The notes beneath the pieces were generated by a model that saw nothing but the letters and a program-made list of their open reading frames with translations, was not told the origin of the DNA and did not search any database. From the NCBI GenBank assembly GCA_020343515.1, contig CP070798.1:5692-69691 (forward strand): DNA of 64,000 nt, given 5' to 3'. The position numbers and the translations under genes were made by a program. The number at the start of each line of letters is the position of its first letter. The first letter of the stretch is position 1. Shown here in pieces: positions 1 to 64,000 of the stretch. This DNA comes from Thermoplasmatales archaeon (GTDB lineage Archaea; Thermoplasmatota; E2; DHVEG-1).

Positions 1-201
1 ACTATGAATAGCCCGACTATTGCCGGTAGGTATGGTATTATGGGTACACCTACGTTCAAGTTTTTTTGCAAGGGTCGTCCAGTGCAGGAGCTTTCTGGCG
101 CAATGTATCCTACCCTGTTGAAAAAGATAGTTGAGGAGGGCCTGGAGCATGGCGAGAATTGTGTAGAAAAAACATCTTGGGTTGACCCTGGTTACGCATG
201 A
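1..201 (+). CDS. thioredoxin-fold protein, C-terminal fragment (5' end lies outside the window)
   Basis: The frame is open from base 1 and stops at TGA 199-201. The GTPTFKFF.KGRPV..L.G segment matches the C-terminal half of thioredoxins. The CxxC site would lie upstream of the window. Confidence 0.6.
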   Translation, partial: TMNSPTIAGRYGIMGTPTFKFFCKGRPVQELSGAMYPTLLKKIVEEGLEHGENCVEKTSWVDPGYA

Positions 202-226
202 GCATACAGAGGAGTGTTTAGATTAC

Positions 227-787
227 ATGGATGTAAAAGAGGCAATAAATCTTAGAAGAGCATACCGTTCTTTGGAGCCCGTGAAGATAACAGAGGAACT
301 AATATATGATCTTGCAGAATGTGCACAACTTACTGCATCCTGTTTTAACAGTCAACCCTGGCGATATGTATTTGTATATGATTCAAAGGTTTTAAAGGAG
401 ATGCATGGGTCCCTATCTACGGGTAATGAATGGGCTAAAGCTGCTTCTATGATCATCGTAGTATTCAGTACAAAAGAGGATGATTGTGTGATTCGTGATA
501 GAGAATACTACTTGTTTGATACTGGTATGGCTACTGGATCTCTCATTTTGAGGGCTACAGAGCTTGGACTTGTGGCTCATCCCATAGCAGGATATAGTCC
601 CAAAAAGACAAGAGAGATCCTTGGCATCCCTGATCAACATAACATTATTACATTGGTAATAGTCGGTAAACATTCTAAAAAAATTAGTCCAGTTCTTTCA
701 GATAAACAAGTTGAGGCAGAAAAAAGAAGACCGGAGAGAATCCCTTTAAATAAAATTGTGTATATTGATAAATACAAGGGGAAATAA
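227..787 (+). CDS. nitroreductase-family flavoprotein
   Basis: The RRAYRSL, NSQPWRYVFV and HPIAGY motifs are typical of the NAD(P)H nitroreductase fold. ATG 227 follows a GAGGAG ribosome-binding site. The ORF-track TTG at 182 overlaps the upstream gene and is less likely. Confidence 0.8.
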   Translation: MDVKEAINLRRAYRSLEPVKITEELIYDLAECAQLTASCFNSQPWRYVFVYDSKVLKEMHGSLSTGNEWAKAASMIIVVFSTKEDDCVIRDREYYLFDTGMATGSLILRATELGLVAHPIAGYSPKKTREILGIPDQHNIITLVIVGKHSKKISPVLSDKQVEAEKRRPERIPLNKIVYIDKYKGK

Positions 788-791
788 AGAT

Positions 792-1073
792 ATGAAAATA
801 GAACATGTTAAAGGAATAAATAAAGGCAAAATAATGCTTTATGCTCTGAGCACATGTGTATGGTGTAAGAAGACGAAGAAGCTTCTTGATGATTTGGGTG
901 TCGAATATGATTTTATTTATGTAGATCATCTGGAAGGAAATGAAAAGGAAACGACAATGAAGGAGATAATGAAATGGAATCCTAGTTGTTCGTTTCCAAC
1001 CTTGGTGTTAAATGATAAAGAATGTATTGTTGGATTTAAAGAAGAGAAAATAAAAGAGGCTTTAGAGAGATGA
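792..1073 (+). CDS. glutaredoxin-like small thiol-disulfide protein (CVWC active site)
   Basis: The protein is about 93 aa. [29 protein letters not shown] shows a glutaredoxin/NrdH-like fold with a CxxC site. ATG 792 sits just after the nitroreductase stop, and the stop overlaps the next start (ATGA). Confidence 0.75.
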
Positions 1074-1573
1074 ATATCGAGTTTGATGAAAAAGTAGACA
1101 GATTATATAAGAAATTGTATCAGGACGCAGAGTCCTCAGGCTACCATCTCAACCCTGATGTGGATTTCACCAAAGATCTCGTAAGTGGCTTACTTGTTAA
1201 TGAAAAAAGATATGGCTATTGGGCCTGCCCCTGTAGACTGGCATCTGGAGATAAAGCCAAAGATCTTGATATCATATGTCCATGTGATTACCGAGATAAA
1301 GATTTAAATGAACATGGAATGTGTTACTGTGCACTTTATGTTTCAAGTAAAGTTTTGGAGGGGGAACAGGAAATAAAACCTATACCTGAACGTCGCCCAT
1401 CAAAAGATAAAAGAGAAAAGACAAAAACAAAACCTCCGGGCAGTATTTCATCATTCTCTAAACCAATATGGAGATGCAGAGTATGCGGCTATTTGTGTGG
1501 TAGAGACGAACCCCCCGAAATCTGTCCTATTTGTAAGGCAAAAAAGGAACGGTTTGAACTTTTTATTTCATAG
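1070..1573 (+). CDS. ferredoxin:thioredoxin reductase catalytic-subunit-like protein fused to a C-terminal rubredoxin-type domain
   Basis: WACPCR-(14 aa)-CPCD-(12 aa)-CYC reproduces the CPC/CPC/CxC cysteine pattern of the FTR catalytic chain. A Lys-rich linker follows. WRCRVCGY...CPICKAKK forms a rubredoxin-like CxxC...CxxC pair. Confidence 0.8.
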
Positions 1574-1575
1574 AT

Positions 1576-1767
1576 TTATCCTGCGCGGAAATCGTCACAT
1601 GCATCTTCATCTTCCATCGGTCTTGCATGTTCTGCATGTGCTGGCTGAGTACAAATATCCAGTGGTACCTTTTTCATGGGTTTCCCACAACACTCTGGAA
1701 TCTTCCCCTTCGAGACTTTGGCGTTTTTCCCGCAGTTTTCACATTGATATGTTTCTTCATCTATCAT
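1576..1767 (-). CDS. desulforedoxin-like mini metalloprotein with a Cys/His-containing acidic tail
   Basis: YQCENCGK...ECCGKPM gives the CxxC...CC arrangement of desulforedoxin and the desulfoferrodoxin N-domain. The gene lies 17 nt downstream of the hemerythrin gene on the same strand. Confidence 0.6.
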   Translation of the reverse strand: MIDEETYQCENCGKNAKVSKGKIPECCGKPMKKVPLDICTQPAHAEHARPMEDEDACDDFRAG

Positions 1768-1784
1768 AATGCCCCCTTTACATT

Positions 1785-2225
1785 TTATATAATCTCTTTT
1801 ATTCTCTCGGCAATTAGTTGTTTTTGCTGATCATTTAATGCTTGATCCAGTTTAGGATAGACATCTTTTTCTTCAAAGTTTTTGTGTTTTATCAGGAATT
1901 CTTTAAAACCGTAAACATTTGTAATTCTTCTTTTATTTCTAATGTCTCTTCTCATAAGGTGAAGTTCATTTAGAATCACGTTATGTTGTTTTGTTACTTG
2001 TGGCAACATTTTGTAACCTTCAATTACATCTTCCGGGTTGTAGCATGTAAATATTGCCTTTTCTTCTACGAAAATATGTTTTTCAAGATTCCATTCAAAT
2101 TTATTAAATGATTTCATCATTACTGGATAATCCTTTTCAACATTTGCTTCAAATTCTTCAATTAGTTGTTCAATTTTACAATGATCTTTTACCATCAATG
2201 CCACGATGTTTGTAGATTCTTTCAT
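1785..2225 (-). CDS. hemerythrin-like (HHE cation-binding) domain protein
   Basis: Helical His/Glu motifs recur along the protein (KDHCKIEQLIEEFE, LEKHIFVEEKAIF, QHNVILNEL, KHKNFEEKDVYP). Size and pattern fit a four-helix hemerythrin-type domain. Confidence 0.7.
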   Translation of the reverse strand: MKESTNIVALMVKDHCKIEQLIEEFEANVEKDYPVMMKSFNKFEWNLEKHIFVEEKAIFTCYNPEDVIEGYKMLPQVTKQHNVILNELHLMRRDIRNKRRITNVYGFKEFLIKHKNFEEKDVYPKLDQALNDQQKQLIAERIKEII

Positions 2226-2364
2226 ATTTGCAAATACCTCCCTAGATGAAATCAGTATGCACTCATATGTTTTATAGCTTACTTATTCGATGGACTCTAA
2301 AATAATAGCTAAACATAAAAAGATGTATCCTGCTATCGGTTAAGGATTTAAAAAGGGAGGATAT

Positions 2365-3312
2365 ATGAATCTCTTTATCACGACATTTGAGTCAGTAGCA
2401 GTGCTTCTTGGGATAGGACTCATAGGTTTTTGGATTATTAGAAGACGAATTGTACCTGGAAATGTTCTGGGTTTTTTGTCGCCTCTTGCTCTTGACATTG
2501 CCTTACCCAGTCTTATTTTTGTAAACATCATTCAGAATTTTTCTCCTAGTGATTCTCCGGATTGGTGGCAACTACCATTGTGGTGGGTTTTTTTCACCTT
2601 TGTCGCAGCTGGCCTAACGTTTGTCTTTATGTTTGCATCGAAGAAAAAAACTCGGCGAGAATTTGCCATTAGCTTATTTTACCAAAATGGAATATTCTTT
2701 CCACTGGCAATACTTGCTAGTATGTTTCCGGATGACCCTTCATATACAGTTTTTCTATTTCTTTTTACGATTTTCTTTGCTGCTTTCTTTTTCAGCACTT
2801 ATCATTTTTTCTTTGGAAAAAAGGAGGCTAGAATTTTAAATTGGAGGAGGATAATCCATCCAGTTCTCGTTGCAACAATATTGGCTATAATTATCAAAAC
2901 AGCGGGTTTTAAAGATTTGATCCCTAACCCAGTTATTCAAATTTTTGTTTTGCTAGGCGGTATGACAATACCATTAATAATGATCATCCTTGGTGGTAAT
3001 ATCTATGTTGACTTTCATAAAAAAGGACAACTTCAAATCATGGAATTAACAAAATTTGTAATAATTAAAAATATTCTTTTCCCACTTATATTCCTTAATA
3101 TTTTGTTTTTAATCAAACCTACATATCATATTGGTCTCATTATACTGTTACAAAGCGCTGTTCCACCAGTTACTGCAGTACCACTTGTTACAGAGCGTTC
3201 CGGTGGAGATCGATCTATTGTAAATCAGTTTATAGTGGCCAGTTTTATTTCATCTCTTGTATCCATTCCAATAATGGTTTATTTGTTTGAAATGTTGTTT
3301 ACTGCTTCATAA
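2365..3312 (+). CDS. AEC (auxin efflux carrier) family membrane transporter
   Basis: The 315-aa protein has about 10 predicted TM segments. The N-terminal pattern LLGIGLIGFWIIRRRIV...LPSLIF is typical of the AEC family. A GGGAGG ribosome-binding site precedes ATG 2365. Confidence 0.7.
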   Translation: MNLFITTFESVAVLLGIGLIGFWIIRRRIVPGNVLGFLSPLALDIALPSLIFVNIIQNFSPSDSPDWWQLPLWWVFFTFVAAGLTFVFMFASKKKTRREFAISLFYQNGIFFPLAILASMFPDDPSYTVFLFLFTIFFAAFFFSTYHFFFGKKEARILNWRRIIHPVLVATILAIIIKTAGFKDLIPNPVIQIFVLLGGMTIPLIMIILGGNIYVDFHKKGQLQIMELTKFVIIKNILFPLIFLNILFLIKPTYHIGLIILLQSAVPPVTAVPLVTERSGGDRSIVNQFIVASFISSLVSIPIMVYLFEMLFTAS

Positions 3313-3471
3313 TTTGTAATTCTATCTAAAATTACATCTATACATATTATCTCGCATTTTTTAAGGATTTAAGCCTTGGGTGAATTAAATGATCAACTAT
3401 CTGCATTGTAAACAAAAAGTATTATCGAAATTGAAAAATCTAAGTATTACCTCATCCTCGATAATTTTCAT

Positions 3472-4839
3472 TCATGGTTCTCTTAGATTTCCAAATGTTC
3501 GCAGAATCAATTCAGGTAGTGCTGGATGTATATGCATGCCTTGACCTATATATCCAAGTTGGCCACCTAAAGCCATTGCATTGATTACTTCCTGAATTAG
3601 AATTGGTGCATAGGGGCCAATTATATGGAATCCAAGAATTTTCCTATCTTTTTTATCAACAATGGCTTTTGCAAAACCTTCCATTTCCATCATTGCCTCC
3701 CCTTTTGCAACATCGCTGTACTTTGCGCGGCCAACAAGTATCTGATGATCCTTTCTTGCTTCTTCCTCAGTTAAGCCTACGGCAGCTATCTGAGGATAGG
3801 TAAAAACAGCATATGGCACGGCATTATAATCCATAGGAGCCTTATGACCATGTACTGCATTACGCCATGCAACAAGTGCTTCCTCATTTGCTACATGTTT
3901 AAACATATATTTACCAACGGCATCGCCAAAAGCCCAGATATTCCTCTTTTTCGTCTCGAGAAATTCATTAACCTTGATATAACCGCGTTCACCTGTTTCA
4001 ACTCCGGTATTTTCAACTTTAAGTAAATCTGCATTTGATTTTCTTCCAGCTGCAATCATTATCTCATCTGCAGTAAACGTTTTTTCTTGCTTCGTGTTCT
4101 TATCGTGAGCTATAACAGTTATTTTATTATCTTGTTTTTTTACCTCTAAAACTTCTAGGTTTAGATAGATGTCCATTCGTTCTGCCATTTGTTTTTTCAA
4201 CAATTCTGAAATTTCTGGTTCAGAATTTTTAATTAATCTGTTACTTCTTTGCAATATTGTGACTTTTGTACCCATGGCAGAAAAAAAATGGGCAAATTCA
4301 ACAGCTATATATCCACCACCTATTATAACTAAAGTATCAGGAAGCTTTTTTAAATCAAACACGTTTTCATTTGTCAAATAGTCAATGTTCTCAATTCCTT
4401 TAATAAGAGGAATCAATGGTCGTGCACCAGAACCAATAAAAATTTTTTCACCCTTGATCTGTTCTCCATTTATCTCAATTGTATAATCTGAAATAAAATG
4501 TCCAACACCTTTATAATAATGAAAACTCTTTGTGTTTTTTACCCCTTTTTCCATGTATTCATGTCTCTCACGAATGGGCTCTTTCATATGTTCCATAATC
4601 GCTCTAAAATCGACATCTTTAATCTCAGCCCCAATACCAAGTTTCTCTGCTTCTTTTATCTCCATGATTCTATCGGCAGGATAAACCAACATTTTTGAAG
4701 GTATACATCCAACGTTAAGGCAGGTTCCGCCGAGAGGCCCTCTATCTACCCAGGCGACAGTAAAACCACTAGTGAGTGCAGCCTCAGCAATTTCTCCGCC
4801 AGAACCACTTCCAATTACAATAACATCATATTTCTTCAT
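3472..4839 (-). CDS. class I pyridine nucleotide-disulfide oxidoreductase (dihydrolipoyl dehydrogenase / glutathione-reductase family)
   Basis: The N-terminus carries a GSGSGG FAD fold. GGTCLNVGCIPSK is the redox-active disulfide motif. A second GGGYIAVEFA dinucleotide fold and a C-terminal HIHPALPE dimer-interface motif are present. Confidence 0.85.
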   Translation of the reverse strand: MKKYDVIVIGSGSGGEIAEAALTSGFTVAWVDRGPLGGTCLNVGCIPSKMLVYPADRIMEIKEAEKLGIGAEIKDVDFRAIMEHMKEPIRERHEYMEKGVKNTKSFHYYKGVGHFISDYTIEINGEQIKGEKIFIGSGARPLIPLIKGIENIDYLTNENVFDLKKLPDTLVIIGGGYIAVEFAHFFSAMGTKVTILQRSNRLIKNSEPEISELLKKQMAERMDIYLNLEVLEVKKQDNKITVIAHDKNTKQEKTFTADEIMIAAGRKSNADLLKVENTGVETGERGYIKVNEFLETKKRNIWAFGDAVGKYMFKHVANEEALVAWRNAVHGHKAPMDYNAVPYAVFTYPQIAAVGLTEEEARKDHQILVGRAKYSDVAKGEAMMEMEGFAKAIVDKKDRKILGFHIIGPYAPILIQEVINAMALGGQLGYIGQGMHIHPALPELILRTFGNLREP

Positions 4840-4851
4840 ATTATTACTTTT

Positions 4852-5493
4852 TTATTCCCCTAAAATTTTTTTTAAACTATCAATGGCGCCTTTAATATTC
4901 TGCGATTTAATTATATAGGAACCCGAGACAAACATATTTGCCCCAGCTCTGTCAACAAGACCAATTGTCTTGTCAGTTATTCCGCCATCAACTTCGATAT
5001 CAAGATCAGGTCTCATCTCCCTAAGCTCAGATATCTTGTCGAGCATCTCGACTAGAAATGGACTACCATAAAAACCAGGATTAACAGTCATGATTAAAAC
5101 CTGATCAATCTCGTCAAGATATCTCTCAATTTGACTTATCGGGGTACCGGGGTTAAGCACAAACCCTACATGTTTATTTTTACTTTTAACCGTATCAATA
5201 ATTTCTTTGTAATTATTTGAGGATTCAGAATGTACAAGAATAGTATCAACTTTCAGGTAATTCTTTTCAATCCATCTCTCAGGATCATTAATCATTAAAT
5301 GGGCTTCGAAACGACATTTATTTTCTGGTAATTTAAAGTCAAAATGAATCGAGTTATTTGGAACAAACTTTCCATCCATAACATCAAGTTGAATCAACTC
5401 CACAAGATTTTTTACAAAGTTAATTTTATTTTCCAACTCGTTTTGAGCCTTCGCAATGACGGCAGGGATGATTTCTTTTCTTATCTTTTTCAT
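4852..5493 (-). CDS. rpe: ribulose-phosphate 3-epimerase
   Basis: The DVMDGKFVPN, MTVNPGFYG and VDGGI motifs are present and the length is about 213 aa. I prefer the ATG at 5493 to the upstream TTG at 5502. Confidence 0.85.
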   Translation of the reverse strand: MKKIRKEIIPAVIAKAQNELENKINFVKNLVELIQLDVMDGKFVPNNSIHFDFKLPENKCRFEAHLMINDPERWIEKNYLKVDTILVHSESSNNYKEIIDTVKSKNKHVGFVLNPGTPISQIERYLDEIDQVLIMTVNPGFYGSPFLVEMLDKISELREMRPDLDIEVDGGITDKTIGLVDRAGANMFVSGSYIIKSQNIKGAIDSLKKILGE

Positions 5494-5639
5494 ATTGACC
5501 AACTCGGCTTTACAATGGGGGCATACAATATAACATATAAAAGAAAATACAATGCCTCTTTAACCTTATATGAAAGTTTCAATTCTTAAATTCCTCATAT
5601 TGCATTGTACTTAATTTTGAGTTAGTTTAAATATTATTT

Positions 5640-5759
5640 TTATGCAAGTCCCTTTACTGCCGTTATACAACCTTCACAAACGTTCTTTACCTTTCCTTTT
5701 ATGTGAATGTGTTTAATTTTGTTATCAGGAACTTCCATTCCACAGATATCACATTTCAT
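5640..5759 (-). CDS. 39-aa zinc-ribbon mini-protein (not in the ORF track)
   Basis: The manual translation is MKCDICGMEVPDNKIKHIHIKGKVKNVCEGCITAVKGLA. It has a CxxC...CxxC pair and an AGGAG site about 8 nt upstream of the ATG. Confidence 0.45.
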   Translation of the reverse strand: MKCDICGMEVPDNKIKHIHIKGKVKNVCEGCITAVKGLA

Positions 5760-5804
5760 TTTTGTATTCTCCTACGAAATATTTTGATATTCAAGTTATT
5801 CTAG

Positions 5805-5927
5805 TTACAGGTGTTCCTTTTTATTTTCCATTAGCTCTTCCATTGTATCAAAGTTCATACCACATTTTAGGCAGCTAAACTTATCTTTAGCTATTATTTC
5901 CAATCCTTGACAATAGTACAAATTCAT
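5805..5927 (-). CDS. 40-aa Cys-containing mini-protein (not in the ORF track)
   Basis: The manual translation is MNLYYCQGLEIIAKDKFSCLKCGMNFDTMEELMENKKEHL. The CLKC...H pattern looks like a zinc finger. It lies directly upstream of, and co-directional with, the 5640-5759 ORF. No clear ribosome-binding site is present. Confidence 0.3.
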   Translation of the reverse strand: MNLYYCQGLEIIAKDKFSCLKCGMNFDTMEELMENKKEHL

Positions 5928-6358
5928 AACATATCTTTCTTTATAAATCTAGTAGTTTGAAGTGATGTAAAGTATTACTTCAAAAAAGGTGGTTGAGTTA
6001 GATTAAACCAATCTCAGTAAAAATCAATAAGACACCAAAAACGGCTTCAGTTGATTTTCTAAAAAAGCGGGAGTATCATCACATTTTTTCAATTTACTTT
6101 TTTCCTGATATATAATATTATATCGTCTATATGAAACTAAAAGGAATTAAGGGGTCTAGTAGGGAGGGTAAAAAGAATGAAAATAGTTTGTTTAGAAATC
6201 ATTTTTTACAACACTAGACCCTTCGAGCAATGACATTGTTACCTGGTATATAAACTTATTCCCTGTAATTTAGATTGTAATTTGTAATTTCTACTAAGGA
6301 AATATTTAAATCCTTTATAAAATATTATATACAATATATCAAAGGTGGCAATAAAATT

Positions 6359-8182
6359 ATGAACAAAAAGATAGTCGGAACATTTGTTGTTATTATTTTG
6401 ATAGCCGCTGCTATACCTACAGCTCAAACAATGGAAACATTAAATGCCCTTGAACCTGGATCTGAACCAGTAAAACAATCATGGGATAATACTATTACGA
6501 TATTTGTAAATACATCTACAATCGATGCTAGATCAGATTTAAATGATACAGAGAAAACAGCTTTAAAAAAACATATTCTTGACCACATCAAAGAAAACTT
6601 TGAAGGTGCGGTTGGTGAAGGGAATGTCACTGTCACCGATGATTCCTCACAACAGAGTGGGGCTGATAGAAACGTCAGTATAGAACCTGGTATGAGCGAT
6701 CCCCCGGGAGAGGCTTGGGGTCAATGTCAGGGTGGAAACAATACAGTCAAAGTTTTTCTGGGTGAATTTATGAATGATTCCAGTGTCAACGAATCTTTTC
6801 AAAACCCAGATGGGTCATGGAATATAACTAAACTTGGAAACGCTATTGGTCATACAGCTGGACATGAATTAGGACACAGTTATTCAGTTGGGCATAACCA
6901 TAATGAGCGATCAGCAGGCTTCCGCTATGTTATTATAAATCCTCCAAATGCCACCGATAATCGAAGTAAAATGACTACTGGTGAGAATATCAATGCCAGT
7001 GAACGGGCAAATATAAGATTCAATTTTGATAACCACACTAAAGACGTAGTTAATAATAATCTGGGAAAGGATGCATGTGAAGCATTCCCAGATTACGATG
7101 AGAATGTACTGATTACCAAATACTGGGGTCCACCTAGCCTTCCCGATAAACCAGATGAGGCTGGTTCTCTTGATGTTCTTTTCTTATTTTTAGTTGAAAT
7201 GTCTGGCTGGTTTGAATTAGGATTCCTTGGTAAAGATAAAGATGATGGGTTGTATGATGGGAATCCTGACTTTGACTTTATCTACAAAACTTCTTTGCTA
7301 AATAATGAAGACCTTGATGCAAAAATACTGACATTTATCGACGAATATCATGACCATATGACATGGCTATTAAGAGGAACCGAAGAATCTCCAAATCCTG
7401 GGGAATGGTTTATGCTAGATCCAGTAAATGTTGTACTTGAAGATTTTATCGATAACCCTGATGGTAAAGAGGTTGCTCGAGTAGTAAATATGATGTGGCC
7501 AGAGCAAGGCGTGAATATAACCTTCGATGCACTGTCTTTTGGCGAATTAAGCAATGAATTTAACGGATTTATTTATGGATATGTGCCAACAGCTCCACAA
7601 ATAATAGGACCAGAATCAGGGGAACCAGGCGTTGAATACAGCTTTACCATTATGTCAACGGATCCCGGAGGGTCCGACTTATTCTACTACATTGAATGGG
7701 GCGACGGCCAAATCGAGGATTGGATTGGACCTTATCCTTCGGGTGTAAATATAACGGTGAATCATACCTGGGAGGAAACAGGCACATATACAATCAGAGC
7801 AAAGTCTAGAAATCTTGACGAGACCGAGAGTAAATGGTCAGAAGATCACAAAATAACAATTATTCCGCCTGCTAGACTGGAAATTGGAAGAATTGTTGGT
7901 GGTTTTTTAGGAATAACTGCTCAGATTAACAACACTGGAACAATTAACGCCACTAACGTTGTCGGCAGCATGGTCCTAGAAGGAGGCTTTATACTCATCG
8001 GACAAGAAATATCAGAAAATCTTGGAACTATAGAACCGGGTAATATATCAGGTGTGTATAACGTCCCAGTGCTTGGATTTGGTCTCGTAAAAATAATTGT
8101 TTCGGTAAGTGCTGACGAGGTTGAAAAAATCACAAAGACTGCCAGTGGGTTCGTATTATTGTTCTATATCATAATCCATTAA
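6359..8182 (+). CDS. secreted/anchored zinc metallopeptidase (HExxHxxxxxH) with PKD-like and CARDB-like domains and a C-terminal TM anchor
   Basis: The protein has an N-terminal signal or TM segment. HELGHSYSVGH at 6863-6895 has metzincin-like three-His spacing. A YYIEWGDG...HTW...GTYTIRAKSRN PKD-like module and a C-terminal hydrophobic tail are present. An AGGTGG ribosome-binding site precedes the start. Confidence 0.75.
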   Translation: MNKKIVGTFVVIILIAAAIPTAQTMETLNALEPGSEPVKQSWDNTITIFVNTSTIDARSDLNDTEKTALKKHILDHIKENFEGAVGEGNVTVTDDSSQQSGADRNVSIEPGMSDPPGEAWGQCQGGNNTVKVFLGEFMNDSSVNESFQNPDGSWNITKLGNAIGHTAGHELGHSYSVGHNHNERSAGFRYVIINPPNATDNRSKMTTGENINASERANIRFNFDNHTKDVVNNNLGKDACEAFPDYDENVLITKYWGPPSLPDKPDEAGSLDVLFLFLVEMSGWFELGFLGKDKDDGLYDGNPDFDFIYKTSLLNNEDLDAKILTFIDEYHDHMTWLLRGTEESPNPGEWFMLDPVNVVLEDFIDNPDGKEVARVVNMMWPEQGVNITFDALSFGELSNEFNGFIYGYVPTAPQIIGPESGEPGVEYSFTIMSTDPGGSDLFYYIEWGDGQIEDWIGPYPSGVNITVNHTWEETGTYTIRAKSRNLDETESKWSEDHKITIIPPARLEIGRIVGGFLGITAQINNTGTINATNVVGSMVLEGGFILIGQEISENLGTIEPGNISGVYNVPVLGFGLVKIIVSVSADEVEKITKTASGFVLLFYIIIH

Positions 8183-8328
8183 ATATTCAAACCTACCTTC
8201 TTTTTATGTTTTCAATTAATTCTCAAGAGAAAAAAATCGATTACCTATTTTGAATAATATCAGGTAACAACACGAATTTCTTGGGGAACCGCATCATTAT
8301 AAATCATGTATTGTTTTCAAGTAAAAGT

Positions 8329-9366
8329 ATGGATATAGATGCAGTAAACTCAGATAACAGCACGTACCAGTTTCTTAGAGGAGCTGATATCACACCTCAA
8401 GATGATGCATTTCATGGGAATATTAACATTTTAGATGTTGAATGGTGGTATTTTGACGGCATATTTGACAATGGATATAGTATCCATGTGGGAGTGAGAA
8501 CCTATCATATAAGAAACAGTGGCATTGTAGAATTCAGGATTAACATCTACAAAAATGGAAAAATCGAAGTTGAATCAACGAAGACCGATCTATTCAGTAA
8601 TTTTTTTTCGTCATATGACCGCCCCCATATTGCTATCAATGGTAAACAGGTCATCGAATTTGATCAAGATCATTATAAAGAAACTGGAAAATGGAGATAT
8701 TATGTAACATTAAAAATTGACAATCACGAGGCTAATCTCTCGTTTACTGGCACCACCCAGGGATGGAAAATCGAGACATCTGATACATGCTGGACGGTTG
8801 CATTACCCAAGGCTAAAGTTACTGGAACAATAACTGCCAATGGAAATACAATACAGGTAAAAGGAGTGGGGTATCATGATCATAACTGGGGGTATTCCCC
8901 CACTACAATGTTTAAGAATTTGGGATGGTTCTGGGGACGCATCATTGGAGATACATTGAACATAACCTGGACAAAAACAATGCAAACTATCAAAAAAGGA
9001 GATTTAATAGCAATAGTAAACCAAGATGAAAACAACATCCAGGACAAAAAAGAATTCTATAGCATCCCTCCAACAAATATCTTATTCGCCCTGGAAAAGT
9101 TTGAGAAAAACCATCGACAGTTGATACCCACTGAGTTTGATTTACAGATAATAGATACTATCTCAGATAATAATATCCCGATAAATGCACACATACATAT
9201 GATAACTCTTTATACGCAACACACGAGAATTTTTACTGCCCATTACTGGAGATACCTTGTCAAAGCAACTGGAAAAATATCTCTAGGTTCTACAACTGAA
9301 ACATTAGATGACAAAACGCAGATAATGGAATATCTCAGTTTCAAATCACAAAGCCCTAGAAGATGA
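8329..9366 (+). CDS. CrtC/AttH-like (hydroxyneurosporene-synthase-fold, lipocalin-like) protein
   Basis: The DVEWWYFDG motif and a later HDHNWGY motif resemble the CrtC/AttH family. I prefer ATG 8329 to the TTG at 8281. I see no signal peptide. Confidence 0.5.
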   Translation: MDIDAVNSDNSTYQFLRGADITPQDDAFHGNINILDVEWWYFDGIFDNGYSIHVGVRTYHIRNSGIVEFRINIYKNGKIEVESTKTDLFSNFFSSYDRPHIAINGKQVIEFDQDHYKETGKWRYYVTLKIDNHEANLSFTGTTQGWKIETSDTCWTVALPKAKVTGTITANGNTIQVKGVGYHDHNWGYSPTTMFKNLGWFWGRIIGDTLNITWTKTMQTIKKGDLIAIVNQDENNIQDKKEFYSIPPTNILFALEKFEKNHRQLIPTEFDLQIIDTISDNNIPINAHIHMITLYTQHTRIFTAHYWRYLVKATGKISLGSTTETLDDKTQIMEYLSFKSQSPRR

Positions 9367-9438
9367 AAGTCAATTAATATGGAATAAAAAGAGTTCTGTA
9401 GTATGTTTTCTATTTGGACGAAACATAATTAAATATTC

Positions 9439-10722
9439 TTGTTATACAATCAAATCGTGTTTCAATTACCAAGGGGAACAAGGGATTTTACTCCAGAAGA
9501 AATGGAAAAACGTAGATATATTAAAGAAAACATGACATCTACGTTTAGATCATTTGGATATGAGGAGATTCAAACCCCAACATTTGAGACGTTAGAACTT
9601 TTCACTGCCAAATCTGGGGATTTAATTGTTGACGAGATTTACGCTTTTTCTGATAAAGGTGGTAGAGAGCTTGCTCTAAGGCCGGAACTTACTGCTCCGG
9701 TAATACGTTTTTATGTGGAAAAAATGCAGATGGAACCCAAACCTTTAAAGTTATTCTATTTCGGTAATTGTTTCAGATATGATCGACCGCAAAAAGGGAG
9801 ATATCGGGAGTTCTGGCAGTCAGGCTGCGAGATACTAGGTACTGATACGCCAGAAGCATACGCTGAGCTCGTTGCCATGGCTTATACGGTTTTAAAAAAC
9901 GTTGGTTTAAATGACATAAAGCTGAGTATAGGGAATCTAACAATTCTACACTCTATTTTTACGAAACTTGGCTTGTCAAAAGACGATCAAAAGCAACTAT
10001 TTCCATTGATCGACAAATCCCAATTTGAAGACATCTTATCGTTATTATTAGATTGCAATATCAAACCTAAGGATGCGGAACACTTTATATATATGCTTGA
10101 AAAATCAGACATAAACGAAGTTAAAGAATTTATCAAAAATGATAGATCTGCAATGGGTGAACTCTCCAATATGGAAACATTATTAGATTTGCTAAAAAGT
10201 TCATTTAATGTAAAGGATTTTCAAATAAAGCTAAGTATTGTAAGAGGGCTTGATTACTATAAAGGATTGGTCTTCGAGATAGATGCACCGATATTGGGAG
10301 CAGAAAAACAACTTTGCGGTGGAGGAGCGTACGATTTAGTTAAATTATTTGGTGGAAGAGACACCCCCACCGCAGGTTTTGCTATAGGTTTTGACCGAAC
10401 TCTCCTTGCCTTAGAAATTGAAAAATTTTCCTTCTCCTCATCTAAAGCAGATGTGTATATTATACCTGTAAATGAAGAAGCTATCAAAAAATCTATTGAA
10501 ATATCTCAACATTTACGAAAACAAGGTGTTTTAACAGACATAGATCTTTTACGCAGGGGAGCTAGCAAATCTTTGAAATATGCAAATGCTAAGAAAGTTG
10601 AAAAGGCTATTATAGTAGGTCCAAAGGAGTTAGAGAAAGCCTCTGTTACTCTTAGAGATATGGAAACCGGGGATCAAGAAATCGTAAAAATAGAAGATTT
10701 AATCTTTAGATTAAAAAAATAG
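9439..10722 (+). CDS. hisS: histidine--tRNA ligase
   Basis: PRGTRDF, ALRPELTAPVIRF, FRYDRPQKGRYREFWQ and GGGAYD are class II HisRS motifs, followed by a C-terminal anticodon-binding domain. The start is uncertain (TTG 9439 or a nearby GTG). Confidence 0.9.
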   Translation: MLYNQIVFQLPRGTRDFTPEEMEKRRYIKENMTSTFRSFGYEEIQTPTFETLELFTAKSGDLIVDEIYAFSDKGGRELALRPELTAPVIRFYVEKMQMEPKPLKLFYFGNCFRYDRPQKGRYREFWQSGCEILGTDTPEAYAELVAMAYTVLKNVGLNDIKLSIGNLTILHSIFTKLGLSKDDQKQLFPLIDKSQFEDILSLLLDCNIKPKDAEHFIYMLEKSDINEVKEFIKNDRSAMGELSNMETLLDLLKSSFNVKDFQIKLSIVRGLDYYKGLVFEIDAPILGAEKQLCGGGAYDLVKLFGGRDTPTAGFAIGFDRTLLALEIEKFSFSSSKADVYIIPVNEEAIKKSIEISQHLRKQGVLTDIDLLRRGASKSLKYANAKKVEKAIIVGPKELEKASVTLRDMETGDQEIVKIEDLIFRLKK

Positions 10723-10739
10723 TTGATTTAATTTTTACT

Positions 10740-11261
10740 ATGAAAAAACAGCTTTTCATAATAGATACCTCAGCAATTCTCTCAGGGAAACCTATTAATC
10801 TAGTTGATGCAGAAATGGCGACGACGCCCTCTGTCTCTGATGAGCTACAGCCTGGAGGTAGAGATTATAGAACATTACAATTTCTTCAAGAAAAAGGACT
10901 GGTCATTCAATCACCATCAGAAGAATCGATACGTAAAATAAAAAAAAGCTCCGTAGAAACGGGGGATAAAGATAGATTATCATGTGCAGATGTTGATATA
11001 CTTGCTTTGGCTTTAGATGTAAACAAAAAAGATGAAAACCAGGAGGCTGTAATTTTAACAGATGATTACTCTATCCAAAATGTCGCAAATGCCTTAAATA
11101 TAAAATTCCAAAGTTTTTCACAGATAGGAATAACAAAAAAGTTTAAATGGCATTACCGTTGTCCAGGGTGCGGTAAACAATTCAAAACATCGATAAAAAT
11201 CTGCCCTGTTTGTGGAACAGAAACAAAGATTTCAATCGGCCATAAAAACCACATGAAATAG
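10740..11261 (+). CDS. nob1: Nob1-like endoribonuclease (PIN domain plus C-terminal zinc ribbon)
   Basis: An N-terminal PIN-type FIIDTSA...TDDYSIQN region is followed by CPGCG...CPVCG. This is the archaeal Nob1 architecture and size. Confidence 0.75.
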   Translation: MKKQLFIIDTSAILSGKPINLVDAEMATTPSVSDELQPGGRDYRTLQFLQEKGLVIQSPSEESIRKIKKSSVETGDKDRLSCADVDILALALDVNKKDENQEAVILTDDYSIQNVANALNIKFQSFSQIGITKKFKWHYRCPGCGKQFKTSIKICPVCGTETKISIGHKNHMK

Positions 11262-11270
11262 TGATTTTGC

Positions 11271-12089
11271 ATGAATATCAAAGAAATGTTTATACGGTTT
11301 TGGCGAAGTGATAATGAGAAAGTCTCACTAGTGCGAGATGTATTTGTTGCTGTATTGGCAGTTCTAGTGGTTTTGCTAGTCCTGTGGGCCTATACCGGGC
11401 AGTGGTTTGCTGCACCAATGGTCGCTATTGAATCAGGTAGCATGGAACATAATAACTCACCATTCGGACGACTTGGGACGATAGATGCAGGTGACATGGT
11501 TCTTGTACAGAAAGTTTATACTAAAGATGATTTAATCACTCATGGGGGAAACTTCGGTGGTGCAAGTGAAAAAGAAGATCCCAGTAATTTTTTTTATGGA
11601 GATTGGGGTGACGTCGTTATTTATAAACCATTGGGTAGGGAGGATGTCTCTCAGATTATTCATAGACTTATGTGTTGGGTTGATGTAAACACAGAAGGGG
11701 AAACAACGTATACAATTGCTGAGTATGGTGTATTAAACGAGACATCAATTAACATACCTGAACTTGGATTACGTAATAGCAAGCCTTCGTGGGAGCATTC
11801 AGGATATCTAACAAAGGGGGACAATAACAAGGTAATCGATCAAATATCAGATATCTGTCCTCAGCCAATAAAAATAGGTTGGATATCTGGAAAAGCACGA
11901 TTAGAAATTCCATGGCTTGGCACAATAAATCTTTTTTTTGAAGATATAATTAGTGGTAAAAATACAGTTAGCAATGTGCATGAAGATTCTTTGATATGTT
12001 TGGGATTAGTAATAGTAATACTTGTTTCAATACCCATTATACTTGATGTGAAGGATTATCTACGGGATAAGAAAAATCGAGAAACCTAG
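11271..12089 (+). CDS. signal peptidase I, archaeal/eukaryal (S26B, Sec11-like) type
   Basis: An N-terminal TM segment is followed by the SGSME catalytic-Ser motif and the TKGDNN motif. A C-terminal TM segment is present. Confidence 0.8.
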   Translation: MNIKEMFIRFWRSDNEKVSLVRDVFVAVLAVLVVLLVLWAYTGQWFAAPMVAIESGSMEHNNSPFGRLGTIDAGDMVLVQKVYTKDDLITHGGNFGGASEKEDPSNFFYGDWGDVVIYKPLGREDVSQIIHRLMCWVDVNTEGETTYTIAEYGVLNETSINIPELGLRNSKPSWEHSGYLTKGDNNKVIDQISDICPQPIKIGWISGKARLEIPWLGTINLFFEDIISGKNTVSNVHEDSLICLGLVIVILVSIPIILDVKDYLRDKKNRET

Positions 12090-12111
12090 GCTTTGTCATA
12101 TCTGAGATAAA

Positions 12112-12816
12112 TCAGCTTGTATACCAATCTGGATAATATTCATATGGCATAGGATCTTTAGCTTCTGCCTCTTTAAATCCTTTTAACCGCAGTAAACATG
12201 AATCACAACGACCGCAGGCCTTCTCCCCTCCCCTATAGCAAGACCAAGTATCTGCAAGTGGAGCTTTAAGTTTCAGGCCTATTTTGATAATCTCAGATTT
12301 TGGTAAACGTAAAAGAGGGGCCTCTATTTTAATTGGTCTCCCTTCAGCACCTATTTTTGTGGCGACATCCGCCATTTTTTGATATGCGTGTATGTATTCA
12401 GGTCTGCAATCTGGATAGGCGGAGTAATCTACTGCATTTGCTCCTATAAATATGGCATCTGCCTCAATTGATTCGGCATATGCTAATGCCAATGAAAGAA
12501 AAACGGTGTTCCTTGCTGGCACGTATGTTGATGGAATTTCCTTACCAATTTCTTTTAAACCGTGATCTTGAATAAAGTTCGCTGATTTATTGAGAAGAGA
12601 GGATTTGCTAAACTTTTGTAAGTCGACATCAAGTATAACATGATCCTCAGCACCAACTGCCCTGGCAATTTTATTTGAACATTCAAGTTCTTTTTTATGA
12701 AGTTGGCCATAGCGAAAAGAAATGGCATATATCCCGTATCCTTGCTCTTTTGCAATAAAGGAAGTTACACATGAATCAAGACCACCCGAGATCAGAGATA
12801 CTGCTTTTTTAGCCAT
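12112..12816 (-). CDS. queC: 7-cyano-7-deazaguanine synthase
   Basis: The SGGLDS PP-loop and the C-terminal CGRCDSCLLR zinc cluster are present, and the length fits. Confidence 0.9.
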   Translation of the reverse strand: MAKKAVSLISGGLDSCVTSFIAKEQGYGIYAISFRYGQLHKKELECSNKIARAVGAEDHVILDVDLQKFSKSSLLNKSANFIQDHGLKEIGKEIPSTYVPARNTVFLSLALAYAESIEADAIFIGANAVDYSAYPDCRPEYIHAYQKMADVATKIGAEGRPIKIEAPLLRLPKSEIIKIGLKLKAPLADTWSCYRGGEKACGRCDSCLLRLKGFKEAEAKDPMPYEYYPDWYTS

Positions 12817-12820
12817 GGAT

Positions 12821-13297
12821 TTAACCCAGGATTTTTTCTACCATTGCACTCTGGCCAAAGCCCTCATCCACTCCAATTTCTATCTTTCTTACGTTTTTCG
12901 GTAGATCGATTTTCTTCAATAATTCCTCTAAGATATATAATGCGAGGTTTTCAGCAGTAATACTTTCAAATGGAAGAAGAACACAATCATCTCTTGGAAA
13001 AACATATTTTTTGCCTTCTGCATTAATCCTAATTTCTTTCTCAGCTACGACAACATATTCATTTTTCTCTGGAATCAACGTCCTGTGATCCAATGGATCT
13101 GCAATCTCTTTAAGAGTGGATTTCAGCAGGGAGAAATCAATGACATAGCCTTGTTCATCTTTCTCTCCATACACATGAGAGTGAATTGCATAGGAATGTC
13201 CATGTAGGAATCCACATTTTTTATGACCTGGTAAGAGATGGCTCGATGAAAACCGTATGTTGGTTTTCCATCCATCGATTTCCACTGAGAATGCCAT
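12821..13297 (-). CDS. queD: 6-carboxy-5,6,7,8-tetrahydropterin synthase (PTPS family)
   Basis: SSSHLLPGHKKCGFLHGHSY carries the Cys and His-x-His zinc motifs of the QueD/PTPS family. The gene lies 4 nt upstream of queC. Confidence 0.85.
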   Translation of the reverse strand: MAFSVEIDGWKTNIRFSSSHLLPGHKKCGFLHGHSYAIHSHVYGEKDEQGYVIDFSLLKSTLKEIADPLDHRTLIPEKNEYVVVAEKEIRINAEGKKYVFPRDDCVLLPFESITAENLALYILEELLKKIDLPKNVRKIEIGVDEGFGQSAMVEKILG

Positions 13298-13307
13298 AGA
13301 AAACCTC

Positions 13308-14477
13308 TCATTTACCCCAGAGGGGGGATATCTGCCTTAGTTTTTCAACTATTTCTGGCAACACCCTGGAAACATATAGAATCTCCTCCTCTGTATTATC
13401 TCGACCAAGAGTAAGTCTTATTACACTATTTGACTCAACAGGGCTTAGGCCTATTGCTGTAAGCACATGCGATGCTTTTAGTTTCATAGAAGAGCATGCT
13501 GAACCTGTAGAAGTTGCTATCCCTTTTTCATCCAATCCTAGGAGTATTGATTCTCCTTCGACCGCAGTAAAACGGAAATGGGCATTGTTTACAAGTCTTT
13601 TTTCGGGGTGACCATTCAAATAAGTTTCTTCAACTTGTAAGGTGTTTTTAATCAATTTATCTCTTAAATTTTTGATATATTTTGTATCCTTTTCCATTCT
13701 TTTTTTTGCTAGTTCACAGGCCTTACCTAGTCCAACTATCCCAGGCATGTTATGCGTACTACTCCTTAAGCCTTTTTCATGTCCACCACCGTGAACAATA
13801 GGTTGAAGTTTCACCCCTTTTCTGATATATAAGGCTCCAATTCCTTTTGGTCCATAGATTTTGTGAGAGGATATAGAAAGCATATCGATGTTCAGCTTAT
13901 TTACATTAATAGGTACCTTTCCTATAGCCTGAACTGCGTCAGTATGAAAGGGAATGTTGTTTTCTTTTGCTACTTTACCGATTTCTTTAATGGGTTCTAT
14001 TGTACCGATTTCATTATTAGCAAACATTATAGTGATGAGAAAAGTGTTTTTGGAAATAGATTCTTGTAAATCATCAATTTTTATAATACCAAATTTATCT
14101 ACTGGTAGATACTTTACCTTAAATCCTTGCTTCTCCAAGTGTTTACATGTTTCAAGCACTGCAGGGTGCTCAATTGCAGAGGTGATAATGTGGGGTCCTT
14201 TTGATCCTCTTTTATTTTTATTTTGATAAGCCGCGCCTTTAATTGCAATGTTATCCGACTCAGTTCCTCCTGCGGTAAATATAATTTCATCTTCTTTTGC
14301 ATTTAACAGATCAGCTATTTTTTTTCTTGATTGATCAAGAGCTTCATGTACTATCCGCCCAAAGAGATGAAGTGATAAAGGATTTCCAAAATATTCAGAA
14401 AAAAAAGGGAGTATTGCATCTATTACTTCTTTGTCTACTTTAGTGGTGGATGCATAATCCATAAAAATTTTTTTCAT
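13308..14477 (-). CDS. nifS: cysteine desulfurase (NifS/IscS class)
   Basis: SSHKIYGPKG is the PLP-lysine motif and SGSACSS is the active-site Cys loop. The start abuts the nadA stop with no gap. Confidence 0.9.
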   Translation of the reverse strand: MKKIFMDYASTTKVDKEVIDAILPFFSEYFGNPLSLHLFGRIVHEALDQSRKKIADLLNAKEDEIIFTAGGTESDNIAIKGAAYQNKNKRGSKGPHIITSAIEHPAVLETCKHLEKQGFKVKYLPVDKFGIIKIDDLQESISKNTFLITIMFANNEIGTIEPIKEIGKVAKENNIPFHTDAVQAIGKVPINVNKLNIDMLSISSHKIYGPKGIGALYIRKGVKLQPIVHGGGHEKGLRSSTHNMPGIVGLGKACELAKKRMEKDTKYIKNLRDKLIKNTLQVEETYLNGHPEKRLVNNAHFRFTAVEGESILLGLDEKGIATSTGSACSSMKLKASHVLTAIGLSPVESNSVIRLTLGRDNTEEEILYVSRVLPEIVEKLRQISPLWGK

Positions 14478-15395
14478 TTAATCGCCTCGCCCTATATCTA
14501 TCATTCTTTGTAAAGGCAACTTAGCCTTCTCAATTGTCGTTTCAGATAACTCTACCTTTGGTTCTAAGCTCTTCATGCTTTTTAAAACTTTTTCCAATGT
14601 TATTCTTTTCATATTTGGGCAAACGGCTGATTTTAACGAGTAAAAAGTTTTATCAAGATTCTCCTTTTTTAACCTATAGCAAAGCTCTTTTTCTGTACCT
14701 ATTATGAATTCCTTTGAGTCCGCTTTTGAAACATAATTAACCATCCCCTGTGTTGAAAACACATGATCAGCGATATCTATTACCTCAGGTCTACATTCCG
14801 GGTGCACAATAATCTCAGCGTTTTGATGTTGTTTTTTAATTTCCAGTATTTCCTCCTCACTAATTCTATGGTGGGTCGGACAGATACCGGGCCATAAAAT
14901 AAGATTCTTATCATGTATGAATCGCTTAACATAAAGCCCGAGGTTGGTATCAGGAATGAATATGACGTCTTTCTCTTTTACACTTTTAATTACTTTAATC
15001 GCATTTGATGATGTACAGCAAACATCTGTTACCGCCTTTACATCAGCAGTTGTATTGACATAAGCAACAACTACTGCTTGGGGATTTTTATCTTTAAACC
15101 AGCCTAGGCTCTCGACATCCACCATAGCGGCCATGGGACACTGCGCTTTTTTATCAGGATGAACGACGATCTTATCTGGATTAAGAATCTTTGCACTTTC
15201 AGCCATGAAATCTACGCCGCAAAACACTATTACTTCTGCATCTGTTTCCATAGCTTTCATAGATAGACCTAATGAATCGCCAACAAAATCAGCAATGTCC
15301 TGTACATCTGGAATTTGATAGTTATGTGCGAGAATTACTGCATTAAGTTTGTGTTTTAGCTCTTTTATCTTAGTCTCGATTTCTTTTTTATCCAT
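14478..15395 (-). CDS. nadA: quinolinate synthase
   Basis: The AHNYQIPDVQDIADFVGDSL, CPMA and VHPEC motifs are present. I prefer the internal ATG at 15395 (MDKKEIE...). The 28-codon N-terminal extension in the ORF track is atypical for NadA. Confidence 0.88.
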   Translation of the reverse strand: MDKKEIETKIKELKHKLNAVILAHNYQIPDVQDIADFVGDSLGLSMKAMETDAEVIVFCGVDFMAESAKILNPDKIVVHPDKKAQCPMAAMVDVESLGWFKDKNPQAVVVAYVNTTADVKAVTDVCCTSSNAIKVIKSVKEKDVIFIPDTNLGLYVKRFIHDKNLILWPGICPTHHRISEEEILEIKKQHQNAEIIVHPECRPEVIDIADHVFSTQGMVNYVSKADSKEFIIGTEKELCYRLKKENLDKTFYSLKSAVCPNMKRITLEKVLKSMKSLEPKVELSETTIEKAKLPLQRMIDIGRGD

Positions 15396-15527
15396 AGAAT
15401 AAAACCCATTTGTTTTTGTCCTGAATAACCGAAATAAACATAAAGATTGCCCTTCTCTATTTTTATTCTGCGAAGGCAAATCTATTTATCTATGAAATTG
15501 AATTACATTTAGGAGGATGGATATATC

Positions 15528-15962
15528 ATGGATGTATTATCGGTCATCATAGGTATAATTATTGGAGTCGTTTCAGTTGGATTTGCAATCGAGTTAGGAA
15601 TGAAAAGAACAAATGTAAAGCAACCTGCATCACGACCTACACATAAGTGGAGTATTTCAGAGATAACAAATCCCAGGATTGTTGCCGAACATATGGGTGA
15701 CATGGAAGTCCCAAAGAATGCAAAAATAGTTGTAAATCAATACGACAACAAAGACATGTTCAGAGGAAGACAAGTAAAAGAACATTCTGGCATACGAGGT
15801 AATTTTGTTCTTGGCGATGACAGAGCGCTTATTCTAGCAGGACCTATAAAAGAAGATGAGTTAGGCATATGGACTATTGAAAAAGAGATGCTAGAAAAAC
15901 TAAATAGATATTTTGAAGATAGTTGGTACAAAGCAACAAATATGAAACATGAAGAGCAGTAA
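15528..15962 (+). CDS. membrane-anchored hypothetical protein
   Basis: A single N-terminal TM helix is followed by a roughly 110-aa soluble domain. An AGGAGG ribosome-binding site precedes the start. The stop lies 2 nt before the mtaD start. Confidence 0.6.
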   Translation: MDVLSVIIGIIIGVVSVGFAIELGMKRTNVKQPASRPTHKWSISEITNPRIVAEHMGDMEVPKNAKIVVNQYDNKDMFRGRQVKEHSGIRGNFVLGDDRALILAGPIKEDELGIWTIEKEMLEKLNRYFEDSWYKATNMKHEEQ

Positions 15963-15964
15963 CC

Positions 15965-17254
15965 ATGAGCATTCTCATTAAAAAAGCTATTATCTTAACT
16001 CAGAATAAAAAAAGAGAGCAACTACATGGAGATATCTATATAGAAGATCAAGATATCATCCAAGTTTCTAAAAGACCTATTTCAACTGAAGCTGACTATA
16101 AAATAGACGGTAATAAAAAATTAATTCTTCCTGGGTTAATAAACACTCATACTCATATTCCAATGACTTTGTTGCGGGGTTATAGTGACGATATTATTTT
16201 ACAGGAGTGGTTAGAGCAAAGAGTTTGGCCTGTAGAAGCACAAATAGATAGTAAGTCAGTTGAAATTGGTACTAAACTTGGATTGCTTGAAATGATATCT
16301 TCAGGTACAACCACGTTTATGGACATGTATTTTTTTGAAGATACAATAGGAAAAACTGCAGAAAAAGCTGAGATGCGCTCATTCATTGGTTTTGCCTTTA
16401 TTGATTTTGGTACGCCAGAATACAATCCAGAAAAACTAGTTCCAGAGTGTGAAAGATTTGTAAAGAGATGGAAAGACCATGAGATCGTTAAACCTGTTAT
16501 TGCACCACATGGTGTATATACTTGTGGTCCAGAAAATCTTCAGAAATCACTCGAAATTGCTAACAAACATGATGCTCTCCTACATATTCACTGTTCTGAA
16601 ACTCGTGAAGAAGTGTATAATGTTCAAAAGAAGTATAAGCTTAGACCTGTAGGGGTACTAAAAAAATATGGTCTTCTCTGTGATAAAATGGTTCTTGCTC
16701 ATTGTGGATGGATTACAAAAAATGAGATAGGGGATATTAAAAATGGTGGAGCAAAGGTTTCACATTGTCCTGTGAGTAATATGAAAATAGCCACTGGTGG
16801 TTATGCACCTATTCCTGAGATGTTGGAGGCAAACGCTATTGTTAGTCTTGGTACAGATGGAGCGGCCAGTAATAATACATTAGACATGTTTGACACTATG
16901 AAATTTTGTGCTTTAGTTCATAAACAACATCGTTGGGATCCAAGTATTCTTCCAGCGCAAACAGTATTGGATTTTGCAACTATAGATGGATCTCGAGCGT
17001 TAGGAATAGGAAAAAAAGTCGGTTCTATCGAGGAAGGAAAAAAAGCTGATGTCATTATGATTGATTTAAATAAACCTCATCTCACACCACAACATGACTA
17101 TGTATCACATCTTGTTTATGCTGCACGTGGAGGCGATGTATGTACTACAATAACAAATGGAAAAGTCCTAATGCTTGAAAACAAGTTTTTAACATTAAAT
17201 TACAATAAGATAATTGATAATGCAGAAAAATGCGCTAAAGGGTTAACTTGTTAA
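15965..17254 (+). CDS. mtaD: 5-methylthioadenosine/S-adenosylhomocysteine deaminase (amidohydrolase superfamily)
   Basis: The LPGLINTHTHIPMTLLRG, HCSE and GTDGAASNN motifs are present. Length and pattern fit MtaD/SAH deaminase. Confidence 0.8.
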   Translation: MSILIKKAIILTQNKKREQLHGDIYIEDQDIIQVSKRPISTEADYKIDGNKKLILPGLINTHTHIPMTLLRGYSDDIILQEWLEQRVWPVEAQIDSKSVEIGTKLGLLEMISSGTTTFMDMYFFEDTIGKTAEKAEMRSFIGFAFIDFGTPEYNPEKLVPECERFVKRWKDHEIVKPVIAPHGVYTCGPENLQKSLEIANKHDALLHIHCSETREEVYNVQKKYKLRPVGVLKKYGLLCDKMVLAHCGWITKNEIGDIKNGGAKVSHCPVSNMKIATGGYAPIPEMLEANAIVSLGTDGAASNNTLDMFDTMKFCALVHKQHRWDPSILPAQTVLDFATIDGSRALGIGKKVGSIEEGKKADVIMIDLNKPHLTPQHDYVSHLVYAARGGDVCTTITNGKVLMLENKFLTLNYNKIIDNAEKCAKGLTC

Positions 17255-17279
17255 ATACTTTTTTCTTATCGAGGATACA

Positions 17280-18530
17280 ATGTTAAACTTAATCGGAGTG
17301 ATCATTGCATTTATCACAATGATCATTCTAATCAGAAAAAAGTTCAACTTTGGCCTTTCAATAATTATTGGTGCAATAATTATCGGATTCTTCTCATTAC
17401 AAACAATTGATCTTATTGACATACCTAAAGCAATTATTGAAGCAAGTATTTATTCATTTGAAACCCAACAAATTTATACTGAAACATTAGAACTTGCAAT
17501 TTTAATGACCTTGATATTTGCTCTTGCAAAAAGCATGCAGGAAACCGGAGCTATCACAAAATTAATCGATAGTTTACGAACTTTTTTTTCAAAAGGGGGT
17601 ACTCTGGGAGTTATTCCTGCTGTTTATGGATTAATGCCTGTTCCTGGTGGTGCATTATTTTCCGTACCTTTGATTGATAAAGAGGGCGACAAATTTGGAT
17701 TAAATAAAAATCAAAAGAACTACCTTAATGTCTGGTTTAGACATATATGGTTTCCAATTTATCCAATTTCAGCAGCAATGATTCTATTATGTAGTGAAAA
17801 ATTTGCAAATATCAATATTTATAATCTTGTTGTATTAAATATTCCAGCATTCATTTTAATGATAATAATAGGAATGATTGTGTTAAAAAAAGTAATAAAA
17901 AAAGCTCCATCGACGACTAAACAAAAAAAGAATTTTCAAGGACTTGTTTATCTAATTCCGCCTTTGGTACCTATTTTAGTTTATGCATTATTACAATTCT
18001 TTGACATACCACGAACTCGTTCATTTATCATTGGTGTTTTCTTAGGATTACTTTTATTGTATTTAATGGTAAAATTAACTTCAAAGGAATATACTAAAAT
18101 TCTCAAAAAATCGTTGACATGGAAATTTGCCCTAGCAATATTTGGTATTATAATATTTAGACAAATGATAGAAGTCTCTGGAGCAACTGCAATAATTGTA
18201 GAGGGAATAAATTCGATTGCAATTCCTTCGATTCTATTAATAATTTTAATTCCATTGTTTTTAGGTACAGTAACTGGATATAATTTAGGTGCAATTGCAC
18301 TATCATATCCAATTATTGCATCGTTACAAGGTGATCTTGGAGCTGTAAGTTTTGCAAGTATAATATTTATGAGTTCATTAGCTGGATATCTTATCTCTCC
18401 AATACATCTATGTAATGTGGTAAGTAGCGAATATCTAAAGACAGACACAACAAGAATGTACAGATTTTATATTCCTTCTATTATTATGTTATTATTAATC
18501 CATAGTATAATTGTAATTGTTATGATCTAG
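17280..18530 (+). CDS. polytopic membrane permease of uncertain family (possibly DUF401 / ion-transporter superfamily)
   Basis: The 416-aa protein has 10 or more hydrophobic segments. I recognised no catalytic motif, and the family assignment is tentative. Confidence 0.55.
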   Translation: MLNLIGVIIAFITMIILIRKKFNFGLSIIIGAIIIGFFSLQTIDLIDIPKAIIEASIYSFETQQIYTETLELAILMTLIFALAKSMQETGAITKLIDSLRTFFSKGGTLGVIPAVYGLMPVPGGALFSVPLIDKEGDKFGLNKNQKNYLNVWFRHIWFPIYPISAAMILLCSEKFANINIYNLVVLNIPAFILMIIIGMIVLKKVIKKAPSTTKQKKNFQGLVYLIPPLVPILVYALLQFFDIPRTRSFIIGVFLGLLLLYLMVKLTSKEYTKILKKSLTWKFALAIFGIIIFRQMIEVSGATAIIVEGINSIAIPSILLIILIPLFLGTVTGYNLGAIALSYPIIASLQGDLGAVSFASIIFMSSLAGYLISPIHLCNVVSSEYLKTDTTRMYRFYIPSIIMLLLIHSIIVIVMI

Positions 18531-18563
18531 AGATAAAATTTTTATAAGCAAATCTTTTCCCTG

Positions 18564-19583
18564 ATGCCAATGGAACAATCAAAAATGATCAGCGATCTAA
18601 TGCATCCTTCAGCTTATCCTGAGACACCTAAGAAGGTCATATTAGCTCAGACGCATATTTCCACCGTTTTCATTGGGGACAAATTCGTCTACAAGATTAA
18701 AAAGTCAGTCAATTTTGGATTTTTGGATTTCTCAACCCTAAAAAAGAGAAACTTTTATTGCAACAAAGAGGTTGAACTTAACAGTCGTTTTTCCAATGAT
18801 GTATACCTAGGTGTTTACCCTGTTACTTTTGATGGTTCAAAACATACAATAAACGGGAAAGGTGAGGTTGTTGACTACGCAGTTAAGATGAGACGGTTGG
18901 AAGATGAAGACCTCATGAAAACAAGATTTAGAAAAGGAACTGTTACTTCTGAGGATATTAAGAGAATTGGGGAAGCCATTGCTGCTTTTCACAAGATATC
19001 TGTGCAATCAGAAAAAATCAATGAATACGGCAACATCAAATCTATCAAGCTAAATACCGACGAGAACTTTCAACAGACAGCAGAATTTGTAGACGATTCT
19101 GTTTCAAAGGAACAATACTATGATTTAAAAAATTGGACTGAAGATTTTTATAAAAAACATCAAGAACTATTTATGCAGAGGATTAAAATTGGTAAAATTA
19201 GGGATTGTCACGGAGACCTTCATATGGAGCATATATGCTTAACTGATCCAATTATCATTTTTGACTGCATTGAATTCAATGATAGGTTTAGATATATAGA
19301 TACCCTCTCTGACATCTCGTTTCTGCTTATGGATCTTGAGTTTAACGACGGAAAAAAGTTGTCTGAACAGCTCAGCAAAGTCTATCTTTCTCATGCAGGT
19401 GAAGAAGATACCGACCTCATCCGTCATCTTATCAATTTCTACAAGGTATATAGAGCTTATGTTAGAGGAAAGGTTACAAGTTTCATATTGAAAGATACTG
19501 CTGTATTCGATGATAAAAAAATCAAAGCAAGAGATATTGCTCAACGATACTTTACATTGGCACATTCTTACATTTTAGATTAA
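18564..19583 (+). CDS. aminoglycoside-phosphotransferase-like (protein-kinase-fold) protein
   Basis: CHGDLHMEHI resembles the HGDLHxxN catalytic loop and a downstream D-x-x-F motif is present. In some bacteria this domain is fused to the P-loop kinase domain encoded by the next gene. Confidence 0.65.
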   Translation: MPMEQSKMISDLMHPSAYPETPKKVILAQTHISTVFIGDKFVYKIKKSVNFGFLDFSTLKKRNFYCNKEVELNSRFSNDVYLGVYPVTFDGSKHTINGKGEVVDYAVKMRRLEDEDLMKTRFRKGTVTSEDIKRIGEAIAAFHKISVQSEKINEYGNIKSIKLNTDENFQQTAEFVDDSVSKEQYYDLKNWTEDFYKKHQELFMQRIKIGKIRDCHGDLHMEHICLTDPIIIFDCIEFNDRFRYIDTLSDISFLLMDLEFNDGKKLSEQLSKVYLSHAGEEDTDLIRHLINFYKVYRAYVRGKVTSFILKDTAVFDDKKIKARDIAQRYFTLAHSYILD

Positions 19584-19673
19584 AAGTTGGAGATAACTAG
19601 AAGATTAATGATATAAACATATTATGATATTTGGATGACATGATTTAAATGACTCTTATAAGGATGTGAAGAT

Positions 19674-20276
19674 ATGAAAGAACCTTTTGCAAATTTCATA
19701 GAAACTGAGCTTAAAATTGGAACCCTTCTTATTGCATGTGGTCTTCCGGGTACTTGGAAGACTGAGATAACAGCGGAGGTGTCGAAGATAAAAGGATTTC
19801 CTATTCTTAGAACGGATTTAATTCGACGTGAGGTACTCAAAGGTATGGATATTTTTGATGAGAAGATAGCAAATAATTATGAGATAAGAAAACGTGTATA
19901 TAATGAGATGTTCAAACGGGCAGAAGGGACTTTGCAAAAAGATAACGGTGTGATTTTGGATGCAACTTTTGTAACCCAGGAGCTCCGGAGGAGAGCTGCT
20001 GGAATTGCTGCAGCACAGAACAAGATCCTCGTGATTCTACAGACAAATTGTTCTAAAGATGCAAGTATAAATCGGATATTGAAAAGAACCAAAGAGAACT
20101 ATGAATCAAATGCTCTTACAGAACAGGCTTATCTCAACAACTTGAAAAAATTCGAACATGTGGATTTAGACGATTTAAAAGAACTCTATCCTAAGCTCCC
20201 AATTATACATCTAACAGTAGATACCGAATTAGATCAACCTGAAGATTGGTACATCATTGGGGTGGAAAAAAGATAG
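19674..20276 (+). CDS. P-loop kinase-like (AAA_33/COG0645-like) protein with a non-canonical Walker A
   Basis: GLPGTWKTE lies where GxxGxGK[ST] is expected, so a Trp replaces the conserved Gly. The size is about 200 aa. Confidence 0.6.
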   Translation: MKEPFANFIETELKIGTLLIACGLPGTWKTEITAEVSKIKGFPILRTDLIRREVLKGMDIFDEKIANNYEIRKRVYNEMFKRAEGTLQKDNGVILDATFVTQELRRRAAGIAAAQNKILVILQTNCSKDASINRILKRTKENYESNALTEQAYLNNLKKFEHVDLDDLKELYPKLPIIHLTVDTELDQPEDWYIIGVEKR

Positions 20277-20305
20277 GATTAATATAATTCATTTGAGGGT
20301 AATTA

Positions 20306-21328
20306 ATGGATATTCCTGGCTATTCTATTGATTTCGAAAAAATTGTAAAAACAATTAAAAAAGAGAAATACAAAAGAGTAGTACTACAACTCCCAGAGGG
20401 ATTAAAAACATACGCATCACAAATTGTTGAATTTTTAGAAAATAATACAAAAGCAACTATTATTGTATCAGCAGATCCTTGTTTTGGTGCATGTGACATT
20501 ACTAACTATGAACTAAAAAATTTTGATGTTGATTTAATAATTCAAATAGGTCATGTATCTATTCCTGATGTAGAAAATTTATGTATTGCAACATTATTTG
20601 TCAATGCAAAATCAGATATCAATATTTCAAACGCTGTAAAAAAAGCACTACCATTCCTTAAAGAAAAAGGTAAGAAAATTGGATTGGTTTCAACATCACA
20701 ACACGTTCACACTTTAAAAAAAGTAGAAAAAATTTTAATTGAAAATAGTTTTCAACCTTTTATAGGTGAAGGAGACAGTCGAATATCCTTAAAAGGACAG
20801 ATATTAGGATGTAATTTCTCAGCAGCATTATCTATTGCTAAACAAGTAGACTTGTTTCTATATTTAGGAAGCGGTAATTTTCATCCATTAGGTTTAATGC
20901 TCAGCACAAAAAAACCAGTCATAGCTATTGACCCCTATACAATTGAAATCAGAGAAAAAGAGCTTGAAGAGTTAAAAGATTTAATTCTTAGACAACGATA
21001 TGGTGCAATTGCTAGTTCAAAAGATGCAAAGAAATTTGGGATATTAGTCAGTATGAAACGAGGACAACAACGTATTAACTTAGCATATAAGATAAAACAA
21101 ATGTTGGATTCTAAAAATAAAAAATCTTACATTATTACAGCTGAGAATTTTTCCTATTCGATTTTGGAGGGTTTTAGAGATATCGATTGTTTTATTTCAA
21201 CAGCTTGCCCAAGAATTGCAATTGATGATTATCTGCAATATAAAAAACCAATTATTACGCCCATTGAGCTAGAAATTGTTCTTGATAAAAGAAAATGGGA
21301 AGATTATAGATTTGATCAGATTCTTTGA
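20306..21328 (+). CDS. dph2: 2-(3-amino-3-carboxypropyl)histidine synthase (diphthamide synthesis)
   Basis: The ADPCFGACD motif, the three-domain layout at about 340 aa and the C-terminal CPRIAIDD motif are typical of archaeal Dph2. Confidence 0.85.
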   Translation: MDIPGYSIDFEKIVKTIKKEKYKRVVLQLPEGLKTYASQIVEFLENNTKATIIVSADPCFGACDITNYELKNFDVDLIIQIGHVSIPDVENLCIATLFVNAKSDINISNAVKKALPFLKEKGKKIGLVSTSQHVHTLKKVEKILIENSFQPFIGEGDSRISLKGQILGCNFSAALSIAKQVDLFLYLGSGNFHPLGLMLSTKKPVIAIDPYTIEIREKELEELKDLILRQRYGAIASSKDAKKFGILVSMKRGQQRINLAYKIKQMLDSKNKKSYIITAENFSYSILEGFRDIDCFISTACPRIAIDDYLQYKKPIITPIELEIVLDKRKWEDYRFDQIL

Positions 21329-21331
21329 AAG

Positions 21332-21356
21332 GTGCATCTCTGCACATCTTTTTTTT
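21332..21356 (+). terminator. hairpin plus T8 run immediately after dph2
   Basis: GTGCA-tctc-TGCAC is followed by atcTTTTTTTT, 4 nt after the stop codon. Oligo-T tracts act as archaeal termination signals. Confidence 0.4.
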
Positions 21357-21434
21357 CTAACATGTCAAAGTATGAGTAAAAAACAATGATTAAATAAAAA
21401 GATATAAATAAAAACAAGTTTACTTTTATTATGG

Positions 21435-22016
21435 ATGGCAAAAAATTTAAATTCAGAAAAAAACAGAATAACGAGAATAGCAGGTATCTGTGGAATATTG
21501 ATTCCCATTGTTGTTTTTATGTGCATTGGGCTTGCTATGTTCCACTCACCATGGTTTAGATGGACAGAAAATGCTTTGAGTGATCTTGGAGTTGGAGACA
21601 CCTCTGCCATATTCTTCAACTCGGGTATGATACTTGGAGGAATCCTTGCTCTGGTGTTTTCACTTGGATTGATAAAAACATTGCAAAACAAAATTGGGGC
21701 ATATATCCTTAGTTTAAGCTCAATTGCTCTCATTGGAATAGGGATATTCCCAGAAACAGTTTATACACTACACTTTATCACTTCTGCAGCTTTTTTTGTG
21801 TTACTTGCGATATCTCTTCTAATAATAGGATTGTCGGTAAAACAAGACCAATCTGAACGAGCTATGGGCATACTTGCAACCATCTGCGCATTACTAGCTA
21901 TTTGTTCGACAATTCTCTTGCTACCATGGGAGGGTATCGCTATTCCTGAAACACTGTCCTGTTTCCCAGCATTTATCTGGTTTATGATGTATGGAGTAAA
22001 AATGACAGTTGTCTAG
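21435..22016 (+). CDS. DUF998-like integral membrane protein
   Basis: The 193-aa protein has about 6 TM segments and an ALSDLG motif after TM1. The family call is tentative. Confidence 0.5.
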   Translation: MAKNLNSEKNRITRIAGICGILIPIVVFMCIGLAMFHSPWFRWTENALSDLGVGDTSAIFFNSGMILGGILALVFSLGLIKTLQNKIGAYILSLSSIALIGIGIFPETVYTLHFITSAAFFVLLAISLLIIGLSVKQDQSERAMGILATICALLAICSTILLLPWEGIAIPETLSCFPAFIWFMMYGVKMTVV

Positions 22017-22110
22017 AGCTATCATTTATACTTTTTTTAAAATGTGTTGCAGGTAGCTATCAGATAAAATTAATTATTGAATCCTTCAAAAATCAGTAAC
22101 TATACAAATA

Positions 22111-22890
22111 CTAGAAAATCATATAAATGGATAATGCCCCTGCGATTATCGGTTGATGGAGCAAATAGATTGCTAAGGAATGCTGGCCAAGCCATGAAAA
22201 CATCGTGACAGGTTTGTATTTTGAAAGATCGGGGATTCTAAATCTTCTTTCATTGCCTTTGTACAACAATTTTCCAAGTACAATCCCAAACAAGCAGGCG
22301 CCGAACCACGGAAACAAGGGGAAATAATCAATGGTATATTGTGCGATATTAGCCTGATGTAACCCAACTGCGAGATGGAGAACTGTTGGATTTTCAACAG
22401 AATATTGACCGAAAAGGATACCTAGGAGTATTATCCACGTTGCAAAAAAGATATTATAATAGTTGAATTTAAGAAGAGGTATGCTCAATATTATTGAAAA
22501 ACCAATGCAATGTAGTACTCCAAATATTATTGGTCTATCAGGTAAGAATATCATTGTCCCCATTGTTAAGATCATTCCAAGGCCAAATATTTTCAATCCT
22601 CGCAACAATAGATGCTTGTTGTATCTTTTTTCATCAAATTGAGTTTGATTGATTTTCTTATTCCTACTTACTACTAAGCAGATGCCTAGTAGTACGAAAA
22701 ACATTGTGGGTACAATTTTTTGGAACTGATATATTTGGGTATTTACGGGAACCAGTCCAAAATAATCTAAATCCCATATTATATGTAGAAAAATCATAAA
22801 TATAATGGCAAAACCTCGTAGTACATCAAGTTCGATAAATCTACTGGAATAGGTTTTATATACTGATTTGGTTAATTGAGGTAGGTTCAT
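22111..22890 (-). CDS. DUF1624 / heparan-alpha-glucosaminide N-acetyltransferase-like membrane protein
   Basis: The N-terminal R..ELDVLRGFAIIFMIFLH motif and a polytopic topology are present. Confidence 0.6.
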   Translation of the reverse strand: MNLPQLTKSVYKTYSSRFIELDVLRGFAIIFMIFLHIIWDLDYFGLVPVNTQIYQFQKIVPTMFFVLLGICLVVSRNKKINQTQFDEKRYNKHLLLRGLKIFGLGMILTMGTMIFLPDRPIIFGVLHCIGFSIILSIPLLKFNYYNIFFATWIILLGILFGQYSVENPTVLHLAVGLHQANIAQYTIDYFPLFPWFGACLFGIVLGKLLYKGNERRFRIPDLSKYKPVTMFSWLGQHSLAIYLLHQPIIAGALSIYMIF

Positions 22891-23181
22891 AGTAAATTAC
22901 CTTCTCCTTCCACCTCTTCATTATATTGATATAGTATAGCACGCCAGATTTTGTCACTGAATCTATTTAAAGCTATCTTGTCAAAATGTCAAAATGAAAA
23001 AATTATATCCTAGGAGCACCATCCCTCTAGTTCAGAATCAATTCATCTCAAGAAATGATAAATTATAAGGAACATTTGGATAAATACAACTTTATCATCG
23101 GTAATTTATCTTTTACAAAATTTATTTTGATTTAGTCGATTAAAAAACCTTTTATTCACTATTGTGCTCACTATTTTTGAG

Positions 23182-23838
23182 ATGAGTATATTAAGTATAG
23201 GTTGTAAACCTCTCGACGATCTCCTTGGGGGTGGAATTGAAAGCAAGGTAATCACAAAAACGTATGGGGAGGCAGGAACGGGTAAAACAAATCTGTGTCT
23301 ACAAATTTCTAGAGAATGCGTTGTAGCAGGCAGTAAGGCAGCATATATTGATACAGAAGGTGTTTCTGTAAAAAGATTGAAGCAGATGTGCACTAAAAAT
23401 TATGATTACAAAAAAATTCTAGACAACATTCTTTTTTTTAGTCCTAGTTCTTTCGAAAATCAGGAGAAAATGATTCATGATGCAATTAAGATAAAGGATG
23501 TTAGACTTATTGTTGTTGATACAATAAACATGTTTTATCGAGTTAATTTAGAAGATGATATAGAAGGGGCGATGCGTTCATTTACAAGACAAGTGGCAAA
23601 TCTACAAATTGCTGCGAGAGAGAAGGATCTTTATGTATTTTTAACTGAACAGGTATATACTGATAAAAACGGCGATATAAAACCCTTTACAAATTGGGAC
23701 ACGGAACACATGGCAAAAACAATAATCAAGTTAGAAAAGATAGGTATCGGAAAAAGGCAGGCTACTATTATGAAACATCGATCTCAGCCGGAGGGTTTAG
23801 AGGCTTTTTTTAAAATTAGTGAGACAGGTCTAGAGTAG
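23182..23838 (+). CDS. radB: DNA repair and recombination protein RadB
   Basis: LDDLLGGGIESKVITKTYGEAGTGKTNLCLQ contains the Walker A motif and VVDT is the Walker B motif. The short length of about 218 aa is typical of RadB rather than RadA. Confidence 0.85.
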   Translation: MSILSIGCKPLDDLLGGGIESKVITKTYGEAGTGKTNLCLQISRECVVAGSKAAYIDTEGVSVKRLKQMCTKNYDYKKILDNILFFSPSSFENQEKMIHDAIKIKDVRLIVVDTINMFYRVNLEDDIEGAMRSFTRQVANLQIAAREKDLYVFLTEQVYTDKNGDIKPFTNWDTEHMAKTIIKLEKIGIGKRQATIMKHRSQPEGLEAFFKISETGLE

Positions 23839-23912
23839 GAAGTTGATTACCTGATATTACCCTCGAAACTAAAATTATTTAACATGGGTTATTATGTGAT
23901 GGTTTAGGCAAA

Positions 23913-24503
23913 ATGGAAACAAACGAAATAAGCTACAAGGGTCTAAGACGAATTCAACAACTCGAAAAAACCTCTCCATTATTTACAAAAATTGATGTGA
24001 ATTTTTATCATAAACTTCTAGAGTATTTAAAAAATCTTGAGGAAGGTATTGAGCGAGAAAAGAGTCCTGAAAATATCAAACTCTTTAATGATGAAATTCA
24101 AAATACTAAAAAAATTGCTTTTAGTATATATGAGCTGAGGGAAAAAAAGATAGTGCAGGCTGCCCTTTCAAAGGTTCGTGGTGGGAAACCAGATCTAAAA
24201 AACGTGTTAGATATAGAAAAAAAACTTTATGACTCCCTTGTGGAACAAATTATTCTCTCACGTAAAGAAATTTTGGAAAAAAAACCAGAAGAAGTTAAAA
24301 AAGATGAAACGAAACCAAAAACATTGCGAGAAAGAGAGAGAAAAACAAATAGCAATCCAATCATAAGAGTACTGGAAGACATGCCAGAATTTGTTGGAAC
24401 AGACATGAAAACATATTCACTACGAAAAGATGATGTCCTTACCTTATCAAAAGAAATGAGTGAGCCTTTGGTAAAAAGAGGCGTGGTGAAACAAATAAAA
24501 TAG
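23913..24503 (+). CDS. GINS-like DNA replication complex subunit (Gins51/Sld5-type)
   Basis: A helical N-domain with L..L..FY and an LREKKI pattern is followed by a Lys/Glu linker. A small C-terminal beta domain (VLEDMPEFVGTDMKTYSLRKDDVLTLSKEMSEPLVKRGV) is typical of archaeal GINS. This is motif-level evidence only. Confidence 0.55.
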   Translation: METNEISYKGLRRIQQLEKTSPLFTKIDVNFYHKLLEYLKNLEEGIEREKSPENIKLFNDEIQNTKKIAFSIYELREKKIVQAALSKVRGGKPDLKNVLDIEKKLYDSLVEQIILSRKEILEKKPEEVKKDETKPKTLRERERKTNSNPIIRVLEDMPEFVGTDMKTYSLRKDDVLTLSKEMSEPLVKRGVVKQIK

Positions 24504-24561
24504 CGCACCTTACATTTTTATATTACCTCCTTATTACCCATACAATCGATTTGTGATTCGT

Positions 24562-24840
24562 ATGCAAAGACCTCGAAAGATTAAGAGATACTGTTCCTCT
24601 TGCGAGAAACACACGATACATGATATTGAAAGAATAAAGAAGAGAAAAGGAAGTGAACTTAAGCAAGGTCAGAGGCGGTTTAGACGGGTAATGAAAGGAT
24701 ATGGAGGATTTCCAAGACCAAAGCCCGAAGGTAGAGAGAAAACAAGCAGGCGCGTTGCATTACGATATGCCTGTAGTGTATGTCATAAGATACACCAATC
24801 TCCAAGCATACGGTCTAAAAAGTTTGAGATAGGAGAGTAA
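24562..24840 (+). CDS. rpl44e: 50S ribosomal protein L44e
   Basis: RYCSSCEKHTIH...GQRRFRR...GYGGFPRP...CSVCHK matches the L44e zinc-ribbon pattern. Confidence 0.9.
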   Translation: MQRPRKIKRYCSSCEKHTIHDIERIKKRKGSELKQGQRRFRRVMKGYGGFPRPKPEGREKTSRRVALRYACSVCHKIHQSPSIRSKKFEIGE

Positions 24841-24843
24841 GAT

Positions 24844-25020
24844 ATGGAGAAAACTCGAAGTAAGTTCATCAGAGTAAGATGTAATGATTGTGAGAATGAA
24901 CAAGTTCTCTTTGATAGATGCAGTACGACAATATTGTGCCATATATGTGGTAGCAAATTAGCTGTCCCCTATGGCGGAAAGGCGAAAATAAAAGGAAAGA
25001 TTTTAGAAATTGTTGAATAG
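24844..25020 (+). CDS. rps27e: 30S ribosomal protein S27e (not in the ORF track)
   Basis: The manual translation is MEKTRSKFIRVRCNDCENEQVLFDRCSTTILCHICGSKLAVPYGGKAKIKGKILEIVE. It has the C-x2-C...C-x2-C S27e zinc ribbon and occupies the conserved position after L44e. Confidence 0.9.
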   Translation: MEKTRSKFIRVRCNDCENEQVLFDRCSTTILCHICGSKLAVPYGGKAKIKGKILEIVE

Positions 25021-25030
25021 GTATACTTGT

Positions 25031-25819
25031 ATGTTAAAAAAGGATTACCCTGAAGTGGGAGAATTCGTCGTTGGAACAGTTATCAAAGTGCATGGTTTTG
25101 GTTCGTTTGTTTCGCTTGATGAATATCCCAAAAGAGAGGGTTTTATCCATATTTCTGAAATAGCAACTGGTTGGGTAAAACATATCCGCAATTATGTCCG
25201 AGAAAAACAAAAAATTGTATGCAAGGTATTGCGTGTGGATCCTACAAAGAACCACATTGATCTTTCATTAAAAAGGGTAAATGAACATCAAAGAAGAGAT
25301 AAAATACAGGAATGGAAAAACCGCCGAAGGGCAGATAAACTGTTTGAAATGGTTGCAGAAAACGTTGGGAGAACAGTAGAACAATGTTATAGAGAGTTTG
25401 GCAACAATTTGATTAAAAATTATGGCTCTCTTTATGACGCATTTGAAGAATGTGCATATGATTGTAACACGTTAAAAAATGATGGATTTGATGGTGATTG
25501 GCTAAAAGATTTTAAGGCAATAGCAGAAGACAATATTTCAATTCCATTTGTTGAAATCAAAGGTATAATGATGATAAAATCATGGGATTCAGAAGGTATT
25601 AAACATATCCGTGATGCATTGTTGCTAGCTGAACGAAGCGAGTACGAAGATGTAGAAATACAAATAAAATATGTTGGTGCACCCCGTTATCTAATAACAG
25701 TCAGGGCTCCTGATTATAAGATTGCTGAAGGCCAAATGAAAAAGGCTTTACAGAAGGTAACAGAACATATTATTAACCATAAAGGTGAATGTGAATTCAA
25801 GCGTGAACTAGAAGATTGA
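25031..25819 (+). CDS. eif2a: translation initiation factor 2 subunit alpha
   Basis: The S1 domain reads PEVGEFVVGTV...GFIHISEIATGWVKHIRNYV...IDLSLKRV. The length of about 262 aa fits. Confidence 0.9.
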   Translation: MLKKDYPEVGEFVVGTVIKVHGFGSFVSLDEYPKREGFIHISEIATGWVKHIRNYVREKQKIVCKVLRVDPTKNHIDLSLKRVNEHQRRDKIQEWKNRRRADKLFEMVAENVGRTVEQCYREFGNNLIKNYGSLYDAFEECAYDCNTLKNDGFDGDWLKDFKAIAEDNISIPFVEIKGIMMIKSWDSEGIKHIRDALLLAERSEYEDVEIQIKYVGAPRYLITVRAPDYKIAEGQMKKALQKVTEHIINHKGECEFKRELED

Positions 25820-25983
25820 TGTCAGAAATATTATACTGTAGAAAATGTAAAAGCTATACGCTTGATGAAATGTGCAACAAGTGTAAGGAGAAAACTGTGG
25901 TGAAGAAACCTGCAAGATTTTCACCACAAGATAGGTACGGAGAATATAGAAGAAAACTAAAAAAACTAGAAAAGAAAGGATAA
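25819..25983 (+). CDS. nop10: H/ACA RNP protein Nop10 (not in the ORF track)
   Basis: The manual translation is MSEILYCRKCKSYTLDEMCNKCKEKTVVKKPARFSPQDRYGEYRRKLKKLEKKG. The start overlaps the aIF2alpha stop (TGATG). Confidence 0.9.
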   Translation: MSEILYCRKCKSYTLDEMCNKCKEKTVVKKPARFSPQDRYGEYRRKLKKLEKKG

Positions 25984-25985
25984 AA

Positions 25986-26750
25986 ATGGAAAACGTAACT
26001 GTTAAATATGTAGATAAAAAACCGAGGCTAAAAAATCCTATCTTTATAGAAGGATTACCTGGCATTGGAAATGTAGGAAAGCTGGCTGTTGAACATTTGA
26101 TAGAGGTTACAAGGGCAACAAAATTTGCAGAATTATATAGCAAAGATTTTCCACCACAGGTTTTTATAAATCCAGATGGGACAGTTAAACTAGTCAACAA
26201 CGAGTTCTACTATCGGAAAGCAAGGAAAAAGAATCAAAGAGATCTTGTTCTTTTAACAGGAGATTATCAAGGGTTATCCTCCCAAGGTCAATATGATCTT
26301 GTGGAATCAATATTGGACGTCATAGAAGATTTGGGCGTCAAGGAAATGCTTACGCTTGGCGGATATGGTCTTGGACATGAAATAAGAGAACCAAAGGTTT
26401 TATTTGCAACCACTGACAAGCATCTTGTTAAAACGGTTAAAAAATATGGAGCAGTTTTCAAAAAAAACGAACCTGGTGGAGGTATCATAGGTGCCAGTGG
26501 TCTACTGCTAGGTCTTGGAAAAAATAGAGGCTTTGAGGGAGTATGTTTCATGGGGGAAACACCAGGCTATCTGGTAGACCCGAAAAGTGCAAAGGCAGTT
26601 CTTAAGATTGTAACGAAGATAACGAATATCGACATCGATTTCTCTCGGTTAGAACTAAAAGCAAAGGAGATAGAACAAATCGCGAGACAGCTAAGCGAAA
26701 TGGAGATGATGACAAAAGAGAAAACCGATGAACTAAGGTATATAGGTTAA
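25986..26750 (+). CDS. PAC2-family proteasome assembly chaperone-like protein
   Basis: The GLPGIGNVGKLAVEHLI motif is present. The gene occupies the conserved position after nop10 in the archaeal L44e-S27e-aIF2a-Nop10 operon. Confidence 0.75.
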   Translation: MENVTVKYVDKKPRLKNPIFIEGLPGIGNVGKLAVEHLIEVTRATKFAELYSKDFPPQVFINPDGTVKLVNNEFYYRKARKKNQRDLVLLTGDYQGLSSQGQYDLVESILDVIEDLGVKEMLTLGGYGLGHEIREPKVLFATTDKHLVKTVKKYGAVFKKNEPGGGIIGASGLLLGLGKNRGFEGVCFMGETPGYLVDPKSAKAVLKIVTKITNIDIDFSRLELKAKEIEQIARQLSEMEMMTKEKTDELRYIG

Positions 26751-26802
26751 ATTCATTTTTTCTTTATTTTTGAAGTTAGAAGTAAAGTAATGGTAATTTT
26801 CT

Positions 26803-29034
26803 CTAGAATATTATTTTGTCAAGCAACGAATATAAATGGGAGAAATACTTTTCTAGGAATTCAAAAACTGGTTTGAACATTGGAAAATTTTGATATATCG
26901 GCATGCTAACAATCAGTGGATTTGACCAATCGCTTTCAGCTCTATGTTCATCTCTCGCCTTTACCTTAACATTGTATATGCCTAATCGAGACCACTCGTG
27001 TGATACATTGACTTCCTCGCCAGAGCTAAATGGGCCTAGCCAGTCACTAAATGAACCGTCTCCGAAATCCCATTTGTAATATATCAAGTCTCCATCTTGG
27101 TCGGTAGTTATCGTGTTAAAGCTGTATTCATTCCCAGTTGTTCCTTTTTTTACACCAGAAGGTTTTGTTGGCTTATCCGGTGGATGATTTTCGATATTGA
27201 AAAACGCAAGGGTTGGGTCACCAAACAGGCTTAACTGGTAGTAACACCACCTCATACAGGGGTAATTTATGCGAAACAGTATGTCTTCCTTAGAATCCTG
27301 GTTTGCTTTGCCAATCTCAGTTATGTTTTCACCAAATACAGCATCCCAAAATTCCCTGTGAAAACGTTGTGAAGGGCCATCAGTACTTCCTACAACGCCC
27401 CATCCATATCTGGCATTCATTATGACAGCAAAAGCAGCGTTGTCTGTCTTTACAGTAAAATACTCCGCGATACTATCATCCTCATAGTCGAAACCACCAG
27501 CCATACAGCCTTGAGAATATACGAAACAGAGTTCATCATTTTTTAGACCAGAAACATCACTATTGCCCATCTTCATATTGTATCCATAGGATGAATGTCC
27601 CAGATGATTTATAACGCGTGCACCATTGTTTATTCGATTCTTTATTTCTGATTTTGGCCAGTTTTTACCAGACCAATTCTTATCATACAATTTATCAAAT
27701 GAATATTTATTTGAAGGTATGCCCACGGTAGTATAACTATTGGCGCTGGATCCGTCAATAAGTTCATCCATGTAATCACCGCCCCAAGTATCTGGACCAG
27801 ACCATAGGTATTCACCTACCAATACCGTAGTTCCATCATCATAGCCACCAGTGTCCATATACGCTTTCGTCTTTTCAACAAAATTATCTACTTCTGTAGT
27901 ATCACCAACGCATGCCCTTCCAACATATACCTCAGAAATGAGATCGACATCTCCTTCGTCTTCACCATCATTTCTTTCACCCCATTGGTCATCACCGTCG
28001 CTGTTATATGGTCCATCTAAACATGCATAGTAGAGGTCAGAAGGCATAAAGGTTGATTGTCCGTTCCACCATGCCTGCACCCAAAGTTGTCGTACAGGGA
28101 TAATGTCATCATCCCCACCAATGAGAACATACTGCATTCCACTTTTTCTATATTCGCCTCGAATGAAATTTCTTATATTCTTTGGCGTAACCAAACCTGG
28201 TATTGGAGAGATATCTCTCAGCGTTTTAATCTTTGTTGCAATTCCATTGGCATCATGTGCATCCTTCAAGGGTTGAAAAGAATCCTTCAATTCATTGGTT
28301 GTAAGAATAAGTAAATCATATGCGCCAGGTGAAAGAGGATGTGCAATATTTTCAGTATACAACCGAACAGCTAAAGGATTGTCAACCTTTTTAGCAACTT
28401 CAATTTCATCTTTTTCCATGTTTCTGAACAACGGATTTCTTTGATTATTTTCAATAATTGTAACAGAAACTGTTATATCTGTAAAGTAATAGAGCGTGCC
28501 AGATTCTGGGATGTATTGAACAGGGTGTAGCAGTAAAACAAGGATTTCATATCCCCTAAAACTATGTGTTCCAACCTCAGTATATAGTGTATCTGGGTAT
28601 GGTTTACTGGGATGGCTAACCAATTCATTTAAAACAGTAGAGGCATCTGAATCAATGTCTGACAATGCAACAGGTTCTCTTACGAGTTCGACATTGTAGC
28701 CAGAACCTAAAAAAACCCTTTGACCAGGGGTGACTTCAATATCGGTAATTTCTGCCCCGGGATTGAGAAGTAGATTAACCCCATGCACTGGCAGTTTATA
28801 ATCCCCAGGATTACCATCTCCTGGAGAATTCTGTAGCAGTATCCTATCATAATTATAACCGTTAATTATCATTTGCTGTATGAGGGGTTTATCAAATGAA
28901 TATGTTTTTATAATTTTATTATAACTGTTATCACTTTCTGCTATAGCGAAAACAGAAAATGTGGTTACAAGTAAAACAATTGTTACAAATATGGTTTTAA
29001 AATATAGGATATTTTTTTTGATATTGTTTTTCAT
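26803..29034 (-). CDS. secreted peptidase C25 (gingipain-like cysteine peptidase) with a C-terminal PKD-like domain
   Basis: A signal peptide is present. NHLGHSSYG and YSQGCMAGGFD are candidate catalytic His and Cys motifs in C25 order. The YVLIGGDDDIIPV motif is present. The C-terminal region reads YYKWDFGDG...HEW...GIYNVKVKARD. Confidence 0.75.
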   Translation of the reverse strand: MKNNIKKNILYFKTIFVTIVLLVTTFSVFAIAESDNSYNKIIKTYSFDKPLIQQMIINGYNYDRILLQNSPGDGNPGDYKLPVHGVNLLLNPGAEITDIEVTPGQRVFLGSGYNVELVREPVALSDIDSDASTVLNELVSHPSKPYPDTLYTEVGTHSFRGYEILVLLLHPVQYIPESGTLYYFTDITVSVTIIENNQRNPLFRNMEKDEIEVAKKVDNPLAVRLYTENIAHPLSPGAYDLLILTTNELKDSFQPLKDAHDANGIATKIKTLRDISPIPGLVTPKNIRNFIRGEYRKSGMQYVLIGGDDDIIPVRQLWVQAWWNGQSTFMPSDLYYACLDGPYNSDGDDQWGERNDGEDEGDVDLISEVYVGRACVGDTTEVDNFVEKTKAYMDTGGYDDGTTVLVGEYLWSGPDTWGGDYMDELIDGSSANSYTTVGIPSNKYSFDKLYDKNWSGKNWPKSEIKNRINNGARVINHLGHSSYGYNMKMGNSDVSGLKNDELCFVYSQGCMAGGFDYEDDSIAEYFTVKTDNAAFAVIMNARYGWGVVGSTDGPSQRFHREFWDAVFGENITEIGKANQDSKEDILFRINYPCMRWCYYQLSLFGDPTLAFFNIENHPPDKPTKPSGVKKGTTGNEYSFNTITTDQDGDLIYYKWDFGDGSFSDWLGPFSSGEEVNVSHEWSRLGIYNVKVKARDEHRAESDWSNPLIVSMPIYQNFPMFKPVFEFLEKYFSHLYSLLDKIIF

Positions 29035-29203
29035 ATTATTCCCCTTGTAACTTAATTAACAAGCGTTAGTTTAAAAATTTATCCCTTAATAAATATATAT
29101 TATAGGCTTAAGGACATAAATATATTGATTGTTAAAGAAGAATGGTTAAAAATTGAAGTGAAGTGCAAAAACCCTTTAAATATACTACCGTTTTCCACAC
29201 TGT

Positions 29204-30961
29204 ATGAAGTACCCTTTGGATGAGTTTAAAAATGAAATTATATTAAATTTAAAGAAAACTTTATTTAAATATAAATGTGAAATCAGGTTGGAAATACCTG
29301 CAGAGAATATGGGAGATTTTGCGTTTCCTTGTTTTTCTCTAGCGCCACAGGCAAAAAAATCGCCAAATGAAATATCAAAGGACGCAGCAGACAAAATAGA
29401 AAAAAGTAAGTGGATTGCCAAAGCAGAGGCAAAAGGGGGATATATAAATTTTTTTGTCGATGATAAACATCTAATTTCTTCAACGTTAACCTCGATATTT
29501 AAGTTGAATGAAAAATATGGTCAATTACAAAAAAAGGATAAAAAAGCTATCATTGAACACACATCGGCAAACCCTAACGGCCCCTTACACGTAGGAAGAG
29601 CAAGAAATCCAATTATTGGCGATACGATTGTTCGAATTTTCAAGGCTGCTGGCTACAATGTTGAGTCGCAGTTCTATCTTGATGATATGGGTAAACAAGT
29701 AGCAATTCTTGTGTGGGGTATTAATAACGAAGATAAAATTTCCAAAGATATTAATAATTATTATCCTCCGGGTTCTGCATATGTATCATCCAAAAAAAAT
29801 AATGCTGATCATCAAAGAGTTGTGTTCTATCAAGTATCCAGCAACCTTATGCAAAGAGATGACAAGGTAGCAAATGAAATAGGAGAGATAGTTAAAAGAA
29901 GTGAATGTGGAGAACATGAAGTTATAAATCTAATTCACAAGGCATATAGCCCTGTTTTGGAAGGAATAAAAGAAAGCCTGAATCGTATTAATATAACTGT
30001 GGACAAATATGTTCCTGAATCTAATTTTGTTAAAGATAAAAGTGTTAATTCTGTTGTGGAAAAACTAAAGAAATCTAAATATTGTAGTAAAGAAGAAGGC
30101 GCTTTTTACTTAGACATGGAGCCTTTTGGCATTCAAGGTAGAAATACAAAATTTGTCTTTGTCAGAAAAGATGGTACAACCCTTTATGCAACCAGAGACA
30201 TAGCATATCATCTCTGGAAAGCAAAACATGCTGATTTACTTGTAAACATACTTGGTGAAGATCATAAACTTGAATCAAAACAAGTCGAAATAGCCCTTAA
30301 TCTCATGGGAGCTAAGATTATTCCAAAAGTGATATTTTACTCATTTGTATCTCTTCCAGATGGCAAAATGTCCACCAGACGTGGAAGAGTAATATATCTC
30401 GATGATCTCATCGATGAATGTGTTAAACGAGCATATGACGAAGTAGAGAAAAGAAGAGGAAAAGAACTTTCTAAAAAAAAGATGAGGGAAATAGCAGAGA
30501 CAGTTGGGATAGGTGCTTTACGATACAATATCATTAAGGTTCAACCAGAAAAAGACATCGTTTTCAAATGGGAAGAAGCGTTGAATTTTGAAGGAAACGC
30601 AGTACCATTTATCCAGTATGCACATGCACGTGCCTGCGGCATACTCTCAAAAACTATAAATAAGAAAAGAGAGTTTGATTCAAATACTTTAAAACATGAC
30701 TCAGAGGTTAAACTAGTAAAACAACTCGCGAAATTTCCACTATTCATTGAAGAAGCAAGCAGCGGGTATAAACCCCACATAATTGCAAGTTATCTCTATG
30801 AAACTGCATCAAAGTTCAACCAGTTCTACAGAGATTGCCCAGTCCTTTCAGAAAAAAATACTATGCTTAGAAGATCGAGAATAGCCGTCGTAGATGCAAC
30901 AAGAATCGTTCTCAAGAATGCTCTTCAGTTGTTAGGAATCTCTGCACCTGAGGAAATGTAA
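29204..30961 (+). CDS. argS: arginine--tRNA ligase
   Basis: HTSANPNGPLHVGRARN is the HIGH region and MSTRRG is the KMSKS-like motif. A C-terminal DALR anticodon-binding region is present. Confidence 0.92.
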   Translation: MKYPLDEFKNEIILNLKKTLFKYKCEIRLEIPAENMGDFAFPCFSLAPQAKKSPNEISKDAADKIEKSKWIAKAEAKGGYINFFVDDKHLISSTLTSIFKLNEKYGQLQKKDKKAIIEHTSANPNGPLHVGRARNPIIGDTIVRIFKAAGYNVESQFYLDDMGKQVAILVWGINNEDKISKDINNYYPPGSAYVSSKKNNADHQRVVFYQVSSNLMQRDDKVANEIGEIVKRSECGEHEVINLIHKAYSPVLEGIKESLNRINITVDKYVPESNFVKDKSVNSVVEKLKKSKYCSKEEGAFYLDMEPFGIQGRNTKFVFVRKDGTTLYATRDIAYHLWKAKHADLLVNILGEDHKLESKQVEIALNLMGAKIIPKVIFYSFVSLPDGKMSTRRGRVIYLDDLIDECVKRAYDEVEKRRGKELSKKKMREIAETVGIGALRYNIIKVQPEKDIVFKWEEALNFEGNAVPFIQYAHARACGILSKTINKKREFDSNTLKHDSEVKLVKQLAKFPLFIEEASSGYKPHIIASYLYETASKFNQFYRDCPVLSEKNTMLRRSRIAVVDATRIVLKNALQLLGISAPEEM

Positions 30962-31755
30962 TGGAGTATAGACCGATTACCTGCAACTCTTTAGTAAAAA
31001 AAATTACAAAAACAGATCCGCTTTTTAAGGGAATGTATTGTGTTGATCCATATCAAAACTGCGAATTTGGATGCCTGTACTGCGACTCATCTTTTGGCAA
31101 AACCATATATGTGAAGACAAACGCTAATGCAATACTTAATAAAGAAATAGAAAACTTAGAAAAAGGAGTTATTGTAATTGGTTCAGTTCACGATCCCTAT
31201 CAAAAGTCTGAGGGGAAATATGAGATCACAAAAAACTTATTGAAAACCATTAAAAAGTACCATTTTCCTTGTCATATACTTACAAAATCTACACTTGTTT
31301 TGAGGGATATCAATCTTTTAACGGACATGCAGTGTTTGGTAACGATAAGTATAGTATCTCTAGATGCAAATATTTCACATGTTTTTGAAAAAAATGTACC
31401 TTCACCTAAAGAGCGGTTACAAACAGTAAAAATTCTTACAGAACATGGAATTAAAACAGGTGTTGCATTGATACCTGTACTACCATTCTTGGTTGAATCT
31501 GAATTAGAGGACATTGTTCATATGGCGAGTAGTTTTAACGCACAATATCTGTTACATAAATATTTGGAATTGAAAGGAGAGCAAAAAAAAGCGTTCAGGA
31601 ATGTTATACAAAACCATTATCTACATCTTTTGTCCAACCTTGATGAGCTATACAAAGACGATTTTAAACCCGGTGAAAATTACGTAGCAACGTTAGATCA
31701 GAGAATGTACAGGCTTTGTAAAAAATATAAAATACCTGGAAAAATTGTACTATAA
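30961..31755 (+). CDS. radical SAM protein (SplB/COG1533-like)
   Basis: CEFGCLYCDS is a CxxxCxxC cluster motif. The start overlaps the argS stop (TAATG). Confidence 0.7.
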   Translation: MEYRPITCNSLVKKITKTDPLFKGMYCVDPYQNCEFGCLYCDSSFGKTIYVKTNANAILNKEIENLEKGVIVIGSVHDPYQKSEGKYEITKNLLKTIKKYHFPCHILTKSTLVLRDINLLTDMQCLVTISIVSLDANISHVFEKNVPSPKERLQTVKILTEHGIKTGVALIPVLPFLVESELEDIVHMASSFNAQYLLHKYLELKGEQKKAFRNVIQNHYLHLLSNLDELYKDDFKPGENYVATLDQRMYRLCKKYKIPGKIVL

Positions 31756-31817
31756 ATGCGTTTTTCTCTAATAAGATTTTCAATTTAACTTTTAGATTCG
31801 GTTGTTGAAACTCTAGG

Positions 31818-32342
31818 TTATTTTTTGGTTTTGATTTTTTGTTTTAAGACTTTGTTAATAATGCTTTTTTCATCTGCTTCAACCGCAAATTCTTCAGTCT
31901 GATCTCCTTTTTCTCTTTTTAGCACTTCATCAATAGTTTTGTCATTTGCCTGAACAAATACTGTTTCTTTAGTTTCTCTAGGAGTATAAGCAGTTGGATT
32001 CTCTTCAATATCTTCCCCGGTTTCATTTGGTTCAACATCGGTTCTTTTTGATTCGGTTTCGACAACAGATGGTTCTTCTATCTTTTTTTGTGAACGAAAA
32101 TGTGTTTCGTAATTTTTAATTGTGCTGTCATGGCTGTGTTGAGGGGTTTTACGGTTTGATATCATCTCAAACGTTTCTACAATGAAATCCAGTTCTTCAA
32201 GTGTTGGAGACCAATTTACACTATCATTCTCCGTTGAGAAATTTGGTGCGTTTTTGTCAAAATAGATGCCCAGTGTCAAGCCTCCAGACTGATGATCCTT
32301 TTCTATCTGAAGCTTTACAAATATATTATCATTTTTTTCCAT
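31818..32342 (-). CDS. hypothetical protein with an acidic, low-complexity C-terminal half
   Basis: The ORF is 174 aa and I recognised no motif. It is divergent from the response-regulator gene. Confidence 0.45.
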   Translation of the reverse strand: MEKNDNIFVKLQIEKDHQSGGLTLGIYFDKNAPNFSTENDSVNWSPTLEELDFIVETFEMISNRKTPQHSHDSTIKNYETHFRSQKKIEEPSVVETESKRTDVEPNETGEDIEENPTAYTPRETKETVFVQANDKTIDEVLKREKGDQTEEFAVEADEKSIINKVLKQKIKTKK

Positions 32343-32503
32343 TGCAATCCCATCACACTAGAAAAACAACATCTTTTACTAGGACTTATACTTTTCCCAT
32401 ATTTATACTAATGATTTTAGTAAAAGATTTGCCCAGAACGGTAAATTTAAAACAAGGAATAGAATATTTTTAAAAAACTACTATATACTGCTACGCTATA
32501 TAG

Positions 32504-32890
32504 ATGGCGAAAAAGGATGAGGAGAACATGAAGAAGATAATGGTTGTCGATAATGAGCCAGATATAGTTGATCTCACAAGAACTGTTCTAGAACTCGGCG
32601 GCTATAATGTCATACCATCATATAGTGGTGAAGAATGCCTTAGAAAACTTGAGAAAGAAACAGTTGACTTGGTCCTTTTAGATATTATGATGCCGGGAAT
32701 GAGCGGATGGGATGTCTTCAATCGCATTAAAAAGAAGAGAAGTGATATAAAAGTAGCTTTTATGAGTGTACTGGAGATATCGGATAAGAGAAAACAAGTA
32801 CTTTTAGATGAAGGGCTGTCAGATTATATAATGAAACCATTTGATAAGGAGACGCTGCTGAAAAAAGTAGACGACATATTAAAAGATTAG
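32504..32890 (+). CDS. stand-alone response regulator receiver (CheY-like)
   Basis: VVDNEPDI, LLDIMMPGMSGWDV (phospho-acceptor Asp) and the conserved KPF Lys are present. There is no output domain. Confidence 0.85.
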   Translation: MAKKDEENMKKIMVVDNEPDIVDLTRTVLELGGYNVIPSYSGEECLRKLEKETVDLVLLDIMMPGMSGWDVFNRIKKKRSDIKVAFMSVLEISDKRKQVLLDEGLSDYIMKPFDKETLLKKVDDILKD

Positions 32891-33015
32891 ATTTATTAAA
32901 TGGTTAAAACATAAAAGATTTGCAATATGATGGGATGCCGAATATTGGATGGGAACTGTAGAATCTATGTGAGAATATCTATAAATAATTTTAAACTCCC
33001 TTGGAGAAGATATCG

Positions 33016-35034
33016 ATGAAGGAAGAGCCTGAAATCGTAAAAATATTGAAAAAAGAAGAAAAACTAGGGAAACTTCCAAGAAAGTCGCCATTTAGTTTTG
33101 AAAATCTTCAAATTTATGAAGGGTCGGCAGGTCATGTATCTGATAAGACAACCATGGTTTTCAAAGATGATTTTGGCACAAAGACAGATCATGATAAACG
33201 GGTTTTAACTGCTTTTGAAGATGAAGAACTTTACCGTACATTAGTCGAAAACGTATTGGAAGGCATCTTGATTCTTGATTTTAAGGGAAACGTTCTTTTT
33301 GCTAATCCTGCAGTTGCTAATATGCTTGGATTTAAATCTGTTCACGAAGTTATTGGCAAAAACGTGTTGAGTTTTGTTGACCCTAAGTTTCATAAAAAGG
33401 TAATTAAAAACCAAGATTTAGTGAGGGTGGGGAAAGAGGCATTCTTAGACACCTATCAGGTAACAACGGCCGATGGAAGAAAAATATGGGTTGAAGGCCT
33501 AGGTACGAAAATCTTATACATGAGCGAAACTGCGAATGTGGTGTACATCCGTGATATCACCGAACGTAAAGAGATAGAAGAATCTTTGCGGGCATCTGAA
33601 GAGAGATTTAAACAACTGTATGACAAGGCTCCTATCCCATATCATGCGTTGTCGCCAACTGGTATAATTACAAATGTCAATGAAAAATGGTGTAATACAT
33701 TAAAATATACAAAAGAAGAAGTTACAGGTAAATCAATTTTTGACTTTGTTATTAAAAGCGAGAAGGGGTTAGCTAAAGCCTCGTTTGAGAAAAAAATAAT
33801 AGAGAAAAAACCTTACACCGGAGGACATGAAAGAACATATGTCGCCAAAAATGGAGAAGAGCGGATATTTATCATACATGATTATTTTTCTTTTGATGAA
33901 AGTAAAAATGTTAGATCTGTGCATACAACAATGGAAGATATTACCCAGCGTCGGCAAGTATGGGACAAGATGGTGAAATCGGAAGAAAAGTATCGTGTGC
34001 TAGCAGAGACATCTGCCGATGGTGTTCTTACTACCGATGTACTTGGTCGTTTAACCTATGTGAATCCGTCTCTGGAAAAAATTTTGGGGAGAAGAAAAAG
34101 CAAAACATTGGCAACTCCCTTTAGAAATTATCTCTCTGAATCGACTGTGTATCTCTTTCAGCAGGCATTCCTTGATGTCAGGAAAAAGGGCAGGAAAATG
34201 GAAAACATGGGCTTGGATGTGATCCACAAGGATAGATATGAAATTCCAGTTGAGGCAAACATTGCTCCCTTGAAAAAAGATGGTAAGTTTATAGGTATTG
34301 AATGTACGGTTAGGGATGTATCAGAGCGGAAAAGGATAGAACGAGAGTTGAAACGATCTGAAAAGCTGAGGACCGAGTTTATGAACATCGCAGCACATGA
34401 ATTGAAATCCCCAATAACACCGATAAAAGGCTATTTAGAACTGATTGAATCAGACAAAAACGCTAGTGAAAAAATTAAGAACTGGGCACGAATCGGGATG
34501 AGAAATGCTGAACGGCTAATGTGCTTGGTAAACGATATTTTAGATGTGTCGAGACTTGATACAAACACGATGAGATTTAACATGGAAAAATGTGATCTGG
34601 GAGAAATACTTGATTCCGCAATAGAAGACATAAAACCTGATATAGAAAACAAGAATTTGAGATTTATCAAGGAAATGCCAGATAATCTTCCAAAAATAGT
34701 CTGTGACAACCATCGTTTGTCACAGGTTTTAAAGAATCTTTTAGGAAATGCTATTAAATTTACTGATTATGGAGCGATTACGCTTCGGGCTGAGGAAAAA
34801 GAGGGGGACCTTTTCATCTATGTTCAAGATACGGGTATTGGTATTTCAAGTGATGAAACGAAAAAGATTTTTACAAAGTTTTACCAAGCATATACAGGTG
34901 AAGACCGGAAGAATGAGGGAACAGGCCTTGGTTTATTTATATGCAAAGAGATAGTCAAGAAACACAACGGCGAGATTTGGGCGGAAAGCAAGGTAGGAAA
35001 AGGAAGTAAATTCACTATAAAACTGCCCCTCTAA
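33016..35034 (+). CDS. cytoplasmic multi-PAS sensor histidine kinase
   Basis: Three PAS-like repeats each end in RDITERK/EDITQRR/RDVSERK. The H-box is AAHELKSPITPI, the N-box is LGNAIKFT and the G-boxes are DTGIGI and GTGLGLFICK. No TM segment is present. Confidence 0.88.
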   Translation: MKEEPEIVKILKKEEKLGKLPRKSPFSFENLQIYEGSAGHVSDKTTMVFKDDFGTKTDHDKRVLTAFEDEELYRTLVENVLEGILILDFKGNVLFANPAVANMLGFKSVHEVIGKNVLSFVDPKFHKKVIKNQDLVRVGKEAFLDTYQVTTADGRKIWVEGLGTKILYMSETANVVYIRDITERKEIEESLRASEERFKQLYDKAPIPYHALSPTGIITNVNEKWCNTLKYTKEEVTGKSIFDFVIKSEKGLAKASFEKKIIEKKPYTGGHERTYVAKNGEERIFIIHDYFSFDESKNVRSVHTTMEDITQRRQVWDKMVKSEEKYRVLAETSADGVLTTDVLGRLTYVNPSLEKILGRRKSKTLATPFRNYLSESTVYLFQQAFLDVRKKGRKMENMGLDVIHKDRYEIPVEANIAPLKKDGKFIGIECTVRDVSERKRIERELKRSEKLRTEFMNIAAHELKSPITPIKGYLELIESDKNASEKIKNWARIGMRNAERLMCLVNDILDVSRLDTNTMRFNMEKCDLGEILDSAIEDIKPDIENKNLRFIKEMPDNLPKIVCDNHRLSQVLKNLLGNAIKFTDYGAITLRAEEKEGDLFIYVQDTGIGISSDETKKIFTKFYQAYTGEDRKNEGTGLGLFICKEIVKKHNGEIWAESKVGKGSKFTIKLPL

Positions 35035-35113
35035 ACTTTCTGTAATCCTAGGTTTTAAAATATAGCTATCTTTCAATTATCTAACTGGCAAAAAATTGCA
35101 AGGGGATGTTTGG

Positions 35114-35656
35114 CTATAAAGATGTTTTATAAAAACCAATGACTATACCAGGGTTTCCTTCGATTGTTAACGCCAGCATCTGTTTCGCTATTATTTCTTC
35201 ACCAGAAGAGAAGCTTCCAAAGCTTAAAGGACTAAAACTTAGATAAAATAGATTTTGCGCTTTAAATTTAATAAAATCGTCCAGTTGGCTAATGTTAGTT
35301 ACATAGCCAAAGAAAAATGTATGGTTTAACTGTGGTTCATCTTCAATTTTTATAAGCCAAGCGTTTTTCCCTTCTGCTCCATAGGACTTTGTATATCCAG
35401 TTATAATATATCCATCGTCAATGTCTGGCAGAACTGATGTACTCACATCATCATTTGATCTCACTAAGGTTTTATTCCAGAGCTTGTATAGAGTAAACCT
35501 AAAAAAAATCTCCTGTATTGAATTGTTTTTAATCTGAATATCATAATTGTTTAGTTTTTCAGCTAGATTTCCACCTATACATGGTGTAGCGCCCATAGTA
35601 ATAAACAATACTATTACGGCAACCGCAATTCCTTTCTTAAGTAAGGGTTTTTGCAT
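35114..35656 (-). CDS. secreted hypothetical protein
   Basis: An N-terminal signal or TM segment (MQKPLLKKGIAVAVIVLFITMGA) is present. The gene is preceded by the duplicated promoter/ribosome-binding-site block. Confidence 0.6.
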   Translation of the reverse strand: MQKPLLKKGIAVAVIVLFITMGATPCIGGNLAEKLNNYDIQIKNNSIQEIFFRFTLYKLWNKTLVRSNDDVSTSVLPDIDDGYIITGYTKSYGAEGKNAWLIKIEDEPQLNHTFFFGYVTNISQLDDFIKFKAQNLFYLSFSPLSFGSFSSGEEIIAKQMLALTIEGNPGIVIGFYKTSL

Positions 35657-35661
35657 AAAGA

Positions 35662-35740
35662 CCTCCCCAGTTATTACATATATCTATAGATGCTTGGGTA
35701 TATAAATGTTTATTACACAGAAACGGATTTTTTCAGATAG
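35662..35740 (-). repeat. copy 1 of a duplicated promoter/5'UTR block (72 bp identical to 39618-39689)
   Basis: Manual alignment shows cctccccagttattacatatatctatagatgcttgggtatataaatgtttattacacagaaacggatttttt identical in both copies. Read on the minus strand, it contains a TTTATATA TATA box about 45 nt upstream of the ATG and a GGGGAGG ribosome-binding site. Confidence 0.85.
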
Positions 35741-36147
35741 GAAATAATCCTGAAGAGATTCAGATATATCTTAACAATGTGTTAGAAGACTTTTTGACAA
35801 ATGGTTGGACTAGTGATGATAGAGCTATTTGTTTTCTATTATTTGGACTTTTTATTTATGCCTACATTCTATATTTTATTCTATATGTCCATATTCGCAT
35901 AGGCATTCATTCAATTTATTATAGGGTTATTAATACTTGTTTTGTTCCTACTTGTGGTCTTCGTTGTATAGTTACTTCCTCATGCACTGGAAATAATTTC
36001 AAGAATTGGCGTTGACAGTTTTATCTTATTTTTATCACAGATTCTTCTGGCTAAAAACACCACTTCTAATAGCCTCAGATTTTATAAGCAAAGCCATAAA
36101 TAACTAGAATATCTATAGGAGAAATATGGTATATGGCAAAACAGGAT

Positions 36148-37506
36148 TTATCGTTGCCAAGGCATCTTCTTATCTAGATATTCTGTCCAAAATGCTCGCA
36201 GGTTATCCTTTAGGAAATCATCGCGTTCTAAAATGGTAAAATCTTTTTGAACAATCTTATCAATGTGTTTCCCTAGGCTTTGGTTTTTAACTTGTTCTTC
36301 CAAAAGATTTTTTATATCTGTATACTCCCTTTTTATCTCCACATACAATCGTTTATCTTTTTCAAAGGGCTTCCGAGTTGTTCGGGGGTTGTCTTTCCAT
36401 CTTTGAATGAACTCCTCCGCGTTTTTTTTCAATTTCACAGGTGGACCCATATGCAGCATTGTCTTAGAAATCGTTCTTTTCCTAGGGAGGAGTAATATGT
36501 ATACAGAGGTATCATTGATATGGAATCTGGAGTCAAGTATTGTAAAATCATACCGCTCACATAGGTCTATTATTGAACGTATCGCCTTACGCACCTGGGG
36601 ATAGAGATTTTCTGGAATGATAGGTGGTTTTTCTATTTTCACCCATATAAACTCTTTTTTTTCAATTTCTTTTTTAATTTTATTGATTGGCCATGGTTTT
36701 ATTTCATAGGGAAAGAAAAACGTTATGCGGGATTTTTTTATGTATTCCTTGCAGGCTTTTACAAAGAGATTAAATTTTTCTTCTGATAATGCCGAAGAAA
36801 CGTTTCTTTGACTATCAACTGGATCAATAAATACAAGTGGTGTATCAAAACGAGGAGATTTTTTTTGATCTAAAAAGAGTTTTTTGCCATATCGCCATTT
36901 TTGGGCGTTGATTATTAAGTTCTGAAACGTAGAATATTTTAAGATTAGAATCTCGCAAAGATACCCAGAAAAACCTTCAACTTCTGCTTCAGCTCCATAG
37001 CATCCTACACCTCTTAAGAATTGCTTCAATAACCTTACCTCTTTTTTTTGCGATTCTAAAAGATGCTCTTTTACATATTTTGTATGAAGGGGCGTCCGAT
37101 CTACTGCTGAAAGTTTTTGTGATGCAGATTCTATTCTGTAACACGGTACAATTTCAGCTTTAAAAACCTTGTATGTTCCCCGTATATAAGGGTGCTCGGC
37201 AAAACACTCTTCCTGATTTTCAAGAATTGATCTACCTATGGAAAGACCTGTTTCTTGCAATTGCTTTCGAGGAACGATTGTTGGAAATAAAACAAATAAA
37301 TCAATATCTACACTGTCTTTGAGATATGTTTCTTTTGCTGTCGAACCAACGAGCTCAATTGATAACTTTAGCTTACTTTTTTCTATTTCTTTGGTAACTT
37401 CCTTTTTAAGTTGTCTTATAACATGTTCTAATTCCTTTCTTTCTCTAGGGGATGAAGTGATTTTTTTCAATACCTCTTTTTCAATATCTTTAGAGCCTTC
37501 TATCAT
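36148..37506 (-). CDS. cca: CCA-adding enzyme (archaeal class I tRNA nucleotidyltransferase)
   Basis: LVGSTAKETYLKDSVDIDLFVLFP is the nucleotidyltransferase G[ST]...D.D motif. DRTPLHTKY is present and the length of about 450 aa fits. Confidence 0.9.
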   Translation of the reverse strand: MIEGSKDIEKEVLKKITSSPRERKELEHVIRQLKKEVTKEIEKSKLKLSIELVGSTAKETYLKDSVDIDLFVLFPTIVPRKQLQETGLSIGRSILENQEECFAEHPYIRGTYKVFKAEIVPCYRIESASQKLSAVDRTPLHTKYVKEHLLESQKKEVRLLKQFLRGVGCYGAEAEVEGFSGYLCEILILKYSTFQNLIINAQKWRYGKKLFLDQKKSPRFDTPLVFIDPVDSQRNVSSALSEEKFNLFVKACKEYIKKSRITFFFPYEIKPWPINKIKKEIEKKEFIWVKIEKPPIIPENLYPQVRKAIRSIIDLCERYDFTILDSRFHINDTSVYILLLPRKRTISKTMLHMGPPVKLKKNAEEFIQRWKDNPRTTRKPFEKDKRLYVEIKREYTDIKNLLEEQVKNQSLGKHIDKIVQKDFTILERDDFLKDNLRAFWTEYLDKKMPWQR

Positions 37507-38294
37507 CTATCCTCCTTTATGAATCGCTTTTGTAGATAGAATACTGAAAACGCTAGTATAACACCGCATATCACATCTGTTAACCAGTGTATAGCTAAAT
37601 AGATAACCGATAAAATCACTGAAATTGTACAGAAATATACAAAGTATGTATATTTTTTGTTTTCTGTAAGATATACTGACTTTGCAATTAGAAGAGCCAT
37701 TGCGACATGAAGCGATGGCAAACAGTTGTTGTATGTAGTTGTTGAGTAGAAAAATTGTTCAACATTGGGGATGGCTGACCCAAGTGCAGATTCAGCTCCA
37801 TGGAATGTATACACGTTTGTTACTGGAAAAAAAAGGTAGAATGGCAAGGCTATAACGTACAGTAAAAGCAGGCCATAAGATAGTGATTTCATCGCCTTTT
37901 TGTCATCAGTGAGCAAAAAGTAGAGTGGTGAGAACCATAATGTGAACGGATACACTACAATATACATTAAAACAAAAAAATAGACAAGAAATGGAATCCA
38001 ATTCTGCGAAAACCAATAGACAAATCCATCTTCAATCATTTGAATATTGCTAGCGAAGTCAACGCCCACTAGGTTTGTAAAATATGAATCGAGTAAATTT
38101 ACCTCAACAAGATGAAAAGCTACAACTCCGATGATAATTACAATGTACTTAAGATGAGAAGAAAAAATCTGGTAGTATTCAGGTAACGTTGTTTTAAAAA
38201 TTTTTTTTGGCATGAATAAAAACAAACCAATAATGAACAGTATGAGATTGACTGATCCTATTGCTAAAAACCAGTTTTCTATCGCATTCACCAC
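37503..38294 (-). CDS. PAP2-superfamily integral membrane protein (PAP2_3/PAP2_C-like)
   Basis: The protein has about 6 TM segments. CLPSLHVAMALL and a later HWLTDV motif resemble the PAP2 C2/C3 motifs. A GTG start lies 3 nt after the thpR stop, and the stop overlaps the cca start (ATGA). Confidence 0.6.
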   Translation of the reverse strand: MVNAIENWFLAIGSVNLILFIIGLFLFMPKKIFKTTLPEYYQIFSSHLKYIVIIIGVVAFHLVEVNLLDSYFTNLVGVDFASNIQMIEDGFVYWFSQNWIPFLVYFFVLMYIVVYPFTLWFSPLYFLLTDDKKAMKSLSYGLLLLYVIALPFYLFFPVTNVYTFHGAESALGSAIPNVEQFFYSTTTYNNCLPSLHVAMALLIAKSVYLTENKKYTYFVYFCTISVILSVIYLAIHWLTDVICGVILAFSVFYLQKRFIKEDR

Positions 38295-38297
38295 CGG

Positions 38298-38852
38298 TTA
38301 TAGTTTTACTTCTTTCAACGTTGTATAGATGGGTCCTTTTGGTGTTAACTCGCTTTTCTTTAGTTTAATAGAGTTTACTTCTTGAATGCTAAACTCGAAG
38401 TTTCTATATTTTTCAATTGTTTTTAATAAAACCTCTTTGTTTTTCGCTGTTTTTACACGCCCCACGGTGAGATGAGCTGAAAAACCTCTTTTTTCTTTTT
38501 TGAAACCTATTTGTGAGAGTTTTTCATTAATGTTACCTGATATTGTTACTATATTCTCTGCATCCTGTATTCCAATCCAAACAACTCTTATATAGTTCTT
38601 ATTTGGAAAAACACCAGTTCCAATCAGTTTTACCGTAAAAGGCTTGACTTCTTCAACTGAGTCCTTCATAATTTGTTCAATTTGATCAATCTTATCATCC
38701 TGTACGTCTCCAAGAAATTTAAGTGTAACATGAATGTTTTGCGGTTCTACAAGTTTTACATCAGCATTTGAGCTAGTAATATCCTTGAGAAACTGCACAA
38801 TAACGGGTTTTGCATCAATATCAACAGCGATAAATCCTCTAAATTTTATCAT
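38298..38852 (-). CDS. thpR: RNA 2',3'-cyclic phosphodiesterase (2H family, LigT/ThpR)
   Basis: Two H-x-T-x motifs (HVTLKFLG and HLTVGRV) have the spacing typical of 2H phosphoesterases, and the length is about 184 aa. Confidence 0.88.
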   Translation of the reverse strand: MIKFRGFIAVDIDAKPVIVQFLKDITSSNADVKLVEPQNIHVTLKFLGDVQDDKIDQIEQIMKDSVEEVKPFTVKLIGTGVFPNKNYIRVVWIGIQDAENIVTISGNINEKLSQIGFKKEKRGFSAHLTVGRVKTAKNKEVLLKTIEKYRNFEFSIQEVNSIKLKKSELTPKGPIYTTLKEVKL

Positions 38853-38911
38853 AATATCTTTCCTTAATCTTTGCTAAATAAATGTTATAGTACTTTAAAA
38901 TTCTATTTACC

Positions 38912-38943
38912 GAAAAACGGATTTTTGTCAGATAATTGCTGAT
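38912..38943 (-). promoter_or_regulatory. third, partial copy of the distal motif of the duplicated promoter block
   Basis: gaaaaacggatttttgtcagataattgctga compares with agaaacggatttttttagataatttactga at 39674-39704 and agaaacggattttttcagata at 35720-35740. It lies upstream of thpR and downstream of the 39007-39609 gene. Confidence 0.4.
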
Positions 38944-39006
38944 TTTCTAAATGTCATATGGTTCTCGTGATGGGTTATTATCTTATTTCAGTATAGTACT
39001 ATTATT

Positions 39007-39609
39007 CTATACCGTTATTTCAACTGTTAGAGGTATTCTTTTATTTTCAATTTCAATTTTTATTTCTCCAGTTGATGGTGGTGTAAATGCAAATAATGAC
39101 TTTCCATTGGCATTAGTATGCGTGCTCATCTCTCCAGAGATGCCAGGTATTGAAATGTTAACTAGAATATGATTTAATCCTATCCCGTTTGCAGCAACCG
39201 TTATCTCAAGTTCAGCTGGTAAGCCAAATGGCATAGAACCTGGTGATGCTGAAACTTTTGGAAACTTAAATATACCACAAATAAAATGTTTTAGAAGAAT
39301 ACCTCTAAACTGATATAATTTCATATTAAAATCCATTTCAGAATTTTTAGAAAGATTCATTACAGGAATTTTTGTCCCATTATAGTTATTGATAGTAATA
39401 CAAAAAACATGCACTGTAGTAAACGAGGTCATATTTCCAGATTGCATTTCTTTTATAATCCCAAATAAAATAACTTTTGAAGTATGAAATTTTACATTTT
39501 GATTTAAAACCTTCTCTACCCTATCAGAATCATCATTCCCTGAAGCAGGCAAAACAATAGTTAAAATAAGTATGATAAAGATAAGAACTACCATTGCCTG
39601 TTTTTTCAT
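39007..39609 (-). CDS. secreted hypothetical protein with a C-terminal Ig-like / carboxypeptidase-regulatory-like domain
   Basis: A signal peptide (MKKQAMVVLIFIILILTIVLPASG) is present. The C-terminal ITVAANG...NANGKSLFAFTPPSTGEIKIEI pattern suggests a beta-sandwich. The gene is preceded by copy 2 of the promoter block. Confidence 0.6.
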   Translation of the reverse strand: MKKQAMVVLIFIILILTIVLPASGNDDSDRVEKVLNQNVKFHTSKVILFGIIKEMQSGNMTSFTTVHVFCITINNYNGTKIPVMNLSKNSEMDFNMKLYQFRGILLKHFICGIFKFPKVSASPGSMPFGLPAELEITVAANGIGLNHILVNISIPGISGEMSTHTNANGKSLFAFTPPSTGEIKIEIENKRIPLTVEITV

Positions 39610-39617
39610 TTTCTATT

Positions 39618-39695
39618 CCTCCCCAGTTATTACATATATCTATAGATGCTTGGGTATATAAATGTTTATTACACAGAAACGGATTTTTTTAGATA
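39618..39695 (-). repeat. copy 2 of the duplicated promoter/5'UTR block
   Basis: 72 consecutive bases are identical to 35662-35733. The layout relative to the downstream ATG (39609) is the same as in copy 1. Confidence 0.85.
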
Positions 39696-39706
39696 ATTTA
39701 CTGAAA

Positions 39707-40030
39707 TCATAAATATAAAACGATAATGAAAAATATAAAGATAAGCCCATCTGCTGACTTCTTAGATTCAAATGCATTACTCGCATTTGCAGTTATTGAA
39801 ATGTCGATAACACTTCTTCCAAATGGTAAAAATCTTAGTTTTTTTTCATCACCTATTTGAAGCGGTAAAGAGGAAGACCCTTTTTTTGTTAAATTAAGAA
39901 ATCCAGAACCATACCCAACAATATTGATAGTCCAGTTTAAATCATATGCAGGTTCGATGCCAACGTTTTTAATACTGATTTTTACACCTTTCATCCTTCC
40001 ATCCTTACTATTTTTAATCCACTGCCTCAA
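39707..40030 (-). CDS. orphan CARDB-like surface domain with a C-terminal TM tail; possible remnant of a larger surface-protein gene
   Basis: The 107-aa ORF aligns by eye with the C-terminal roughly 95 aa of the 6359-8182 peptidase (G.xIxIxNxGxxxAxxL/V, PxGxxxxIxIxA, hydrophobic tail). It has no signal peptide, and only 92 nt separate it from the upstream gene. Confidence 0.4.
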   Translation of the reverse strand: MRQWIKNSKDGRMKGVKISIKNVGIEPAYDLNWTINIVGYGSGFLNLTKKGSSSLPLQIGDEKKLRFLPFGRSVIDISITANASNAFESKKSADGLIFIFFIIVLYL

Positions 40031-40122
40031 TAAATCTTTTACCCTTGTTTCCCCCCCAAATTATTAACCAAGTAAAATATGATAAATAAATATTAATAGC
40101 AACTCCATTACAAAATTATGAA

Positions 40123-40959
40123 TTACTCTTCCAAACTAATGCCATATGTTTTCTGAGGATTTTTAACGTGAATCTCATAGGCCTGCACTTCGGTCATGAC
40201 TCCATCATCTAGAAGTTTTTTCGTCAATCTTGGAACAGTTTTTGGTCCAAGCACAGCACCCGGCCCCCTTGGATCGTCGATGTAATCTGTCTCCATCATA
40301 AAACGCGTTCCTTTTTTTAATGACTCAACAATATTTTTTTTACTCGCAAGAACAGAAGGCATAAGACCAAAGTTCTCATCTCTTTTTATCAAAGCCGGAG
40401 CAAAATGTTTCACAATTTTATCAGAAGAAAGACCAACCTTTCTTCCCATCTCCACCAGCTCTTTACATTGTTCAGGTGTTGTACTCTCAGTATGCAACAC
40501 CACAGGAACATCTACCTCAACTGCTTTTTGCATCCCATAACGTAAAATCTCATTAGAATCTTCAATAGTTACTTCATCAACAGGGAAATGGGGTCGTCCT
40601 ATTTCGCCGATACCAATGCATGTTCCCTCTTTGCATAGATCCGCAGCCTCATCCATGCCTTTTTTCATAAGCTCAATAGCTTTGGCTCTTCCAAGTTTTT
40701 CTTTTAACTTTAGATAATCAGCTGGATATGGACCAACTGTGACGAAAACACTGACATTGGTTTCACCACGAATTTCCTTTGCCATCTTCAACGTTTCCAT
40801 ATAGCATACGTTATAGCTATTCGTCCTGATAACTAATTCTGGCATCGGATATTGGCACAAGACAAAATGCGTGCCACCTGCTTTTTTAAAATCCTTTACA
40901 GCTTCTAGAAACCTACCATCTTTTCTCAAATGGATATGGTTATCAAACGCTACTGCCAA
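40123..40959 (-). CDS. TatD-related metal-dependent hydrolase (TIM-barrel amidohydrolase fold)
   Basis: The N-terminal FDNHIHL motif is present, with later HTES and ETD motifs. The start is an apparent TTG. Confidence 0.7.
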   Translation of the reverse strand: MAVAFDNHIHLRKDGRFLEAVKDFKKAGGTHFVLCQYPMPELVIRTNSYNVCYMETLKMAKEIRGETNVSVFVTVGPYPADYLKLKEKLGRAKAIELMKKGMDEAADLCKEGTCIGIGEIGRPHFPVDEVTIEDSNEILRYGMQKAVEVDVPVVLHTESTTPEQCKELVEMGRKVGLSSDKIVKHFAPALIKRDENFGLMPSVLASKKNIVESLKKGTRFMMETDYIDDPRGPGAVLGPKTVPRLTKKLLDDGVMTEVQAYEIHVKNPQKTYGISLEE

Positions 40960-41005
40960 CTATCATTCCTCATAGCACTTGCTACATAATAAACAAACAT
41001 GGTTA

Positions 41006-41350
41006 TTAAAAATCGTCTTGTTTAAGTTCTTCCCCACTCACCATCTTCATAACGCTACGAGCAAACATCCATCCAAAATATCCCATAAAAAATGTAAAGA
41101 AACCAGTAACACTATACACAACGATGTTTGTTAATGATTCGTTTCCACCCTGTACTAGCAAGAGGAAAATGCTAACAGCAATGTAGATAAAAATAAGGAG
41201 GAAAATCCACCGTAACGCATGTATCGTAACTCGTATCGTTGTAAAGGGTATCTCTTCAAAGTCAATTTTTTTATTATTCGGTTTTTTTGATCGAACATGT
41301 TTACGAATATTTCTTGATAGAGTAGTCTTGCGAAGTTTTCTTTTTAACAC
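41006..41350 (-). CDS. small membrane protein with a highly basic N-terminus
   Basis: Two TM segments are present. A GTG start is preceded by GGAGG 6 nt upstream. I recognised no family. Confidence 0.5.
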   Translation of the reverse strand: MLKRKLRKTTLSRNIRKHVRSKKPNNKKIDFEEIPFTTIRVTIHALRWIFLLIFIYIAVSIFLLLVQGGNESLTNIVVYSVTGFFTFFMGYFGWMFARSVMKMVSGEELKQDDF

Positions 41351-41504
41351 TTTTTTCCTCCTATTAAAAGTGTTTGAGTGGTCCCAGAAATGTAATGGAC
41401 GGTTGCTTATAAAAACTTAATTTGTAGATGAATATGCAGATGGTAGGCAGATTGTTATTCAATTACTGTGCAGCTCTTTATGCAGGCTATCAAGAAATTG
41501 ATTA

Positions 41505-42698
41505 TTAGGCATCTGCTATTATACTGATAACATCCCCATCTTTAAGTTCATGATCTGAGCCTATGACACGATGGGTTCGTGCATCGATGGCTCGTATAAA
41601 ATGATTCCCAAGATCGGTATGAACCTTGTACGCCAAATCTTTTGCAGTAGAACCTCGAGGAATCAAATGCGCATCGGGTAGTACCCTACCGTCTTTGTCG
41701 GTAAGATGATTGTCGTCTTCAACAGGATAAACAACTATCAGTTCAAGCATTTTAACTGCTTCTTCAATACACCTTTGAACACCAGTAGAACCATATTTTG
41801 TTAATACCTGGCTATTAATATAATCTAATGCCTTCAGTTGTTTTTCTAGAATTTCTTCTTTTTTTACTATATTGAAATCTTTGCTACCTGGAGTGTACTC
41901 AATTAATCCTTTTTTTCCAGCATTGTTTAAAGCAAGCTCACTTTCGGCACTTGTCGGGACTACAATGTACTCTTTCAATCCATCCATTTTAGCCATCAAA
42001 TTATCTGGCGCCTTATCGCATTTATTAAAAGCGATAATCATGGGTTTGCTGATGGTTCTTACATAATCTGAAAGTTTCAAGATATCATCATCTGTCCAAG
42101 TAGACGGTTTAGAACGATCTATATCCACCTTTCTAATTGCACTTATAATATGTTCCTCTTTTATGCCCAAGCCAGTTAGTTTTTCTGCAAGCATTCTCTC
42201 TATTTTCTTATCTTCCAATTCACATTGTTTTGCAATTTTTTCCCAACTCTTTTTAATAATTCCAAAAAGCCAATAAACGATTTCTTTTTCTAAAAATTCA
42301 ACATCCTTTAAAGGATCGTAAGTACCAATTTCACATAGATTGCCCTCTTCATCTGTACCACCAGACGCGTCTACAATATGAATTAAAGCGTGAGCCTGCC
42401 GTAAATCATCGAGAAACTTGTTTCCCAAGCCTTTTCCCTTATGGGCATCAGGGACAAGTCCAGCTACATCTATTGCCTCAATTGGAACAAATCGCGTTCC
42501 ATTTTTACATTCTGAATTGTTTGGCGTGCATGTCACATTGAAATCCTTACAGGGACAAGGTTTTCTAATATACATTACCCCGCGATTAGCATCTATAGTA
42601 GTAAAAGGATAACTTGCAATCTCTGCATGAGCCTCTGTAGCAGCATTAAGAAATGTTGATTTCCCAACATTGGGTTTTCCAACTATGCCGAGTTGCAT
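41505..42698 (-). CDS. ychF: YchF/OLA1-like translation-associated GTPase/ATPase with a C-terminal TGS domain
   Basis: GIVGKPNVGKSTFLNAAT is the G1 motif, followed by YPFTTIDANRG. DVAGLV is G3 and NKCD is G4. The C-terminal LKDGDVISI region is TGS-like. Confidence 0.85.
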   Translation of the reverse strand: MQLGIVGKPNVGKSTFLNAATEAHAEIASYPFTTIDANRGVMYIRKPCPCKDFNVTCTPNNSECKNGTRFVPIEAIDVAGLVPDAHKGKGLGNKFLDDLRQAHALIHIVDASGGTDEEGNLCEIGTYDPLKDVEFLEKEIVYWLFGIIKKSWEKIAKQCELEDKKIERMLAEKLTGLGIKEEHIISAIRKVDIDRSKPSTWTDDDILKLSDYVRTISKPMIIAFNKCDKAPDNLMAKMDGLKEYIVVPTSAESELALNNAGKKGLIEYTPGSKDFNIVKKEEILEKQLKALDYINSQVLTKYGSTGVQRCIEEAVKMLELIVVYPVEDDNHLTDKDGRVLPDAHLIPRGSTAKDLAYKVHTDLGNHFIRAIDARTHRVIGSDHELKDGDVISIIADA

Positions 42699-42704
42699 TT
42701 TTCA

Positions 42705-43628
42705 CTACTCCAATATTTCCTTCAGTTCATCCACAATATCTACATCGCTTTCAAAACGTTTAACTTTATCTGTTGCATTTTTTTCAGAGGAATCAATAAA
42801 TGATATACCATTCTTAGCTAAAAGAGTACCTTGAACGGATGCAGTTTTTGATAGGAAAATTTTATCTCCTGACACGTTGCCAACAACATAGGTTTGCCCC
42901 CCGATGTTGACATCGCCATTTGCAACAACATTCCCTTGTATTTTTACCTTTTCTCCACAAACAATGCCTCCTTTCGAATTCAAAGTACCATAAACATTGG
43001 ATCTGTCGTCCACATAAATGTTGCCTTTGGTATCGTAATTCCCCAATACCTTACACTCTTTACCCACGCTAAGGTTGCAGTCTATCTGTGATTTTGACAC
43101 CCCAATGATTGAATTATTTGGAATAAAAAAAAACGTTTCTGAAATGGGTATTGTTTCCCCATCGTTTTGTTCAAGTTCTTCAAGTATTCGCTCAATTTCT
43201 TCACTATGACCCACCTTTAACAGCTGAAGTAGATATATAAAAATATATATAACAACAGGAATTGGACTTCGGATATTTATCCAACCTTTCGCTTCAAATC
43301 CGTTTTCTATTTTAACACTGTCTCCAACATCAAGATCTCCCCTCAAAGAGAGCTTTCCTTTCACCTTAACCTTCTCTCCAAGATATACATTTCCTCCGCT
43401 TTGTATGTCGCCACTTATCTCTGAAAAGATATCCACCCGGACATCATTCGTAGCATGTAGATCCCCACCAGCCATTACATGTTCTCCGACAAATATTCTA
43501 CCATTAGTTTTGACGCCAAATTGAAGCAGGCACCTATCTCCAATTACAACATCTCCATTTGTAGAAATAACGCGCTCCTCAAAACAAGTTTTATCTGGAA
43601 TTATAAGTGTTTTTCTATCGAAAGTCAT
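42705..43628 (-). CDS. two-lobed bactofilin-like (polymer-forming, beta-helical repeat) protein with a central hydrophobic segment
   Basis: Repetitive G-D/N-V/I-x-V/I-G turns fill both halves, for example GDVVIGDRCLL, GDLDVGDSVKI, GNVVANGDVNIGGQTYVVGNVSGD. The halves are separated by IPVVIYIFIYLLQLL and an acidic helix. Confidence 0.6.
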   Translation of the reverse strand: MTFDRKTLIIPDKTCFEERVISTNGDVVIGDRCLLQFGVKTNGRIFVGEHVMAGGDLHATNDVRVDIFSEISGDIQSGGNVYLGEKVKVKGKLSLRGDLDVGDSVKIENGFEAKGWINIRSPIPVVIYIFIYLLQLLKVGHSEEIERILEELEQNDGETIPISETFFFIPNNSIIGVSKSQIDCNLSVGKECKVLGNYDTKGNIYVDDRSNVYGTLNSKGGIVCGEKVKIQGNVVANGDVNIGGQTYVVGNVSGDKIFLSKTASVQGTLLAKNGISFIDSSEKNATDKVKRFESDVDIVDELKEILE

Positions 43629-43788
43629 TGCTAAAGCGGTATCACATATTGCATTATAAAGCCAGCGGCTTAGACCTCAAGGAAAACTTGATATACGGAT
43701 GTAATATGTCCCTTTAAATCAACAGTGTCTTTCAATCTGCAATTTGATTAAAATATATATAGGCCAATCATATAAGGAATTTTTGTAA

Positions 43789-45840
43789 ATGGTGACAAAA
43801 TTGGCTGAGGAACAAAAAAAACCAAAAGAACAAAAAGAACTGCCTTCTATAAAAGAGTGGATAAAAAAAACAAAATTCAACACAACAGAGGAAATCAAAG
43901 TTCCGGAAAGTCTCTTGGATCAAGTAATAGGACAGAATAAAACAGTTGACATTGTTAAAAAAGCTGCAGAACAAAAACGTCACGTAATGCTCATCGGTGA
44001 CCCAGGTACCGGTAAATCAATGGTAGCAAGAGCAATGACAGAGTTTTTACCTAAAGAAGAATTGGAGGATATCATTGCTTATCCCAATAGCGAGGACACA
44101 AATACTCCACATATAAGGGTTGTTCCTGGGGGAAAGGCACATGAAATAGTAAAAACTCAGAGAGTCGAGGCAAAAAAGAAGGCAGAACAACAAAATAGTC
44201 TCATTCTTACGGTTGTCCTCATGATTGTGGTTTTATCGTTATTTGGCGCTATTATCACAGATCACTTTGAATATGCCATTATTGGTATAATTGCAGCTGT
44301 TATGATCTATCTTATTGTAGCAAGAGGAGGTTTGACTCAAAGAAGAGAGCTGCAGCAGGTTCCTAAGATATTGGTTTCTCATGAGAAGGATGAAGGGCCC
44401 CCATTTGTAGATGCAACAGCTGCGCATTCCGGCGCTTTACTTGGAGATGTCAGACATGATCCTTTTCAATCAGCTGGATTAGAGACCCCTCCACACCAAC
44501 TCGTTGAAGCAGGCGCTATACATAGGGCACATAGAGGGGTTTTATACATCGATGAAATCAACACACTTAACCTACCTTCCCAGCAACATCTACTGACTGC
44601 AATACAGGAAAAAAAATTTCAAATTACAGGTCAATCAGAAAGAAGTTTTGGAGCAATGGTAAAAACGGAACCTGCATCATGTGACTTTATCTTGGTTTCT
44701 GCAGGAAATTTGGATGCACTGAAGGGAATGCATCCTGCTCTTCGCTCTAGAATTAGAGGTTATGGTTATGAAATCTACCTGAACAGCACTATGGATGACA
44801 CAGATGACAACAGAAACAAACTTATTCGTTTTGTTGCTCAAGAGGTAAAAAAGGATGGAAAAATCTCTCATTTTAACAAAGAGGCTGTTGGAGAAATAAT
44901 CCATGAGGCACAAAGAAGAGCAGGTAGAAAAGGAAAACTTTCCCTAAGGTTAAGAGAACTAGGTGGGCTTGTGAGAGTTGCTGGTGATATTGCCTTTGAC
45001 AGGGAAGATAAAATTGTAACCCAGAAGCATGTTATAGAAGCGAAAAAAGCAGCTAGATCACTTGAACAACAGGTAGCAGATAGAGCCTTGGATTCACAGA
45101 AGATATATCGTTCATTTAGAACCAATGGAATAGAAGTTGGAGCGGTTAATGGCCTTGCCGTACATTCTGCTGATCCCTCTATGAGCGAGTTTTCTGGATT
45201 GGTGCTTCCAATAGTGGCTGAAGTTACTCCTGCTGGATCACAGGCCGAAGGTAAGGTTATCGCAACTGGTAAACTTGGAGAAATAGCGAAGGAATCAGTC
45301 CAAAATATCTCTGCTATCATAAAAAAATATATAGGAAAGGACATCTCAAAATATGACATACATATTCAATTCATTGGTACCTATGAAGGAGTTGAAGGAG
45401 ATTCTGCCAGCTTGTCTTTGATAACAGCTGTCATTTCTGTTATGGAAAGTGTGTATGTTAGGCAGGATGTAGCCATGACAGGCTCCATCAGCATTAGAGG
45501 GACAGTGCTGCCTGTTGGTGGCGTTACTGCAAAAATTGAAGCAGCTGCTGATGCAGGAATCAATAAGGTGTTAATTCCTAAGGCAAATCTTAATGATGTA
45601 TTAATTGAAGACAAATACAAAGGAAAGATAAAAATAGTCCCTGTAGAAACGTTGTCAGATGTTTTAGAAAACGCTCTTACTGGTGAAGGAAAAGAAGATT
45701 TGCTGAAAAAGCTAAAAATCATGAGACCTCCTAAAATAATGGGAAAAGTAGAGCTAGAATCCGAGAAAAAGAAAGTGTCTCATTTAAGCTCTGAAGAAAG
45801 GGAAAAACAATTAACCCGTCAAGAACAAAAGGAAAAGTAA
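43789..45840 (+). CDS. lonB: archaeal membrane-bound Lon protease
   Basis: GDPGTGKS is the Walker A motif. Two TM helices are inserted in the AAA+ module and LYIDEI is the Walker B motif. The protease domain carries EGDSASLS (catalytic Ser) and a downstream Lys. Confidence 0.92.
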
Positions 45841-45870
45841 TAATTATTGTTCATTATTCTTTGTTGAGGT

Positions 45871-46371
45871 ATGAAGGCACTATTTATTGGACGTTTTCAA
45901 CCATTTCATAATGGTCATCTGCTAATTTTACAGAGTATTAGCAGTCAGTATGATGAAATAATAGTAGGTATAGGATCATCACAGTATCGCAATATGGTTG
46001 ACAATCCTTTTTCTGAAGATGAACGTAATCGGATGATAGCAAAATCGTTAGATAAAATAGGCTTACGCAACTATGGAGTAATCTCGATACCTGATATTCA
46101 TAACCCACCTAAATGGGTGTCTTACGTATTATCAATTGTAAAAGACTTTGATGTTGTCATTTCTAATAATAAGTTTACCAAACAGTTATTCTCAGAAAAA
46201 GGCTATATTGTTAAAGGAACTCCACTTTTTGAAAAAGAAAGGTATTCGGGAAAAGAGATCCGCAGGAGAATGATTAACGGCGAAGTATGGGAAGACTTAG
46301 TCCCTGAAGCAGTAGCTAAAATAATTAAGGATATCAATGGCGTGCAACGTTTAAGAGATTTGTTACCCTAA
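45871..46371 (+). CDS. nadM: nicotinamide-nucleotide adenylyltransferase (archaeal type)
   Basis: GRFQPFHNGHL is the (H/T)xGH motif. The length of about 166 aa and a late SGKEIR motif fit. Confidence 0.88.
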   Translation: MKALFIGRFQPFHNGHLLILQSISSQYDEIIVGIGSSQYRNMVDNPFSEDERNRMIAKSLDKIGLRNYGVISIPDIHNPPKWVSYVLSIVKDFDVVISNNKFTKQLFSEKGYIVKGTPLFEKERYSGKEIRRRMINGEVWEDLVPEAVAKIIKDINGVQRLRDLLP

Positions 46372-46477
46372 TCTTTGAAATTAATTGTAAAAATTATTTT
46401 TTGATAATAAATGTAAAGATATATTTATATATTGAGCTACCGCACAAATATTTTTACAGATAAACTTGTGAGGCAAA

Positions 46478-47368
46478 ATGAAGTATAAGCTAAGAGGCAT
46501 TGTTGAACTACTCAGGCCATTCACATTACTTGCCCCAGTCATTGTTTCAAGCAGTGTAATGATCGCAAGTCTTATCTATTCTGGAAACACTGATATCTCC
46601 TACTTAACAATAGTCTTAACAGTTATTCCAGCAAGCATTTGTTTTGCTTTATTAAACGGTGCCTCCAATGCATTGAATCAATCTACAGATTTTAAAGAAG
46701 ATAAACTATCAAAGCCATATAGGCCTCTACCCATGGGAAATATAACACAAAATGAGGCAAGAAACATATCCTTTATATTATATGTTTTTGCAATACTACT
46801 GTCTCTAATAATTAATATAACATTTAGTTGGTTTGTTCTACTCATTGCATTCTTTTCAATTACCTATTCTTTACCACCTAGAATGAAAAAATTCCTCTTT
46901 GTAAACCAATTATGGGTAGCCGTCCCAAGAGGATTTCTAGGCATATTAGGATCATGGAGCGTATTTGGAGATCCATTTCAAAAACTACCTCTAGCAATAG
47001 GATTTATTGCCGCGATATTTCTCTTTGGTGGAACAGCTACAAAAGACATACTTGATGCAGAAGCAGATAAAAAAACAGGAACAAAAACTCTAGTTAATGT
47101 TCTTGGTATAAAGAAAACCGCTTTGATTTCGTTTCTATTTATGGCCAGTGCTTTTGCATTAATTATTCCTTTAATAATTCTAAAAATCATAGAATTCTAT
47201 CTATTTCCACTAACTCTACTGGTAGTTCTTAGTTTTCTAATATTTTGGCTTATGATCCACGATCGCAAAAACGAGAAACACGAAAACACTTCCTCATGGA
47301 CGTTGATGTATGCAACATATTTTATTTATGCTGTAAGTTTTGCAATTATTACTATCTCTTTTGCCTAG
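46478..47368 (+). CDS. UbiA-superfamily prenyltransferase, DGGGPS/ChlG-like branch (paralog A)
   Basis: The protein has about 8-9 TM segments. NALNQSTDFKEDKLSKPYRPLPMG is the first Asp-rich motif, with Q in place of D. YSLPPRMKKF is present. KDILDAEADKKTG is the second Asp-rich motif. Confidence 0.8.
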   Translation: MKYKLRGIVELLRPFTLLAPVIVSSSVMIASLIYSGNTDISYLTIVLTVIPASICFALLNGASNALNQSTDFKEDKLSKPYRPLPMGNITQNEARNISFILYVFAILLSLIINITFSWFVLLIAFFSITYSLPPRMKKFLFVNQLWVAVPRGFLGILGSWSVFGDPFQKLPLAIGFIAAIFLFGGTATKDILDAEADKKTGTKTLVNVLGIKKTALISFLFMASAFALIIPLIILKIIEFYLFPLTLLVVLSFLIFWLMIHDRKNEKHENTSSWTLMYATYFIYAVSFAIITISFA

Positions 47369-50300
47369 TCAAAAAATTTTTAATCTCTGAAAAAAGGGAA
47401 ATTATAGCCAGTATAGCCGAAGCAACTACCAAATAAAATCCACTAGCAAAGCCCCACTGAGAGTCCATGAGCACTGGTTCTTCTAATGAGATGCTCAAAA
47501 GGCCCTCTCCCTGTACATCGCCAATACTAGCCTCACATATCTTTGATGTACCAACAAAAAACATTGAAACAACTGCAATAATTAGAATAATACCTAAAAA
47601 ATTGAGTAAAAGTGAATAATGTTTTTTCCCAAGCTTGCTTGATATGAAACTAAGGCCTAATAATAGGCAGGCCACATATGCTACAATCACTACTTTCCCT
47701 AAAAAATCAACAAATATTTCAGGCATTTCTGAGATATCAAAAGTTTTCAACCCATCATAAGAGGTAGACTCTACCATAACTTGTGGGTTCATAAACATCT
47801 GGGTAGTTCTCTCTGCCATGGGATGGATATTTGACCCAAATAACCCCCACCATGGCTGAATCAAAGCAATAATTATAAAGGCTATCGCTAAAAACTTCAA
47901 TAGAGAGGCTACCGACAACATCCTCTTAAAAGTCAAAACTATGATTACACCAATAAAAACCAATGCGGATCCAAAAATTAACGCTGGAAAAGGTGAACTT
48001 AACGTTGTAACAAGCTTGATATTTCTGTCATTTATCAACTCTACCTTTTTGATTCCAACTAACTCTCCATCATTGTATGCTTTGATTGTGTAACTAGCAG
48101 GTGGCAGAGAAAACGTTTTTTCATGGGATTCAAGTAATATTCTTCCACTTCTTAAAATTTCGAAATCTATATCTTCTTCTAAAAGTGGATTTGCTCGTGA
48201 ATCAAAAATTTCTACTCCAAGATCGAATAAAGCTGTAAATTTAATGCTAACAAACTTACCGTCATCTGGTAAATTCAAAATTTTTTCATCAACAAAATTG
48301 GCATAAGTAACTTGAATTGTATATTCCCCGGAAGGAATATCTTCAAAAAAGAATTTGCCAGGTTCGATTTCTTCACCTATAAGTTGAACAACTTCGCCAC
48401 CCTCAGAATTTGTTAGTGCTGGAGTGATCTCGACACCCGGTGGGAGATCAAAAACATCTCCTACCTCAAGTGTCAAATCATAAAGCTCGATATCAGCCCT
48501 TAATTTAAGTTTTCTAAGGGAATTCTTAAGTTCTCCATCATAAACAACGAGATCTCTATAAAACGCTTGTAATACATATGGGGTCCCTGCTGGGGCTTTT
48601 AATACAACCTCCCCCGCATCACCCGTCGTATTCTCATCAAAAATATATCCATCTATATTTAATAAAACTACATTTACGCCGTCAATGCCCTGACCCTCCT
48701 GATCAGTAAATGTCACTTTTATTGGACGCTCCCACAGGCAAAAAACATGAACCTTTTTATTTCCATCAATTGTGACTGTCTTGGCACCATTGAAAAACTT
48801 GGTTGAATTATCAAGTTTCCAATACACCTTTATTAGATAATCGCCCTCAACAACCTCTGTAAATACTTTACGTGCCCTATATCTAATAAGGTAGGGTTTA
48901 TTTGCATTTCCTGATGAAACGAGTTTCCCATCACGATGTAATTCAATCCACATAACTGGAAAGTGACGGCCTGTTATATTTGAAAGCCGTGGATAAGAAA
49001 ACCTGGTGCCACCGAGATAGGAAAAAACTGTTAAATCATACTTTTTTCCCTCTTTTTCAAAGGCAGTGTCTACCGATAGATAACGATGCTTGACCAATTC
49101 TCGATATATTTCTGCTTCTTTTCGAACCGCTGCATATCCGCCTTCATCAGATGTAAACAATTCTGCTTCAAACTCAACAACAAAATTTTCAGGTATCTTT
49201 AAATCATGACTATACCCTTTTTCATACGAATTTCTACCAAAATTTATTGAAGCATAATCAACCTCAGTGCTAAGGAAATCAAAATATTCTTTCTCTGCAA
49301 CTTTCAATTGGATACCATCCCTTTCATTGGTGCCCGATTTAACAATATTCTTATCTGAGGAGAAAATGATTGAATTGGCTTTTTCACCATCTCCATAGGC
49401 GATCCAAGCTTCTTCTCCAAGGTCAGCATCATCTTTAAAAGATATTATCCATTCACGTTTTTTAGATTCAGGTTCGAGATTCATTTGATACTCTTTGATA
49501 TCATCATTTTCCCCATAAAAATGCAAATATGGATATATATCTCCCACGTTCAATTTTTTTATGGCAGGGCTCTTTGATTTAAAAGAAGCCATCATACCAA
49601 ATCGCCCATCGATATTTTCTTTCCCTTTTACAATCACTTCATCAAGCATTTCATGTTTTACTCGAACACAAAGTCTTTTTTCATCTACGGGAGAGTAATA
49701 ATATCTATAGACTGCCGTGGTTCTTATATCCCTTTTATTGGATTCACTTTTAATACCAAATTCGACCATCAGGTTTCCATCAACTAGTATTTCTTTGGAG
49801 ACAAATAATTGATCTGAAGAACTTTCATCTCTTTCTTTATCTCCATGATAGTAAGAAAAGGCAAAAGATACAATTTGATCAGAATCAAGGACCTCCATCT
49901 TTTCCCTCGCTTTTTTCTGTTTTACAACGATTTGGGAAAATGCACGGTCAAGTAGCTTACCTTCTTGCCCGACACCATAGACGTAGTAGCCCTCTTCCTT
50001 AATTCCATAATATTTCGCCTCCACTGAGATACTAGATATCGGTGAATAAGAATAATAAGAATCCTCAACGCTGACATGATCTTTATACCTTGGTGAAGAT
50101 TTTTTAGTATCATCGTAGTATACATAGTATTTTTCATCGCCGTTTGCAATTTCTGGCACTAGAAAAACCAAGCTACATTCCTGGATATGATCTGTGTCGA
50201 TAAAACTAAGATCATATATCTGCGACTCGAGCTTATACCATTTTTTATCATTCCAACAACAAACCCTTAACGAGGTTTCATTCTCATTTTTAGTCCAACA

Positions 50301-50510
50301 AGGGTTGTTAAAATTTATTCGGATGTCAATAGGCTGATATTTTGTATAAGAATCATTTGTTTTAATTGGTAACTGTATCTCCTGCCTGTAAGACCATTCT
50401 TTGTTCCAGAAGGGCACTGATTCATCATCTGAAGAAGCAGATATGGGCAGAGCTAAGGAAAATAAAAGGATTAACGCAACATAAACTATTTCAATATCTG
50501 TATTTCGCAT
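47352..50510 (-). CDS. 1052-aa envelope protein: signal peptide, DUF2341-like N-domain, several carboxypeptidase-regulatory-like beta-sandwich repeats, C-terminal multi-TM block
   Basis: FWNKEWSYRQEIQLPI ... YYVYYDD fits the DUF2341 pattern. Three repeats follow a 'D..G..I.G..V.L... G.Y.I' pattern. The C-terminal roughly 230 aa carries about 6 hydrophobic helices. Confidence 0.75.
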   Translation of the reverse strand: MRNTDIEIVYVALILLFSLALPISASSDDESVPFWNKEWSYRQEIQLPIKTNDSYTKYQPIDIRINFNNPCWTKNENETSLRVCCWNDKKWYKLESQIYDLSFIDTDHIQECSLVFLVPEIANGDEKYYVYYDDTKKSSPRYKDHVSVEDSYYSYSPISSISVEAKYYGIKEEGYYVYGVGQEGKLLDRAFSQIVVKQKKAREKMEVLDSDQIVSFAFSYYHGDKERDESSSDQLFVSKEILVDGNLMVEFGIKSESNKRDIRTTAVYRYYYSPVDEKRLCVRVKHEMLDEVIVKGKENIDGRFGMMASFKSKSPAIKKLNVGDIYPYLHFYGENDDIKEYQMNLEPESKKREWIISFKDDADLGEEAWIAYGDGEKANSIIFSSDKNIVKSGTNERDGIQLKVAEKEYFDFLSTEVDYASINFGRNSYEKGYSHDLKIPENFVVEFEAELFTSDEGGYAAVRKEAEIYRELVKHRYLSVDTAFEKEGKKYDLTVFSYLGGTRFSYPRLSNITGRHFPVMWIELHRDGKLVSSGNANKPYLIRYRARKVFTEVVEGDYLIKVYWKLDNSTKFFNGAKTVTIDGNKKVHVFCLWERPIKVTFTDQEGQGIDGVNVVLLNIDGYIFDENTTGDAGEVVLKAPAGTPYVLQAFYRDLVVYDGELKNSLRKLKLRADIELYDLTLEVGDVFDLPPGVEITPALTNSEGGEVVQLIGEEIEPGKFFFEDIPSGEYTIQVTYANFVDEKILNLPDDGKFVSIKFTALFDLGVEIFDSRANPLLEEDIDFEILRSGRILLESHEKTFSLPPASYTIKAYNDGELVGIKKVELINDRNIKLVTTLSSPFPALIFGSALVFIGVIIVLTFKRMLSVASLLKFLAIAFIIIALIQPWWGLFGSNIHPMAERTTQMFMNPQVMVESTSYDGLKTFDISEMPEIFVDFLGKVVIVAYVACLLLGLSFISSKLGKKHYSLLLNFLGIILIIAVVSMFFVGTSKICEASIGDVQGEGLLSISLEEPVLMDSQWGFASGFYLVVASAILAIISLFSEIKNFLTRQKR

Positions 50511-50616
50511 ATTTTTTCCTGTTCAATTTATTATTATAAAGCCTCTAGACATAATATTATATCTAATAATATAATAATCTTTTTAATTATATTAATTGTT
50601 TGAGAAAAATATCAAA

Positions 50617-51576
50617 TTAAGCGAGAAAAGTTAGGCTGCCCATTTCACCAAATATTATAAGCAAGGTGAAACCCATAGCAAAAAGGAGGTATTCTAAATA
50701 CATAAACGACCAGGCGTAAACATTTTCGAGTGTTTTACTTTCACTTTCCTTAAGCAATAGGAAAAAAACAGTAATGCTTAGGATTGTAAATATGGTTAGC
50801 GGTAGAAAATAATAGCTTAGAATGTGGTATCCTATTAAAAGTGGAACTAATGCAAATGGTAAAAACATAAAAGGCAGTGAGATTAAGGCTGATTTTTTTG
50901 TGCCAAATGTGTTTACTAGGGTTCGTACACCTGTTCTTTTATCTGCCTCTCGATCTACTATATCTTTAGTGGTCATAGCTCCTGCGAAAAATAAAAATGC
51001 CATCGTACCAATAACTATAGGTTCTCTCTGAAATGGATCGCCAAAAACACTCCAAGATGCAAGAATGCCGAGAAGCCCTCGTGGAATAGCTATCCATAGC
51101 TGATTTATAAACAAAAATCGTTTCATTCTTGGAGGAAGGGAATACGTAACTGTAAAAATCATTATGAGAAATACAAAAACCCCAAACCATACATTTATTG
51201 TGACTGCGCGAAGAAGGGCAAATAGGTATAAGATATAGGCGATACTTTGGGCTTCTGCTGGTTCTACTACACCTCGTGGAATAGGACGGTATGGTTTAGA
51301 AATCTTATCAGCCTCAGCATCTGTGGCTTGATTAAGAGCATTTGAAGCAGCATTAAGAAATGTAAGAGTAAGGCTTGCTTGACCAATGGTAATCCACCAA
51401 TCAGGAAAATCAGCAAATCTATCATTATATACGAGACTTGCAAACATGATAAACATCGAGACAAAAAACGGAGCTGCCAGAGTAAAGGGTCGGAGTAGGT
51501 CAATATATCCTCTGAAGCGTATCGATAAAAACTTTGATTTACTGTATGGTTCTTTCATCGTTAGTTTCATCGACAT
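50617..51576 (-). CDS. UbiA-superfamily prenyltransferase, DGGGPS/ChlG-like branch (paralog B)
   Basis: NALNQATDAEADKISKPYRPIPRG, YSLPPRMKRFLFINQLW and KDIVDREADKRTG are present. The protein is collinear with, and clearly paralogous to, 46478-47368. Confidence 0.8.
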   Translation of the reverse strand: MSMKLTMKEPYSKSKFLSIRFRGYIDLLRPFTLAAPFFVSMFIMFASLVYNDRFADFPDWWITIGQASLTLTFLNAASNALNQATDAEADKISKPYRPIPRGVVEPAEAQSIAYILYLFALLRAVTINVWFGVFVFLIMIFTVTYSLPPRMKRFLFINQLWIAIPRGLLGILASWSVFGDPFQREPIVIGTMAFLFFAGAMTTKDIVDREADKRTGVRTLVNTFGTKKSALISLPFMFLPFALVPLLIGYHILSYYFLPLTIFTILSITVFFLLLKESESKTLENVYAWSFMYLEYLLFAMGFTLLIIFGEMGSLTFLA

Positions 51577-51725
51577 TTCTACACCGGTTTTTTACAGATA
51601 ACTTGCCGTAATGTATATTGCTATTATATTAAATACTCTGTCAAGGTAAATCAATATCTAGCTTTATTTGCTAATATAAATATTTTGCTATTTTTTAAAA
51701 GAAATGTAAAATAAGATGTAATAAG

Positions 51726-53129
51726 TCATGAAAGAGAGGGAAAATTCTCACATAACATCTTTGCTGAATTTAATGCACAGTTAAAACCAATGCCTGGAGC
51801 TTTTACGCAATCGCCTATAACATATAAATTTTCGACAGGGGTTCTTATATCAATTTTTTTATTATCAATTGTTTTTGCTACACCATCAAGATGCCACACT
51901 GCGGGATAAATCGCCCAATTAAGATTTGAACGGAAATCAGGTATAAGTCCTTCAAGATTTTTATCTAATAATTCTCTGAGACTCTGCAACATTTTTTTAT
52001 TTTTTGCTTCATCAGGCGTGCAAATAATATATGATTGAACTAGATGATCAAAGGGGGAAAGACCTGATTCTGGCAATGATGCCATGAAATCAATCATTCC
52101 AACAGCATCCTTTCCATCAACACCAACGTCTCTTTCAATAAAATGAAATGTTTTTCCAGGTAAATTGGAATCAATTTTTTTCAGAGAGTAATATGCACAT
52201 AAACTGCCTGTGCCTGTAAGTGATTTTATGTTTTTCACATACTCTTTTGGAAAATATTTTTCGTCAGCAATGGTGAAAAGATCTTGTATGAGAATATTTG
52301 AAACAATGGTTTTAAAATAATGTTCTTTGTTTCCAACAAAAACCCCAGTTGCTTTCTTCCCATCAAAAAGTATCTTTTTCACAGGTTTTTCCAGGTGGAT
52401 CTCACCGCCTTTCTTTGTTATAAAATCGGCTAGCTTTTGATGGATGGCATTAAGTCCATTTTTTGGATAACCTACAGGTTTTGATCCTCTGTAAAGATTT
52501 CTTTGGGCACGAAACATTTCCCCGGTGGAAATACGATCCAGATTGTTAACTGTTGTAATTGATCGGGAAAATATTTCAAGGATGAGTTTCATTTTCCCTT
52601 TTCCATACTTCTCGATTGTCTCTTTCATTGATACAGAATCTAATTGTTTCATTGTTTTCTCACTGGAAAATAACAAGCGAAGTAAATTTGGGAGAATCTT
52701 AAGCTTGTCAGTTCTCGAGAGAAAGGGGAAATCAAATCCATCATCTTTTATTAGGCCGACATATGATTCAAGTATATCGACGTGATCATTAAGTTCGGAA
52801 AGTATACTGTTAAGGTTGGATAAAACACCGCCACCAATTGCATGGTATCCAAGATCTAGCTTGTACCCTCTCAACATCTTTTTCTCAAAAATTATTTGCA
52901 AATCTGGATCTGAAAATTGGATATGCATATGAAATCTTGATAATAATTCCTTGTATCTTTCAAGGGTAAATGATGTCAAATCATCAAAAGAGAGGGCTCT
53001 ACCGCCAATCAATGCCTCTTTCTCAAATATTGCAACTTCATAACCTTTCTTTGTTAATAGGGCTCCGGCAGTTAAACCACCAATTCCCGCTCCTATTATA
53101 CATATATCTGACTCTCCTTTGTCATCCAT
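51726..53129 (-). CDS. CrtI/phytoene-desaturase-family FAD-dependent oxidoreductase
   Basis: The N-terminal ICIIGAGIGGLTAGALLTKKGYEVAIFEK forms a GxGxxG-E fold. The C-terminal LYVIGDCVKAPGIGFNCALNSA resembles the CrtI-family FAD motif. The ATG at 53129 lies 1 nt after the upstream stop. Confidence 0.7.
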   Translation of the reverse strand: MDDKGESDICIIGAGIGGLTAGALLTKKGYEVAIFEKEALIGGRALSFDDLTSFTLERYKELLSRFHMHIQFSDPDLQIIFEKKMLRGYKLDLGYHAIGGGVLSNLNSILSELNDHVDILESYVGLIKDDGFDFPFLSRTDKLKILPNLLRLLFSSEKTMKQLDSVSMKETIEKYGKGKMKLILEIFSRSITTVNNLDRISTGEMFRAQRNLYRGSKPVGYPKNGLNAIHQKLADFITKKGGEIHLEKPVKKILFDGKKATGVFVGNKEHYFKTIVSNILIQDLFTIADEKYFPKEYVKNIKSLTGTGSLCAYYSLKKIDSNLPGKTFHFIERDVGVDGKDAVGMIDFMASLPESGLSPFDHLVQSYIICTPDEAKNKKMLQSLRELLDKNLEGLIPDFRSNLNWAIYPAVWHLDGVAKTIDNKKIDIRTPVENLYVIGDCVKAPGIGFNCALNSAKMLCENFPSLS

Positions 53130-53130
53130 T

Positions 53131-54135
53131 TTACATCCTCGGTTTAAAAAGTTTTTCACCGATGAGCGGTGTGAATATTATGTACCATAATACAGGTAAA
53201 ATTATCAATATTACTGAAGACAAAATCCCAATAGTTGAAATTAGCATTATTGGAACTAAAGAATACCGTAAAAACGATTGCAATCCAATGTATTTTCTGA
53301 TAGCACTCCTCTCAAATGTTTTTGATGATATTAGTTTTGTGCTAAAATATATCATTCCTACTGTTGCTAATGCCAAGATAATAATTTGCCACAGGTAATA
53401 TTCGTATCCAAAGAAAACAAATGGTGTAAACAAGAGAAACGCTGAAAATAATCGTATCCCCATACCAAATGCTTTAAAATGACCGGGTATAAAGATTTTG
53501 TCTCCATCAACTTTTACACCTGATCTCAGTGCAATATTTTTCACCCCTCTAATAAAGTCATGATCTGAATCCTTAATTCCACCTTCAACAGCATTCATGT
53601 GCAGGGTTTGATTAAAAGTTAAGATAAATATAATCCAGGTTAACAGCGTTGGTCTACCAAATGAAAGAGCGCCGAAGAGAAAAACAAATCCCATTGATAT
53701 CGCAACCAAAAAATCTGACCCCACGATTTTTTTCCCATAGAGGTCGTAAATACTACCCAGAGTTCCGGCTAAGAAAATCGAGATTACTGCTGCAAATTTA
53801 TACTCATCAATGGTAGCTCCACGCCATAGTATAAAAATAAAAAGGAACGATAGAAGAATTAAAAAAACGCATATAGCGACTGCGTTTTTTCTTGATATGT
53901 CACCGCTTACGAGAGGTTTAGAATGTAGTTCTTTTACCAGTTTATCGAGTTCAACATCAGCATAATCATTGAGAATAAATCCATATATCCCTGCAAAAGC
54001 ACCAATTATAAAAAGAATTAATAGGCTATAGAAATCATACACGCCAACCGTAAGAGCTGCAATAATTGGAGGGGTAGCAAGTCCCCCTATTCCAGGGACA
54101 CGCAGTAATTTTGCATAGGCAACAACTTTGTTCAT
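53131..54135 (-). CDS. UbiA-superfamily prenyltransferase (paralog C, canonical NDxxDxxxD)
   Basis: GFILNDYADVELDK...KPLVSG and GGIKDSDHDFIRG are present, with about 9 TM segments. I prefer the ATG at 54135 to the overlapping upstream ATG at 54219. Confidence 0.75.
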   Translation of the reverse strand: MNKVVAYAKLLRVPGIGGLATPPIIAALTVGVYDFYSLLILFIIGAFAGIYGFILNDYADVELDKLVKELHSKPLVSGDISRKNAVAICVFLILLSFLFIFILWRGATIDEYKFAAVISIFLAGTLGSIYDLYGKKIVGSDFLVAISMGFVFLFGALSFGRPTLLTWIIFILTFNQTLHMNAVEGGIKDSDHDFIRGVKNIALRSGVKVDGDKIFIPGHFKAFGMGIRLFSAFLLFTPFVFFGYEYYLWQIIILALATVGMIYFSTKLISSKTFERSAIRKYIGLQSFLRYSLVPIMLISTIGILSSVILIILPVLWYIIFTPLIGEKLFKPRM

Positions 54136-54181
54136 CTGATGTAAGGAAAAAGTTGATGCTATTTGAGTTTTTCTAAAAGAG

Positions 54182-55204
54182 TTACATTGTTTTAGGTTGT
54201 AAGATTGTCCCATGAACAATTATATTTGAAAGAACGTAACCTAAGGCAGGGAAAAATACTAGAAAACCTGCCCAAATGTTCAGACTCATTAACATAATCG
54301 GGACAAGAGTAAAATTAATAACATAATGACTTCCGATAAGTTTCCTAGCTTTAAACCGTTCAAAGCGTTTCATGGATAGAAGTTTATGTGATAAAACAAA
54401 CATAGCGACGCCAATAATTATAAGAGCAAACCACTGGAAATACTGCAAATACTCATATCTAGTAAAACCTGGAATAATAAAAAAGGGTAGAAATACGATT
54501 ATTAAATCAAACAATTGAATAGAATAAGCAAGTGTTTTAAAACCAGATGATACTTTTAGATTTCCATTTACAATTCTTACTCCTAATTTTATTGCAAGTG
54601 TTTTTGCTCCTTTCTTAAAATCATTTTCTATATCTTTCATACCACCCGCGACTATCTGCATAAAAAGTACCTGGATTGAGCCAAGTACACAGACTACCCA
54701 AGCCAACGCAGTAATATCATAGATGTTATTCACAGGATTCTTTCCATAAAAAGACCCGTATAAAATCAAAAAGAATATACCTAATGCTACTAATATATCA
54801 GTAAAAGGATACTTCTTACTAATTAGATTGTAAAATGTAATAAAAAATGCTGCCCCTACAAGAATCACAATAGAAAAGATTCTTTGGGTTGATACCGCAA
54901 GATATATTGCTATTATGAAAGCAACGATCATTGATAGAAATGCGTATGTCCATGCTTTTTTTATTGATATAGTACCGCTGACTAATGGTCGATCACTAAT
55001 TTCTTTAGAAAATTTATCGATTTTATAATCAACAATATCATTAAGAACAAATCCAAAGGTATGGCCTAAAAAACCGATTAAAAACAACAATATAAGATAA
55101 GCAACATTATATTGCTCCATAGCAATAGCGCCCATGACAGGGGAAATACCTGTCAATACAGCATTGAATGATCGAGCTAGCTTAAGATACTCTCTAATCA
55201 TCAT
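54182..55204 (-). CDS. UbiA-superfamily prenyltransferase (paralog D, canonical NDxxDxxxD)
   Basis: GFVLNDIVDYKIDK...RPLVSG and GGMKDIENDFKKG are present, and the protein is collinear with paralog C. I prefer the start at the MM pair (55204). Confidence 0.75.
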   Translation of the reverse strand: MMIREYLKLARSFNAVLTGISPVMGAIAMEQYNVAYLILLFLIGFLGHTFGFVLNDIVDYKIDKFSKEISDRPLVSGTISIKKAWTYAFLSMIVAFIIAIYLAVSTQRIFSIVILVGAAFFITFYNLISKKYPFTDILVALGIFFLILYGSFYGKNPVNNIYDITALAWVVCVLGSIQVLFMQIVAGGMKDIENDFKKGAKTLAIKLGVRIVNGNLKVSSGFKTLAYSIQLFDLIIVFLPFFIIPGFTRYEYLQYFQWFALIIIGVAMFVLSHKLLSMKRFERFKARKLIGSHYVINFTLVPIMLMSLNIWAGFLVFFPALGYVLSNIIVHGTILQPKTM

Positions 55205-55571
55205 TCTAAAAAAACCAGAAGCAGAAATAGAATAAAAAACCATCGATATAGAAATAGAAAGCAATTAAAACAATAATTAGCCTATATTTCAAGACTATTT
55301 CTGATCAATAAAAACAGAGTGGAATTATTGAAAATTAATAGTTCATAACAGTATTTTACAAAAAAAACTATGTTTTTTAAAACCAACCGAATTGAACTTT
55401 AGACATGCTCTGCTAGTTTTTTGATGCTCTACTGGAAAGAAGATATGGTAAATATTTAAAAGAAAATTAGTATGAGTAATTTTTGTATAAAGGATTTGTT
55501 ATAATTATAGAAATCGTTTGTTACAATTCAATAAAATATTAATAAAGGGCTTATTTCTATCACCTTTCTTA

Positions 55572-56210
55572 ATGATAATAACTAAGCAAAAAAAATTTGA
55601 GGATTTAGTGAGATCTGTTGGAGGTGAGCCTGTTTTCCTAGTGGGCTGCAGTGAATGTGCAACTTTATGCCACACTGGCGGAGAAGAAGAAGTGTTGGCA
55701 ATGAAAGATGCTCTTGAGAAGAGAAGAATTCCTGTGTCTGGTTGGGTTGTACTGGATCCTGCATGTCATCTTAACAACAATAAGCGTCTTCTAAAATCCT
55801 ATAAAGAAAAACTAGGAAAATCAAAAAGTATCCTAGTCTTAGCATGTGGAAACGGCGTTCAAACCATAAAAGAAATATTTGATAACAAGGATGTCATTTC
55901 CGGTACTGATACATTATTTTTAGGAGAAATAACGCGTGTCAATTTATTTGACAAAAGATGCAATTTGTGTGGAGAATGCCTTGTAAATCTTTTTGGTGGA
56001 TTTTGTCCTGTTTCACGCTGTCCCAAATCAATGCTTAATGGCCCTTGCGGAGGAGCTAAAGGGGGAAAATGTGAAATAAATCAAGATCTAGATTGCGTTT
56101 GGGATCAAATATATAATTATCTGAAACAAAGAGGAAAACTCCATTTACTAGAAGAAATTCAAAAACCAAAGGATTGGTCTAAGTCGCTTGAAGTTAGGAG
56201 GAAACTATAG
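55572..56210 (+). CDS. metV: methylenetetrahydrofolate reductase C-terminal-domain protein (MetV-like, Cys-rich)
   Basis: CSECATLCHTGG and CNLCGECLVNLFGGFCPVSRCPKSMLNGPCGG are present (the NGPCGG motif of the MTHFR_C domain). The gene lies immediately upstream of metF. Confidence 0.7.
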   Translation: MIITKQKKFEDLVRSVGGEPVFLVGCSECATLCHTGGEEEVLAMKDALEKRRIPVSGWVVLDPACHLNNNKRLLKSYKEKLGKSKSILVLACGNGVQTIKEIFDNKDVISGTDTLFLGEITRVNLFDKRCNLCGECLVNLFGGFCPVSRCPKSMLNGPCGGAKGGKCEINQDLDCVWDQIYNYLKQRGKLHLLEEIQKPKDWSKSLEVRRKL

Positions 56211-56211
56211 A

Positions 56212-57126
56212 ATGAAATCCAAAAGTAACCTAGAAAAAGTGCTTCTAAATGGCAATTTTGCAGTAACGGCTGAAATTGGCCCGCCAAAAGGCTCAGATCC
56301 AAATTCAATAATGAAGAAAGCTAAAATGCTCAATGGATATGCTGATGCTTTCAATATTACTGATAATCAGACCGCAGTAGTTAGAATGTCAAGTTTTGCT
56401 GGATGCTCCATTTTACTAAAAATGAATATGGAGCCCATTATGCAAATGACTTGCAGAGATAGAAATAGGATTGCATTACAGAGCGATATTCTTGGTGCCT
56501 CTGCTTTGGGAATAAAAAACATACTCTTTTTAACGGGAGATCATCAATCTTTTGGCAATCACCCTAGTGCAAAAGGAGTATTTGATATCGATTCTTTGCA
56601 GCTTATTCAGATTGCTAAGAATATGAGGGATAATGGGATGTTTCAAAATGGAGAAGAAATAACCTCAGGCCGGCCGGATGTTTTAATTGGAGCTGCTGCA
56701 AATCCATTTGCCAATCCTTTTGAAGTAAGGATTGACCGCCTTAGTAAAAAAATAACAGCGGGAGCAGATTTTATTCAGACTCAGAGTGTATATAACTTAG
56801 AAATATTTACTAAATGGATAGATGATGTGAGGGCAAACGGGTTTGATAAAAAAGTACATATTCTTGCCGGTGTGACTCCGTTAAAATCTGTAAACATGAC
56901 TAATCGCATGAAATTTCATGTTCCAGGTGTTGACATTCCTGATACCATTTACAAAAGAATAAAAAATGCTAGAGATCCTAAAAAAGAAGGGTATTCAATT
57001 GCATTGGAAACTTTACTAGAGCTTAAAAATATAAATGGAATCCACGGAGTACATATCACTGCTCTTTTCTGGGAAGATATTATTCCTTCTTTAGTCAAAG
57101 AGGCAAGTATACATACGACACCTTGA
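56212..57126 (+). CDS. metF: methylenetetrahydrofolate reductase (MetF, acetogen/archaeal type)
   Basis: FAVTAEIGPPKG, DAFNITDN and a TIM-barrel MTHFR pattern are present. AGGAGG precedes ATG 56212, which lies 1 nt after the metV stop. Confidence 0.8.
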   Translation: MKSKSNLEKVLLNGNFAVTAEIGPPKGSDPNSIMKKAKMLNGYADAFNITDNQTAVVRMSSFAGCSILLKMNMEPIMQMTCRDRNRIALQSDILGASALGIKNILFLTGDHQSFGNHPSAKGVFDIDSLQLIQIAKNMRDNGMFQNGEEITSGRPDVLIGAAANPFANPFEVRIDRLSKKITAGADFIQTQSVYNLEIFTKWIDDVRANGFDKKVHILAGVTPLKSVNMTNRMKFHVPGVDIPDTIYKRIKNARDPKKEGYSIALETLLELKNINGIHGVHITALFWEDIIPSLVKEASIHTTP

Positions 57127-57295
57127 CCTTGAAATTTTGGATGAAAATTCTTTTTTTTAATATTAAATTGAATTAATAAAGGAAAATTATATTAGCTAGA
57201 TAAATAATAATATAATCAGACTATTTACCTATAAATATAAATATTGCAAATAATGGCAAATTAATCCCAAAAATATCAATAAAATAAAAAGTAAA

Positions 57296-60200
57296 GTGAT
57301 CGAGGCTATGTTAACAGTTTTGGGGAGATTTATAGAAAAAAAACCGTGGTTCGTTGTCACTATAATAATACTCATAACCATAGGATTTTCTACACTTCTT
57401 CCATCATTAGAGTTCAAAACCGATTTTAATGAATTCATGCCAGATGATGATATCGTATCAGCAAATACTCGAGTTCTTGACTATTTTGGTATGAGTCAAT
57501 TGCCTATGTTTCTTCTCGTTGAAAAACAACAAGCAGAGAACGTCATAACACCACAGGCAATACGAGAGATTTATTTTATTGAAAATGAATTAAAAAAACT
57601 TCCAAAGGTCAATGGAACAATAGCGATAACGACACTTCTAGATCCCGTATGTTTAGTTGAGTTTGGTAAAACAATTAAGAACTGCTCCGATGAAGAGATA
57701 ACAATAGCGTTACAAGATATGCTTAAGGAAGAAAAATCAGGAGAAATACTAGTTTTTAATAACGATGATCCCAACGAACAGATTGACTATAAACGACACC
57801 CTCGATTTTCTAAGGGAAAATCAATTGATAGTGCAGACATAAAAAATTGTTATATTTCTAAAGATAACGACACTTTAACATTTTCCATTGAAGTATATGA
57901 TTTATCAAGTCTGGGACCTTCGCTTAAACCATCTTTGACAAAAGTAAACGTGATGGAATGGTATCTCGATTTTGAAAATCTCATAATTCCTGATGAAAGA
58001 CTTGATATTGATTATCGAATTGCTGCACATATAGAACCAACCCATCCACTGTGGGAGATTGGGGGGGGATTATTAAATAATTTACGAGAACTATTCCAAC
58101 ATATCAGAGATAGGGAGCTTTTTAATTCATATAAAAAAGAAGTATATCTCTGGGTCAAACCCCCTGATCAAACCATGTATTTTCCGATTCCTCTTACAAC
58201 TGGTAATATTACATTAGATAAAGGTATGAACAGAATCAACATTGTTGTTTCAAGGGATGAACTTCGAAACTATGGGTTGGCAACCCGAGTTGGTTCATTT
58301 GAACTTCCAGCAAAATTAAGTAATTTTAATGCAGGGGTTCGGTATTACCAAACCTCCATTTTAAAACGTCCAGGTGGCAGGATCGCTTTTAATATAAGTT
58401 TTCTGTTGAATAGAATTGAAAAACTCCGTTCAAGACCTATTCTTGGCAGCATTGCAACACGGATATTACAAAAATATGGTGATATCACCTGGGAAGATTT
58501 CGACCAATTATTCACAATGATGGAACAAACCGATTTACTCCCTGAGAAGATTGCATTACAAGACATTGATAGTGCATGGACTTCATCAGATGTTGCACCT
58601 GATGAAGGCGTTTCTCATACTGTTTTTTCAGTTTATCCATATCTATTTAAGGATATACAAGTCAGTTCGCTAGCGTTACTTTCCAAAGATTATGAACAAA
58701 CGGACCAGCCTAAAGCCAGTCTAATTATACTACAGTTAGCGGTTATGACTGATTACAATGAACTCCTAAAAACAAATGAGGAAGTTCTCTATAAAATCGC
58801 TGAGCTCGATAAAGAGAATGATTATGTTTCTGTCAAGGTGACTGGAGAAACTGTTGTTTCATCGCAGATTGATGAATTGACATCTGATGCGAATCAGATC
58901 TTAGGACCTTCAATTTTCATCATTATTATGATTATATTATTTTTTAGTTTTAGAAGAACGTCATATGTTTTCCTTCCAATGCTTGCCCTCATTGTATCCA
59001 CGATATGGCTTCTTGGAACCATGATACTTCTGGGGATCGCCTTTAATGTAATCGCAGTTGCTCTTATTCCATTAATTTTGGGACTTGGTGTCGATTATTC
59101 AGTCCATCTTTTCCACAATTATCGCACAGAACTTGAAAGTGGTAGGTCACCAGCTGAGGCAATAAAACGGTCTGTTAAGGATATCGGAACCGCGATGTTT
59201 TTAGCTTGGCTTACTACATTCATCGCCTTTATGTCGTTTTTAAGTTCAAGCATTCCTCCAATCAGACATTTTGGTATACTCCTTGCATTAGGAGTAAGTT
59301 ATACATTTATTACTGCTATCACTCTTTTAGCATCTTTTCGATACATACTTGACAGAAGAAAAACGCCAAAAATAAAAAGGAAAACAGAGTTATTCTCTAT
59401 AAAAAATATTATGGGAAAAACTGCTTCTACTGTTTTAAGGCATCAAAAAAAGATACTCCTCATTGTGATTTTTATTTCTATTGTTTTTGCATCGGGAGCA
59501 ATACAACTTGAGAGAGGATTTGATATGGATCAATTTGTACCTCCGGATAACCCAGCCTTGGAACTTTTTGATGAGATAGCAGAAAACTTTCCGTATTCCA
59601 GTGAGTATCAAGAATATATCCTTATTGAGGGGAATGTTGCTTCTGTTGAGGTATTGAAGGGCATTGCTAAGACACATAAGAATATAGATGATGACACCTA
59701 TGTAAGTCGAAATACTGATGGAAGTATTAAGGTAACAAGTATATACTCGGTTATTCAACGCACAATCAAAAATAACAGGTCTCTCATTGCTAGGTTCAAT
59801 ATAGACGAGGAAACAAATATTCCTAAAACCGATGAAGACCTGCGAGCACTTTATGATTATCTTTACGAGGGTGCCTATTTAAATGTGGGCAGCATTGAAA
59901 CAGGTGAATTTGACATTGGAAATTTAGGAAGGATGGAAGTAGGAACTGTTCTATTTAAAAATAATTCCAGATTTGAAGCAACTGTTATTCGAATCTACAT
60001 CGATGCATCATTTCAGCTAGAAGGCGGTAATATCAATGAAGCACTCGAAACGCTGAAAGAGGAGTTTAATGAAGATATCGAAGATTATGGTGATTCAACT
60101 GCAATTGCAACTGGTGCATCAATTATTCAATTAACAATAACAAAATCTTTAACATGGAGTCAAATTGTTTCAACAGGTGTCTCTCTTATTCTTGCCGTAC

Positions 60201-60679
60201 TGGTCCTTATCCTAGCCTATAGAAATCCAATGCTTGGAATCATTACGATAATACCTGTTGGAATTACTATAGTCTGGATTTTAGGTACAATGTATTACTT
60301 TGGTTATATATTAGATGTAATGACTATAACAGTCACAAGTATTACCATTGGAATTGGTATAGATTATGCAATACATGCAACAGAGCGTTTTCGACTGGTT
60401 GCTGATAAAACTGGGGATATTAACAAGGCGCTTTGTGAAACAATTTCACACACCGGAGGTGCACTTCTCATTGCAGCGCTCACCACATCTCTGGGTTTTG
60501 GTGTACTAATCTTAGCTCCAATTCCACCTCAACAAAGATTTGGTATTATTATTGCTATTACAATCGCTTATTCATTTTTAATATCTGTATTGGCCCTTCC
60601 TCTTTTCCTTGCCAGATGGGCAAAATGGAGAAAAAAACGAAGGGGATTCATTATCTCACCCGGGCCACCGGAGGAATAG
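57296..60679 (+). CDS. RND-superfamily (MMPL/HAE3, COG1033-like) exporter with two 6-TM/SSD-like blocks and very large extracytoplasmic domains
   Basis: The 1127-aa protein has TM1 followed by a soluble region of about 480 aa, then a 5-TM block (GLGVDYSVHLFHNY). A further TM precedes a soluble region of about 230 aa and a second 5-TM block (GIGIDYAIHATERF). Confidence 0.8.
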   Translation: MIEAMLTVLGRFIEKKPWFVVTIIILITIGFSTLLPSLEFKTDFNEFMPDDDIVSANTRVLDYFGMSQLPMFLLVEKQQAENVITPQAIREIYFIENELKKLPKVNGTIAITTLLDPVCLVEFGKTIKNCSDEEITIALQDMLKEEKSGEILVFNNDDPNEQIDYKRHPRFSKGKSIDSADIKNCYISKDNDTLTFSIEVYDLSSLGPSLKPSLTKVNVMEWYLDFENLIIPDERLDIDYRIAAHIEPTHPLWEIGGGLLNNLRELFQHIRDRELFNSYKKEVYLWVKPPDQTMYFPIPLTTGNITLDKGMNRINIVVSRDELRNYGLATRVGSFELPAKLSNFNAGVRYYQTSILKRPGGRIAFNISFLLNRIEKLRSRPILGSIATRILQKYGDITWEDFDQLFTMMEQTDLLPEKIALQDIDSAWTSSDVAPDEGVSHTVFSVYPYLFKDIQVSSLALLSKDYEQTDQPKASLIILQLAVMTDYNELLKTNEEVLYKIAELDKENDYVSVKVTGETVVSSQIDELTSDANQILGPSIFIIIMIILFFSFRRTSYVFLPMLALIVSTIWLLGTMILLGIAFNVIAVALIPLILGLGVDYSVHLFHNYRTELESGRSPAEAIKRSVKDIGTAMFLAWLTTFIAFMSFLSSSIPPIRHFGILLALGVSYTFITAITLLASFRYILDRRKTPKIKRKTELFSIKNIMGKTASTVLRHQKKILLIVIFISIVFASGAIQLERGFDMDQFVPPDNPALELFDEIAENFPYSSEYQEYILIEGNVASVEVLKGIAKTHKNIDDDTYVSRNTDGSIKVTSIYSVIQRTIKNNRSLIARFNIDEETNIPKTDEDLRALYDYLYEGAYLNVGSIETGEFDIGNLGRMEVGTVLFKNNSRFEATVIRIYIDASFQLEGGNINEALETLKEEFNEDIEDYGDSTAIATGASIIQLTITKSLTWSQIVSTGVSLILAVLVLILAYRNPMLGIITIIPVGITIVWILGTMYYFGYILDVMTITVTSITIGIGIDYAIHATERFRLVADKTGDINKALCETISHTGGALLIAALTTSLGFGVLILAPIPPQQRFGIIIAITIAYSFLISVLALPLFLARWAKWRKKRRGFIISPGPPEE

Positions 60680-60771
60680 GTCATTGGCTGAGATTATTGT
60701 TACTACAGTTGAAATAGTAAAGTATCTATACAGATTGGTATTACCAGGAACGTAACATTGGGGATTATTGT

Positions 60772-61737
60772 ATGTCAAGGAAAAAAACAAAAAGGATTCT
60801 TGTGACAGGTGCAGTGGGTCAGATTGGCTCAGAGCTCACTATGGAATTGCGGAAACGATACGGTAACGACAAGGTTTTAGCAACAGGGAGAAAAACCAAA
60901 CCTAGTAAGATGCTGCTTAATTCTGGTCCTTTCGAGTTTATTGATATAACTATACGGGATACTGTCGAAAAAGTAGTCAATGAATATGATATCGATACTA
61001 TCTATAATATGGCTGCTATTCTCTCTGCAGTTGGGGAAGAAAAGCCATTATTATGTTGGAATGTAAACATCAACGGATTATATAATATACTTGAAATAGC
61101 ACGTGAACGGGAGATGAATCGTGTTTTTGTACCAAGCTCTATCGCGGTATTTGGGCCTGAAACACCACGAGATAATACTCCTCAGGATACCGTGTTAAAA
61201 CCAACAACAATGTATGGTGTTACAAAAGTTTGTGGTGAACTTCTTGGTGATTATTATTTCAAACGATTCAACCTTGACGTTAGAGGTATTAGATATCCTG
61301 GCATTATTAGCAATGAAACACTACCAGGTGGCGGAACAACCGACTATGCTGTCGAAATATTTTATGAGGCAATCAAGAACAGAAAATATACTTGTTTTGT
61401 GAAAAAGGAAACCATGCTTCCTATGATGTATATGCCTGATTGTATAAAAGGGACTATCGATCTTATGGAAACAGATCTTTTAAAACTCAAACATCACTGT
61501 AATTTTAACCTTACATCTATGAGTTTTTCTGCAGGTGAATTGGAATCTGAAATAAAGAAGCATATACCTAATTTCAACTGTGAATATAAACCTGATTTTA
61601 GACAGGATATTGCAGATTCTTGGCCACGATCAATAGACGATAGTGCTGCTAGAGAAGAATGGGGGTGGAAACCAGAGTACGATCTACCCACCATGACAGA
61701 AGATATGCTTGATAATTTGGGTAAACGCTACGAATAA
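60772..61737 (+). CDS. tdh: extended-SDR NAD-dependent epimerase/dehydratase-fold enzyme, probably L-threonine 3-dehydrogenase
   Basis: [14 protein letters not shown] is the Rossmann motif and YGVTK is the YxxxK motif. The overall pattern resembles SDR-type TDH as I recall it from Thermoplasma. No kbl partner is present in the window. Confidence 0.6.
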
Positions 61738-61813
61738 GTCTGATAGGTTCTATTCAGAAAGGTTTATGTTGCTAACCCTTATTATAACATATAATATTGG
61801 AGGTGAGTCGCAC

Positions 61814-62920
61814 TTGACCGAGTTAGAAGGGATAAAACAATATATGAATGGTAATATCGAAACTATTAGGGGATATTTAGTTGAAGAATCAGATTATCTT
61901 TTAGATCATACTTGTGAGAAGACACGCAAAGAATCGTTGCATCTTCCGGGTAATGATTTTATTGATAGAACCTTTGTAGATTCAGATAGACCGACTCGGG
62001 TTTTAAGGAATCTTAAATCAATTTTTAACCATGGTAGATTGGCTGGTACTGGGTATCTATCAATACTCCCAGTTGATCAAGGAGTTGAACATTCAGCTGC
62101 GACGTCCTTCACCACAAATCCAATGTATTTTGACCCTGAAAACATAGTAAAACTTGCAATTGAAGGAGGATGCAATGCTGTGGCATCGACCCTTGGCGTG
62201 TTGGGAGCGGTTTCCAGGAAATATGCTTATAAGATTCCTTTTATCGTGAAGATCAATCATAACGAGCTTCTGTCATATCCAAATAGCTTTGACCAAATAA
62301 TGTTTGCAGATGTTGAACAAGCATGGGAGATGGGGGCTGCTGCAATTGGTTGCACGATTTATTTCGGCTCACGGGAATCCAATAGACAAATCCAGGAGGT
62401 TAGTCAGGCGTTCAAGTATGCCCATGAATTAGGTATGGCCACAGTGTTGTGGTGTTACCTTAGAAACGCTGCTTTTAAGGTCGATGGGAATGACTATCAC
62501 ACCGCCGCGGATCTCACAGGGCAAGCAAATCACCTTGGAGTGACTATTGAGGCAGATATTGTCAAACAAAAACTACCAACGATAAACGGTGGATATGTTG
62601 CTATCAATAGAGATGGTGTGACATATGGGAAAATGGACGAGAGGGCATACCACGAACTCACTTCAGATCATCCAATAGATCTAACCAGATATCAAGTTGC
62701 TCATTGCTACATGGGGCGGGTCGGACTGATAAACTCTGGGGGTGCATCTGGTGAAAACGATTTTGCTCAAGCAGTGAGAACTGCAGTAATCAATAAACGT
62801 GCTGGTGGAACAGGCTTAATATCTGGTAGAAAGGCGTTTCAAAAACCGTTTAATGAAGGTATAAAATTACTCAATACTATTCAAGATGTGTATATCTGCG
62901 AAGAAGTAACCGTTGCATAG
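61814..62920 (+). CDS. fbaB: class I fructose-bisphosphate aldolase, FbaB/DhnA type
   Basis: Long stretches match my recollection of E. coli FbaB ([46 protein letters not shown]). I chose TTG 61814 because GGAGGTGA lies 7 nt upstream. ATG 61844 is the alternative, and the ORF-track start at 61709 overlaps tdh and is unlikely. Confidence 0.85.
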
Positions 62921-63369
62921 ACCCTTATATCTAAGGTGAAAGTTTACAACCTCCCCATCTAATAAAAAATAAATATATCTAATTTCAAGATCTGTCTATT
63001 TTTTTTCTTTTTTGTACGTGTACTTTAGTATTGGGTTTTCTCTAGTTCCAATGTTTATAATAAAAAAAGGGTAAGATTTTTTATCTTTCTTTTTTGTCAT
63101 TCATTCTCTCCAAATTAATATTATTTTTTATGATATATAAATATTGCGTACCAGAATCCATCTAATCGATGACCAATGCGATTAACAGCCAATTTTACTA
63201 CACCGAAGCTCAAAGGGTCACCAAGTTAATCTATCATATCTACAAAATCAATGCTATCGGTGTATAAGAGAATACATTAAAAAGCATTGTTACTACATAA
63301 TTATCAAGGACCAAAAAATATAAGTTTCATTAAAGCATAAGGAATGTAATTAAAGAGGAGAGATACTGA

Positions 63370-63897
63370 ATGGATTGGAAAGATAGATCTGCCTATGTTT
63401 TTATTAAAACGGCAAAGGGAAAGACGCATGATGTCTGGCAACGCTTCCAGACCTGGGAAAATGTAATAGGTACTTGGATTGTCGGTGGAGAGTATGACGT
63501 TATTGTCTGGTTTGACGCGCAGGACTGGGATACAGTATATAGATGCGTAGGTGAAATTAAAAACTGGAATGACGTAGAACACACAAGTTCACATAGGGTA
63601 TACAATGGTTATAAAAGCGATAGCTGGTGGTGGGAAAAACCAGCTGGTGCTTGGGTGTTATTCAGAGAAAAAAAATTGAACGAGACTCCTGAGAAGATAA
63701 GAAAATGGAGTTGGATGACAAGTGGTGCAAGCATTCCTGGCGACTGGGATTACATTTCATGGGTAGCAGGCAAAAACTGGGACGAAGTGTGGACTCATTT
63801 AAATGAGCTCAAATCAGAAAATTGGCAGACTTATCCATGTGTGCCAATTAAGTCATGGTGGAACCAAACTTGGAAAGATAAATGGTGGTGGGGTTAA
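63370..63897 (+). CDS. tandem RAM (Lrp/AsnC ligand-binding, ACT-like) domain protein, extremely Trp-rich
   Basis: Two roughly 80-aa halves each fit a beta-alpha-beta-beta-alpha-beta RAM pattern (AYVFIKT...GGEYDVIVWFDA... and AWVLFRE...PGDWDYISWVAG...). A GAGGAG ribosome-binding site is present. I count 24 W in 175 aa. Confidence 0.6.
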   Translation: MDWKDRSAYVFIKTAKGKTHDVWQRFQTWENVIGTWIVGGEYDVIVWFDAQDWDTVYRCVGEIKNWNDVEHTSSHRVYNGYKSDSWWWEKPAGAWVLFREKKLNETPEKIRKWSWMTSGASIPGDWDYISWVAGKNWDEVWTHLNELKSENWQTYPCVPIKSWWNQTWKDKWWWG

Positions 63898-64000
63898 ACC
63901 CACTATTTCTTTTTTTAATAACCTGTAAGACTAACTGGACAAGATTTTTTAACAAACATGCATAATCTATCATATATTACATTGTTACATAACAAATAAT

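Follow-up and report, generated by a model that had tools for sequence, protein, structure and literature searches.

What function joins four UbiA-family prenyltransferase genes, a CrtI-fold flavoenzyme gene and the gene of a giant surface protein in an archaeal genome? They lie together in the window analysed here, a stretch of 64,000 nucleotides from a Thermoplasmatota MAG. The source is a sediment archaeon, and the genomes that share synteny with it belong to the Thermoprofundales (MBG-D). No description of this locus turned up in searches of the literature. A preliminary description had proposed that the cluster could make a specialised prenylated lipid or glycolipid carrier and display or export it. 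We consider, with a probability of about 0.5, that the cluster is the Thermoprofundales version of a conserved lineage-specific island that tailors isoprenoid lipids. The conserved lipid unit of the earlier interpretation holds up, but the giant protein, the RND exporter and export itself are not supported as parts of it.

An ORF check recovered the ORFs where they had been placed (Table 1), and the four UbiA-family ORFs are all intact. On the minus strand, D, C, the flavoenzyme gene, B and the giant gene follow one another with short gaps of 46, 1, 149 and 106 nt, the ATG of the flavoenzyme gene lying 1 nt past the stop of C; A converges on the giant gene with an overlap of 17 nt. No TATA-like motif was found between D, C and the flavoenzyme gene, promoter-like motifs being consensus matches only, and these three genes are probably co-transcribed. 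All four prenyltransferases match PF01040 (A, 127.4; B, 131.6; C, 66.6; D, 82.7 bits; cut-off, 34). As had been described, they form two paralogous pairs, A/B with 50% identity and C/D with 32%, and similarity between the pairs is weak and partial-length (E 1e-2 to 1e-7).

Table 1. Features of the cluster and associated genes in the window
Feature	Position	Strand	Description
A	46478-47368	+	UbiA-family prenyltransferase ORF
Giant gene	47352-50510	-	1052-aa surface protein ORF
B	50617-51576	-	UbiA-family prenyltransferase ORF
Flavoenzyme	51726-53129	-	CrtI-fold FAD enzyme ORF
C	53131-54135	-	UbiA-family prenyltransferase ORF
D	54182-55204	-	UbiA-family prenyltransferase ORF
Squalene/phytoene-synthase-like relic (u18)	55381-55458	+	last ~26 codons, in-frame stops
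CrtC/AttH-like putative hydratase (u0 homologue)	8281-9366	+	37 kb from the cluster
RND/MMPL (HAE3-like) transporter	57296-60679	+	PF03176, 151 bits

The arrangement goes beyond chance: it recurs in 80 species-level genomes, in which orthologues of the flavoenzyme have 42-85% identity. We regard the cluster as a genuine functional unit that has been conserved. Adjacency is kept in the relatives. Of the 61 species-level loci whose flanks are long enough, 60 have a C/D-family UbiA gene no more than 1.6 kb upstream of the flavoenzyme gene. This linkage persists despite clade-specific flanks, which are TrkH, AspRS, ribosomal proteins, H+-PPase, or MTHFR with LonB. C and the flavoenzyme gene are separated by 1 nt in the window and by 1-9 nt in relatives, and are probably translationally coupled. 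The pair is also found in deep-branching MAGs, some of them named for Guaymas Basin and JdFR, which, going by these names, we take to be dark habitats of hydrothermal or subsurface type. Only C and the flavoenzyme make up the ancient, invariant unit.

The best NCBIfam match of C is 70 bits (cut-off, 269), a PDB sequence search with it yields nothing up to E = 10, and an exhaustive phmmer search of 1.84 billion representatives yields only 777 matches at E ≤ 1e-3. On these scores C is to be classed as a member of a small, uncurated and divergent UbiA subfamily, whose motifs NDY[AS]DVELD-x8-KPLVSG and KD[AS]DHD are kept across 60 orthologues. D, which reads as an old paralogue of C, is found within 4.5 kb upstream in 34 of 50 loci. 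It has the conserved motifs NDI[VI]DYKID-x8-RPLISG and KDIEND, and its sole PDB sequence match is ApUbiA (4OD4, E 2.8e-4). The flavoenzyme passes PF01593 (55.5 bits) and PF13450 (45.5 bits), and carries the dinucleotide motif GAGIGG at residues 13-18 and a C-terminal YVIGD. It is far under the cut-offs of the Crt equivalogs (CrtD, 67 versus 550 bits; crtI_fam, 56 versus 238). The closest proteins of solved structure are archaeal and have no known function: 3KA7, whose deposition title is just 'Oxidoreductase', and PF1083/3NRN.

The preliminary description had left room for one of the four prenyltransferases to be the housekeeping DGGGP synthase; none of the four reaches the cut-off of a curated housekeeping family, and the NCBIfam equivalogs all score far below. 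B matches MjDGGGPS (6M31, E 6e-14) and also ChlG, and its NCBIfam scores are all sub-cut-off (PRK12884, 117; DGGGPS, 79; HPT, 79; ChlG, 75 bits). B and A align over most of the length of MjDGGGPS (for B, about residues 51-274 of 283) with equal motif spacing. Unlike DGGGPS, they carry NQxxDxxxD instead of NDxxDxxxD, Gln replacing Asp in the first Asp-rich motif of B, and they miss every DGGGPS equivalog cut-off. Plant homogentisate prenyltransferases also carry the NQxxDxxxD variant of motif 1. A and B resemble the HPT/ChlG branch in scoring 70-79 bits on HPT and ChlG models, but they are below all cut-offs and have no tocopherol, plastoquinone or chlorophyll pathway context. These scores and the NQxxDxxxD motif are probably why Thermoprofundales genes have been called 'BchG' (PMC9585477). 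In 45 orthologues of B, the motifs NALNQATDxExD-x6-RPIPxG and KD[IV]xDxEAD predominate, with minor variants. B is directly downstream of the flavoenzyme gene in 39 of 66 loci. A shares the NQxTDxxxD motif with B and reads as a younger duplicate of it. A occurs only in loci that bear the giant gene, in all 16 of those with room for it, and the 3' ends of the two genes overlap by 20-50 nt in 14 of these 16 loci. The conservation of B, the giant gene and A could reflect shared ancestry instead of shared function.

The sequence of a UbiA or CrtI-fold enzyme alone does not reveal its substrate specificity. From gene families, conserved motifs, synteny and distribution, we infer substrates, reaction order and product as follows. 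A, B, C and D all keep their Asp-rich motifs, which points to four probably active enzymes that would transfer prenyl groups from prenyl diphosphates to a membrane-embedded acceptor. By analogy, alkylation at the chain end of an isoprenoid, the LyeJ reaction, is the most plausible role of C and D, and O-prenylation of a polar head, the kind of reaction run by DGGGPS and ChlG, that of B and A. The flavoenzyme would afterwards desaturate, hydrate or saturate a double bond of the chain, like CrtD, Has and RetSat-type members of the fold. Known precedents for pairing a UbiA enzyme with a CrtI-fold enzyme are LyeJ-CrtD-CruF of haloarchaea and DGGGPS with Has, and the island would work in a comparable way. 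The product may be a modified isoprenoid lipid peculiar to the lineage: a C40-type polyprenyl with elongation or hydroxylation, or else an unsaturated ether-lipid precursor in modified form. In this scheme, the giant protein and the RND pump would be neighbours.

In relatives, the locus would gain further tailoring steps from hydratase-like (CrtC/AttH-like and CruF-like) and GGR-like genes. Their loci hold up to six UbiA genes and add enzymes for isoprenoid double bonds: a PF04240 CruF-like protein (64.9 bits), a CrtC-like protein, a GGR-family protein (TIGR02032, 171 bits; cut-off, 159) and a CrtM-like synthase. Of the 44 relatives whose flanks are long enough, nine have the CruF-like gene no more than 6 kb upstream of the flavoenzyme gene. 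In seven of these nine it adjoins C and u24, a third DGGGPS-like UbiA type of some genomes (128 bits, above B), followed by the flavoenzyme gene, with the GGR-like gene between C and the flavoenzyme gene in most. The CrtC/AttH-like u0 gene is present in 32 fetched loci, and 18 of the 44 species-level loci with sufficient flank have it at most 6 kb upstream of the flavoenzyme gene. The u0 homologue of the window has 34-48% identity to locus-encoded u0 proteins, and PF07143 (CrtC; cut-off, 22.5) is marginal in both (20.8 bits for the homologue, 23.2 for a u0 member). The window has neither CruF nor CrtB, and its cluster has no GGR-like gene and a synthase only as a dead relic.

A different possibility, tentative and on the improbable side, is that the cluster is a core membrane-lipid operon. 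B (or A) would then be the DGGGP synthase, the flavoenzyme a Has-like hydratase or RetSat-like saturase acting on DGGGP-type ether-lipid intermediates, and C and D enzymes of routine prenylations. Of the four prenyltransferases, only B is a plausible candidate for the organism's DGGGP synthase, and it may be that enzyme. MjDGGGPS is the best solved match of B and A, and the spacing between motif 1 and RPxPxG is of DGGGPS type. The flavoenzyme has 68-85% identity among its best 120 database matches, as expected of an essential enzyme, and housekeeping genes flank the cluster. In addition, modification of archaeol precursors by a CrtI-family enzyme has a precedent: Has, the hydroxyarchaeol synthase of Methanosarcina acetivorans, acts on unsaturated archaeol (Mori et al. 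2015; bioRxiv 10.1101/2025.10.20.683597). Our flavoenzyme is likened by its fold to Has, which shows that a CrtI-fold enzyme can act on unsaturated ether lipids of isoprenoid type in an archaeon that lives anaerobically. However, B scores 79 and 64 bits on DGGGPS equivalogs with cut-offs of 296 and 353 and has Gln for the first Asp of its motif, and u24 scores higher in some genomes. Deep-branching loci lack B and keep C and the flavoenzyme, and four or five paralogues exceed housekeeping needs. A 'BchG' gene is listed as a gain at the Subgroup E ancestor (Zhang et al. 2022, PMC9585477); if this gene is B, as we infer, B is not a universal DGGGPS.

It is unlikely that the cluster makes a C50 carotenoid of bacterioruberin type as protection against light or oxidation, with C and/or D as LyeJ-type lycopene elongases and the flavoenzyme as CrtD, as KEGG-style annotation of Thermoprofundales Subgroup E suggests. 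LyeJ, CrtD and CruF synthesise bacterioruberin in Haloarcula japonica (Yang et al. 2015, cited in PMC9258230). The likeness is that a UbiA gene lies beside a CrtI-fold flavoenzyme gene, that some relatives have a CruF-type PF04240 protein, and that the enzymes elaborate terminal isoprene units. The three families of crtD-lyeJ-cruF do occur together here, in the loci with u24, and a CrtM-like synthase lies within the locus of some relatives. CruF and complete bacterioruberin sets have been reported in some Subgroup E genomes, beside a heliorhodopsin-linked carotenoid cluster (Zhang et al. 2022, PMC9585477). The bacterioruberin precedent raised in the preliminary description is strengthened because the locus of relatives holds CruF-, CrtC-, GGR- and squalene/phytoene-synthase-like genes. 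Nevertheless, the window lacks CruF and phytoene synthase, and the flavoenzyme scores 52-67 bits on CrtD, CrtI and CrtID equivalogs with cut-offs of 238-640 and lacks the PROSITE pattern PS00982. C has no detectable similarity to any solved UbiA, and C and D probably form a separate uncurated subfamily. Bacterioruberin needs one LyeJ, and the haloarchaeal cluster has one UbiA gene where four are present here. Finally, our archaeon is an anaerobe of sediments, and C and the flavoenzyme also occur as a pair in deep-branching MAGs from apparently dark hydrothermal habitats.

The giant protein has an N-terminal hydrophobic signal-like segment, a beta-rich ectodomain of about 815 residues and five C-terminal TM helices, as judged by hydropathy and an AF2 model (pLDDT 76). 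Its signal-like N-terminus, beta-sandwiches and multi-TM tail were described correctly, but the DUF2341-like head is not supported: residues 1-479 have no Pfam match of any kind up to E = 10, and the full length has only sub-threshold CarboxypepD_reg and SdrD_B at E ≤ 0.01. Foldseek matches are Gram-positive pilins/adhesins, rhamnogalacturonan lyases and SlaB (E 1e-14 to 1e-6), that is, generic adhesin/pilin-like beta-sandwiches with no enzyme or lipid-binding domain. Its orthologues (46-77% identity, about 1050-1066 aa) are present in 18 of 49 loci and absent from 31, including all deep-branching ones, and the loci that bear it are collinear over a long block with NMNAT, LonB, bactofilin and a GTPase. 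The giant protein is probably outside the pathway, a neighbour in one subclade only. The RND/MMPL gene does begin about 2 kb beyond the cluster; among 21 loci that extend 8 kb or more to each side, 11 have an RND gene in the fetched flanks, on one side of the cluster or the other, and the gene is a possible associate of the cluster. It is very improbable that the prenyltransferases build a glycolipid or carrier, linked through prenyl phosphate, for display on, attachment to or export with the giant protein and the RND pump. UbiA-family DPPR synthase is a precedent for carrier-lipid glycosylation, the giant gene and A strictly co-occur, the RND gene is often within 10 kb, and relatives have a giant paralogue (32% identity) near a B-like UbiA, a sulfotransferase, a GNAT and an amidotransferase-like gene (L032) or a GT2 and a sulfotransferase-like gene within the locus (L012), but most loci lack the giant gene, its block contains unrelated genes, the window cluster has no glycosyltransferase, the giant model offers no enzyme or lipid-binding domain, and MTHFR genes separate the RND gene, which switches side among clades, from the cluster.

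The giant ectodomain, with its predicted tandem beta-sandwiches, resembles CnaB-type pilin/adhesin arrays and the archaeal S-layer stalk SlaB; unlike these, it has a conserved five-TM domain at its C-terminus as anchor and no sortase/archaeosortase signal or sequence-level family. The surroundings of the cluster also recall HpnC/HpnD/HpnE, the squalene route of bacteria, with the RND transporter HpnN, in that a squalene/phytoene-synthase-fold enzyme is combined with a CrtI-fold flavoenzyme, and the nearby RND transporter (TIGR00921, 280 bits; cut-off, 352) has partial similarity to HpnN (149 bits). In contrast, the flavoenzyme matches HpnE only in the FAD-binding N-terminus (47 bits; cut-off, 283), the Hpn route has no UbiA genes, and the synthase-like gene u18 is uncommon (4 of the 44 loci with sufficient flank). 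The u18 profile matches CrtM/dehydrosqualene synthases (E 1.4e-4), and the gene is intact in relatives at the position of the relic, which retains 73% identity over 26 aa (tblastn) after a deletion of about 1.1 kb relative to locus L001.

We scanned one genome per species for the flavoenzyme, a CrtI/amine-oxidase-fold FAD protein, and obtained 80 loci, whose ORFs were called and matched to the genes of the window. All 80 loci are in Thermoplasmatota or "Methanobacteriota/Euryarchaeota" MAGs, and the close homologues of the flavoenzyme, which number in the hundreds, come without exception from Thermoplasmatota MAGs. The window locus carries four UbiA-family prenyltransferase genes in two paralogous pairs, A/B and C/D. 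A C/D-family gene is found no more than 1.6 kb upstream of the flavoenzyme gene in 60 of the 61 loci with enough flank, so the clustering noted in the preliminary description holds in relatives, and the synteny statistics rule out chance adjacency. C itself is immediately upstream on the same strand in 42/69 loci, with a spacing of 1-9 nt in every locus where it could be measured. D is upstream in 34/50 loci and B immediately downstream in 39/66, while the giant protein, a 1052-aa surface protein, was found in 18/49 and A in 14/43. In the deepest-branching loci, where the flavoenzyme is 42-50% identical to the window copy and C still 53-69%, the C-flavoenzyme pair is retained alone among unrelated neighbours (TrkH, AspRS, a nuclease). 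Therefore, C and the flavoenzyme are the ancient functional unit; D and B joined it afterwards, and the giant protein with A came latest. Flanking genes in other clades include those for ribosomal protein S24e, an RNA polymerase subunit and an H+-PPase. The MAG 3300003432D has the gene order of the window plus an extra C-like UbiA and a CrtC/AttH-like gene upstream, and the MAG SM1-50 encodes a giant-protein homologue (49% identity); both MAGs are listed as Thermoprofundales (MBG-D) by Zhou et al. (PMC6461988).

The positions of the six ORFs in the preliminary description agree exactly with the ORFs found here (see table). The deposited NCBI proteins (UCD13890-92, UCD13894, P0001) are identical to A, B, C, the giant protein and the flavoenzyme translated from ATG starts. 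D and C are separated by 46 nt, C and the flavoenzyme gene by 1 nt, the flavoenzyme gene and B by 149 nt, and B and the giant gene by 106 nt; A converges on the giant gene, with a 17-nt overlap. TATA-like motifs, identified by consensus match only, occur 5' of B, the giant gene and A, and none occurs between D, C and the flavoenzyme gene, a pattern that fits an operon of these three genes. The GC content of the cluster (0.32-0.36) is the same as that of the remaining window and is uniform throughout, so nothing points to a foreign island, and horizontal transfer of the cluster was ruled out. Rfam and tRNA scans of the window gave no match. Pfam scans revealed no further isoprenoid gene in the scanned part of the window, the CrtC-like ORF being the only other candidate there. 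The MTHFR gene and its partner stand between the cluster and the RND transporter and are collinear with the cluster in many relatives.

Features of the window, in order of position
Feature	Position	Strand	Assignment
PKD-domain protein	6359-8182	+	607 aa
u0 homologue	8281-9366	+	CrtC/AttH-like putative hydratase, 34-48% identity to locus-encoded family
Peptidase C25	26803-29034	-	743 aa, gingipain-like; propeptide and PKD domains
Bactofilin-like protein	42705-43628	-	Between Obg/YchF-like GTPase and membrane LonB protease
A	46478-47368	+	UbiA prenyltransferase, PF01040 127 bits
Giant protein	47352-50510	-	Hydrophobic N-terminus, ectodomain, five TM helices
B	50617-51576	-	UbiA prenyltransferase, PF01040 132 bits
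Flavoenzyme	51726-53129	-	PF01593 55.5 bits, PF13450 45.5 bits
C	53131-54135	-	UbiA prenyltransferase, PF01040 67 bits
D	54182-55204	-	UbiA prenyltransferase, PF01040 83 bits
u18 pseudogene relic	55381-55458	+	Last ~26 codons, in-frame stops; in D-MetV intergenic region (55205-55517)
MTHFR pair	55518-57126	+	MTHFR gene (PF02219), small C-terminal-domain partner (PF12225/DUF5981) just before it
RND/MMPL transporter	57296-60679		PF03176 151 bits, two stretches
Tryptophan-rich ORF	63370-63897	+	175 aa

All four prenyltransferases score above the PF01040 cut-off of 34 bits, which confirms the family assignment of the preliminary description, and in each protein hydropathy analysis gave 8-10 hydrophobic segments, which overlap in part. 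A and B are 50% identical and C and D 32%; between the pairs there are weak part-length matches only (E 1e-2 to 1e-7). Both Asp-rich motifs are kept within each of the four orthogroups. For each of the four, PRK12884 "prenyltransferase" is the best NCBIfam match (70-117 bits versus a cut-off of 269). No NCBIfam equivalog cut-off was reached by any of them, and none falls into a curated housekeeping orthogroup. The first motif of C and D is the canonical NDxxDxxxD; eight residues separate it from [KR]PL[VI]SG, and the second motif is KDxxxD. Among solved proteins D matches ApUbiA only (E 2.8e-4), and C has no match in the PDB even at E<=10. An exhaustive phmmer search with C against 1.84 billion cluster representatives gave only 777 matches at E<=1e-3 and 71 at E<=1e-30. 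The representatives looked up are metagenomic and bear generic names only ('UbiA', '4-hydroxybenzoate polyprenyltransferase'), and none of the distant ones looked up reaches an NCBIfam cut-off. Judged by these sequence comparisons, C and D are therefore members of a small, uncurated UbiA subfamily. A quinone or heme O synthase role for them was rejected, as matches to the UbiA, MenA and CtaB models are weak and partial (27-46 bits). A distant C-like UbiA (36% identity) on another archaeal contig with HTH_10 and DUF7xxx genes lies divergently beside a geranylgeranyl-reductase paralogue (L087:6389-9002), a second kind of UbiA-flavoenzyme pairing within the C-type subfamily. A 642-aa UbiA-domain protein with 29% identity to C (L088:8001-9929; GCA_041744355.1, JBGTKZ010000253.1) is encoded among consecutive TIR-domain genes, and pentapeptide-repeat proteins and a patatin-like protein are encoded close by; this neighbourhood is defence-type in appearance and has no relation to the archaeal cluster.

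The flavoenzyme has the expected fold: PF01593, the search proposed in the preliminary description, and PF13450 both match, the FAD motif GxGxxG is present as GAGIGG at residues 13-18, and a GD motif is found near the C-terminus, which reads NLYVIGDCVKAPGIGF. It lies far under the CrtI, CrtD, CrtO, CRTISO and HpnE cut-offs (crtI_fam, TIGR02734, 56 vs 238; CrtD and CrtID, 67 vs 550 and 52 vs 640), and a regular expression approximating the PROSITE PS00982 signature of bacterial-type phytoene desaturases did not match it. The nearest solved sequences are 3KA7 (E 3e-16; deposited as 'Oxidoreductase') and P. furiosus PF1083 (3NRN), both archaeal structural-genomics proteins without stated function. 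With the most divergent orthologue as query, the top 120 matches all belonged to the same Thermoplasmatota family. Modelling of the flavoenzyme with AF2 from 12 aligned sequences gave a pLDDT of 46, too low for use.

The families, the intact motifs, the tight C-flavoenzyme spacing and the deep synteny are the observed base of the mechanism that we propose. By analogy, the UbiA enzymes would attach a prenyl group, taken from a prenyl diphosphate, to an acceptor embedded in the membrane: C and D may act on isoprenoid chain ends, and B and A may be DGGGPS/ChlG-like O-prenyltransferases. The flavoenzyme, by analogy with the CrtI fold, would remodel one isoprenoid double bond by desaturation, isomerisation, saturation or hydration. 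There are two precedents. LyeJ, CrtD and CruF convert lycopene to bacterioruberin, according to a passage of PMC9258230 that cites Yang et al. 2015, and Has is a CrtI-family hydroxyarchaeol synthase whose substrate is unsaturated archaeol (bioRxiv 10.1101/2025.10.20.683597). In both, as at the window locus, a UbiA protein is paired with the CrtI-fold family. According to the same preprint, an AttH-type hydratase produces hydroxy-GDGTs. The enzyme-family analogy and the two precedents together lead us to read the locus as a probable isoprenoid chain-tailoring toolkit. We give a probability of roughly one in five to the more specific reading that C and D form a new functional UbiA class which, with the coupled flavoenzyme, adds and remodels prenyl units on archaeal membrane-lipid chains or C40 polyprenyls; the product would be a lipid class not recognised before and diagnostic of Thermoprofundales (MBG-D).

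A plausible alternative is that the locus serves housekeeping ether-lipid synthesis and that B is the DGGGP synthase. B matches the solved MjDGGGPS (6M31) with E 6e-14, and A and B score 64-84 bits on DGGGP synthase, chlorophyll synthase and homogentisate phytyltransferase models. We took the curated NCBIfam equivalog cut-offs (PRK12882, PRK12883, PRK12872) as the criterion for a DGGGP synthase, and B (79 vs 296, 64 vs 353) and A (84 vs 296, 70 vs 353) are both below them. In the 6M31 alignment, NDIFDIEID of MjDGGGPS stands opposite NQATDAEAD of B. Thus, whereas MjDGGGPS has the canonical first motif NDxxDxxxD, A and B have NQxTDxxxD, and the Gln is present in every frequent motif variant tabulated for their 63 orthologues (18 of A, 45 of B). 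Furthermore, B is absent from the deep-branching loci, and Zhang et al. 2022 placed a "BchG" gain, probably of B, at the Subgroup E ancestor (PMC9585477). The failed tests, this absence and the reported gain weaken the housekeeping explanation.

The chain-tailoring reading agrees with what accompanies the cluster elsewhere, since the locus in relatives repeatedly takes up further isoprenoid-modifying genes. Clustering of the unassigned ORFs revealed a CrtC/AttH-like putative hydratase (u0; marginal PF07143 match) in 32 loci, a geranylgeranyl-reductase family (u2) encoded between C and the flavoenzyme gene (TIGR02032, 171 bits vs cut-off 159), a PF04240 "carotenoid biosynthesis" (CruF-type) membrane protein (u12; 64.9 bits), a fifth UbiA type that is the most DGGGPS-like of all (u24; 128 bits on PRK12884), and a protein of 330-350 aa with DxxxD and DDIxDxxED motifs (u18), whose profile matches CrtM/dehydrosqualene synthases (E 1.4e-4). 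The window homologue of u0 is 37 kb from the cluster, between the PKD-domain protein and histidyl-tRNA synthetase. The squalene/phytoene-synthase-like u18 gene is represented in the window by a relic that translates as TLDMLC*FFDALLERRYGKYL. An 81%-identical relative has an intact copy (348 aa) in the corresponding position, and compared with it ~1.1 kb is deleted in the window.

A true bacterioruberin pathway, the annotation that Zhang et al. gave to some Subgroup E genomes (PMC9585477), would fit the family composition of some relatives. Of the gene context looked for around a lycopene elongase (a CrtD-type flavoenzyme, CruF, and CrtB and CrtI for lycopene supply), a CrtI-fold gene adjoins C. 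However, CruF-like PF04240 is present in 9/44 relatives and not in the window, which also lacks CrtB and retains the synthase-like gene as a relic only. Every Crt equivalog score is far under its cut-off, and the C-flavoenzyme pair also occurs in MAGs apparently from dark hydrothermal habitats. No NCBIfam match of C or D is named LyeJ/CrtEb, and a tblastn search with C and the flavoenzyme against 72,556 plasmids for annotated haloarchaeal lyeJ/crtD gave no match. We consider this pathway unlikely.

The envelope or glycolipid display suggested in the preliminary description draws on the giant protein and A. A was never found without the giant gene and is present in 16/16 giant-bearing loci with room for it, and the two 3' ends overlap by 20-50 nt in 14/16. 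Wherever the downstream flank is long enough, NMNAT, LonB, bactofilin and GTPase genes follow collinearly. Display is also favoured by two other loci (L032:8194-16162 and L012:1120-6678) with GT2 (GT21-like), sulfotransferase-family, GNAT, amidotransferase-like and extra UbiA genes, the former with a giant-protein paralogue (32% identity) close to a B-like UbiA; this content may point to a chemistry of polar lipids (glyco- or sulfolipids) in certain lineages. Common ancestry alone can explain the co-occurrence of A and the giant gene, and the giant protein is a generic surface protein in which no enzymatic or lipid-binding domain was found. Its hydropathy gives an ectodomain of ~815 residues before the C-terminal helices, and an AF2 model from 30 homologues (pLDDT 76) predicts an ectodomain rich in beta structure and, in the membrane, a tail of five helices that carries small beta inserts. 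Foldseek matched Gram-positive pilins and adhesins (TIE protein, SpaC, BcpA, SdrD), rhamnogalacturonan lyases and the S-layer protein SlaB; the many domains of the giant protein keep the TM-scores low. The "DUF2341-like head" once attributed to it was dismissed: DUF2341 is not in the full-length Pfam scan at E<=0.01, and residues 1-479 gave no Pfam match even when the limit was raised to E<=10. Display is improbable. The neighbouring exporter is an RND/MMPL protein: PF03176 matches above cut-off in two stretches, as sought for two repeated TM modules, and the score on the HAE3 model TIGR00921 is under its cut-off (280 vs 352). The order around the bactofilin-like gene, whose L004 orthologue has a weak PF04519 match, is kept across the subclade.

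Literature searches found no description of the UbiA-flavoenzyme locus, the KEGG-style labels in Zhang et al. 2022 being the only related literature. The enzyme families are already known; what is new is the architecture of several UbiA genes with a CrtI-fold gene, together with the C/D subfamily and the host lineage. Labels such as 'BchG', 'CrtD' and 'bacterioruberin pathway', given automatically to these genomes, call for caution. Apart from the weak ApUbiA match of D, neither a solved structure nor a curated family is related to the subfamily that the locus reveals. Thermoprofundales (MBG-D) are among the most abundant sediment archaea worldwide and are uncultured, and to our knowledge no lipids have been assigned to them. 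The locus is near-universal in this lineage, strongly conserved, and combines several active-looking prenyltransferases with a flavoenzyme. It is therefore a concrete, clonable candidate for the source of a lineage-specific lipid, which could be a biomarker for sediment geochemistry.

Two other products of the window, the peptidase C25 and the PKD-domain protein, are extracellular in appearance and fit the protein-degrading lifestyle proposed for MBG-D. Near the end of the window, an unusually tryptophan-rich ORF has the C-terminal end ...SWWNQTWKDKWWWG.
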